A stretch of DNA of 64,000 nt from Paragordius varius. Its lineage: Eukaryota > Animalia > Nematomorpha. The stretch is from NCBI GenBank assembly GCA_964247055.1, contig OZ176056.1, forward strand, positions 8,618,001 through 8,682,000, given 5' to 3'. Under the pieces are notes generated by a model. It did not search any database. It saw nothing but the letters and a program-made list of their open reading frames with translations, and was not told where the DNA came from. This document shows, one piece after another, positions 1 through 64,000 of this stretch. The position numbers and the translations under genes were made by a program. Every line of letters starts with the position of its first letter. Position 1 is the stretch's first letter.

Positions 1-375
1 ATTCATACATACATAAATTCAAAAATTTGCTTCACAATACTAAATTCGGACAGGATGGTTCATTATATGCCTACTTTGTTTCGGAAAAGTTATGGCTTTT
101 TGAATGCGTTTAGTTGAAAATATTTTACATTTTTCAATGGATATCACAGAATTATGACAAACCAAAAACTTTAATTTGTTGTGGAAAGCAAATGTGAACT
201 TGATTCCGTATTAAATTTGGAAATTAACTCAAATTGTATGGATCTTGCAGTGAGTAGCAAATATAATTGTTTATTGCGTTCTATTTTGGACTTTATATAA
301 GGATTGTTTTCTTCAAAAAACTTAAAATATATACGCAAATTTTTATATATTTTTTTGTTTTGAGTATTATTTTAG

Positions 376-510
376 ACTTTATAACAAAACTATCAACACA
401 TAACATTACAAGAATTTTCCGGGTGTGTTTAAGCTGGTTTATTACCTCGGTCTAAAGATGTCATTTTACTGGCAGATCTTGTGGATTCGTGTAAACCTGG
501 AGATGATATT
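376..510 (+). pseudogene. MCM2: Decayed single exon of MCM2 (replicative helicase subunit, OB-fold region)
   Basis: A 135-nt block bounded by TTTTAG and GTAAC translates [43 protein letters not shown]. This matches the MCM2 segment I recall as [45 protein letters not shown]. Two in-frame stops. Confidence 0.88.
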
Positions 511-1010
511 GTAACAATTTTTTTTGTTTTCTTATGTAATTAACACATAATTCACATACACATAACATCATTTTTAAATATCTTTAACTGTTTTCTATCA
601 GGTTTTTTTTAATTAAGCTTCAAATATTATATAATTAATCATACACACAATGCACACAATATTCTGTTGGATATAAATATTCTAATAAAATAGGTCAAAA
701 ATTAATAGGTTGCTTTTAATTTCGGGACGAATCATCTCAAAATTCCAAATTATCCCCATTTTTTTATAATATTTTTAGGATAACAAAAACTCTTTATATA
801 TAATATATATATATATAGGATAAACTTAAAAGAATTGATTAAGTTTAATTGGGACTTTTGTAGATATTAAGTTTTTATACCACTGAATAGGTCATCTAAT
901 GGTAACAAAGTGATAAGAAGCACTATATGAAATTATATGTGATTAGAATTTCAAAATAGGTTATTTTAGATATATTTTGATCAAATTTTAAACGAAACAT
1001 TTGGTATTTA

Positions 1011-1660
1011 ATGTCCACAGGGCATATTCTTGGGTTCTGCGCCAACAGTAGTCGATTAATTAACTTGCGACATCATAATATAGTGGGTCACATAAAACAA
1101 AACCTCCCATCCAATGCACGACTAATATCCGAAAATCAAGCGCTGGACTCGTCAGGATTACGACCCGATCTCGTGGTGGCCCAACAAATGCCTTATCATC
1201 GATCCAACTGTCACCCACGAGAACGGGCCCAAAGCCCTAGATGAAGCACATAATATTAAGATAGAGAAGTATCGTCACCTCACAGTCTCACTTTCCGGCC
1301 AATTTGACGAGGTTTATATCATTTCAATCGTCGTGGGCGTACTTGGATCATGGCACCCCAAAAACAAAAGATTATTCGAAAACATTAATATGAAAAATAA
1401 GGCTGAGATGAGAAAGGATATAGTCATCGAAACCATCAAATTTTCCTAATATATTCTTTGAATTTACCAGTGGTAGAAACTATATCCCCTCCTTCCCGGA
1501 AACATCCACGTCCAACCTCATCCCACAGTCCCACTGCACATCCGTAACACAATAAGGCTCAATTTGTATCAATATATCAATTCTGTCCATATGATCACCT
1601 ATATTTCTTTTTAACAATGTTTTTTATATTCCTTCAATTTTTATTTTTATCAAAATAAAT
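1011..1660 (+). mobile_element. 5'-truncated non-LTR retrotransposon 3' end with a restriction-like endonuclease (RLE) domain, R2/R4/NeSL-type; inactive
   Basis: GHILGFC...RHHNI (second half of the CCHC knuckle) and RPDLVV. After a frameshift near 1180 it reads KCLIIDPTVTHENG..ALDEAHNIKIEKY...IVVGVLGSWHPKN, the PD-(D/E)xK RLE pattern. Two premature stops precede TAG at 1474-1476, followed by a C-rich 3' UTR and AATAAA at 1654. Confidence 0.88.
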
Positions 1661-3576
1661 ACACAAATCAAATTAAATACCCAAATAGTTAGAATTGAAA
1701 AGTCAAAGGTTAAATATATTGTTCTGCTTTCGAAAAATATTTTATGTTATAGTTTTAGGTTTTGTCATGTATATTTTCAATCTTTACAGTAAATAGGGTT
1801 AGAAATATAGAGATAAAAATTCCTTTGTGTACAATATATTAGGAGGATTAACAAAATTAAAAAATACACACTCCCAGAAATCGAGATCGAATACATATTG
1901 CCAAACGTGTGTTGAATATATAACCGAATTAAAAAATTATGCCAATACTACTCTAATGGTTTTTTTAGGATGCCTTAACCCATAGCAATCTTCAAAATAA
2001 AAATGACGCCATCTTACCATTTATAAACCCCGGGGAGAACAGTAACAAACGCAAAAGATAAAAAGATCCAAGTGACCCTATTGGTGACATTTAAAGCGCA
2101 TGAATTACTAATTGCAAAAATATTAAGGATTAAACATTCTCGGCTAAAGCCGCTTTAAACTAATCTTATCAAATAACAAAGAATTAACATTTAAAATCAA
2201 ACAGAAGTAGGTTGGCGATGAATTCCTACATTTGGTTCACAAATACTTAAAAGACGTTGGGAATTAAAACAACTGGTGATTTTACTATGTAAATAATACA
2301 TATAAAAATAAATGAATACCAACAATATAACATTTTTTACTACTCATACATTACTTTCGGCAATTTTGAATTAATAATGATATTGATATCTAAATTACAT
2401 CAAAATACATACGTTTAAAATTATAAGTATAATAAAAAAATCAAAGCTTATTTAAACTGTATTACATGCAATTATTAAAGAATATACTGCTTTGCAGGAA
2501 TGTATCCATCTTGCTAAAATGTAGTTATGAATATTTTTAACGGACATTATTATAATTTGCAAATATTTATTTAATTTTTTCATTTTTTAAACATCATTTG
2601 ATAAAATTATTAAAGCCCAACACTAAATTAATAACCAGAAATAATTAAAACATATTATTTATCAATTAGATTGGATAAGCATTTTCAAAAAAAGTAATGT
2701 TTTTCCACTGTTTGGCACATTCCTTTATCAAGGTATCACCGATCTTATACGATGCCAAAGTTGTGCCAGATATTTTGAACTGATATTGATTAACACTGCG
2801 GTTAAGAGCGGTCAATTTGTTGCAGGCATCATTAAAGTATTCATTGTCTTGTATATTATATATATATATATATATATGTTAACCTCGCTCTCATAATCAA
2901 ATGCTCAATTCCTTAAAAAATCCTATATCTTGTTTTCTTAACTATCAGAAAAATTATTTGAATAATACATTTAAAATTAATTAGTTTGCTTATATGAAGG
3001 TATACACTTCAAACTAGCATATATCTTAAAACTATTCTCATGAACCTTAAATTATAAGATAAGAAAGACAACGCGTAAAATTATTTTCCACATAAATTGC
3101 TTTTACAAGATTTATATAACATATAATATGTTAATATTGTAATTGATAAACGAGTGTGAATAAAGTAATAATGATAAAAAAAATTGACACCACCCGACAA
3201 CTTAACAATTAAATGGTATAGAAGTTCAAAACTTAAAATATATAATTTAGTGCAGGTGAACCTAAGAGTCGCAATCAGCTCTTTTTGAAACCGTTTTAAA
3301 CTTAAAAATCCAAAATTAGAGACCAACCGTTTCAGGAGGCCATAACATTTAGGAAAAAAAAGTTTTTATAACTTTGGGGGAAAATTAAAAACTTCTAAAA
3401 AAGATTGAGAACTACTGCAGCGAAAAATGAAACGGTCCAGCAAAATGGTCGGTGTCAGAATTTAATAAAGGAGCACTAAATGACCAACCTGCATTTAATA
3501 ATTATTTTAAAATCTTACTAATAGAAGAAGAAACAAATATTAGCATCTTAGAAGTTATACTATAAAATGTCATTGG

Positions 3577-3816
3577 TATATACCATTTACCTTAAATTCA
3601 CCCTTAAACAATTCAAATTTACCCTATAAATATTCAAAAAATTAAATTACCTATATTTTTAAATATTTAAAAAAAATAAAATTTTTGGAAAAAATAATAT
3701 AGCCATAAAGATATATTCCATATGATTAATGATTTATATTAGCCCAAAAACACCTAATTTATTTGTAGGATGAATTTGAATTGTTCAAGGGTGAATTTGA
3801 TGATCTTAATGGTATA
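3577..3816. mobile_element. MITE-like element with ~50 bp imperfect terminal inverted repeats
   Basis: TACCATTTACCTTAAATTCACCCTTAAACAATTCAAATTTACCCTA (3581-3626) is the imperfect reverse complement of TAGGATGAATTTGAATTGTTCAAGGGTGAATTTG..TAATGGTA (3766-3814). No TSD resolved. The unit-3 copy is interrupted by the LINE. Confidence 0.55.
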
Positions 3817-3929
3817 AAAAATATCATTCTTTAATGTATATATCTTTATTAAAAAATGTATTAGGGAGGGTTCTTTTAGTTTTAAGGCTTATAATAAAAA
3901 ATTTATTTGCATTTATTATGGTAATTGGT

Positions 3930-4505
3930 GGATATCTTACAGTAAAAACTGTAATTATAACGTACAAAAAGTAAAAATATAAATAATTTTTTTCCAAGCC
4001 ACCCTACTTTTGAAAATTTAATTTTTTTCCACATAATTATATATTTGCAATTATAAATATATAACCGATTGTGCTACTAATGTACATCTCTATTTCATAT
4101 TTCACAATATCTAACAATGATTCAAATTTACAGTAAAAACTGAAATTACACGAAAAAAAAAGTAAAAATATAAAGACAAATATTTTTTTCTAAAAGACAA
4201 CTATACTTTTGAAATCTTATTTTATATAAATCATTGGAATTGTAAAATATGAAATAGAGATATAAGGTAACACTATCCATTATATATTTTTTGATTATAA
4301 TTAAATAATTTATATAGAAAAGTCTAAGGTTTAAAAAAGTATGATTGTCTTTTGAAAAGAATAATTATCTTTATGTATTTACGTTGAGTCCGTATAATTC
4401 AATTTTACTGTAAAAAATTGCGATTGAGCAAGTATGGTTGTCTCTTAAAAAAATATTTATCTTTATATTTTACATCCGTATAATTTCAATTACTGTAAAA
4501 TCGTG
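3930..4505. repeat. Foldback-like block: two direct copies of a ~90 bp motif followed by two inverted copies
   Basis: TTACAGTAAAAACTG...AAGTAAAAATATAAA...TACTTTTGAAA at ~3937 and ~4128. Reverse-complement versions AAGTATG(A/G)TTGTCT...TACTGTAAAA at ~4337-4415 and ~4430-4500. Confidence 0.65.
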
Positions 4506-4745
4506 GAAGTAGCGCACATTATGTTTTGTAAAATATTTTCAGTAAAAATTAATGCCCAAAATAAAATATATTGTAACTATATCTGATCAAAATAACCCTT
4601 GTAAAAAATTTCATTTTTAATTGTACATTTTAATTTTTGCCCTACTAAAAAGGACTAGTTATCCTGAATTAAACGATGCCGAGATTTAGCAATCAAATTG
4701 AAAAACAATTTAGATCGAAAGTTCGGACAAATATTCGGGGCGAAC

Positions 4746-5055
4746 CTATAAATATCTATAGTTTCGGGAAAAATAAAATTAAAAATTATACCATTTGCAA
4801 GTTGGTCATTTAACAGTTCAAATTGGTTTTAACATTAAGTTTTAAAATACTTTTGCAAAACAACATTTCTAACAAAAAAATATTTTTAGATGATGATTTT
4901 GAATGCAAAAATATGTAATAAAAAACAGATTATAAGATAAATCAGTATGTAAATTATGGTAAGCAAAAATGTTTAACCAATTTGAATTGTTAAATGACCA
5001 ACTTGAGCAAATGGTATTAACTTTTTTATTTCATCCGAAACTATAGAATTTATAA
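4746..5055. mobile_element. MITE-like element with ~90 bp imperfect inverted arms
   Basis: CTATAGTTTCGG..ATACCATTTGCAAGTTGGTCATTTTAACAGTTCAAATTGGTT versus AACCAATTTGAATTGTTAAATGACCAACTTGAGCAAATGGTAT..CCGAAACTATAG. Confidence 0.6.
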
Positions 5056-5629
5056 ATTTAAATACTAATGTGAACCATTGATCTCAATTGTTAAAATAAA
5101 AAAATTTATGCAAAATTTTCTTAAAAATATTTTTTCCACAAATATCTCAAAACCATAAAACTCATCCAGTTAATAAAATAAAACTTTTGAATAATAAATT
5201 ATAAATGATTGTGTAGCATCAAAAAATTGTCATTCGATTGTTTGTAAATATAATCCTATTTAGTGAAACGTAAATAAATGATAACTACTTCCGCTTTGTG
5301 CAAATTTGGTAAAAAAATGTTTTTATATAAAGGTTAAAAAAATTTGAGATGTGTTGGTTAAAAACTTGGTAAATTATGATAATTAAAATTGAAAACCCAT
5401 ACCACAATTATTTAATTATTTGATGGTAAAGTGCGTCGGTTTAAATCCTGTAGCTCCAAGAACTCTATGAAAAATTTCAGAATTTGATAAGTTTTACATT
5501 TGCAACTCCTTGCATTTTAAAAAAAAATAATCAAATATAAACTGTTATGACCTTTAAATGGGTCATTTTTTGTATTTTTAAAATAATAATTATTAAATGC
5601 CTATTTTTGAATTAATTTTTTAAAAAACC

Positions 5630-5690
5630 AGCGCCCCTTCAACTATGGGGCCCGGTGCTTCAGCCCCCTTTCTCCCCGATCTAGCTACAA
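5630..5690. other. Small GC island resembling a DNA-transposon terminal region
   Basis: CAGCGCCCCTTCAACTATGGGGCCCGGTGCTTCAGCCCCCTTTCTCCCCGATCTAGCTACA sits in otherwise AT-rich DNA. No partner end found. Confidence 0.25.
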
Positions 5691-5730
5691 CATTTTTCCA
5701 AGTATTTCCGCATATACCTGAAACTTTTAG

Positions 5731-6798
5731 CTATCGAATGATATATGATTCTTAAAGAAATTTTTGATTGCCATTTTCGGCAAAGAAAGTTAAAAAACAT
5801 AAACATTTATATATATTATATGACATACGTCCCAAGTCAATGAGCAGTGTTTTAGTCCGGTTTTTGGAAAGATTTTCCCAGCCTGATATATTTTTAAGTC
5901 CCGAATGGTAGGCTGAGAAGTAATGTAATGCTGGTAAATTGGACAACTCTGAAATATTTAATGAATCAAATCGATTGAAATTCAAAATTATTTGTTCAAT
6001 TGATTCATTATATGCAACGTTTGTAAAGTCAACGGAGGTGATATTACTTTTATGGATAATAAGGGTTTTTAAATGGGGCCATTTTACAATCGGTTTCAAG
6101 TCTCGCAACCCCCAAACATATAATTCTAAAAATTCAATATTATTTGATTTCATAAATATGTCGGGAGTAACCGTAAAAAAGGTGAGGGTCAAAGATTTTA
6201 GGGTTTTAGGGAAATATTGTGCAGAGTTTATTATGTTTGTATCACGACGACTCATAGATCTGCCTTTTATGGTTAAGGAGCGAATCATAGGGAATTTTTG
6301 CAATATGTCAGATAAATCATAATGATCTTCCGACGCGTACAAAATCACTTCTTTCGCGTTTAAATTTTTAGCACCAAAAGTTTTTGCGTATGATTTCACC
6401 TCAAGAGTTTCCAATCTAGGCAAATAAGCTTGCATGGCACTATCATTTGTTGCGTATAGAGTTAATCTCTTATGCTTGAGTGATTAATATGACCTACCAA
6501 ACTAACTTTTTCAAGGTATAAAGTTACGTTTTGCAACATTGGAAAGAGATGTAAGATGGTCCAATTGAAATCTTTCCCAAAACCTAATATTTTAAGATCA
6601 ATCGATTCAACCATTGTATGTGTCGAAGACAATACCTTTAACAACTCATATGTATGATTAATATTTGCATCGTAATCTCGATTGGATATTTTAATATTCC
6701 GTAAAGTCAATCCCTCATTCAAAATGTATTGCGTTGGTGGATAGCACTTGAATGTACTGGTCATTTAGAACAAAAAGATTTATAATTTTAAACATCAT
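5731..6798 (-). pseudogene. Single-exon leucine-rich-repeat protein gene, probably secreted or surface-located; frameshifted
   Basis: ORFs 6462-6764 and 5752-6435 join by a 1-nt frameshift. LRR-like units: LFPMLQNVTLYL, YLPRLETLEV, KFPMIRSLTIKG, FPKTLKSLTL, WPHLKTLIIHKSNITSV, IEQIILNFNRFDSL, LSNLPALHYFSAYHSGLKNI. An LRRCT-like NIYKCLCFL motif follows. A hydrophobic MMFKIINLFVL start lies 1 nt out of frame. Confidence 0.7.
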
Positions 6799-7129
6799 GT
6801 AAATGGTTCATCTGATTTATATGAAGTTGTGAGTCACATGTGTTAATTTTAATTCTTCGACTGTGCATAGCAAAATAGATAATAAACAGAGCAAAATATT
6901 TATATATGCTAAGCAATTTGGCTGTTTTAAAATATAAAGATTGCATCTAATTTTAACATAACGTAAATAGTATAGTCTAAATTCTTTAAATATAAGGCTT
7001 AAAATGCGGCCTCCGTTTTATAAAGTTGCGACCGTAAATATTATCCCGTCAGCAGACAGAACCGTCAATAATTCAAATATAATTGATTGAAAGCAACTAT
7101 GATCGCAATCAGAAAAATATTTATAAGTA

Positions 7130-7737
7130 AAGGGTGGTGAGAAACTCATATTCGAAGGCTTGAGGCCTTCTTCTCAAATGGCAACAAGGGATGGGGACAT
7201 GAATGAAACCAAGCAGCAAGGATTGCCGGATTGAAGGATTACGAGGTAAATATATTGTGGTGTATTGGGAGAAACTTTATTGGGGAGGCGTTCACGACGG
7301 AGCTGTGCAAAGGAGCTACCCAACCAGAAGCCCTGAATCGAGGTCCTGGACTTGGGAATGGCCTATCAATGGGATGACATATGGAAAAGAGGTAAACCTA
7401 ATGTTTAGGTGGGATGGATGGCTTTTTGGGGATTCTTGAGACGGAGCTTGTCAAGCCAGCACTACCCCTGATGATCAAAACAAGGCACTTGGGAGCAGGC
7501 TTGGTTGTTGGATGGCGACTTGCTCGGATCAAACAACACTGCTACTTGGAGGATGGCATTCTGTTGAATGCACAACTCTCATTTTACTTGTGGAGAGTTT
7601 TTGGGCCAAATGACTCTCTAGTGGGAGAATATTTCCTCCTTTGGGGAAATCAACTCTTGTTATTTTGAGAGAGTTGTTTTCTCCAAACGTGTGAAGGAGG
7701 AGGATTTATTTCTCCCATTAGAGAGTGAGTCTGGTCC
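7130..7737. other. GC-rich segment of unknown origin (copies at ~28555-29150 and ~54206-54800)
   Basis: Abrupt compositional shift with a G-rich plus strand. The short ORFs 7203-7439 and 7414-7668 resemble nothing I recognise and are disrupted differently between units. Confidence 0.5.
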
Positions 7738-7803
7738 CTAAGTCCAAAATTTTATTTTGTGCACTCTTACTCCCGGACGCTCAAAATAAAATTTTGGACT
7801 TAG
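7738..7803. repeat. 66-bp hairpin: 25-bp inverted arms, 16-nt spacer
   Basis: CTAAGTCCAAAATTTTATTTTGTGC-ACTCTTACTCCCGGAC-GCTCAAAATAAAATTTTGGACTTAG; one mismatch. Confidence 0.9.
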
Positions 7804-8759
7804 AATATTTTTTAATTTTTTTTCTCGCCCTTTGGGGGGGGGGGGTATATATATTTATTTATATTTTTTAATTTTTTTCAAAAAATATAAGATAAAGTAA
7901 ACATTATTTATTGACAATAATTATATATATTCATTTTTCTGTTTAACGTTTTGAGATTATGGTTTGATTGCATTCGTATTTTTGTTATTCATGATCAACG
8001 TTTTAAGATGGTTTCATTGCATTATTCATGTATTTTCTGAATCTATAAAAATTAATAAACATTAGTTTTAGAGATTAAATTTTCAATGTTATCATAACCT
8101 AATTTAAACTAGTAAATCAAATTTTTAATAATTTTTACAATTATTGTCAATTAATTAGCATCTAGAAATTATTAGGAGGTTTAGAGCACTTATTTTTTAT
8201 AAATTTTGACGTATGAGCCATTTATTTATCTAATAAAATCTTTATTTTAAGATTTAGAGATATTAGCTGTAAACTAACTAATTTTAGCGGTTAATATTCA
8301 ATATTAATTCTAAAATCACAATGATTAAAAATTTATTAAAGATGATAAACCTATCCTTAATCTAAGAAATAAACCGACTTTAACCCTTAATCTAAGCCTA
8401 ACCCACAAGTTTGAAAGCCTTTCATTGTTAACCTAAACCGCAATAAAATGAGTTTCAAAAAAATATTTTTATTCTTTTGAATAAAATAATATCAGCTATT
8501 TACAAAAAAATAACTGTTTATAAATATGATCTTCTATTAATTTTGTGGTTTTTAAATAATATTCAGACATATGCGGACTCTTTTACTTAGATATCAAATA
8601 TCATAAAACAAACATAGTGTTAGGGTCAAAACAAATTTAGGAAGGCAATAATATCCTACCTATTATAAAATTATTTATTCAATGATTAAAAAACAAGTAT
8701 TTCATTCAATAATTAACTACAATGGGATTAAATAATTCCTCTTATCAATTAATTAAAAA

Positions 8760-8872
8760 GAAATGCGTGGGTCTCGGCCTGCTTCGCAGCCCGAGGAAGT
8801 CCTGCGGACTTCTTTAAGGAAATGAACCAACTCCAATCCCTCACCCTAACCCTAGCCCACAAACTCGAAACC
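8760..8872 (-). mobile_element. ~115 bp interspersed element with a telomere-like G-tract and a double hairpin (G-rich strand is minus here)
   Basis: Near-identical inverted copy at 19710-19825 in different flanks. Hairpins at 8773-8795 and 8796-8812; CCCTCACCCTAACCCTAGCCC at 8838-8858. Confidence 0.75.
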
Positions 8873-9136
8873 CTAAAAGTTTTTTACCCCTTATTGTAAA
8901 ATAAATTTTTGCTAAATACCTTAAAATCCCTACCATTAAAAAGCCATTGATCATGTGTTTAGTATGTTTATTACATGTAAACCATAAAATAAAACAGTTT
9001 AATTAGCAATGTTTACTAGAAATCAAGAGAAAAGGCCATTCATTAAAAGCAAAAATATTTTAAGAATAAATGATCAAGAACTATTACATGAAAACGAACA
9101 TAATAGAAAGCATTTTCAATTACAATATCCATTTAA

Positions 9137-9293
9137 ATGGTTGCTTATTTCATACCATAGTAGGGCAATTCTCAACACAGTAGTGTATGGAAAAACCATA
9201 CAAAGACTTCAATAAACCATTATTTTCTTCCTTTTTTCCATACAGTACTGTTGTGTTGCAATTTGCCTTACTATTATAGAAATAAGCAACCAT
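9137..9293. mobile_element. MITE-like element with ~60 bp inverted arms, flanked by TAA on both sides
   Basis: ATGGTTGCTTATTTCATACCATAGTAGGGCAATTCTCAACACAGTAGTGTATGGAAAAA versus TTTTTCCATACAGTACTGTTGTGTTGCAATTTGCCTTACTATTATAGAAATAAGCAACCAT. TAA at 9134-9136 and 9294-9296 may be a TSD or part of the arms. Confidence 0.6.
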
Positions 9294-11435
9294 TAAAACA
9301 TATATTGTAATATAAATTTAAATTAACTGAACACGTTTGAAAAACATCGCCATAGAGATAAAAGTATTTATCGACAATAATTAAAGAATATTCTTAAAGA
9401 GATATAAATTAAAATGACAAATAAGACCATTGTTCAAAGTTATTTGAAAAAATGTAATTTATTCAAAAAATTCATTAATAAACTATAATAAAGGTATATT
9501 ATATATTATTTAAATTATGGTATAAATTTATCACCTAATCAATAAAAGTGAATCAAAATATTATTCAATAAACTTGGGATTTATAAATAAAAATAAAAAC
9601 ATTTTACAATAATTTAAATTAATGAATTATTAGTGATAAAAAGGTAAGTATTCTAATATATTCATTAAAATTAGTTATTTATAATATAATTATTTATAAA
9701 AATTACTAAACTAAAAAGAGGTATATTATCTATTTTCTAAATAAAAAACAGCTGAAAAAACTAGTTACCAAAATTTTAATATTAAACTTAAAATTAATGA
9801 AATTTTAAATATACAAAAAATCATTAGTTAAGAAAGTCTCCAATTTAAATTTGTTTATAATTGGTGATAAAAAATTTAATTTATATTAATTTTATTTTTA
9901 CGTTTGACAAATATTACTTGTAGTAATCAAAAATTTTAGTTATCAAAAATATAATTATCTAAACAGCTGACCATGAAAATTGGTTATTTAATACACTGTA
10001 AGACAGAAAAACAGATATTTTAATTTGATAATATTTAAAAAAAGAGATTCTTATCAATAGATTACTATAGAAATATTCTAAATTAGTTGTTTGTTGTTCT
10101 TATATCTTAGCAAAAATTCTTTAAGAGCCAAAATTTTGAAAAACTCAGGTAACTTTATATAAAAATATTTAAATAATGGTTAAGATATACCATAATAACT
10201 TTGGAGATTTTGACTTTTCCGCGCACACAATGTTCAGATACCACATCATTCTAATTGAATATAAAATAATGTTTAATAATTAAATGAATATTTTTTCTTT
10301 AACAGAAATGCTGGTTGTTATATAGTTTTTTCAATCATAGTTAACGGTTTATTAATGATATTTAGCGTTGTTTTAAAAAAATGCGTTCACAAAAACATTA
10401 TAGCGGTTATTTCTTATTTATTACTAATTAACAAAAAATAAATAAATTGATTAATATTTAGCTTTTTTAGGAAAAAAAACAAATTAACTATTTATTTCTA
10501 ATAAAATTTAGCGTTTTTTGATGAAAATTAGGTTAAATGTAATCATTTATATAAGAATGAAAAACATAGTTTTGAAAATATCAAAAACAAACAGCTGTTA
10601 CGGCTAATTCAATTAAATTGAAAAAAACATATATATTTAGCTAAAATTCTGCTAAAAAAATTTTTTTTATACTGCCCTGTAGTTTTTCAAAATTATCTTA
10701 CAGTAATTTATATCAGCTGATTTTTAATAAATATTGGAGAATAATTATTAAATTTGGCTGTTTTAATAAAAAAATACTAATTGCATATTTTGGCTGTAGT
10801 TAAAAAATTTTATAAAAAAATATCAGTTTTTAATTATAATTGAACTGTATTATAAAGGATATCAACATAACTCTCCTATTAGAAATAGCTAGGGGTTTAT
10901 TGGTATATAACTATATTATTAAAATCCAACTGTTTCTAAGCAATTAAATAACTTATAAAACCAAGGTTTTAATTAGGTTATTTATATGCATATTCAAATT
11001 TTTAAAAGGAGCTCTGTTTTAGAGTTTTTTTAAAAAATATAAGCTAATTAACGGGTATAAAAATTTAAGCTTTTTACAAAAAATTTACTCTTTAAAAACC
11101 TAATTAATCAACTTTTTTTATAAATGTGGCATTTGGATAATTAAAGTAAAAATAAATACCAAATTCCGAAATATTCAAGGCTTACATTTTTTATTACGAT
11201 TCGTTTCAGTTTTTGCGCAAATAATCGATTAAGGCAACGCATTTCTATATTAATATAAGGTAAAAATTATAAATTGTTATATAAAAATATATTATTAAAC
11301 AGTATTTTTAATAAATCAACTGTATAAATTAATCATCAGTTAAAAGAAACCATAAATAATCAACTGTACAAATAAATAAACTGTTTTAAATATTATGAAC
11401 TATTTAGATAAATTAAATAAATCAGCTGATTATAT

Positions 11436-13495
11436 AAACAACTGAATAATAAAACAACTGAATAATAAAACAACTGAATAATAAAACAACTGAATAATAA
11501 AACAACTGAATAATAAAACAACTAAATAATAAAACAACTGAATAATAAAACAACTGAATAATAAAACAACTGAATAATAAAAACAACTGAATAATAAAAA
11601 CAACTGAATAATAAAAACAACTGAATAATAAAAACAACTGAATAATAAAAACAACTGAATAATAAAAACAACTGAATAATAAAAACAACTGAATAATAAA
11701 AACAACTGAATAATAAAAACAACTGAATAATAAAAACAACTGAATAATAAAAACAACTGAATAATAAAAACAACTGAATAATAAAAACAACTGAATAATA
11801 AAAACAACTGAATAATAAAAACAACTGAATAATAAAAACAACTGAATAATAAAAACAACTGAATAATAAAAACAACTGAATAATAAAAACAACTGAATAA
11901 TAAAAACAACTGAATAATAAAAACAACTGAATAATAAAAACAACTGAATAATAAAAACAACTGATTATTAAAAACCACTGATTAATAAAAACAACTGATT
12001 AATAAAAACAACTGATTAATAAAAACAACTGATTAATAAAAACAACTGAATAATAAAAACAACTGATTATTTAAACAACTGATTAATTAAAACAACTGAT
12101 TATTTAAACAACTGATTAATTAAAACAACTGATTAATTAAAACAACTGGTTGAATAAAAACAAATGATTAATTAAAACAACTGGTTGAATCAAAACAACT
12201 GATTGATAAAAACAACTGATTGATAAAAACAACTGATTGATAAAAACAAATAATTAATAATGACAACTGATTGATAAAAACAACTGAATAATAAAAACAA
12301 CTGAATAATAAAAACAACTGAATAATAAAAACAACTGAATAATAAAAACAACTGAATAATAAAAACAACTGAATAATAAAAACAACTGAATAATAAAAAC
12401 AACTGAATAATAAAAACAACTGAATAATAAAAACAACTGAATAATAAAAACAACTGAATAATAAAAACAACTGAATAATAAAAACAACTGAATAATAAAA
12501 ACAACTGAATAATAAAAACAACTGAATAATAAAAACAACTGAATAATAAAAACAACTGATTATTAAAAACCACTGATTAATAAAAACAACTGATTAATAA
12601 AAACAACTGATTAATAAAAACAACTGATTAATAAAAACAACTGAATAATAAAAACAACTGATTATTTAAACAACTGATTAATTAAAACAACTGATTATTT
12701 AAACAACTGATTAATTAAAACAACTGATTAATTAAAACAACTGGTTGAATAAAAACAAATGATTAATTAAAACAACTGGTTGAATCAAAACAACTGATTG
12801 ATAAAAACAACTGATTGATAAAAACAACTGATTGATAAAAACAAATAATTAATAATGACAACTGATTGATAAAAACAACTGAATAATAAAAACAACTGAA
12901 TAATAAAAACAACTGAATAATAAAACAACTGAATAATAAAAACAACTGAATAATAAAAACAACTGAATAATAAAAACAACTGAATAATAAAAACAACTGA
13001 ATAATAAAAACAACTGAATAATAAAAACAACTGAATAATAAAAACAACTGATTAATAAAAACAACTGATTAATAAAAACAACTGATTAATAAAAACACCT
13101 GATTAATAAAAACAACTGAATAATAAAAACAACTGAATAATAAAAACAACTGAATAATAAAAACAACTGAATAATAAAAACAACTGAATAATAAAAACAA
13201 CTGAATAATAAAAACAACTGAATAATAAAAACAACTGAATAATAAAAACAACTGAATAATAAAAACAACTGATTAATAAAAACAACTGATTAATAAAAAC
13301 AACTGATTAATAAAAAAAACTGATTAATAAAAACAACTGATTAATAAAAACAACTGATTAATTTAAACAACTGATTAATTAAAAACAACTGATTGATAAA
13401 AACAACTGATTGATAAAAACAACTGATTGATAAAAACAAATAATTAATAATGACAACTGATAAATTAAAAAACCTGAAATATCAAAACAACTCAA
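11436..13495. repeat. 17-bp satellite (AAAAACAACTGAATAAT)n with 16-bp and variant units and a 595-bp higher-order duplication
   Basis: Directly visible; explains all the 17-aa-periodic minus-strand ORFs. Confidence 0.97.
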
Positions 13496-13910
13496 ATTAA
13501 AAAACAAATATTTTAAAAAATTTTAAAACATTTAATATAACTATAATATTAATCAAGAATTTGAATTATTAAACTGTAAAAAATTACCAATTCAAAAATA
13601 TCAAGCCAAAATCCTTTGCTTTACGATTTGTTTGAGTTTTTGCGCAAATAATTGATTGAGGCAACACATTCTAAAAAAATAATGAAAATATATAAATTGA
13701 ATATAAACGATTAATTACAATATAATAATTCAAAAAAACGCTATTTAAGAATGAATGATATGTTTTGTGTTTAATTATCTAAAAAACCAATTTGCTGGCA
13801 TTCAAGTAATTTTGCCGAATTGAGCGAATTAATATTTATAATGAAAGCATTTTTTTAAACTTTCCGATTTTTAGAATTATTATCAGTACAAAATTTGGGT
13901 TTATAGGCAT

Positions 13911-16790
13911 ATTTTTAACCGATTACCAAATTTTAAGAAAATTTTAACCGATTTTAGCAAATCTTAAAAAAACTTTAACCGATTTTTAGCCTATTATAAG
14001 AAAACTTTAACCGATTTTTAGCCTATTATAAGGAAACTTTAACCGATTTTTAGCCTATTATAAGGAAACTTTAACCGATTTTTAGGCAAATTAGTAAAAA
14101 ACTTTAACGCATTTTTAGCATATTTTAACCGATTTTCAGCAAATTCTAAGGAAACTTTAACCAATTTTTAGCAAATTTTAGGGTAACTTTAACCGATTTT
14201 TAGCAAAACTTAAGGAAACTTTAACCGATTTTTAGCAAATTTTAGGGTAACTTTAACCGATTTTTAACAAAACTGAAGGAAACTTTAACCAATTTTTAGC
14301 AAATTTTAAGGAATCTTTAACCGATTTTTAGCCTTTTTATAAGGAAACTTTAACTGATTATTAGCAAATTTTAAGGAAACTTTAACCGATTTTTAGCCTA
14401 TTATAAGGAAACTTTAACCGATTTTAGCAAATTTTAGGGAAACTTTAACCGATTTTTAGCAAATTTTAAGGAAACTTTAACCGATTTTTAGCAAATTTTA
14501 AGGAAACTTTAACCGATTTTTAGCAAATTTTAAGGAAACTTTAACCGATTTTTAGCAAATTTCAGGGAAACTTTAACCGATTTTTAACAAAACTTAAGGA
14601 AACTTTAACCGATTTTTAACAAAACTTAAGGAAAGTTTAACCGATTTTTAGCAAATTTCAGGGAAACTTTAACCGATTTTTAGCAAATTTTAAGGAATCT
14701 TTAACCGATTTTTACCAAATTTTAAGAAAATTTTAACCGATTTTAGCAAATCTTAAGAAAACTTTAACCGATTTTTAGCAAATTTTAAGAAAACTTTAAT
14801 CGATTTTTAACAAAACTTAAGGAAACTTTAACCAATTTTTAGCAAATTTTAGGGAAACTTTAACCGATTTTTAACATTAAGGAAACTTTAACCGATTTTT
14901 AACAAAACTTAAGGAAACTTTAACCGATTTTTAGCAAATTTCAGGGAAACTTTAACCGATTTTTAGCAAATTTTAAGGAATCTTTAACCGATTTTTTGCA
15001 ATTTTTAAGGAAATTTTAACCGATTTTTAACAAAACTTAAGGAAACATTAACCGATTTTTAGCAAATTTCAGGGAAACTTTAACCGATTTTTAACAAAAC
15101 TTAAGGAAACTTTAACCGATTTTTAACAAAACTTAAGGAAACTTTAACCGATTTTTAGCAAATTTCAGGGAAACTTTAACCGATTTTTAACAAAACTGAA
15201 GGAAACTTTAACCGATTTTTAACAAAACTGAAGGAAACTTTAACCGATTTTTAACAAAACTTAAGGAAACTTTAACCGATTTTTAGCAAATTTTAGGGTA
15301 ACTTTAACCGATTTTTAACAAAACTGAAGGAAACTTTAACCGATTTTTAGCAAATTTCAGGGAAACTTTAACCGATTTTTAACAAAACTTAAGGAAACTT
15401 TAACCGATTTTTAGCAAATTTCAGGGAAACTTTAACCGATTTTTAACAAAACTTAAGGAAACTCTAACCGATTTTTAACAAAACTTAAGGAAACTTTAAC
15501 CGATTTTTAGCAAATTTCAGGGAAACTTTAACCGATTTTTAACAAAACTGAAGGAAACTTTAACCGATTTTTAACAAAACTGAAGGAAACTTTAACCGAT
15601 TTTTAACAAAACTGAAGGAAACTTTAACCGATTTTTAACAAAACTTAAGGAAACTTTAACCGATTTTTAGCAAATTTTAGGGTAACTTTAACCGATTTTT
15701 AACAAAACTGAAGGAAACTTTAACCGATTTTAGCAAATTTTAGGAAAACTTTAACCGATTATTAGCCTATTATAAGGAAACTTTAACCGATTTTAGCAAA
15801 TTTTAGGGAAACTTTAACCGATTTTTAGCAAATTTTAAGGAAACTTTAATCGATTTTTAACAAAACTTAAGGAAACTTTAACCGATTTTTAGTAAATTTT
15901 AAGGAAATTTTAGCAAATTTTGAAAAATTTTAACCGATTTTTAGCAAATTTTAAGGAAACTTTAACCGATTTTTAGCAAATTTTAAGGAAATTTTAACCG
16001 ATTTTTAGCAAATTTCAGGGAAACTTTAACCAATTTTTAGCAAATTTTAGGGAAACTTTAACCGATTTTTAACAAAACTTAAGGAAACTTTAACCGATTT
16101 TTAGCAAATTTCAGGGAATCTTTAACCGATTTTTAACAAAACTTAAGGAAACTTTAACCAATTTTTAGCAAATTTTAGGGAAACTTTAACCGATTTTTAT
16201 CAAAACTTAAGGAAACTTTAACCGATTTTTAGCAAATTTCAGGGAAACTTTAACCGATTTTTAACAAAACTTAAGGAAACTTTAACCAATTTTTAGCAAA
16301 TTTTAAGGAAACTTTAACCGATTTTTAGCAAATTTCAGGCAAACTTTAACCGATTTTTAACAAAACTGAAGGAAACTTTAACCGATTTTTAACAAAACTG
16401 AAGGAATCTTTAACCGATTTTTACCAAATTTTAAGAAAATTTTAACCGATTTTAGCAAATCTTAAGAAAACTTTAACCTATTATTAGCAAATTTTAAGAA
16501 AACTTTAACCGATTATTAGCAAATTTTAAGAAAACTTTAACCGATTATTAGCCTATTATAAGAAAACTTTAACCGATTTTTAGCCTATTATAAGGAAACT
16601 TTAACCGATTTTAGCAAATTTTAAGGAAATTTTAACCGATTTTTAGGCAAATTAGTAAAAAACTTTAACGCATTTTTAGCATATTTTAACCGATTTTTAG
16701 CTAAATTTAAGAAAATTTTAACCGTTTTTAGGAATTGTTAAGAAAGAAACTTTAACCGATTTTTTTTAAGGTAACTTTAACCGATTTTTA
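13911..16790. repeat. ~32-bp satellite (AAACTTTAACCGATTTTTAGCAAATTTTAAGG)n with interspersed variant monomers
   Basis: 32-nt period visible at, e.g., 14461/14493. Constant core AAACTTTAACCGATTTTTA plus a small set of variant halves. Confidence 0.97.
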
Positions 16791-17662
16791 AATTGATTTT
16801 TATTTAATTTCTCATTTTTTTAACAAACTTTAAACAATTTTAAATAATTTTAGTGTATTTTTAAGAAACTTTAATACCATTTTTTTACTTTTTTTGAACC
16901 ACCTTAAGTCATTTTATGTAAGAAAAAATAGAAGACACGAAAAGAAGGCGTGATATCAATTATACGCCCGAAAACCCAAAACCAATTTGTTGTACATAAT
17001 TTATATACTAGGAATTTTTTAGAGGAGGGCTGGTCAACTAGCGGCTCCTTAAATATTGAGGCTGCCGCGAGAAATTTATATACAAGTTTTTAAAAAATTT
17101 AAGGAAAATTGATTATCTTAAACAAATTTTCTGAATAAATTTTTCCGGAATTTTGGCAATTTCCTAAAAAAATGATAACAAAATAGTGGTTTTTACAGTA
17201 TCATTTATAATATCTAATAAAATGTTAGTTAATGCCCATATATTTAGCCAATGCGGACCGCGAAGCCATAGAATATGAATTTATTTTTTAAGAAATTAAA
17301 TTTTATAGGACGAGCATGCACCTAAAAAATAATAACATAAGTTCAGCTTTATATGTTAACACTTCCTCTCCATTATCAAAAAATTTTTACAAAATTTTAG
17401 AGAAAGAAATTCAATACTAAAATATTTTACCAAGAGCTATAATTTATGTAAAATTATTTTAAAATGCAAAGATATTTTAGATTTCGAAACAAGCAAGCAT
17501 CTAAATAATTATAACATATGTTCACCTTTCTATTTCATCTTCCTCAAACAAATGAAAAAAAAATAAATTTTAAAAGATCAAGAAACTTACTTGTTAGCAA
17601 TATAGTATCATAATTGGACATTTATTCTTTTTTTAAAAAAACTGGATAATAATAAAATATTA

Positions 17663-17790
17663 CTAGGTTTGTGTTAAAATTTGCCAGATAGAATTGCCAA
17701 GTAAATGACTAATAGAAAGAAAAGATTCTTTTTGAAGTTAATAAATGTTCCTTATCATTCGTATCTGGCAATATTTTAATGCAAACCCAG
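17663..17790. mobile_element. Small MITE-like element with ~28 bp imperfect TIRs
   Basis: CTAGGTTTGTGTTAAAATTTGCCAGATA versus TATCTGGCAATATTTTAATGCAAACCCAG; copy at ~40510-40640. Confidence 0.55.
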
Positions 17791-19709
17791 AAATGATTCG
17801 TAATTATACTGTATATATATAAAACATGCAAAACTTACATACATTGTTTGATCAGAATTGTATTAAAACGTATTTTCCCATTTCAGTCGTATAATATCAA
17901 CCATGTTTCCAATACTTTGTCGTTTTATTGTGGTCGATTGTTTCCAAGATTTGGTTGGACAGCTTCCTTTTTTCAATTAACAATGGTATTCTAATGATTA
18001 AGTATAAACAATTTACCTTATTATATAGTAATGGCAATACATTGTATAGCTGGAGAGATCAAGACATGACAAGGGAAGTTGCATATGCACCCAATCTATC
18101 CACCCATTTCAAAAAATGTGCGAGGAAAAAAAATTAAGTAAATGAAAAAAATGCAAAATTTTCGCCCTTTATATAGGGCATAATGTATATGTTATCTTTT
18201 TATCCAATCAAATTAATGTGTGCATTTGCGCCTTTTTCCCCCTTCTGGAAAAATGTTTCACATTCTTTTCCCTCTCTTTATTGCGCAACATTGTTTGGGC
18301 GCCTCTATTATATTATTATTCCCCCCCCCCCCATGTGCACATTCCAATAAAACATATAATATTATATATGATTCATCATATCTAAAAATAATCCTTTTTA
18401 TTACAATAATGCTATTTGGCTGGCGCCTATAAAGAAATGTAAATAAAATTCGGAGAAAAATATGTTAAAAAAATATGGCAATAATATTTTAACAATCTTT
18501 ATTAATTATAAATGAAAAATTTAAATTTATTTTCTTACTAAAATGTTTGATTACACAAATGGCTAATAGCAAAAATTAATTAATTAATTAATCTAATTTG
18601 TTTCAATATTAAAAAAAATAATTTTTCATAGAGGTATTTAAGTTTTAACCTGTGTAATTTGATTAATATATTGGTTTATAATTTAGTGTTCTTAGGTTTT
18701 TTTATATAAAACAGAATGTTTAAAGGCTTTTATAGATTATTATATAAAGATTTTAAATTATTTATTTTTGATTTTTTTCAAATGGTTTCTGCAATCATTT
18801 AATGTCAATTAATGTTATAATCAACTAACCTTCAACAACAAAGAGCTCTGAATTACGTTTTTTGAGTTTCCATCCAAAATAATTATAAATCATCACAGAT
18901 AATTATATTTAGGTAAAAGATATTCAAAATGTGCTTAAGCTTACGTAGATATTATTCTTTCTTAATCCATACTAATATATATATATTAGTAATCAATCAG
19001 ATATAAGTTATTATTTTGTTTTAATTCAACTAAAAAATTTGTAAATATAAGCATGAGAATAAGTTGTGTCCTGTGAGGATAAGGGTTATTGTAAGAAGCT
19101 TGGTTTCAGTTTTTGAATAGAAGGCCGAAACTCTGTCTTTTATTAAAAGTTACCTTTATTAAAACTAAATTTTAACTTTTTGTATACCATAGAACGAGAC
19201 AGAATATCGGGGACTTGCTATCTTAATATTAATTAACCTTTAAAAGTGTAATAATTCTCAACTGTCAAATGGTTGAATCCTAATTATTTTTGTTTAAAAT
19301 ATAATGGATTATTAATTAAATTATCCCGAAACCTTCTAAGCTTGCAATGTTAATTTCCTATCATTCATGCGAAATTATTTATAGTTCAATTTAAAAGTTA
19401 ATAAACAGTTCAATTAAAATATTAACAAATCTTTTAAAAGTCAATCAAGGGAGTTTCTTCATTCAATAACTATATATAACCACACGACAATAACGCGAAC
19501 AAACTAAAACACGATAACAATGTTGGATAAAAAAATAATTAATTCGTTCATTTTTTTAATAATTAGTTCCGGTTTTTAAAAGCTGAATTGTAATCTTTTC
19601 AAACGGCAGACATTTATCTTCTTTACTTTAATTGAAAAACCAATAAAAATCTTTGGTTATATGATTAAAAATGTAAATCATTTCAATCTCTAGTTCATAG
19701 TATGATATA

Positions 19710-19825
19710 AGGTTTCGACTTTGTGGGCTAGGGTTAGGGTGAGGGATTGAAGTTGGTTCATTTTTTTAAAGAAGTCCACAGGACTTCCTCGGGCTGCGAA
19801 GCAGGCCGAGACCCACGTATTTTCT
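19710..19825 (+). mobile_element. ~115 bp G-tract/double-hairpin element, inverted copy
   Basis: GGGCTAGGGTTAGGGTGAGGG...GAAGTCCACAGGACTTC CTCGGGCTGCGAAGCAGGCCGAG ACCCACG. Confidence 0.75.
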
Positions 19826-20579
19826 TACTACTTATACCTTATATTTATGATTAATTTTATAAGGTCACCAATTATAATTTATAAATAATACAGAGATAAG
19901 TAAATAAAGTTGAATTTTATTAGGAAATAATTAAAGATCCGTGCTAGTATTTTTAAAGAAGAACAGTGGATTAATCTTTTTATAACTAAAAGGACTTGCA
20001 AACATTACATACCATGTTTACATATAATTTTTATTATCCAAAACTTTAATATATTTCATATAGTTTAGGAACAGTTTTATAATTTTATCTTCGTTATAAG
20101 AATTTCGTAGTAGCTACAAATATTCATATTATATTCTGTTTAATTTATCAGCTATGTTTTGTACTTCATCTTAATTAAATCTATTCAATAAATCTAATAT
20201 AAATTATAAAAAATTTCTTTATTTGAATTTAGTTATTAATTATTTCCAAACACTTAGGATGCTTTGTCCAAACTAGACCACCTATATTTAAAAATAAAAA
20301 TTTAATTCGAAACATAGTTAAATTTAAAACTTATTTCGTTTTTAATTCTATATTAATAGCATTTTAAGTTTGATTCATTACTAATTTTAAAATTGATTAA
20401 GGTCCTAGAATTGAATTTAGGTATCTGTGGGAAAAATTGTGCATTGCTCTAAGTTACATGGTTTGAAGAATAAAATGTCAAGTAAACGAATTATATATTT
20501 ATTTCTATATGTGTAAGACTCATTTCATATGTTTTTGGGATGAAATAACCCTAACCAACTCATATTTGGATAAACTTTA

Positions 20580-20647
20580 AGGCTTTCGACTTTGTGGACT
20601 AGGGTTAGGGTGAGGGATTGGAGTTGGTTCATTTTCTTAAAGAAGTC
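20580..20647 (+). mobile_element. Truncated copy of the ~115 bp element (ends inside the first hairpin arm)
   Basis: GGCTTTCGACTTTGTGGACTAGGGTTAGGGTGAGGGATTGGAGTTGGTTCATTTTCTTAAAGAAGTC, then unrelated sequence. Confidence 0.7.
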
Positions 20648-21851
20648 ACCCTTCATCCAATTTGAAGAGGTTCATGAATATTATTTGCTAAATCTGTGTT
20701 TTCCTATTATAAATTTAATTAAACTCACTATGACATCGCTTATATGTAAATATAAAAAAATATTTTTATCAAACCTGGATACTATCGCAACAAAACCATT
20801 TATGAATTTAAATCGAAGAATTGTTTATAATATAGTATTTTCATCATAAATTCTTAATTCAAAATGGTGTTTTATACGAAAATAAATTTCCAGATTACGC
20901 AAATTAGTAGCAGAGGAAAATCAATGATATAAGCGTTCAGTCCGATATAAGGGATTGCAATTGTTTTAGGGTAAAAGAAGACTTGTAAGCAATAAAGTGC
21001 TTATAAAATTTAATTTTAAATTTTTCTAATAAATTTGATCAAAATAATTGTAAATATCGAAGTTAATACTCTAATATATATATATAAAATTACTAATGAT
21101 GGATAAGAGGATTTGATTTGTCAAATTACCTATGAATGTAAAATAGTTAGTTTAAAACCGAATAATATTAGTGAGCAAATCCTAAAATGATAAAATATGT
21201 TTATTGGAGAATGAATATAAGTTAAAGTTTAATTAATTATAGTTTACCCAAGGTATAATATACAAGAGGCATCAATACAATTTAAATATTAAATAGCCAT
21301 ATTATAAAAATTTATTTATATTCTCATCTCTATCGGAGACAAAAATATTTTTTCATGTCATACCACATAAATAATTATATTAAAAAATCAACATTAACGA
21401 TATAAGTTAATTTTATTTAACTAATTCCAAATTTTTTAATCCAAATTCATTTCTCTTTTGCTAGGTGGAATTCATACATACATAAATTCAAAAATTTGCT
21501 TCACAATACTAAATTCGGACAGGATGGTTCATTATATGTCTACTTTGTTTCGGAAAAGTTATGGCTTTTTGAATGCGTTTAGTTGAAAATATTTTACATT
21601 TTTCAATGGATATCACAGAATTATGACAAACTAAAAACTTTAATTTGTTGTGGAAAGCAAATGTGAGCCTGATTCCGTATTAAATTTGGAAATTAACTCA
21701 AATTGTATGGATCTTGCAGTGAGTAGCAAATATAATTGTTTATTTATTTTTGCGTTCTATTTTGGACTTTATATAAGGATTATTTTCTTTAAAAAACTTA
21801 AAATATATACGCAAATTTTTATATATTTTTTTGTTTTGAGTATTATTTTAG

Positions 21852-22016
<165 letters not shown>

Positions 22017-22465
22017 TAACACATAATTCACATACACATAACATCATTTTTAAATATCTTTAACTGTTTTCTATCAGGTTTCTTTTAATTAAGCTTCAAA
22101 TATTATATAATTAATCATACACACAATGCACACAATATTCTATTGGATTATATATAATAAAATAGGTCAAAAATTAATAGGTTGCTTTTAATTTCGGGAC
22201 GAATCATCTCAAAATTCCAAATTATCCCCATTTTTTTATAATATTTTTAGGATAACAAAAACTCTTTATGTATAATATATATATATATAGGATAAACTTG
22301 AAAAGAATTGATTAAGTTTAATTGGGACTTTCGTAGATATTAAGTTTTTATACCACTGAATAGGTCATCTAATGGTAACAAAGTGATAAGAAGCACTATA
22401 TGAAATTATATGTGATTAGAATTTCAAAATAGGTTATTTTAGATATATTTTGGTCAAATTTTAAA

Positions 22466-23118
22466 ATGTCCACAGGGCATATTCTTGGGTTCTGCGCCAA
22501 CAGTAGTCGATTAATTAACTTGCGACATCATAATATAGTGGGTCACATAAAACAAAACCTCCCATCCAATGCACGACTAATATCCGAAAATCAAGCGCTG
22601 GACTTGTCAAGACTTCGACCCGATCTCGTGGTGGCCCAACAAGTGCCTTATCATCGATCCAACTGTCACCCACGAGAACGGGCCCAACGCCCTAGATGAA
22701 GCACATAATATTAAGATAGAGAAGTATCGTCACCTCACAGTCTCACTTTCCGGCCAATTTGACGAGGTTTATATCATTTCAATCGTCGTGGGCGCACTTG
22801 GATCATGGCACCCCAAAAACAAAAGATTATTCGAAAACATTAATATGAAAAATAAGGCTGAGATGAGAAAGGATATAGTCATCGAAACCATCAAATTTTC
22901 CTAATATATTCTTTGAATTTACCAGTGGTAGAAACTATATCCCCTCCTTCCCGGAAACATCCACGTCCAACCTCATCCCACAGTCCCACTGCACATCCGT
23001 AACACAATAAGGCTCAATTTGTATCAATATATCAATTCTGTCCATATGATCACCTATTTATATTCTTTTTAGCACGTTTTTTTAAATTCCTTATATTTTT
23101 ATTTTTATCAAAATAAAT
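22466..23118 (+). mobile_element. RLE retroelement fragment, copy 2
   Basis: Colinear with 1011-1660; same frameshift and stops. Confidence 0.88.
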
Positions 23119-26100
23119 ACACAAATCAAATTAAATACCTAAATAGATAGAATATGAAAAGTTAAAAGTTAAATATATTGTTCTGCTTTCGAAAAATATT
23201 TTGTGTTATAGTTTTAGGTTTTGTCATGTATATTTTCAATCTTTATAAATAGGGTTTGAAATATAGAGATAAAAATTCCTTTGCGTACAATATATTAGGA
23301 GGATTAATAAATTTGAAAAATCAACATCCCCAGAGATTAACATGAATATATTGAATATTACTCTAATGGTATTTTAAAGAATGCCTTATCCCATAGCAAT
23401 CTTCAAAATAAAAATGACGCCATCTTATCATCTATAAACCCCGGGGAGAACAGTAACAAACGCAAAAGATAAAAAGATCCAAGTGACCCTATTGGTGACA
23501 TTTAAAGCGCATGAATTACTAATTGCAAAAATATTAAGGATTAAACATTCTCGGCTAAAGCTGCTTTAAACTAATCTTATCAAATAACAAAGAATTAACA
23601 TTTAAAATCAAACAGAAGTAGGTTGGCGATGAATTCCTACATTTGGTTCACAAATACTTAAAAGACGTTGGGAATTAAAACAACTGGTGATTTTACTATG
23701 TAAATAATACATATAAAAATAAATGAATACCAACAATATAACATTTTTTACTACTCATACATTACTTTCGGCAATTTTGACTTAATAATGATATTGATAT
23801 CTAAATTACAGCAAAATACATACGTTTAAAACTATAAGTATAATAAAAAAATAAGCTTATTTAAACTGTATTACATGCAATTATTAAAGAATATACAGTA
23901 CTTCTTTATAATTTTGCTTTGCAGGAATGTATCCATCTTGCTAAAATGTAGTTATGAATATTTTTAAGGGACATTATTATAATTTGCAAATATTTATTTA
24001 ATTTTTTCATTTTTTAAACATCATTTGATAAAATTATTAAAGCCCAACACTAAATTAATAACCAGAAATAATTAAAACATATTATTTATCAATTAGATTG
24101 GATAAGCATTTTCAAAAAAAGTAATGTTTTTCCACTGTTTGGCACATTCCTTTATCAAGGTATCACCGATCTTATACGATGCCAAAGTTGTGCCAGATAT
24201 TTTGAACTGATATTGATTAACACTGCGGTTAAGAGCGGTCAATTTGTTGCAGGCATCATTAAAGTATTCATTGTCTTGTATATTATATATATATATATAT
24301 ATATGTTAACCTCGCTCTCATAATCAAATGCTCAATTCCTTAAAAAATCCTATATCTTGTTTTCTTAACTATCAGAAAAATTATTTGAATAATACATTTA
24401 AAATTAATTAGTTTGCTTATATGAAGGTATACACTTCAAACTAGCATATATCTTAAAACTATTCTCATGAACCTTAAATTATAAGATAAGAAAGACAACG
24501 CGTAAAATTATTTTCCACATAAATTGCTTTTACAAGATTTATATAACATATAATATGTTAATATTGTAATTGATAAACGAGTGTGAATAAAGTAATAATG
24601 ATAAAAAAAATTGACACAGCTCGACAACTTAACAATTGAATGGTTAGAAGTTTAAAACTTAGAGTATACAATTTAGTGCAAACCTAAGAGTCGCAATCAG
24701 CTCTTTTTGAAACCGTTTTAAACATAATAAAAATCCAAAATTAGAGACCAACCGTTTCAGGAGGCCATAACATTTAGGAAAAAAAAGTTTTTATAACTTT
24801 GGGGGAAAATTAAAAACTCTAAAAAAGATTGAGAAGCACTGCAGCGAAAAATGAAACGGTCCAGCAAAATAATCGGTTTCAGAATTAAATAAAGGAGCAC
24901 TAAATGACCAACCTGCATTTAATGATTATTTTAAAATCTTACTAATAGAGGAAGAAACAAATATTAGCATCCTAGAAGTTATACTATAAAATGTCATTGG
25001 TATATACCATTTACCTTAAATTCACCCTTAAACAATTCAAATTTACCCTATAAATGTTCAAAAATTTAAATACCTATATTTTTAAATATTTTTAAAAAAT
25101 AAAATTTTTGTTTTAAATTAAAATAATGCTGAAAAAATAATATAGCCATAAAGATATATTTCATATGATTAATGATTTATATTAGCCCAAAAACACCTAA
25201 TTTATTTGTAGGATGAATTTGAATTGTTCAAGAATGAATTTGATCTTAATGGTATAAAAAATATCATTCTTTAATGTATATATATATCTTAATTGAAAAA
25301 TGTATTAGGGAGGGTTCTTTTATTTTTAAGGCTTATAATAAAAAATTTATTTGCATTTATTATGGTAATTGGTGGATATCTTACAGTAAAAACTGTAATT
25401 ATAACGTACAAAAAGTAAAAATATAAATAATTTTTTTCCAAACCACCCTACTTTTTAAAATTTAAATACATAAATTATATATTTACAATCATAAAATACT
25501 AATGTACATCTCTATTTCATATTTCACAATATCTAACAATGATTCAAATTTACAGTAAAAACTGAAATTATACGAAAAAAAAGTAAAAATATAAAGACAA
25601 ATATTTTTTTCTAAAAGACAACTATACTTTTGAAATCGTATTTTATATAAATCATTGGAATTGTAAAATATGAAATAGAGATATAAGGTAACACTATCCA
25701 TTATATATTTTTTGATTATAATTAAATAATTTATATAGAAAAGTCTAAGGTTTAAAAAAGTATGATTGTCTTTTGAAAAGAATAATTATCTTTATGTATT
25801 TACGTTGAGTCCGTATAATTTCAATTTTACTGTAAAAAATTGCGATTGAGCAAGTATGGTTGTCTCTTAAAAAAATATTTATCTTTATATTTTACATCCG
25901 TATAATTTCAATTACTGTAAAATCGTGGAAGTAGCGCACATTATGTTTTGTAAAATATTTTCAGTAAAAATTAATGCCCAAAATAAAATATATTGTAACT
26001 ATATCTGATCAAAATAACCCTTGTAAAATATTTCATTTTTAATTGTACATTTTAATTTTTTCCCTTTTAAAAAGGACTAGTTATCCTGAATTAAATGATG

Positions 26101-27150
26101 CCGAGATTTAGCAATCAAATTGAAAAACAATTTAGATCGAAAGTTCGGACAAATATTCGGGGCGAACCTATAAATATCTATAGTTTCGGAAAAAATAAAT
26201 TTAAAAATTATACCATTTGCAAGTTGGTCATTTAACACTTCAAATTGGTTTTAACATTAAGTTTTAAAATACTTTTGGAAAACAACATTTCTAACAAAAA
26301 AATATTTTTAGATGATGATTTTGAATGTAAAAATATGTAATAAAAAACAGACTATAAGATAAATCAGTATGTAAATTATGGTAAGCAAAAATGTTTCACC
26401 AATTTGAATTGTTAAATTACCAACTTGAGCAAATGATATTAACTTATTTATTTCATCCGAAACTATAGAATTTATAAATTTAAATACTAATGCGAACCAT
26501 TGATCTCAATTGTTAATATAAAAAAATTTATGCAAAATTTTCTTAAAAATATTTTTTCCACAAATATCTCAAAACCATAAAACTCATCCAGTTAATAAAA
26601 TAAAACTTTTGAATAATAAATTATTAATGATTGTGTAGCATCAAAAAATTGTCATTCGATTGTTTGTAAATATAATCCTATTTAGTGAAACGTAAATAAA
26701 TGATAACTACTTCCGCTTTGTGCAAATTTGGTAAAAATGTGTTTTTATATAAAGGTTAAAAAAATTTGAGATGTGTTGGTTAAAAACTTGGTAAATTATG
26801 ATAATTAAAATTGAAAACTTATACCACAATTATTTAATTATTTGATGGTAAAGTGTGTCGGTTTAAATCCTGTAGCTCCGAGAACTCTATAAAAAATTTC
26901 AGAATTTGATAAGTTTTACATTTGCAACTCGTTGCATTTTAAAAAAATAATCAAATTTAAACTGTTATGACCTTTAAATGGGTCATTTTTTGTATTTTTA
27001 AAATAATAATTATTAAATACCTATTTTTGAATTAATTTTTTAAAAAACCAGCGCCCCTTCAACTATGGGGCCAGGTGCTTCAGCCCCCTTTCTCCCCGAT
27101 CTAGCTACAACATTTTTCCAAGTATTTCCGCATATACCTGAAACTTTTAG

Positions 27151-28215
27151 CTATCGAATGACATATGATTCGTAAAGAAATTTTTGATTGCCATTTTCGG
27201 CAAAGAAAGCTAAAAAACATTAACATTTATATATATTATATGACATACGTCCCAATTCAATGAGCAGTGTTTTAGTCCGGTTTTTGGAAAGATTTTCCCA
27301 GCCTGATATATTTTTAAGTCCCGAATGGTAGGCTGAGAAGTAATGTAATGCTGGTAAATTCGACAACTCTGAAATATTTAATGAATCAAATCGATTGTAA
27401 TTCAAAATTATTTGTTCAATTGATTCATTATATGCAACGTTTGTAAAGTCAACGGAGGTGATATTACTTTTGATATAAAGGGTTTTTAAATGGGGCCATT
27501 TTACAATCGGTTTCAAATCTCTCAACCCCCAAACATATAATTCTAAAAATTCAATATTATTTGATTTCATAAATATGTCGGGAGTAACCGTAAAAAAGGT
27601 GAGGGTCAAAGATTTTAGGGTTTTAGGGAAATATTGTGCGGAGTTTATTAAGTTTGTATCACGACGACTCATAGTTCTGCCTTTTATGGTTAAGGAGCGA
27701 ATCATAGGGAATTTTCGCAATATGTCAGATAAATCATAATGATCTTCCGACGCGTACAAAATCACTTCTTTGCGTTTAAATTTTTAGCACCAAAAGTTTT
27801 TGTGTATGTAATCACCTCAAGAGTTTCCAATCTAGGCAAATAAGCTTGCATGGCACTATCATTTGTTGCGTATAGAGTTAATCTCTTTATGCTTGAGTGA
27901 TTAATATGACCTACCAAACTAACTTTTTCAAGGTATTAAGTTACGTTTTGCAACATTGGAAAGAGATGTAAGATGGTCCAATTGAAATCTTTCCCAAAAC
28001 CTAATATTTTAAGATCAATCGATTCAACCATTGTATGTGTCGAAGACAATACCTTTAACAACTCATATGTATGATTAATATTTGCATCGTAATCTCGATT
28101 GGATATTTTAATATTCCGTAAAGTGAATCCCTCATTCAAAATGTATTGCGTTGGTGGATAGCACTTGAATGTACTGGTCATTTAGAACAAAAAGATTTAT
28201 AATTTTAAACATCAT
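27151..28215 (-). pseudogene. LRR pseudogene, copy 2
   Basis: Colinear with copy 1. In frame at SIKRLTL, but has TAA after NVT, a 1-nt deletion near 27770 and TAA after YKC. Confidence 0.7.
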
Positions 28216-30220
28216 GTAAATGGTTCATCTGATTTATATGAAGTTGTGAGTCACATGTGTTAATTTTAATTCTTCGACTGTGCATAGCAAAATAGATAAT
28301 AAACAGAGCAAAATATTTATATATGCTAAGCAATTTGGCTGTTTTAAAATATAAAGATTGCATCTAATTTTAACATAACGTAAATAGTATAGTCTAAATT
28401 CTTTAAATATAAGGCTTAAAATGCGGCCTCCGTTTTATAAAGTTGCGACCGTAAATATTATCCCGTCAGCAGACAGAACCGTCAATAATTCAAATATAAT
28501 TGATTGAAAGCAAGTATGATCGCAATCAGAAAAATATTTATAAGTAAAGGGTGGTGAGAAACTCAAATTCGAAGGCTTGAGGCCTTCTTCTCAAATGGCA
28601 ACAAGGGATGGGGACATGAATGAAACCAAGCAGCAAGGATTGCCGGTTTGAAGGAGCGAACTGATTACGAGGTAAATATATTGTTTAGGTGTATTGGGAG
28701 AAACTTTATTGGGGAGGCGTTCACGACGGAGCTGTGCAAAGGAGCTACCCAACCAGAAGCCCTGAATCGAGGTCCTGGACTTGGGAATGGCCTATCAATG
28801 GGATGACATATGGAAAAGAGGTAAACCTAATGTTTAGGTGGGGGGATTCTTGAGACGGAGCTTGTCAAGCCAGCACTACCCCTGATGATCAAAACAAGCT
28901 ACTTGGGAGCAGGCTTGGTTGTTGGATGGCGACTTGCTCGGATCAAACAACACTGCTACTTGGAGGATGGCATTCTGTTGAATGCACAACTCTCATTTTA
29001 CTTGTGGAGAGTTTTTGGGCCAAATGACTCTCTAGTGGGAGAATATTTCCTCCTTTGGGGAAATCAACTCTTGTTATTTTGAGAGAGTTGTTTTCTCCAA
29101 ACGTGTGAAGGAGGAGGATTTATTTCTCCCATTAGAGAGTGAGTCAGGCCCCCAAGTCCAAAATTTTATTTTGAGCACTCTTACTCCCGGACGCTCAAAA
29201 TAAAATTTTGGACTTAGAATATTTTTTAATTTTTTTTTCTCGCCCTTTGGGGGGGGGGGGGTTATATATATTTATTTATATTTTTTAATTTTTTTTTCAA
29301 AAAATATAAGATAAAGTAAGCATTATTTATTGACAATAATTATATAAAATATTCATTTTTCTGTTTGTTTTCATTCTTGTCTTGTTGGTTATTAATGATT
29401 AACGTTTTGAGATTATGGTTTGATTGGATTCGTATTTTTGTCATTCATGATCAACGTTTTAAGATGGTTTCATTGCATTATTCATGTATTTTCTGAATCT
29501 ATAAAAATTAATAAACATTAGTTTTAGAGATTAAATTTTCAATGTTATCATAACCTAATTTAAACTAGTAAATCAAATTTTAAATAATTTTTACAATTAT
29601 TGTCAATTAATTAGCATCTAGAAATTATTAGGAGGTTTAGAGCACTTTTTTTTTATAAATTTTGACGTATGAGCCATTTATTTATATAATAAAATCTTTA
29701 TTTTAAGATTTAGAGATATTAGCTGTAAACTAACTAATTTTAGCGGTTAATATTCAATATTAATTCTAAAATCACAATGATTAAAAATTTATTAAAGATG
29801 ATAAACCTATCCTTAATCTAAGAAATACACCGACTTTAACCCTTAATCTAAGCCTAACCCACAAGTTTGAAAGCCTTTAATTGTTAACCTAAACCGCAAT
29901 AAAATGAGTTTCAAAAAAATATTTTTATTCTTTTGAATAAAATAATATCAGCTATTTACAAAAAAATAACTGTTTATAAATATGATCTTCTATTAATTTT
30001 GTGGTTTTTAAATAATATTCAGACATATGCGGACTCTTTTACTTAGATATCAAATATCATAAAACAAACATAGTGTTAGGGTCAAAACAAATTTAGGAAG
30101 GCAATAATATCCTACCTATTATAAAATTATTTATTCAATGATTAAAAAACAAGTATTTCATTCAATAATTAACTACAATGGGATCAATTTAAATAATTCC
30201 TCTTATCAATTAATTAAAAA

Positions 30221-30327
30221 GAAATGCGTGGGTCTCGGCCTGCTTCGCAGCCCGAGGAAGTCCTGCGGACTTCTTTAAGGAAATGAACCAACTCCAATCC
30301 CTAACCCTAGCCCACAAACTCGAAACC
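30221..30327 (-). mobile_element. ~115 bp element, copy lacking one 6-bp G-tract unit
   Basis: As 8760-8872, but CCAATCCCTAACCCTAGCCC. Confidence 0.75.
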
Positions 30328-33300
30328 CTAAAAGTTTTTTACCCCTTATTGTAAAATAAATTTTTGCTAAATACCTTAAAATCCCTACCATTAAAAAGCC
30401 ATTGATCATGTGTTTAGTATGTTTATTACATGTAAACCATAAAATAAAACAGTTTAATTAGCAATGTTTACTAGAAATCAAGAGAAAAGGCCATTCATTA
30501 AAAGCAAAAATATTTTAAGATTAAATGATCAAGAACTATTACATGAAAACGAACATAATAGAAAGCATTATCAATTACAATATCCATTTAAATGGTTGCT
30601 TATTTCATACCATAGTAGGGCAATTCTCAACACAGTAGTGTATGGAAAAACCATACAAAGACTTCAATAAACCATTATTTTCTTCCTTTTTTCCATACAG
30701 TACTGTTGTGTTGCAATTTGCCTTACTATTATAGAAATAAGCAACCATTAAAACATATATTGTAATATAAATTTAAATTAACTGAACACGTTTGAAAAAC
30801 ATCGCCATAGAGATAAAAGTATTTATCGACAATAATTAAAGAAAATTCTTAAAGAGATATAAATTAAAATGACAAATAAGACCATTGTTCAAAGTTATTT
30901 CAAAAAATGTAATTTATTCAAAAAATTCATTAATAAACTATAAGTATATTATATATTATTTAAATTATGGTATAAATTTATCACCTAATCAATAAAAGTG
31001 AATCAAAATATTATTCAATAAACTTGGGATTTATAAGAAAATAAAAATAAAAACATTTTACAATAATTTAAATTAATGAATTATTAGTGATAAAAAGGTA
31101 AGTATTCTAATATATTCATTAAAATTAGTTATTTATAATATAATTATTTATAAAAATTACTAAACTAAAAAGAGGTATATTATCTATTTTCTAAATAAAA
31201 AACAGCTGAAAAAACTAGTTACCAAAATTTTAATATTAAACTTAAAATTAATGAAATTTTAAATATACAAAAAATCATTAGTTAAAAAGTCTTTAATTTA
31301 AATTTGTTTATAATTGGTGATAAAAAATTTAATTTATATTAATTTTATTTTTACGTTTGACAAATATTACTTGTAGTAATCAAAAATATAATTATCTAAA
31401 CAGCTGACCATGAAAATTGGTTATTTAATACACTGTAAGACAGAAAAACAGATAAATACAATAAAGTTGATAATATTTAAAAAAAGAGATTCTTATCAAT
31501 AGATTACTATAGAAATATTCTAAATTAGTTGTTTGTTGTTCTTATATCTTAGCAAAAATTCTTTAAGAGCCAAAATTTTGAAAAACTCAGGTAACTTTAT
31601 AAAAAAATATTTAAATAATGGTTAAGATATACCATAATAACTTTTGAGATTTTGACTTTTCCGCGCACACAATGTTCAGAAACCACATCATTCTAATTGA
31701 ATATAAAATAATGTTTAATAATTAAATGAATATTTTTTCTTTAACAGAAATGCTGGTTGTTATATAGTTTTTTCAATCATAGTTAACGGTTTATTAATGA
31801 TATTTAGCGTTGTTTTAAAAAAATGCGTTCACAAAAACATTATAGCGGTTATTTTCATTTATTACTAATTAACAAAAAATAAATAAATTGATTAATATTT
31901 AGCTTTTTTAGGAAAAAAACAAATTAACTATTTATTTCTAATAAAATTTAGCGTTTTTTGATGAAAATTAGGTTAAATGTAATCATTTATATAAGAATGA
32001 AAAACATAGTTTTGAAAATATCAAAAACAAACAGCTGTTACGGCTAATTCAATTAAATTGAAAAAAACATATATATTTAGCTAAAATTCTGCTAAAAAAA
32101 ATTTTTTTATACTGCCCTGTAGTTTTTCAAAATTATCTTACAGTAATTTATATCAGCTGATTTTTAATAAATATTGGAGAATAATTATTAAATTTGGCTG
32201 TTTTAATAAAAAAATAGTAATTGCATAATTTGGCTGTAGTTAAAAAATTTTATAAAAAAAATATCAGTTTTTAATTATAATTGAACTGTATTATAAAGGA
32301 TATCAACATAACTCTCCTATTAGAAATAGTTAGGGGTTTATTGGTATATAACTATATTATTAAAATCCAACTGTTTATTAGCGATTAAATAACTTATAAA
32401 ATCAGGATTTTAATTAGGTTATTTATATGCAAATTCAAATTTTTAAAAGGAGCTCTGTTTTAGAGTTTTTTTCAAAAAATATAAGCTAATTAACGGGTAT
32501 AAAATTTAAACTGTTTTTAATAAAATTAACTTTTAAAGGGCTTTTTACAAAAAATTACCCTTTAAAACCAAAAAATTAATTAACATTTTTATAAATGGCA
32601 TTGTGATAATTTAATAATGTAAAAATAAATACCAAATTTCAATATATATTCAAGCCAAACGTTTTCCATTACGATTCGTTTAAGTTTTTGCGAATTCAGG
32701 CAACGCATTTCTAAATTAATATAAGGTATATATTATACATTGCTATATTAAAATGTATATATTAATAGTATTATAATAAATTAACTGTTTGAATAAATAA
32801 ACTGTATAAATCATAAATATTTCACTTTTAATATAAATCAACTGTTATAGTTGAATCAGTATAAATAAATCATAAATTTTTGTCATTCATGATCAACGTT
32901 TTAAGATGGTTTCATTGCATTATTCATGTATTTTCTGAATCTATAAAAATTAATAAACATTAGTTTTAGAGATTAAATTTTCAATGTTATCATAACCTAA
33001 TTTAAACTAGTAAATCAAATTTTAAATAATTTTTACAATTATTGTCAATTAATTAGCATCTAGAAATTATTAGGAGGTTTAGAGCACTTTTTTTTTATAA
33101 ATTTTGACGTATGAGCCATTTATTTATATAATAAAATCTTTATTTTAAGATTTAGAGATATTAGCTGTAAACTAACTAATTTTAGCGGTTAATATTCAAT
33201 ATTAATTCTAAAATCACAATGATTAAAAATTTATTAAAGATGATAAACCTATCCTTAATCTAAGAAATACACCGACTTTAACCCTTAATCTAAGCCTAAC

Positions 33301-33662
33301 CCACAAGTTTGAAAGCCTTTAATTGTTAACCTAAACCGCAATAAAATGAGTTTCAAAAAAATATTTTTATTCTTTTGAATAAAATAATATCAGCTATTTA
33401 CAAAAAAATAACTGTTTATAAATATGATCTTCTATTAATTTTGTGGTTTTTAAATAATATTCAGACATATGCGGACTCTTTTACTTAGATATCAAATATC
33501 ATAAAACAAACATAGTGTTAGGGTCAAAACAAATTTAGGAAGGCAATAATATCCTACCTATTATAAAATTATTTATTCAATGATTAAAAAACAAGTATTT
33601 CATTCAATAATTAACTACAATGGGATCAATTTAAATAATTCCTCTTATCAATTAATTAAAAA

Positions 33663-33769
33663 GAAATGCGTGGGTCTCGGCCTGCTTCGCAGCCCGAGGA
33701 AGTCCTGCGGACTTCTTTAAGGAAATGAACCAACTCCAATCCCTAACCCTAGCCCACAAACTCGAAACC
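33663..33769 (-). mobile_element. ~115 bp element, copy in the internal duplication
   Basis: Matches 30221-30327. Confidence 0.75.
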
Positions 33770-36321
33770 CTAAAAGTTTTTTACCCCTTATTGTAAAATA
33801 AATTTTTGCTAAATACCTTAAAATCCCTACCATTAAAAAGCCATTGATCATGTGTTTAGTATGTTTATTACATGTAAACCATAAAATAAAACAGTTTAAT
33901 TAGCAATGTTTACTAGAAATCAAGAGAAAAGGCCATTCATTAAAAGCAAAAATATTTTAAGATTAAATGATCAAGAACTATTACATGAAAACGAACATAA
34001 TAGAAAGCATTATCAATTACAATATCCATTTAAATGGTTGCTTATTTCATACCATAGTAGGGCAATTCTCAACACAGTAGTGTATGGAAAAACCATACAA
34101 AGACTTCAATAAACCATTATTTTCTTCCTTTTTTCCATACAGTACTGTTGTGTTGCAATTTGCCTTACTATTATAGAAATAAGCAACCATTAAAACATAT
34201 ATTGTAATATAAATTTAAATTAACTGAACACGTTTGAAAAACATCGCCATAGAGATAAAAGTATTTATCGACAATAATTAAAGAAAATTCTTAAAGAGAT
34301 ATAAATTAAAATGACAAATAAGACCATTGTTCAAAGTTATTTCAAAAAATGTAATTTATTCAAAAAATTCATTAATAAACTATAAGTATATTATATATTA
34401 TTTAAATTATGGTATAAATTTATCACCTAATCAATAAAAGTGAATCAAAATATTATTCAATAAACTTGGGATTTATAAGAAAATAAAAATAAAAACATTT
34501 TACAATAATTTAAATTAATGAATTATTAGTGATAAAAAGGTAAGTATTCTAATATATTCATTAAAATTAGTTATTTATAATATAATTATTTATAAAAATT
34601 ACTAAACTAAAAAGAGGTATATTATCTATTTTCTAAATAAAAAACAGCTAAAAAAACTAGTTACCAAAATTTTAATATTAAACTTAAAATTAATGAAATT
34701 TTAAATATACAAAAAATCATTAGTTAAAAAAGTCTTTAATTTAAATTTGTTTATAATTGGTGATAAAAAATTTAATTTATATTAATTTTATTTTTACGTT
34801 TGACAAATATTACTTGTAGTAATCAAAAATTTTTATAGTTATCAAAAATATAATTATCTAAACAGCTGACCATGAAAATTGGTTATTTAATACACTGTAA
34901 GACAGAAAAACAGATAAATACAATATTTTAAGTTGATAATATTTAAAAAAAGAGATTCTTATCAATAGATTACTATAGAAATATTCTAAATTAGTTGTTC
35001 TTATATCTTAGCAAAAATTCTTTAAGAGCCAAAATTTTGAAAAACTCAGGTAACTTTATAAAAAAATATTTAAATAATGGTTAAGATATACCATTTGACT
35101 TTTCCGCGCACACAATGTTCAGAAACCACATCATTATAATTGAATATAAAATAATGTTTAATAATTAAATGAATATTTTTTCTTTAACAGAAATGCTGGT
35201 TGTTATATAGTTTTTTCAATCATAGTTAACTGTTTATTAATGATATTTAGCGTTGTTTTAAAAAATAAATGCGTTCACAAAAACATTATAGCGGTTATTT
35301 CTTATTTATTACTAATTAACAAAAAATAAATAAATTGATTAATATTTAGCTTTTTTAGGAAAAAAACAAATTAACTATTTATTTCTAATAAAATTTAGCG
35401 TTTTTTGATGAAAATTAGGTTAAATGTAATCATTTATATAAGAATGAAAAACATAGTTTTGAAAATATCAAAAACAAACAGCTGTTACGGCTAATTCAAT
35501 TAAATTGAAAAAAACATATATATTTAGCTAAAATTCTGCTAAAAATTTTTTTTTTATACTGCCCTGTAGTTTTTCAAAATTATCTTACAGTAATTTATAT
35601 CAGCTGATTTTTAATAAATATTGGAGAATAATTTTTAAATTTGGCTGTTTTAATAAAAAAATAGTAATTGCATAATTTGGCTGTAGTTAAAAAATTTTAT
35701 AAAAAAATATCAGTTTTTAATTATAATTGAACTGTATTATAAAGGATATCAACATAACTCTCCTATTAGAAATAGCTAGGGGTTTATTGGTATATAACTA
35801 TATTATTAAAATCCAACTGTTTCTAAGCAATTAAATAACTTATAAAACCAAGGTTTTAATTAGGTTATTTATATGCATATTCAAATTTTTAAAAGGAGCT
35901 CTGTTTTAGAGTTTTTTTAAAAAATATAAGCTAATTAACGGGTATAAAAATTTAAGCTTTTTACAAAAAATTTACTCTTTAAAAACCTAATTAATCAATT
36001 TTTTTTATAAATGTGGCATTTGGATAATTAAAGTAAAAATAAATACCAAATTCCGAAATATTCAAGGCTTACATTTTTTATTACGATTCGTTTCAGTTTT
36101 TGCGCAAATAATCGATTAAGGCAACGCATTTCTATATTAATATAAGGTAAAAATTATAAATTGTTATATAAAAATATATTATTAAACAGTATTTTTAATA
36201 AATCAACTGTATAAATTAATCATCAGTTAAAAGAAACCATAAATAATCAACTGTACAAATAAATAAACTGTTTTAAATATTATGAACTATTTAGATAAAT
36301 TAAATAAATCAGCTGATTATA

Positions 36322-36840
36322 TAAACAACTGAATAATAAAACAACTGAATAATAAAACAACTGAATAATAAAACAACTGAATAATAAAAACAACTGAATA
36401 ATAAAAACAACTGAATAATAAAAACAACTGAATAATAAAAACAACTGAATAATAAAAACAACTGAATAATAAAAACAACTAAATAATAAAAACAACTGAT
36501 TAATAAAAACAACTGATTATCTAAACAACTGATTATTTAAACAACTGATTAATTAAAACAACTGATTAATTAAAACAACTGGTTGAATAAAAACAAATGA
36601 TTAATTAAAACAACTGGTTGAATTAAAACAACTGGTTGAATTAAAACAACTGGTTGAATTAAAACAAATGATTAATTACAACAAATGATTAATAAAAACA
36701 ACTGATTTATATAAACAACTGATTGATAAAAACAACTGATTGATAAAAACAAATAATTAATAATGACAACTGATAAATAAAAAAAACTGCTTAATAAAAA
36801 TAACTGATAAATTAAAAAACCTGAAATATCAAAACAACTC
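36322..36840. repeat. 17-bp satellite, unit 2 (short allele, ~0.5 kb)
   Basis: Same monomers and same degenerate tail as unit 1. Confidence 0.97.
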
Positions 36841-37256
36841 AAATTAAAAAACAAATATTTTAAAAAATTTTAAAACATTTAATATAACTATAATATTAAT
36901 CAAGAATTTGAATTATTAAACTGTAAAAAATTACCAATTCAAAAATATCAAGCCAAAATCTTTTGCTTTACGATTTGTTTCAGTTTTTGCGCAAATAATT
37001 GATTGAGGCAACACATTCTAAAAAAATAATGAAAATATATAAATTGAATATAAACGATTAATTACAATATAATAATTCAAAAAAACGCTATTTAAGAATG
37101 AATGATATGTTTTGTGTTTAATTATCTAAAAAACCAATTTGCTGGCATTCAAGTAATTTTGCCGAATTGAGCGAATTAATATTTAAATGAAAGCATTTTT
37201 TTAAACTTTCTGATTTTTAGAATTATTATTAGTACAACATTTGGGTTTATAGGCAT

Positions 37257-39640
37257 ATTTTTAACCGATTAGCAAATTTTAAGGAAACTTTAACCGATTA
37301 TTAGCAAATTTTAAGGAAACTTTAACCAATTTTTAGCCTATTATAAGAAAACTTTAACCGATTTTTAGCAAACTTTAAGAAAACTTTAACCGATTTTTAG
37401 CCTATTATAAGGAAACTTTAACCGATTTTTAGCAAATTTTAAGAAAACTTTAACCGATTTTTAGCAAATTTTAAGAAAACTTTAACCGATTTTTAGCCTA
37501 TTTTAAGAAAACTTTAACCGATTTTTAGCAAACTTTAACCGAAATTTTAAGAAAAACTTTAACCGAATTAGCAAATTTCAAGGGCACTTTAACCGATTTT
37601 TAGCAAATTTCAAGAAAACTTTGTACGATTTTTAGCCTATTATAAGGAAACTTTAAATAATTTTAGCAAATTAAAGGAAACTTTAACAGATTATTAACAA
37701 ATTTAAAGAAAACTTTAACCAATTTTTAGCCTATTATAAGAAAACTTTAACCGATTTTTAGCCTATTATAAGGAAACTTTAACCGACTTTAGCAAATTTT
37801 AAAGAAACTTTAACCGATTTTTAGCAAACTTTAAGAAAACTTTAACCGATTTTTAGCAAATTTTAAGAAAACTTTAACCGATTTTTAGCAAATTTTAAGA
37901 AAACTTTAACCGATTTTTAGCCTATTATAAGGAAACTTTAACCGATTTTCAGAAAATTTTAAGGAAACTTTAACCAATTTTTAGCCTATTATAAGAAAAC
38001 ATTAACCGATTTTTAGCCTATTATAAGGAAACTTTAACCGATTTTCAGAAAATTTTAAAGAAACTTTAACCGATTTTTAGCAAATTTTAAAGAAATTTTA
38101 AGAAAAACTTTAACCGAATTAGCAAATTTCAAGGGCACTTTAACCGATTTTTAGCAAATTTTAGCAAATTTTAAGAAAACTTTAACCGATTTTTAGCAAA
38201 TTTCAAGAAAACTTTGTACGATTTTTAGCAAATTTTAACTTTAACCGATTAGCAAATTTTAAGATAATTTTAATCGATTTTTAGCCTATTATAAGGAAAC
38301 TTTAACCGATTATTAGCAAATTTTAAGAAACCTTTAACCGATTATTAGCAAATTTTAAGAAAACTTTAACCGATTTTCAGCAAACTTTAACCGAAATTTA
38401 AGAAAACTTTAACCGATTTTTAGCAAATTTTAAGGAAACTTTAATCGATTTTTAGCCTATTATAGGGAAACTTTAACCGATTTTAGCAAATTTTAAGAAA
38501 CCTTTAACCGATTATTAGCAAATTTTAAGAAAACTTTAACCGATTTTTAGCCTATTATAAGGAAACTTTAACCGATTTTAGCAAATTTTAAGGAAACTTT
38601 AACCGATTTTTAGCCTATTATAAGCAAACTTTAACCGATTTTTAGCCTATTATAAGGAAATAACCGATTTTTAGCAAATTTTAAGGTAACTTTAACCTAA
38701 TTTTAGGCAAATTAGTAAAAAACTTTAACGCATTTTTAGCATATTTTAACCGATTTTTAGCAAATTTTAAGAAAATTTTAACCGATTATTAGCAAATTTT
38801 AAGAAAACTTTAACCGATTATTAGCAAATTTTAAGAAAACCTCAACCGATTATTAGCAAAACTTTAACCTAATTTTAGCATATTTTAAGGAAAAATTAAC
38901 AGATTTTTAACAAATTATAAGGAAACTTTAACCGATTATTAGCCAATTTTAAAAAAACTTTAATCGATTTTCAGAAAATTTTAAGGAAACTTTAACAGAT
39001 TATTAGCAAATTTTAAGGAAACTTTAACCGATTTTTAGCCTATTATAAGGAAACTTTAACCGATTTTAGCAAATTTTAAGGAAACTAACCGATTTTTAGA
39101 AAATTTTAAAAATTTAATCGATTTTTAGCAAACTTTAACCGAAATTTTAAGAAAAACTTTAACCGAATTAGCAAATTTCAAGGGCACTTTAACCGATTTT
39201 TAGCAAATTTTAAGAAAACTTTAACCGATTTTTAGCAAATTTTAAGAAAACTTTAACCGATTATTAGCAAATTTTAAGGAAACTTTAACCGATTTTTAGC
39301 CTATTATAAGGAAACTTTAACCGATTTTAGCAAATTTTAAGGAAACTTTAACCGATTTTTAGCCTATTATAAGAAAACTTTAACCGATTTTTAGCCTATT
39401 ATAAGAAAACTTTAACCGATTTTTAGCCTATTATAAGGAAACTTTAACCGATTTTTAGCAAATTTTAAGGTAACTTTAACCTAATTTTAGGCAAATTAGT
39501 AAAAAACTTTAACGCATTTTTAGCATATTTTAACCGATTTTTAGCAAATTTTAAGAAAATTTTAACCGATTATTAGCAAATTTTAAGGAAACTTTAACCG
39601 ATTTTTAGCCTATTATAAGGAAACTTTAACCGATTTTTAA
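37257..39640. repeat. ~32-bp satellite, unit 2
   Basis: Same core, different variant composition. Confidence 0.97.
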
Positions 39641-42557
39641 ATTGATTTTTATTTAATTTCTCATTTTTTTAACAAACTTTAAACAATTTTAAATAATTTT
39701 AGTGTATTTTTAAGAAACTTTAATACCATTTTTTTACTTTTTTTGAACCACCTTAAGTCATTTTATGTAATAAAAAATAAAAGACACGAAAAGAAGGCGT
39801 TATATTAATTATACGCCCGAAAACCCAAAACCAATTTGTTGTACATAATTTATATACTAGGAATTTTTTAGAGGAGGGGTGGTCAACAAGCGGCTCCTTA
39901 AATATTGAGGATGCCGCGAGAAATTTATATACAAGTTTTTAAAAAATTTAAGGAAAATTGATTATCTTAAACATATTTTCTGAATAAATTTTTCCGGAAT
40001 TTTGGCAATTTCCTAAAAAAATGATAACAAAATAGTGGTTTTTACAGTATCATTTATAATATCTAATAAAATGTTAGCTAATGCCCATATATTTAGCCAA
40101 TTTGGACCGCGAAGCCATAGAATATGAAATTATTTTTTAAGAAATTAAATTTTATAGGACGAGCATGCACCTAAAAAATAATAACTTAAGTTCACCTTTA
40201 TATGTTAACACTTCCTCTCCATTATCAAAAAAATTTTACAAAATTTTAGAGAAAGAAATTCAATACTAAAATATTTTACCAAGTGCTATAATTTATGTAA
40301 AATTATTTTAAATTGGAAGGATATTTTAGATTTCAAAACAAGCAAGCATCTAAATAATTATAACATATGTTCACCTTTCTATTTCATCTTCCTCAAACAA
40401 ATGAAAAAAAAAATTTTAAAAGATCAAGAAACGCACTTGTTAGCAATATAGTATCATAATTAGACATCTATTTAGTTTTTTTTTAAAAATGGATAATAAT
40501 AAAATATTACTAGGTTTGTGTTAAAATTTGCCAGATAGAATTGCCAAGTAAATGGCTAATAGCAAGAAAAGATTCTTGTTGAATTCAATAAATGTTCTTT
40601 ACTATCAATCGTATCTGACAATATTTTAATGCAAACCCAGCAATGCATTTGTAATTATACTGTATATATATAAAACATGGAAAACTTACATATATTGTTT
40701 GAGCAGAATTGTATTAAAACGTATTTTCCCATTTCAGTCGTATAATATCAACCATGTTTCCAATACTTTGTCGTTTTATTGTGGTCGATTGTTTCCAAGA
40801 TTTGGTTGGACAGCTTCCTTTTTTCAATTAACAATGGTATTCTAATGATTAAGTATAAACAATTTACCTTATTATATAGTAATGGCAATACATTGTATAG
40901 CTGGAGAGATCAAGACATGACAAGGGAAGTTGCATATGCACCCAATCTATCCACCCATTTCAGAAAATGTGCGAGGAAAAAAAAATTGTATAAATGAAAA
41001 AAATAAAATTTTCGCCCTTTATATAGGGCATAATGTATATGTTATCTTTTTATCCAATCAAATTAATGTGTGCATTTGCGCCTTTTTCCCCCTTCTGGAA
41101 AAATGTTTCACATTCTTTTCCCTCTCTTTATTGCGCAACATTGTTTGGGCGCCTCTATTTTATTATTATTCCCCCTCCCCCCCATGTGCACATTCCAATA
41201 AAACATATAATATTATATATGATTCATCATATCTAAAAATAATCCTTTTTATTACAATAATGTTATTTGGCTGGCGCCTATAAAGAAATGTAAATAAAAT
41301 TTGGAGAAAAATATGTTAAAAAAATATGGCAATAATATTTTAACAATCTTTATTAATAATAAATGAAAAATTTGAATTTATTTTCTTACTTAAATGTTTG
41401 ATTACACAAATGGCTAATATCAAAATTTATTAATTAATTAATCTAATTTGTTTCAATATTAAAAAAAATAATTTTTCATAGAGGTATTTAAGTTTTTACC
41501 GGTGTAATTTGATTAATATATTGGTTTATAATTAAGTGATCTTAGAATTTTTTTTCTAAAATAAAGCAGAATGTTTTTTAAAAAGTTTATAGATTATTAT
41601 CTAAAGATTTATAATTATTTTAATTTTATGCTTTGTGCAATCATCTAATATCAAATTAATGTTAAAATCAAATACATCATATAATAAGCTTTCAACAACA
41701 AAAGCTCTGATTTTTTTGGATTTCCAATTCATTAAAATCCATCATCACAGATAGTTTATTTAGGTAAAAGATATTCAAAGTGTGCTTACGATAATTACCA
41801 ATATATAATGATTCTCTCTTAATTCATACTAATATATATATTAATTTTAAAATAGGAATCAACAAATAAGTTATTATTCTGTTTTAATTCAATTAAAAAA
41901 TATGTAAATAAAATCGAAAATAAGTTATGTCCTGTGGGGATAAGGGTTAAAGTAAAAAGTTTGGTTTCAGTTTTTTAAACAGAAAGCTGAAAATCTGTTT
42001 TTCATTAAGAGTTATCTGAAACAAAATTTAAACTTTTTTATATCATAGAACGATACAGAATATCTGGGAATTGCTAACTTAACATTTAATAACCTTTAAA
42101 AGTGTAATAATTCTCAATTGAGAAATGGTTAAATCCTAACAATTTTATTAAAAATTATAATGGATTATTTATCCCAAAACTTTCTAAGCTTGCAATGTTA
42201 AATTCCCATCGTTCATGCGAAAATGTCTTTAGAATTAAGCAGTAATCAACAGTTTAATTTAAATATTAACTAATCTTTTAAAAATCAATCAAAAGAGTTT
42301 CTTCATTTAATAATTATGTATAACCACACGACAATAACATGAGAAAAGTAAAAGATATCAATGTTGGATAAAAATATCATTAAATTCTTCAACTTTTTTA
42401 ATAATTAGTTCCCGTTTTGAAAAAGCTGAATAAAAATCTTTTTCAAAACAATAGCATTTCATTACTTTACTACAGTTTGGAAAACCAATAAAAATATTTG
42501 GTTATATGGTGAAAAATGTAAATTTTTTTAATCTTAAATTTATAGTATGATACTGTA

Positions 42558-42675
42558 AGGTTTCGACTTTGTGGGCTAGGGTTAGGGTGAGGGATTGGAG
42601 TTGGTTCATTTTCTAAAAGAAGTCCGCAGGACTTCCTCGGGCTGCGAAGCAGGCCGAGACCCACGCATTATCTTA
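42558..42675 (+). mobile_element. ~115 bp element, full copy with both GNA loops and four G-tracts
   Basis: GTGGGCTAGGGTTAGGGTGAGGG...GAAGTCCGCAGGACTTCCTCGGGCTGCGAAGCAGGCCGAG. Confidence 0.75.
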
Positions 42676-43419
42676 CTATTTATACCTTATATTTATAATT
42701 AATTTTTTACTTAAATACAAAGATCCCAATAAAAAATTATTAATAATACAGAGTTAGGTATTGAATTTTATTGGGAAATAATTGGAGATCCGTTCTAGTA
42801 TTAGTAAATAAGAACAATGGATTAAACATTTTTTTTAGCTGTACTGCAAACATTACATAACATGTTTACATTAATTTTTATTACCCAAATCCTTAATATA
42901 TATCATATAGTTTAGGAATCCTTATTTTTAACTTCTTAATAAAAATTTTGTGTTAGGTACAAATTGTCATTCTATATTCTGCTTATTGATTTAATCAGCT
43001 TTAGTTTGTACTTCATCTTAATTTAATCTATTTAAATTTTATATAAATTATAAAAAGATGTCTTTATTTGTATTTAAAAATTAAATCTTTGAAAAATAGG
43101 GCCTTATCCAAACTAGACCACCTATATTTAAAAATAAAAATTTAATTCAAAACATAGTTAAATTTAAAACTTATTTCGTTTTTAATTATATATTAATAGC
43201 ATTTTAAGTTTGATTCATTACTAATTTTAAAATTGATTAAGGTCCTAGAATTGAATTTAGGTATCTGTAGGAAAAATTGTGCATTGCTCTAGGTTACATG
43301 GTTTGAAGAATAAAATGTCAAGTAAACGAATTATATATTTATTTCTATATGTGTAAGACTCATTTCATATGTTTTTGGGATGAAATAACCCTAACCAACT
43401 ATTATTTGGATAAACTTTA

Positions 43420-43483
43420 AGGCTTTCAACTTTGTGGACTAGGGTTAGGGTGAGGGATTGGAGTTGGTTCATTTTCTTAAAGA
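43420..43483 (+). mobile_element. Truncated copy of the ~115 bp element, unit 2
   Basis: Colinear with 20580-20647. Confidence 0.7.
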
Positions 43484-44691
43484 CACCCTTCATCCAATTT
43501 AAAGAGGTTCATGAATATTATTTGCTAAATCTGTGTTTTACTATTATAAATTTAATTAAACTCACTATGACATCGCTTATATGTAAATATAAAAAAATAT
43601 TTTTATCAAACCTGGATACTATCTCAACAAAACCATTTATGAATTTAAATCGAAGAATTGTTTATAATATAGTATTTTCATCATAAATTCTTAATTCAAA
43701 ATGGTGTTTTATACAAAAATAAATTTCCAAATTACGCAAATTAGTAGTAGAGGAAAATCAATGTTATAAGCGTTCAGTCCGATATAAGGGATTACAATTG
43801 TTTTAGGGTAAAAGAAGACTTGTAAGCAATAAAGTGCTTATAAAATTTAATTTTAAATTTTTCTAATAGATTTGATCAAAATAATTGTAAATATCGAAGT
43901 TAATACTCTAATATATATATAAAATTACTAATGATGGATAAGAGGATTTTATTTGTCAAATTACCTATGAATGTAAAATAGTTAGTTTAAAACCGAATAA
44001 TATTAGTGAGCAAATCCTAAAATGATAAAATATGTTTATTGGAGAATGAATATAAGTTAAAGTTTAATTAATTATAGTTATACTTACCCAAGGTATAATA
44101 TTCAAGAGGCATCAATACAATTTAAATATTAAATAGCCATATTATAAAAATTTATTTATATTCTCATCTTTATCGGAGACAAAAATATTTTTTCATGTCA
44201 CACCACATAAATAATTATATTAAAAAATCAACATTAACGATATAAGTTAATTTTATTTAACTAATTCCAAATTTTTTAATCCAAATTCATTTCTCTTTTG
44301 CTAGGTGGTATTCATACATACATAAATTCAAAAATTTGCTTCACAATACTAAATTCGGACAGGATGGTTCATTATATGTCTACTTTGTTTCGGAAAAGTT
44401 ATGGCTTTTTGAATGCGTTTAGTTGAAAATATTTTACATTTTTCAATGGATATCACAGAATTATGACAAACTAAAAACTTTAATTTGTTGTGGAAAGCAA
44501 ATGTGAGCCTGATTCCGTATTAAATTTGGAAATTAACTCAAATTGTATGGATCTTGCAGTGAGTAGCAAATATAATTGTTTATTTATTTTTTCGTTCTAT
44601 TTTGGACTTTATATAAGGATTATTTTCTTTAAAAAACTTAAAATATATACGCAAATTTTTATATATTTTTTTGTTTTGAGTATTATTTTAG

Positions 44692-44855
<164 letters not shown>

Positions 44856-45318
44856 TAACACATAATTCACATACACATAACATCATTTTTAAATATCTTT
44901 AACTGTTTTCTATCAGGTTTTTTTTAATTAAGCTTCAAATATTATATAATTAATCATACACACAATGCACACAATATTCTATTGGATAATAAAATAGGTC
45001 AAAAATTAATAGGTTGCTTTTAATTTCGGGACGAATCATCTCAAAATTCCAAATTATCCCCATTTTTTTATAATATTTTTAGGATAACAAAAACTCTTTA
45101 TATATAATATATATATATATATATAGGATAAACTTGAAAAGAATTGATTAAGTTTAATTGGGACTTTCGTAGATATTAAGTTTTTATACCACTGAATAGG
45201 TCATGTAATGGTAACAAAGTGATAAGAAGCACTATATGAAATTATATGTGATTAGAATTTCAAAATAGGTTATTTTAGATATATTTTGGTCAAATTTTAA
45301 ACGAAACATATGGTATTA

Positions 45319-45968
45319 ATGTCCACAGGGCATATTCTTGGGTTCTGCGCCAACAGTAGTCGATTAATTAACTTGCGACATCATAATATAGTGGGTCACA
45401 TCAAACAAAACCTCCCATCCAATGCACGACTAATATCCGAAAATCAAGCGCTGGACTCGTCAGGATTACGACCCGATCTCGTGGTGGCCCAACAAGTGCC
45501 TTATCATCGATCCAACTGTCACCCACGAGAACGGGCCCAACGCCCTAGATGAAGCACACAATATTAAGATAGAGAAGTATCGTCACCTCACAGTCTCACT
45601 TTCCGGCCAATTTGACGAGGTTTATATCATTTCAATCGTCGTGGGCGTACTTGGATCATGGCACCCCAAAAACAAAAGATTATTCGAAAACATTAATATG
45701 AAAAATAAGGCTGAGATGAGAAAGGATATAGTCATCGACACCATTAAATTTTCCTGATATATTCTTTGAATTTACCAGTGGTAGAAACTAAATCCCCTCC
45801 CTCCCGGAAACATCAACCTCCAACCTCATCCCACAGTCCCACTGCGCATCCGTAACACAATAAGGCTCAATTTGTATCAATATATCAATTCTGTCCATAT
45901 GATCACCTATATTTCTTTTTAACAATGTTTTTTATATTCCTTATATTTTTATTTTTATGAAAATAAAT
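45319..45968 (+). mobile_element. RLE retroelement fragment, copy 3
   Basis: Colinear with 1011-1660; same frameshift and stops (one TAA is TGA here). Confidence 0.88.
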
Positions 45969-47985
45969 ACATAAATCAAATTAAATACCTAAATAGTTAG
46001 AATTGAAAAGTCAAAGGTTAAATATATTGTTCTGCTTTCGAAAAATATTTTATGTTATAGTTTTAGGTTTTGTCATGTATATTTTCAATCTTTATAAATA
46101 AGGTTCGAAATATAGAGATAAAAATTCCTTTGTGCAATATATTAGGAGGATTAATAAATTTGAAAAATCAACATCCCAAGATATTAACATGAATATATTG
46201 AATATTACTCTAATGGTATTTTAAAGAATGCCTTATCCCATAGCAATCTTATCATCTATAAACCCCGGGGAGAACAGTAACAAACGCAAAAGATAAAAAG
46301 ATCCAAGTGACCCTATTGGTGACATTTAAAGCGCATGAATTACTAATTGCAAAAATATTAAGGATTAAACATTCTCGGCTAAAGCCGCTTTAAACTAATC
46401 ATATCAAATAACAAAGAATTAACATTTAAAATCAAACAGAAGTAGGTTGGCGATGAATTCCTACATTTGGTTCACAAATACTTAAAAGACGTTGGGAATT
46501 AAAACAACTGGTGATTTTACTATGTAAATAATACATATAAAAATAAATGAATACCAACAATATAATATTTTTTACTACTTATACATTACTTTCGGCAATT
46601 TTGAATTAATAATGATATTGATATCTAAATTACATCAAAATACATACGTTTAAAACATAAGTATAATAAAAAAATGAAAGCTTATTTAAACTGTATTACA
46701 TGCAATTATTAAAGAATATACAGTAGTTCTTTATAATTTTGCTTTGCAGGAATGTATCCATCTTGCTAAAATGTAGTTATGAATATTTTCAACGGACATT
46801 ATTATAAATTGCAAATATTTATTTAATTTTTTCTTTTTTTAAACATCATTTGATAAAATTATTAAAGCCCAACACTAAATTAATAACCAGAAATAATTAA
46901 AACATATTATTTATCAATTAGATTGGATAAGCATTTTCAAAAAAAGTAATGTTTTTCCACTGTTTGGCACATTCCTTTATCAAGGTATCACCGATCTTAT
47001 ACGATGCCAAAGTTGTGCCAGATATTTTGAACTGATATTGATTATCACTGCGGTTAAGAGCGGTCAATTGGTTGCAGGCATCATTAAAGTATTCATTGTC
47101 TTGTATATTATATATATATATATATTTAACCTCGCTCTCATAATCAAATGCTCAATTCCTTAAAAAAATCCTATATTTTGTCTTAACTATCAGAATTATT
47201 TGAATAATACAAAATTAATTAGTTTGCTTATATGAAGGTATACAATTCAAACTAGCATATATCTTAAAACTATTCTTATGAACCTTAAATTATAAGATAA
47301 GAAAGACAACGCGTAAAAAAAATTATTTTCCACATAAATTGCTTTTACAAGATCTATATAACATATAATATGTTAATATTGTAATTGATAAACGAGTGTA
47401 AATAAAGTAATAATGATAAAAAAATTGACACAGCTCGACAACTTAACAATTAAATGGTATAGAAGTTTAAAATTTAAAATATATAATTTAGTGCAGGTGA
47501 ACCAAAGAGTCGCAAGCCTTTTTTAAACGTTTTAAACTTAAAAATCCAAAATTAGAGACCAACCGTTTCAGGAGGCCATAACATTTAGGAAAGAAAAGTT
47601 TTTATAACTTTGGGGGAAAATTATCAACTTCTAAAAAAGATTAAGAAGCACTGCAGCGAAAAATGAAACGGTCCAGCAAAATGGTCGGTTTCAGAATTTA
47701 ATAAAGGAGCACTAAATGACCAACGTGCATTTAATGATTATTTTAAAATCTTACTAATAGAGGAAGAAACAAATATTAGCATCCTAGAAGTTATACTATA
47801 AAATGTCATTGGTATATATCATTTACCTTAAATTCACCCTTAAACAATTCAAATTTACCCTATAAATATTCAAAAATTTAATATTACCTATATTTTTTTA
47901 TATTTTTAAAAAATAAAATTTTTGTTTTAAATTAAAATAATGCTGAAAAAATAATATAGACATAAAGATATATTTCATATGATTA

Positions 47986-50900
47986 TTTTTCACGCATGTA
48001 AACACATGCTTTTAATCGAGTGGGAAAGGTATGGTATACCTACCCATCTCTTATCGATCTTTTTACCAAAAACATTGATTTTTACCTTCTCCGAATATTA
48101 GAAATAGTTAGATCCTATTCCTTACATATCCATAACATATTTCCTATTCACATTCTTTCATTCGAAGGACATTCTGCTAATGTTGAAATCACGCAATCTC
48201 AGCATCCGCATCGCCACATGGAATTTACGCGGATCCTACAAAAACCACAAACTAGATATTGTCGTTAACGAGATGACTAAGCATAAAATTGACATACTAG
48301 GAATTTCAGAATCACACATCCCCTCTACCGGAACCTTAGAATTCGACAATCATATTTTATATTATTCCGGCCACGACTCATCAAAATACAACGGTGTCGG
48401 CATAATAATGAACAAAAAACTAGCTAACTTATCGGACATTTTTAATCCAATCAATGATCGTATTATCGCAATCCGCATACAAACAACCCCTCAACCCATT
48501 ACTATCCTCCAAATTTATGCACCTACCTCCTCTTACAGCGATGACGACTGTGAAAAATTTTATAGCGATCTCGACTTGGCGATTTCCCAAATTTCAAAAA
48601 AGGATATCATATTTATCTTAGGCGATTTTAATTCAATCATCGGAACAGACAAAACACCTCCTATGACGGGCGGCATGGGCTTGGGCATAAAAAACGAGAG
48701 AGGAGACAGATTGATTGAATTTTGTGCTAACCATCGTTTCTTCGTCGCAAACAGCTTTTTTAAACAGCCCAAACGACGTCTATACACATGGCGTTCCCCG
48801 TGTCAAAGATACCGTAACCAGATTGACTTCATATTAGCTATGGTAAAATACAAAAGTTCATTTCAAAATTTCAAATGCCTACCAGGATCGGATGCTACAG
48901 CGACCACAACCTATTGATCGCCAAACTCCGAATTAAATTACAACTTCCTAAAACATCCAAACCCACAAGAACAAGATTAGATTATGATACAATCGACGAC
49001 AAGTTTAGCACCGCTTTATCAAATCGTTTCGATTGTCTTGATCATAATTCCGAAAACTATCAGGATATAAACTTCTTTTGGAACGATATATATACAATCT
49101 GCCGAGACACAGCCGACGAATTCATTCGGCCTCTCAAACGCAATAAAAATAAAATAAAATTGTCAGCCAAAAGTCTCGAGATCGCAGAAAAGCGTAGAGA
49201 CTCAAAAACCAAATGCAAATGGGATAAATACAAACAACTAAACAGTGAATTTCAGAAGAGTGCAAGAGAGGACACAAATAAGTATTATGACCAACTATGT
49301 GAAAAATTAGAAACAGACGCCAAAAATAACCAAAACCTCTTTGCCCATGCAAACAATATATTCCACACAAAAAAGTTTTTTATAAGGGACCTATGAGAAA
49401 CGACAACAACTCAATCGTCACTGAAAAAGACGAAATTCGCAAACTATGGCACAAACATATAAACAAACTATACAATGTAATTAATCCCCCAACTATTAAC
49501 GAACTTACTAAACAAAAAGAACCACCTATTATGAAAGAAGAAGTGGAACTCGCCATAAAACACTCTAGCACCGGTAAATCAGAGGGCCACAAAGACATCC
49601 CTACTGAAATAATAAAATACATTCCAATCGATATACTCAAACTTTTTCAAATCATATTTGAGATGGAAAAAATTCCTGAGGATTGGTGTACATCCATTAT
49701 GATTCCGATTTTAAAAAAAGGGTAACCCAGAACTGTGTGACAACTATCGCACCATAGCGCTCATAAACCAGGTGTCCAAAGTTTTTCTAAAAATAAAACA
49801 ATTTCGTCTAAATTCCATTCTTGACCCCGAAATATCCACGATTCAGGCTGGTTTTCGAAAAGGTAGAGGATGCCGAGATATGATATGTAACATGAGGTGG
49901 ATAATCGAGAAACACATCGAATTTAACAAAGAATTGCATATGTGCTTTGTCGATTTTTCCAAAGCATTTGATTCCATCCAGCACAATAAACTACGGAAAG
50001 CTCTAAAACAACTCGGAGTATCAACACATTTAATCAACATAGTATTTTCAATTTATTCAAATTTCATGGCTGTAGTATCTACACCATACGGTATATCTGA
50101 CCCATGTAGGGTACAAGTCGGCCTCCATCAAGGATGCGTTTTATCACCAATTCTTTTTAACGCATACCTGGCATTATAAGAAATATCCCACAAACTTACG
50201 GCATCAACGTAGGTGGGAACCTACTTACATCCGTTCACTACGCGGATGATACAGTCTTATTCGCAGACAGTCTAGACACATTATCGCAAGCTTTGCAAGT
50301 GTTTACAACTGAATGCAATAAATTTGGATTAAATATCAATTTAAAAAAAACAAAAGTCATGCAAATAAATCCGGCTCAAACCAATCCAATAATCCTCAGC
50401 GGCAACCAGATCGAAACAGTTAGCAGCTACACGTACTTAGGTAGCATTATTAATAATGAGAACAACTCTACGCCTGAAATAAAGCGAAGAATTGCTATTG
50501 CTAAAGCAGTAACTTTTAAATACAACAGGATTTGGATGTCACATGACATTAAACTACAAACCAAAATCAGATTAATCAAAGCTACAGTTTTCCCCACATT
50601 CATGTATGGGGGGGGGGGGGGGGAAAGCTGGACACTGAAAAAATATGATGAACGTCTAATAAATTCTTTCGAATTATGGGTTTGGAGAAAACTTCTTCAA
50701 ACAAAATGGACAGACAAAGTTTCAAACACCACCATTCTAAATAAAATAAACCCAGAAATGTCACTTCTTGGCAGCTTAACACGGCAAAAACTCTCCTTCT
50801 TCGGGCACATCATGAGATTCAGCTCACTCGAAAAATCACTGATGCTGGGGAAAGTGAGTGGTGCCCGAAAAAGAGGGAGTAGACGAACTCGTTGGATGGA

Positions 50901-51033
50901 TAACATCCTTAAAGAAACCAACCTATCCTTATCCGACCTAAACACCAAAACCGGAAATCGCAATGAATGGAGAAGCTATATTTTCAATGTTGCAATTAGT
51001 CGGAATCCACTTTAGCAAACAACAACAACAACA
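47986..51033 (+). mobile_element. RTE-clade LINE retrotransposon, near full length (3,048 bp), (CAA)n tail
   Basis: Absent at the homologous sites (3728 and ~25170). Single APE+RT ORF architecture, short 5' UTR, and a stop at 51013-51015 followed at once by CAAAC(AAC)n. Confidence 0.93.
48180..51015 (+). pseudogene. LINE ORF (apurinic endonuclease + reverse transcriptase), broken by about four frameshifts
   Basis: APE motifs: IATWN, LGISE, QIYAPTS, LGDFNS, LYTWRSP..RNQIDFIL, SDHNLL. RT motifs: KKG..NYRTIALI, QAGFRKGRGC, FVDFSKAFDSI, QGCVLSPILFN, YADD (50239-50250), YTYLGS. C-terminal RLFFGHIMR-like motif and RWMD. Frameshifts near 48893, 49390, 49720 and 50172. Confidence 0.93.
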
Positions 51034-52801
51034 ATGATTTATATTAGCCCAAAAACACCTAATTTATTTGTAGGATGAATTTGAATTGTTCAAGGGTGAA
51101 TTTTATCTTAATGGTATAAAAAATATCATTCTTTAATGTATATATCTTGATTGAAAAATGTATAAGGCAGGGTTTTTTTATTTTTAAGGCATATAATAAA
51201 AAATTTATTTGCATTTATTATGGTAATTGGTGGATATCTTACAGTAAAAACTGAAATTATACGAAAAAAAAGTAAAAATATAAAGACAAATATTTTTTTC
51301 TAAAAGACAACTATACTTTTGAAATCTTATTTTATATAAATCATTGGAATTGTAAAATATGATATAGAGATATAAGGTAATACTATCCATTATATATTTT
51401 TTGATTATAATTAAATAATTTATTTAGAAAAGTCTAAGGTTTAAAAAAGTATGATTGTCTTTTGAAAAGAATAATTATCTTTATGTATTTACGTTGAGTC
51501 CGTATAATTCAATTTTACTGTAAAAAATTGCGATTGAGCAAGTATGGTTGATTCTTAAAAAAATATTTATCTTTATATTTTACATCCGTATAATTTCAAT
51601 TACTGTAAAATCGTGGAAGTAGCGCACATTATGTTTTGTAAAATATTTTCAGTAAAAATTAATGCCCAAAATAAAATATATTGTAACTATATCTGATCAA
51701 AATAACCCTTGTAAAAAATTTCATTTTTAATTGTACATTTTAATTTTTGCCCTACTAAAAAGGACTAGTTATCCTGAATTAAACGATGCCGAGATTTAGC
51801 AATCAAATTGAAAAACAATTTAGATCGAAAGTTCGGACAAATATTCGGGGCAAACCTATAAATATCTATAGTTTCGGGAAAAATGAAATTAAAAATTATA
51901 CCATTTGCAAGTTGGTCATTTAACACTTCAAATTGGTTTTAACATTAAGTTTTAAAATACTTTTGGAAAACAACATTTCTAACAAAAAAATATTTTTAGA
52001 TTATGATTTTGAATGCAAAAATATGTAATAAAAAACAGATTATAAGATAAATCAGTATGTAAATTATGGTAAGCAAAAAATGTTTAATCAATTTTAATTG
52101 TTAAATGACCAACTTGAGCAAATGGTATTAACTTTTTTATTTCATGCGAAACTATAGAATTTATAAATTTAAATACTAATGTGAACCATTGATCTCAATT
52201 GTTAAAATAAAAAAATTTATGCAAAATTTTCTTAAAAATATTTTTTCCACAAATATCTAAAAACCATAAAACTCATCCAGTTAATAAAATAAAACTGTTG
52301 AATAATAAATTATTAATGATTGTGTAGCATCAAAAAATTGTCATTCGATTGTTTGTAAATATAATCCTAATTAGTGAAACGTAAATAAATGATAACTACT
52401 ATATAAAGGTTAAAAAAATTTGAGATGTGTTGGTTAAAAACTTGGTAAATTATGATAATTAAAATTGAAAACCCATACCACAATTATTTAATTATTTGAT
52501 GGTAAAGTGCGTCGGTTTAAATCGTGTAGCTCCGAGAACTCTATGAAAAATTTCAGAATTTGTTAAGTTTTACATTTGCAACTCGTTGCATTTTAAAAAA
52601 AATAATCAAATTTAAACTGTTATATGACCTTTAAATGGGTCATTTTTTGTATTTTTAAAATATTAATTATTAAATGCCTATTTTTGAATTAATTTTTTAA
52701 AAAACCAGCGCCCCTTCAACTATGGGGCCAGGTGCTTCAGCCCCCTTTCTCCCCGATCTAGCTACAACATTTTTCCAAGTATTTCCGCATGAAACTTTTA
52801 G

Positions 52802-53866
52802 CTATCGAATGATATATGATTCTTAAAGAAATTTTTGATTGCCATTTTCGGCAAAGAAAGTTAAAAAACATTAACATTTATATATATTATATGACATACC
52901 TCCCAAGTCAATGAGCAGTGTTTTAGTCCGGTTTTTGGAAAGATTTTCCCAGCCTGTTATATTTTTAAGTCCCGAATGGTAGGCTGAGAAGTAATGTAAT
53001 GCTGGTAAATTCGACAACTCTGAAATATTTAAGGAATCAAATCGATTGTAATTCAAAATTATTTGTTCAATTGATTCATTATATGCAACGTTTGTAAAGT
53101 CAACGGAGGTGATATTACTTTTGATATAAAGGGTTTTTAAATGGGGCCATTTTACAATCGGTTTCAAATCTCTCAACCCCCAAACATATAATTCTAAAAA
53201 TTCAATATTATTTGATTTCATAAATATGTCGGGAGTAACCGTAAAAAAGGTGAGGGTCAAAGATTTTAGGGTTTTAGGGAAATATTGTGCGGAGTTTATT
53301 AAGTTTGTATCACGACGACTCATAGTTCTGCCTTTTATGGTTAAGGAGCGAATCATAGGGAATTTTCGCAATATGTCAGATAAATCATAATGATCTTCCG
53401 ACGCGTACAAAATCACTTCTTTGCGTTTAAATTTTTAGCACCAAAAGTTTTTGTGTATGTAATCACCTCAAGAGTTTCCAATCTAGGCAAATAAGCTTGC
53501 ATGGCACTATCATTTGTTGCGTATAGAGTTAATCTCTTTATGCTTGAGTGATTAATATGACCTACCAAACTAACTTTTTCAAGGTATTAAGTTACGTTTT
53601 GCAACATTGGAAAGAGATGTAAGATGGTCCAATTGAAATCTTTCCCAAAACCTAATATTTTAAGATCAATCGATTCAACCATTGTATGTGTCGAAGACAA
53701 TACCTTTAACAACTCATATGTATGATTAATATTTGCATCGTAATCTCGATTGGATATTTTAATATTCCGTAAAGTGAATCCCTCATTCAAAATGTATTGC
53801 GTTGGTGGATAGCACTTGAATGTACTGGTCATTTAGAACAAAAAGATTTATAATTTTAAACATCAT
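52802..53866 (-). pseudogene. LRR pseudogene, copy 3
   Basis: Same lesions as copy 2; the extreme 3' end carries some unit-1-type alleles. Confidence 0.7.
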
Positions 53867-55872
53867 GTAAATGGTTCATCTGATTTATATGAAGTTGTGA
53901 GTCACATGTGTTAATTTTAATTCTTCGACTGTGCATAGCAAAATAGATAATAAACAGAGCAAAATATTTATATATGCTAAGCAATTTGGCTGTTTTAAAA
54001 TATAAAGATTGCATCTAATTTTAACATAACGTAAATAGTATAGTCTAAATTCTTTAAATATAAGGCTTAAAATGCGGCCTCCGTTTTATAAAGTTGCGAC
54101 CGTAAATATTATCCCGTCAGCAGACAGAACCGTCAATAATTCAAATATAATTGATTGAAAGCAAGTATGATCGCAATCAGAAAAATATTTATAAGTAAAG
54201 GGTGGTGAGAAACTCAAATTCGAAGGCTTGAGGCCTTCTTCTCAAATGGCAACAAGGGATGGGGACATGAATGAAACCAAGCAGCAAGGATTGCCGGTTT
54301 GAAGGAGCGAACTGATTACGAGGTAAATATATTGTTTAGGTGTATTGGGAGAAACTTTATTGGGGAGGCGTTCACGACGGAGCTGTGCAAAGGAGCTACC
54401 CAACCAGAAGCCCTGAATCGAGGTCCTGGACTTGGGAATGGCCTATCAATGGGATGACATATGGAAAAGAGGTAAACCTAATGTTTAGGTGGGGGGATTC
54501 TTGAGACGGAGCTTGTCAAGCCAGCACTACCCCTGATGATCAAAACAAGCTACTTGGGAGCAGGCTTGGTTGTTGGATGGCGACTTGCTCGGATCAAACA
54601 ACACTGCTACTTGGAGGATGGCATTCTGTTGAATGCACAACTCTCATTTTACTTGTGGAGAGTTTTTGGGCCAAATGACTCTCTAGTGGGAGAATATTTC
54701 CTCCTTTGGGGAAATCAACTCTTGTTATTTTGAGAGAGTTGTTTTCTCCAAACGTGTGAAGGAGGAGGATTTATTTCTCCCATTAGAGAGTGAGTCAGGC
54801 CCCCAAGTCCAAAATTTTATTTTGAGCACTCTTACTCCCGGACGCTCAAAATAAAATTTTGGACTTAGAATATTTTTTAATTTTTTTTTCTCGCCCTTTG
54901 GGGGGGGGGGGGGTTATATATATTTATTTATATTTTTTAATTTTTTTTTCAAAAAATATAAGATAAAGTAAGCATTATTTATTGACAATAATTATATAAA
55001 ATATTCATTTTTCTGTTTGTTTTCATTCTTGTCTTGTTGGTTATTAATGATTAACGTTTTGAGATTATGGTTTGATTGGATTCGTATTTTTGTCATTCAT
55101 GATCAACGTTTTAAGATGGTTTCATTGCATTATTCATGTATTTTCTGAATCTATAAAAATTAATAAACATTAGTTTTAGAGATTAAATTTTCAATGTTAT
55201 CATAACCTAATTTAAACTAGTAAATCAAATTTTAAATAATTTTTACAATTATTGTCAATTAATTAGCATCTAGAAATTATTAGGAGGTTTAGAGCACTTT
55301 TTTTTTATAAATTTTGACGTATGAGCCATTTATTTATATAATAAAATCTTTATTTTAAGATTTAGAGATATTAGCTGTAAACTAACTAATTTTAGCGGTT
55401 AATATTCAATATTAATTCTAAAATCACAATGATTAAAAATTTATTAAAGATGATAAACCTATCCTTAATCTAAGAAATACACCGACTTTAACCCTTAATC
55501 TAAGCCTAACCCACAAGTTTGAAAGCCTTTAATTGTTAACCTAAACCGCAATAAAATGAGTTTCAAAAAAATATTTTTATTCTTTTGAATAAAATAATAT
55601 CAGCTATTTACAAAAAAATAACTGTTTATAAATATGATCTTCTATTAATTTTGTGGTTTTTAAATAATATTCAGACATATGCGGACTCTTTTACTTAGAT
55701 ATCAAATATCATAAAACAAACATAGTGTTAGGGTCAAAACAAATTTAGGAAGGCAATAATATCCTACCTATTATAAAATTATTTATTCAATGATTAAAAA
55801 ACAAGTATTTCATTCAATAATTAACTACAATGGGATCAATTTAAATAATTCCTCTTATCAATTAATTAAAAA

Positions 55873-55979
55873 GAAATGCGTGGGTCTCGGCCTGCTTCGC
55901 AGCCCGAGGAAGTCCTGCGGACTTCTTTAAGGAAATGAACCAACTCCAATCCCTAACCCTAGCCCACAAACTCGAAACC
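55873..55979 (-). mobile_element. ~115 bp element, unit 3
   Basis: Matches 30221-30327. Confidence 0.75.
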
Positions 55980-58900
55980 CTAAAAGTTTTTTACCCCTTA
56001 TTGTAAAATAAATTTTTGCTAAATACCTTAAAATCCCTACCATTAAAAAGCCATTGATCATGTGTTTAGTATGTTTATTACATGTAAACCATAAAATAAA
56101 ACAGTTTAATTAGCAATGTTTACTAGAAATCAAGAGAAAAGGCCATTCATTAAAAGCAAAAATATTTTAAGATTAAATGATCAAGAACTATTACATGAAA
56201 ACGAACATAATAGAAAGCATTATCAATTACAATATCCATTTAAATGGTTGCTTATTTCATACCATAGTAGGGCAATTCTCAACACAGTAGTGTATGGAAA
56301 AACCATACAAAGACTTCAATAAACCATTATTTTCTTCCTTTTTTCCATACAGTACTGTTGTGTTGCAATTTGCCTTACTATTATAGAAATAAGCAACCAT
56401 TAAAACATATATTGTAATATAAATTTAAATTAACTGAACACGTTTGAAAAACATCGCCATAGAGATAAAAGTATTTATCGACAATAATTAAAGAAAATTC
56501 TTAAAGAGATATAAATTAAAATGACAAATAAGACCATTGTTCAAAGTTATTTCAAAAAATGTAATTTATTCAAAAAATTCATTAATAAACTATAAGTATA
56601 TTATATATTATTTAAATTATGGTATAAATTTATCACCTAATCAATAAAAGTGAATCAAAATATTATTCAATAAACTTGGGATTTATAAGAAAATAAAAAT
56701 AAAAACATTTTACAATAATTTAAATTAATGAATTATTAGTGATAAAAAGGTAAGTATTCTAATATATTCATTAAAATTAGTTATTTATAATATAATTATT
56801 TATAAAAATTACTAAACTAAAAAGAGGTATATTATCTATTTTCTAAATAAAAAACAGCTGAAAAAACTAGTTACCAAAATTTTAATATTAAACTTAAAAT
56901 TAATGAAATTTTAAATATACAAAAAATCATTAGTTAAAAAGTCTTTAATTTAAATTTGTTTATAATTGGTGATAAAAAATTTAATTTATATTAATTTTAT
57001 TTTTACGTTTGACAAATATTACTTGTAGTAATCAAAAATATAATTATCTAAACAGCTGACCATGAAAATTGGTTATTTAATACACTGTAAGACAGAAAAA
57101 CAGATAAATACAATAAAGTTGATAATATTTAAAAAAAGAGATTCTTATCAATAGATTACTATAGAAATATTCTAAATTAGTTGTTTGTTGTTCTTATATC
57201 TTAGCAAAAATTCTTTAAGAGCCAAAATTTTGAAAAACTCAGGTAACTTTATAAAAAAATATTTAAATAATGGTTAAGATATACCATAATAACTTTTGAG
57301 ATTTTGACTTTTCCGCGCACACAATGTTCAGAAACCACATCATTCTAATTGAATATAAAATAATGTTTAATAATTAAATGAATATTTTTTCTTTAACAGA
57401 AATGCTGGTTGTTATATAGTTTTTTCAATCATAGTTAACGGTTTATTAATGATATTTAGCGTTGTTTTAAAAAAATGCGTTCACAAAAACATTATAGCGG
57501 TTATTTTCATTTATTACTAATTAACAAAAAATAAATAAATTGATTAATATTTAGCTTTTTTAGGAAAAAAACAAATTAACTATTTATTTCTAATAAAATT
57601 TAGCGTTTTTTGATGAAAATTAGGTTAAATGTAATCATTTATATAAGAATGAAAAACATAGTTTTGAAAATATCAAAAACAAACAGCTGTTACGGCTAAT
57701 TCAATTAAATTGAAAAAAACATATATATTTAGCTAAAATTCTGCTAAAAAAATTTTTTTTATACTGCCCTGTAGTTTTTCAAAATTATCTTACAGTAATT
57801 TATATCAGCTGATTTTTAATAAATATTGGAGAATAATTATTAAATTTGGCTGTTTTAATAAAAAAATAGTAATTGCATAATTTGGCTGTAGTTAAAAAAT
57901 TTTATAAAAAAAATATCAGTTTTTAATTATAATTGAACTGTATTATAAAGGATATCAACATAACTCTCCTATTAGAAATAGTTAGGGGTTTATTGGTATA
58001 TAACTATATTATTAAAATCCAACTGTTTATTAGCGATTAAATAACTTATAAAATCAGGATTTTAATTAGGTTATTTATATGCAAATTCAAATTTTTAAAA
58101 GGAGCTCTGTTTTAGAGTTTTTTTCAAAAAATATAAGCTAATTAACGGGTATAAAATTTAAACTGTTTTTAATAAAATTAACTTTTAAAGGGCTTTTTAC
58201 AAAAAATTACCCTTTAAAACCAAAAAATTAATTAACATTTTTATAAATGGCATTGTGATAATTTAATAATGTAAAAATAAATACCAAATTTCAATATATA
58301 TTCAAGCCAAACGTTTTCCATTACGATTCATTTAAGTTTTTGCGAATTCAGGCAACGCATTTCTAAATTAATATAAGGTATATATTATACATTGCTATAT
58401 TAAAATGTATATATTAATAGTATTATAATAAATTAACTGTTTGAATAAATAAACTGTATAAATCATAAATATTTCACTTTTAATATAAATCAACTGTTAT
58501 AGTTGAATCAGTATAAATAAATCATAAATTTTTGTCATTCATGATCAACGTTTTAAGATGGTTTCATTGCATTATTCATGTATTTTCTGAATCTATAAAA
58601 ATTAATAAACATTAGTTTTAGAGATTAAATTTTCAATGTTATCATAACCTAATTTAAACTAGTAAATCAAATTTTAAATAATTTTTACAATTATTGTCAA
58701 TTAATTAGCATCTAGAAATTATTAGGAGGTTTAGAGCACTTTTTTTTTATAAATTTTGACGTATGAGCCATTTATTTATATAATAAAATCTTTATTTTAA
58801 GATTTAGAGATATTAGCTGTAAACTAACTAATTTTAGCGGTTAATATTCAATATTAATTCTAAAATCACAATGATTAAAAATTTATTAAAGATGATAAAC

Positions 58901-59314
58901 CTATCCTTAATCTAAGAAATACACCGACTTTAACCCTTAATCTAAGCCTAACCCACAAGTTTGAAAGCCTTTAATTGTTAACCTAAACCGCAATAAAATG
59001 AGTTTCAAAAAAATATTTTTATTCTTTTGAATAAAATAATATCAGCTATTTACAAAAAAATAACTGTTTATAAATATGATCTTCTATTAATTTTGTGGTT
59101 TTTAAATAATATTCAGACATATGCGGACTCTTTTACTTAGATATCAAATATCATAAAACAAACATAGTGTTAGGGTCAAAACAAATTTAGGAAGGCAATA
59201 ATATCCTACCTATTATAAAATTATTTATTCAATGATTAAAAAACAAGTATTTCATTCAATAATTAACTACAATGGGATCAATTTAAATAATTCCTCTTAT
59301 CAATTAATTAAAAA

Positions 59315-59421
59315 GAAATGCGTGGGTCTCGGCCTGCTTCGCAGCCCGAGGAAGTCCTGCGGACTTCTTTAAGGAAATGAACCAACTCCAATCCCTAACC
59401 CTAGCCCACAAACTCGAAACC
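59315..59421 (-). mobile_element. ~115 bp element, unit 3 internal duplication
   Basis: Matches 33663-33769. Confidence 0.75.
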
Positions 59422-61973
59422 CTAAAAGTTTTTTACCCCTTATTGTAAAATAAATTTTTGCTAAATACCTTAAAATCCCTACCATTAAAAAGCCATTGAT
59501 CATGTGTTTAGTATGTTTATTACATGTAAACCATAAAATAAAACAGTTTAATTAGCAATGTTTACTAGAAATCAAGAGAAAAGGCCATTCATTAAAAGCA
59601 AAAATATTTTAAGATTAAATGATCAAGAACTATTACATGAAAACGAACATAATAGAAAGCATTATCAATTACAATATCCATTTAAATGGTTGCTTATTTC
59701 ATACCATAGTAGGGCAATTCTCAACACAGTAGTGTATGGAAAAACCATACAAAGACTTCAATAAACCATTATTTTCTTCCTTTTTTCCATACAGTACTGT
59801 TGTGTTGCAATTTGCCTTACTATTATAGAAATAAGCAACCATTAAAACATATATTGTAATATAAATTTAAATTAACTGAACACGTTTGAAAAACATCGCC
59901 ATAGAGATAAAAGTATTTATCGACAATAATTAAAGAAAATTCTTAAAGAGATATAAATTAAAATGACAAATAAGACCATTGTTCAAAGTTATTTCAAAAA
60001 ATGTAATTTATTCAAAAAATTCATTAATAAACTATAAGTATATTATATATTATTTAAATTATGGTATAAATTTATCACCTAATCAATAAAAGTGAATCAA
60101 AATATTATTCAATAAACTTGGGATTTATAAGAAAATAAAAATAAAAACATTTTACAATAATTTAAATTAATGAATTATTAGTGATAAAAAGGTAAGTATT
60201 CTAATATATTCATTAAAATTAGTTATTTATAATATAATTATTTATAAAAATTACTAAACTAAAAAGAGGTATATTATCTATTTTCTAAATAAAAAACAGC
60301 TAAAAAAACTAGTTACCAAAATTTTAATATTAAACTTAAAATTAATGAAATTTTAAATATACAAAAAATCATTAGTTAAAAAAGTCTTTAATTTAAATTT
60401 GTTTATAATTGGTGATAAAAAATTTAATTTATATTAATTTTATTTTTACGTTTGACAAATATTACTTGTAGTAATCAAAAATTTTTATAGTTATCAAAAA
60501 TATAATTATCTAAACAGCTGACCATGAAAATTGGTTATTTAATACACTGTAAGACAGAAAAACAGATAAATACAATATTTTAAGTTGATAATATTTAAAA
60601 AAAGAGATTCTTATCAATAGATTACTATAGAAATATTCTAAATTAGTTGTTCTTATATCTTAGCAAAAATTCTTTAAGAGCCAAAATTTTGAAAAACTCA
60701 GGTAACTTTATAAAAAAATATTTAAATAATGGTTAAGATATACCATTTGACTTTTCCGCGCACACAATGTTCAGAAACCACATCATTATAATTGAATATA
60801 AAATAATGTTTAATAATTAAATGAATATTTTTTCTTTAACAGAAATGCTGGTTGTTATATAGTTTTTTCAATCATAGTTAACTGTTTATTAATGATATTT
60901 AGCGTTGTTTTAAAAAATAAATGCGTTCACAAAAACATTATAGCGGTTATTTCTTATTTATTACTAATTAACAAAAAATAAATAAATTGATTAATATTTA
61001 GCTTTTTTAGGAAAAAAACAAATTAACTATTTATTTCTAATAAAATTTAGCGTTTTTTGATGAAAATTAGGTTAAATGTAATCATTTATATAAGAATGAA
61101 AAACATAGTTTTGAAAATATCAAAAACAAACAGCTGTTACGGCTAATTCAATTAAATTGAAAAAAACATATATATTTAGCTAAAATTCTGCTAAAAATTT
61201 TTTTTTTATACTGCCCTGTAGTTTTTCAAAATTATCTTACAGTAATTTATATCAGCTGATTTTTAATAAATATTGGAGAATAATTTTTAAATTTGGCTGT
61301 TTTAATAAAAAAATAGTAATTGCATAATTTGGCTGTAGTTAAAAAATTTTATAAAAAAATATCAGTTTTTAATTATAATTGAACTGTATTATAAAGGATA
61401 TCAACATAACTCTCCTATTAGAAATAGCTAGGGGTTTATTGGTATATAACTATATTATTAAAATCCAACTGTTTCTAAGCAATTAAATAACTTATAAAAC
61501 CAAGGTTTTAATTAGGTTATTTATATGCATATTCAAATTTTTAAAAGGAGCTCTGTTTTAGAGTTTTTTTAAAAAATATAAGCTAATTAACGGGTATAAA
61601 AATTTAAGCTTTTTACAAAAAATTTACTCTTTAAAAACCTAATTAATCAATTTTTTTTATAAATGTGGCATTTGGATAATTAAAGTAAAAATAAATACCA
61701 AATTCCGAAATATTCAAGGCTTACATTTTTTATTACGATTCGTTTCAGTTTTTGCGCAAATAATCGATTAAGGCAACGCATTTCTATATTAATATAAGGT
61801 AAAAATTATAAATTGTTATATAAAAATATATTATTAAACAGTATTTTTAATAAATCAACTGTATAAATTAATCATCAGTTAAAAGAAACCATAAATAATC
61901 AACTGTACAAATAAATAAACTGTTTTAAATATTATGAACTATTTAGATAAATTAAATAAATCAGCTGATTATA

Positions 61974-62492
61974 TAAACAACTGAATAATAAAACAACTGA
62001 ATAATAAAACAACTGAATAATAAAACAACTGAATAATAAAAACAACTGAATAATAAAAACAACTGAATAATAAAAACAACTGAATAATAAAAACAACTGA
62101 ATAATAAAAACAACTGAATAATAAAAACAACTAAATAATAAAAACAACTGATTAATAAAAACAACTGATTATCTAAACAACTGATTATTTAAACAACTGA
62201 TTAATTAAAACAACTGATTAATTAAAACAACTGGTTGAATAAAAACAAATGATTAATTAAAACAACTGGTTGAATTAAAACAACTGGTTGAATTAAAACA
62301 ACTGGTTGAATTAAAACAAATGATTAATTACAACAAATGATTAATAAAAACAACTGATTTATATAAACAACTGATTGATAAAAACAACTGATTGATAAAA
62401 ACAAATAATTAATAATGACAACTGATAAATAAAAAAAACTGCTTAATAAAAATAACTGATAAATTAAAAAACCTGAAATATCAAAACAACTC
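61974..62492. repeat. 17-bp satellite, unit 3 (same allele as unit 2)
   Basis: Matches 36322-36840 at offset 25652. Confidence 0.97.
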
Positions 62493-62908
62493 AAATTAAA
62501 AAACAAATATTTTAAAAAATTTTAAAACATTTAATATAACTATAATATTAATCAAGAATTTGAATTATTAAACTGTAAAAAATTACCAATTCAAAAATAT
62601 CAAGCCAAAATCTTTTGCTTTACGATTTGTTTCAGTTTTTGCGCAAATAATTGATTGAGGCAACACATTCTAAAAAAATAATGAAAATATATAAATTGAA
62701 TATAAACGATTAATTACAATATAATAATTCAAAAAAACGCTATTTAAGAATGAATGATATGTTTTGTGTTTAATTATCTAAAAAACCAATTTGCTGGCAT
62801 TCAAGTAATTTTGCCGAATTGAGCGAATTAATATTTAAATGAAAGCATTTTTTTAAACTTTCTGATTTTTAGAATTATTATTAGTACAACATTTGGGTTT
62901 ATAGGCAT

Positions 62909-64000
62909 ATTTTTAACCGATTAGCAAATTTTAAGGAAACTTTAACCGATTATTAGCAAATTTTAAGGAAACTTTAACCAATTTTTAGCCTATTATAAGA
63001 AAACTTTAACCGATTTTTAGCAAACTTTAAGAAAACTTTAACCGATTTTTAGCCTATTATAAGGAAACTTTAACCGATTTTTAGCAAATTTTAAGAAAAC
63101 TTTAACCGATTTTTAGCAAATTTTAAGAAAACTTTAACCGATTTTTAGCCTATTTTAAGAAAACTTTAACCGATTTTTAGCAAACTTTAACCGAAATTTT
63201 AAGAAAAACTTTAACCGAATTAGCAAATTTCAAGGGCACTTTAACCGATTTTTAGCAAATTTCAAGAAAACTTTGTACGATTTTTAGCCTATTATAAGGA
63301 AACTTTAAATAATTTTAGCAAATTAAAGGAAACTTTAACAGATTATTAACAAATTTAAAGAAAACTTTAACCAATTTTTAGCCTATTATAAGAAAACTTT
63401 AACCGATTTTTAGCCTATTATAAGGAAACTTTAACCGACTTTAGCAAATTTTAAAGAAACTTTAACCGATTTTTAGCAAACTTTAAGAAAACTTTAACCG
63501 ATTTTTAGCAAATTTTAAGAAAACTTTAACCGATTTTTAGCAAATTTTAAGAAAACTTTAACCGATTTTTAGCCTATTATAAGGAAACTTTAACCGATTT
63601 TCAGAAAATTTTAAGGAAACTTTAACCAATTTTTAGCCTATTATAAGAAAACATTAACCGATTTTTAGCCTATTATAAGGAAACTTTAACCGATTTTCAG
63701 AAAATTTTAAAGAAACTTTAACCGATTTTTAGCAAATTTTAAAGAAATTTTAAGAAAAACTTTAACCGAATTAGCAAATTTCAAGGGCACTTTAACCGAT
63801 TTTTAGCAAATTTTAGCAAATTTTAAGAAAACTTTAACCGATTTTTAGCAAATTTCAAGAAAACTTTGTACGATTTTTAGCAAATTTTAACTTTAACCGA
63901 TTAGCAAATTTTAAGATAATTTTAATCGATTTTTAGCCTATTATAAGGAAACTTTAACCGATTATTAGCAAATTTTAAGAAACCTTTAACCGATTATTAG
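62909..64000. repeat. ~32-bp satellite, unit 3 (cut by the window end)
   Basis: Same monomer order as unit 2. Confidence 0.97.

Follow-up and report, generated by a model that had tools for sequence, protein, structure and literature searches.

A Helitron terminator joined to a telomere-like tract in duplicated arrays of Paragordius varius: a probable chimeric relic

Introduction

What is a unit of ~115-130 bp that combines telomere-like repeats with two small hairpins, and how can an apparently dead relic of 115 bp be 93-97% uniform while its flanks decay? The question is raised by a stretch of 64,000 nucleotides from the nematomorph Paragordius varius (the window, i.e. the whole stretch of DNA analysed here). 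An initial annotation of the window had described a short element with a G-quadruplex (G4) motif and two C(GNA)G-triloop hairpins on the same strand. It was proposed to have been selected to fold as single-stranded DNA (ssDNA), and to be either a non-autonomous rolling-circle element of the Helentron or DINE-1 kind, the end-recognition module of a larger element, or a telomere-related cis element.

Here the module is traced through the window and through a 110.6-Mb genome assembly of 44 contigs, with copy statistics that rest on 58-76 distinct copies. It is fairly probable, in our judgement, that the module is a chimeric relic made of a Helitron terminator and a telomeric tract, which has been copied by duplication and homogenised by conversion.

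Architecture and setting of the module

The window (contig C7, 8618001-8682000) is a tandem array of units of ~21.5-25.7 kb with an internal duplication of 3442 bp, and its GC content is ~20-35%. The module itself has ~50% GC in a genome of 25% GC. In the window the full module occurs seven times and its 5' half alone twice, at three loci per tandem unit. Locus A lies on the minus strand (five copies), locus B on the plus strand (two full copies) and locus C also on the plus strand (two 5'-half copies). The annotation's three loci per unit in both orientations are thus borne out, with the qualification that locus C carries the 5' half only.

Read along the G-rich strand, copy A1 (8760-8877, minus strand) consists of a 16-nt leader (8862-8877), four telomere-like hexamers (TGTGGG-CTAGGG-TTAGGG-TGAGGG, 8838-8861), a 25-nt spacer (8813-8837), hairpin 1 (8796-8812), hairpin 2 (8773-8795) and a 13-nt tail (8760-8772), ACCCACGCATTTC. 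Hairpin 1 has a 7-bp stem and, in A1, the loop GCA (GAAGTCC-GCA-GGACTTC). Hairpin 2, which directly abuts it, has 5 + 4 bp around a G·G mismatch and the loop GAA (CTCGG-G-CTGC-GAA-GCAG-G-CCGAG). The remaining A copies, all on the minus strand, are A2 at the A locus of the next tandem unit (30221-30332), A3 within the 3442-bp internal duplicate (33663-33774), A4 (55873-55984) and A5 (59315-59426). The G3N3G3N3G3N3G3 pattern reported earlier is present in A1, but each of the other four A copies has lost one hexamer of the G-tract, and the strict G4 motif is therefore gone there.

At the second locus, whose flanks are unrelated to those of A, copy B1 (19708-19823, plus strand) has the hairpin 1 loop ACA instead of GCA. 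Copy B2 (42556-42671, plus strand) had been singled out as the clearest example and reads as it was first described, with the telomere-like tract at 42570-42593, hairpin 1 at 42619-42635, hairpin 2 at 42636-42658 and the tail at 42659-42671. Both copies at locus C are on the plus strand. In copy C1 (20572-20647) the leader, G-tract and spacer are followed by unrelated sequence in place of the hairpins, and copy C2 (43412-43483) likewise has the 5' half only. The paralogous position at another genomic locus (L012) retains decayed hairpins.

The 40-nt twin-hairpin string has seven matches in the window against none expected (at most three mismatches), and the 21-nt G-tract has five against none expected. 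The fold predicted for the 40-mer as ssDNA consists of precisely the two hairpins drawn above, with an energy of -16.0 kcal/mol for the G-rich strand (z -5.7) and -12.5 kcal/mol for its complement (z -3.7). The GNA reading of both loops is restricted to the G-rich strand, in agreement with the first description. An imperfect internal inverted match of 5-6 nt between the 5' side and the tail (GTGGG/CCCAC), which is not terminal, closes the predicted ssDNA fold.

Other features share the tandem units with the module. ORFs with weak LRR_4 and LRR_8 matches, below the Pfam cut-offs, occur at 5752-6435, 27220-27765 and 52871-53416, all on the minus strand. There is one per tandem unit, ~2.3-2.5 kb from an A-locus module and on the same strand, and these LRR-like ORFs appear to represent the gene content of the ~25 kb array units. 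A non-LTR retrotransposon (48180-51015, plus strand; APE PF03372, E 1e-12; RT PF00078, E 3e-16) is broken over at least four ORFs. As it is present in one tandem unit only, it was either inserted after the array had formed or lost from the other units. A dispersed repeat of ~190 bp (~9118-9311), ~240 bp from copy A1, has matches at 73-86% identity on both strands, to itself as well as to dozens of other loci, with 1084 genome-wide candidates at first look. By its appearance it belongs to a foldback or palindromic MITE family.

Long minisatellites with periods of 17 bp and 32 bp occupy 11355-12150 and 13875-15150 and equivalent positions in later units, and their differences in length account for part of the size variation of the tandem units. 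The 3442-bp tandem duplication (29434-32798 and 32876-36220, 95.6% identity) is found in units 2 and 3 and is absent from unit 1. Its right edge adjoins the 17-bp minisatellite, and its junction (32798-32876) does not fall at a module. Upstream of module B there is a GC-richer stretch at ~41000-41290, and the region ~41222-41452, which is mostly AT-rich, forms a second conserved island between paralogs on contigs C7 and C8 (0.89-0.94) with no convincing ORF.

The hairpin half is a Helitron 3' terminator

The hairpins of the module have close counterparts at the ends of transposons in the same genome. A pattern composed of the inner stem of hairpin 2, its outer 3' arm, seven free positions and CTAGT (CTGC-NNA-GCAG-NNCGAG-N7-CTAG-T) matches at least 600 genomic sites, which are spread evenly along the chromosomes, and has no match in reversed controls. 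Twelve of these CTAG-ended loci were inspected. Seven read poly-C, A, GAAGTCC-GAA-GGACTTC, CTCGGGCTGC-GTA-GCAGCACGAG, ATT(T/C)ACG, CTAG and a host T, and the other five have kept the tail with hairpin 1 degraded or absent. A complete element is present at one locus (L062), with an A/TC head and a CTAG/T tail (a slash marks the border between host and element). The Helitron Rep domain (PF14214) has 16 matches in the genome, most of them with in-frame stops. At the two best Rep loci the longest ORFs do not exceed 259 aa, although introns and uninspected copies could hide longer ones. One CTAG tail is found ~200 bp from an opposite-strand Rep match and ~7 kb downstream of a same-strand one.

The CTAG/T ends, the complete L062 element and the Rep domains nearby together identify the twin C(GNA)G hairpin as a canonical Helitron 3' terminator. 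The 40-nt twin hairpin of the module differs from the CTAG-ended Helitron tails of this genome by 2-4 mismatches. Its nearest relative is a CTAG-ended subfamily (loci L033 and L061) in which hairpin 1 is the same as the module's and hairpin 2 differs in the loop only. The module's GC-rich hairpins also stand a few nucleotides upstream of its 3' end, as in canonical Helitrons. The hairpin half of the module is the 3' terminator of the genome's main canonical Helitron family. The rolling-circle origin that was first suggested is thus upheld for this half, and the affinity that was proposed with Helentrons and DINE-1 is not, since the related genuine ends belong to canonical A/TC...CTAG/T Helitrons. 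In the complete element (L062, 3472-9993) the body consists wholly of a 1058-bp satellite that repeats the head segment, and a 477-bp satellite is seen at L063.

Variation in the terminator was followed in an alignment of 43 distinct hairpin sequences, taken from modules, from decayed copies and from canonical tails. The GNA loops of the first description are conserved: at least 93% of the sequences retain the initial G in each loop, all 43 retain the final A, and the middle position varies freely. Stem cells are paired in 94.8% of cases. Compensatory stem changes, for which a test had been proposed at the outset, number zero among these 43 sequences, and pairing is no better than in column shuffles. 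Support for the stems is the fold energy and the Helitron precedent, without covariation. Selection for folding as ssDNA, as proposed earlier, is a reasonable view of the hairpins, through their Helitron ancestry, and a conjecture for the whole chimera.

The 5' half is a telomere-like tract

The telomere unit of this genome is TTAGGG, as seen in the (CCCTAA)n at the start of contig C1; a 30-nt pattern of five TTAGGG units has ~10,000 genomic matches. The 5' half of the module holds four degenerate TTAGGG units in a 6-nt register, only one of them perfect, and in some copies the leader contains one more TTAGGG-like unit. Tandem units of the host telomere at an internal site are what define an interstitial telomeric sequence, and the 5' half is made up of a short tract of this kind and a 25-nt spacer. 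The earlier suggestion of a telomere-related G-tract agrees with this, as the in-phase hexamers match the genome's own unit.

Genuine Helitron tails have poly-C where the module has the telomere-like tract, and when the 5' half was compared, in both orientations, with the 170 nt that precede the hairpins in each of three such tails, no match was significant (p>0.1). An apparent similarity by eye of the 5' half to CAAACTTCGAACCCC was dropped on the same comparison.

The candidate G4 motif (four G3+ tracts with loops of 1-7 nt) is present in 45 of 76 distinct copies, and 34 of the 76 combine it with both perfect stems. Tract and loop positions of the motif are about equally variable and deletions of a hexamer are recurrent, which speaks against a specifically conserved G4.

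Distribution, boundaries and mobility

Across the genome the hairpin half has 105 matches and the G-rich half 134, with none for reversed-pattern controls. The copies cluster in few arrays with a spacing of ~23-27 kb, many of them near contig ends: contig C1 at 14.6 Mb, C2 at 14.7-15.0 Mb, C4 at 0.7-1.35 Mb, C5 at 13.2 Mb, C7 at 8.5-8.7 Mb, C8 at 5.3-6.2 Mb, and C9 at 0.02-0.05 and 3.5 Mb. The hairpin half is oriented forward in 53 cases and reverse in 52. Paralogous loci on different contigs share 2-3 kb of homology at 67-78% identity with the module at the same position, so that much of the copy number is due to segmental duplication. A search with flanks only found the A-locus flank in the C7 array alone and yielded no empty site. 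The hairpin string had no match in one metagenome scan, which is little informative as the collection is without eukaryotic genomes.

Direct pairs of modules 0.8-1.0 kb apart are common (L049, L050, L055, L057, L041, L054, L012 and the B-C pairs of the window). The downstream member is usually more decayed, and the intervening sequence varies with the flank family. In an array with ~8-9 kb spacing on contig C1 (L076-L079, 14.61-14.67 Mb) both hairpins have been precisely deleted from each module, which now reads G-tract, spacer and then CGAGACCCATGCATTT.

Pairwise BLAST among 34 flank-distinct representatives (528 comparisons) shows that homology ends sharply and at common points, 61-70 nt before hairpin 1 on the left and 50-69 nt after the start of hairpin 1 on the right. 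By these common boundaries the module is a discrete unit of ~115-130 bp. Sharp common ends in more than 10 unrelated flank contexts imply that the module once moved as a discrete unit. This raises the alternative that it is, now or recently, a mobile non-autonomous rolling-circle element of the mini-Helitron or Helentron/HINE type whose copies arose by transposition. In addition to the shared boundaries, such an element would be consistent with the two orientations, with at least 10 unrelated flank contexts, and with a 3' half that is a genuine Helitron terminator; the GTGGG/CCCAC match faintly resembles the asymmetric terminal inverted repeats of Helitron2.

Several features make this improbable. 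The 5' end of the module has no A/TC head, and homology across unrelated flanks begins with TT(A)AGG. The CTRR terminus is missing, as the module tail reads ACCCACGCATT(TC), i.e. CATT, where canonical ends read ...ACGCTAG/T. No T/T, T/Y or A/T target rule is seen in the bases flanking the boundaries, and neither a head nor a tail of a canonical Helitron lies in the window. A target-site duplication (TSD) is absent (longest flank-shared word of 4.77 nt against a null of 4.81), a result that for Helitrons is uninformative on its own. The copies are confined to arrays, in contrast to the ~600 dispersed canonical ends, and the insertion is common to paralogous flanks. The 5' half resembles neither Helitron bodies nor heads in either orientation (p>0.1), and no clearly intact RepHel is found among the 16 Rep matches.

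The statement that the element 'is or was mobile' is not borne out, given the lack of a Helitron 5' end, the CATT terminus, the absent TSD and copies that are mainly in duplicated arrays. It is unlikely that the module can still serve as a substrate for transposition; its rolling-circle ancestry is upheld, but current mobility is not supported. Assignment to Helentrons, Helitron2 or HINEs was rejected because the GTGGG/CCCAC match is non-terminal, the flank bases follow no rule and the relatives are of the A/TC...CTAG/T type. A MITE with terminal inverted repeats was rejected because the module is asymmetric and without a TSD.

Another class of dispersed sequence was considered and is highly improbable, namely a family of small structured RNA genes or a SINE. 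A length of ~115 nt, strong hairpins, many near-identical copies and AT-rich flanks would fit such a family, but the hairpins are accounted for by Helitron ancestry and no promoter block upstream of the module is common to the unrelated flank families. The whole window holds no rRNA, tRNA or other Rfam family at gathering thresholds, and one copy searched at E<=10 returned noise only. A tRNA-derived SINE was rejected since ARAGORN, which found no tRNA or tmRNA in its scan, gave no tRNA-like head and there is no A-rich or simple-repeat tail. The absence of tRNA boxes, a poly-A tail and a TSD had been noted at the outset, and all three points hold.

Uniformity of the copies

In alignments of old paralogs over 2-3 kb, the module is the best-conserved part, at 0.92-0.97 against a background of 0.6-0.85, with other islands at 0.89-0.94. 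To relate this to the age of the flanks, all pairs of copies were binned by flank identity and their substitution divergence was compared. The module differs by 0.004 where the flanks differ by 0.007, by 0.008 at a flank divergence of 0.016 and by 0.033 at 0.034; it differs by 0.031 at 0.115, 0.049 at 0.160 and 0.052 at 0.176, and by 0.067 where the flanks are unrelated. In young duplicates the module thus changes at ~0.5-1.0 times the flank rate, and its divergence plateaus at 3-7% while the flanks reach 12-18% or lose all homology. Homogenisation among copies predicts such a plateau, whereas constant purifying selection predicts a constant ratio.

Further observations bear on exchange between copies. 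Flank families are mosaic, with left family L0 joined to right families R0, R1 and R4, and R4 joined to L0 and L1. One triple arrangement fits unequal crossover between two direct modules ~0.9 kb apart. A G-to-T change at the mismatch position of hairpin 2 is polymorphic within three unrelated flank families, which is weak evidence for exchange as the chance of recurrent mutation at this site is, by a rough estimate, ~0.2. The central part of the module, to which the unstructured spacer belongs, is the most conserved, and conservation declines towards both edges. The plateau, the mosaic flanks, the shared variant and the central peak favour ectopic gene conversion among the copies as the process that has kept them uniform, a cause to which we give close to half of our confidence. 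The falling ratio of module to flank divergence and the plateau can also fit slow purging of mildly harmful variants.

Selection is the main rival, and we regard it as possible if somewhat unlikely that the module is a co-opted, functional cis-element under purifying selection. Candidate roles would be a docking site for a telomere-repeat-binding protein beside structured DNA, acting as a subtelomeric boundary, a site where replication or recombination is initiated, or a regulatory element of the arrays. The position of the module as the best-conserved island in old paralogs, the persistence of ~50% GC in a 25% GC genome, the enrichment in distal chromosome regions and the retention of the triloop G (at least 93%) and A (43 of 43) would all be expected of such an element. 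The sequence CTAGGGTTA would fit the type of duplex half-site bound by TRF-like Myb proteins, which we count for selection as well.

Against this reading, the module in young duplicates changes at ~0.5-1.0 times the rate of the flanks. Parts of the module have been lost while copies persist. In addition to the hexamer of the G-tract, both hairpins are gone from the cluster on contig C1, unrelated sequence has replaced them at locus C and the G-tracts have decayed in the second copy at L012. No more than 34 of 76 copies have kept the G4 motif together with both stems, covariation is absent from the stems, and orientation is random (53 forward, 52 reverse).

A proposed history of the module

The reading that we prefer, a chimeric relic copied by duplication and homogenised by conversion, can be set out as a series of steps. 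In a live Helitron the hairpins form on the displaced single strand and signal to RepHel where to stop and cut, a role for which C(GNA)G triloops seem well suited. In the line that led to the module, the terminal CTAG has become CATT, and the 5' end of the Helitron is missing. The ~100-130 copies would then have arisen mainly through segmental and tandem duplication of ~22-27 kb units with LRR-like ORFs in distal chromosome regions, with extra copies supplied by unequal recombination between neighbouring modules. Ectopic gene conversion, i.e. concerted evolution, would most likely maintain the uniformity of the copies, more so than constraint acting on every copy by itself. Breaks at the structure-prone sequences of the module may promote this conversion.

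A bolder version of this history, which we think doubtful, is that the module homogenises itself. A docking tract for telomere proteins beside hairpins prone to become single-stranded would be broken repeatedly and repaired from sister copies, so that it would drive its concerted evolution and would also make the subtelomeric arrays around it expand and reshuffle. If true, a transposon terminator would have been co-opted as a hotspot for the turnover of a subtelomeric gene family. The simpler alternatives have consequences too. With conversion, the module could serve as a tractable marker of ectopic exchange between subtelomeric arrays; with selection, a transposon terminator would have been co-opted.

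Comparison with known systems

No paper describing a chimera of a telomere tract and a terminator, or its concerted evolution, was found in a literature search, and the module is best placed by its likeness to several known systems. The right terminal sequence of canonical Helitrons has, on the transposed strand, one or more GC-rich hairpins ~7-11 nt before the 3' end, as does the module. The module departs from such an end in having CATT instead of CTAG, no TC head, a clustered instead of a dispersed distribution, and a spacer with a G-rich telomere-like tract in place of poly-C. For rolling-circle elements of eukaryotes, the twin C(GNA)G terminator of this family is a clean natural case of the mini-hairpin rule.

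Helitrons have recently been linked with chromosome ends in Paramecium and in cnidarians, and the chimera adds an animal case to these reports. In Paramecium aurelia, Helitrons insert in the telomeric repeats at germline chromosome ends (BMC Biol 2026, PMC13085455). As in the module, the terminal sequences of these telomere-capping elements adjoin short runs of host telomeric repeats near chromosome ends (PMC13085455). In Paramecium, however, full elements lie in C-rich-strand repeats, found before the left end and after the right one, and their polarity relative to the chromosome end is fixed (PMC13085455), whereas the module has a degenerate G-rich tract that precedes, on one and the same strand, an orphan terminator, in random orientation and without a full element. 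In Hydractinia and Nematostella, derivatives of Helitrons amplify locally in subtelomeres (Mob DNA 2025, PMC11934779). The Hydractinia element HSymSHlR forms huge tandem arrays of 372-bp units that make up 26% of the genome (PMC11934779); the module differs in being 115 bp long and in having 2-3 copies inside gene-bearing units of ~25 kb.

The 5' half is comparable to short interstitial telomeric sequences, which likewise consist of a few degenerate host telomere units at internal sites. Such sequences are unstable and prone to recombination. The tract of the module differs in being fixed to transposon hairpins and copied with them as one unit. The module also resembles dispersed short repeats that, as is generally known, undergo concerted evolution by ectopic conversion: in both, how far copies have diverged does not depend on how old their flanks are, and conversion would be the putative process at work in the arrays of P. 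varius.
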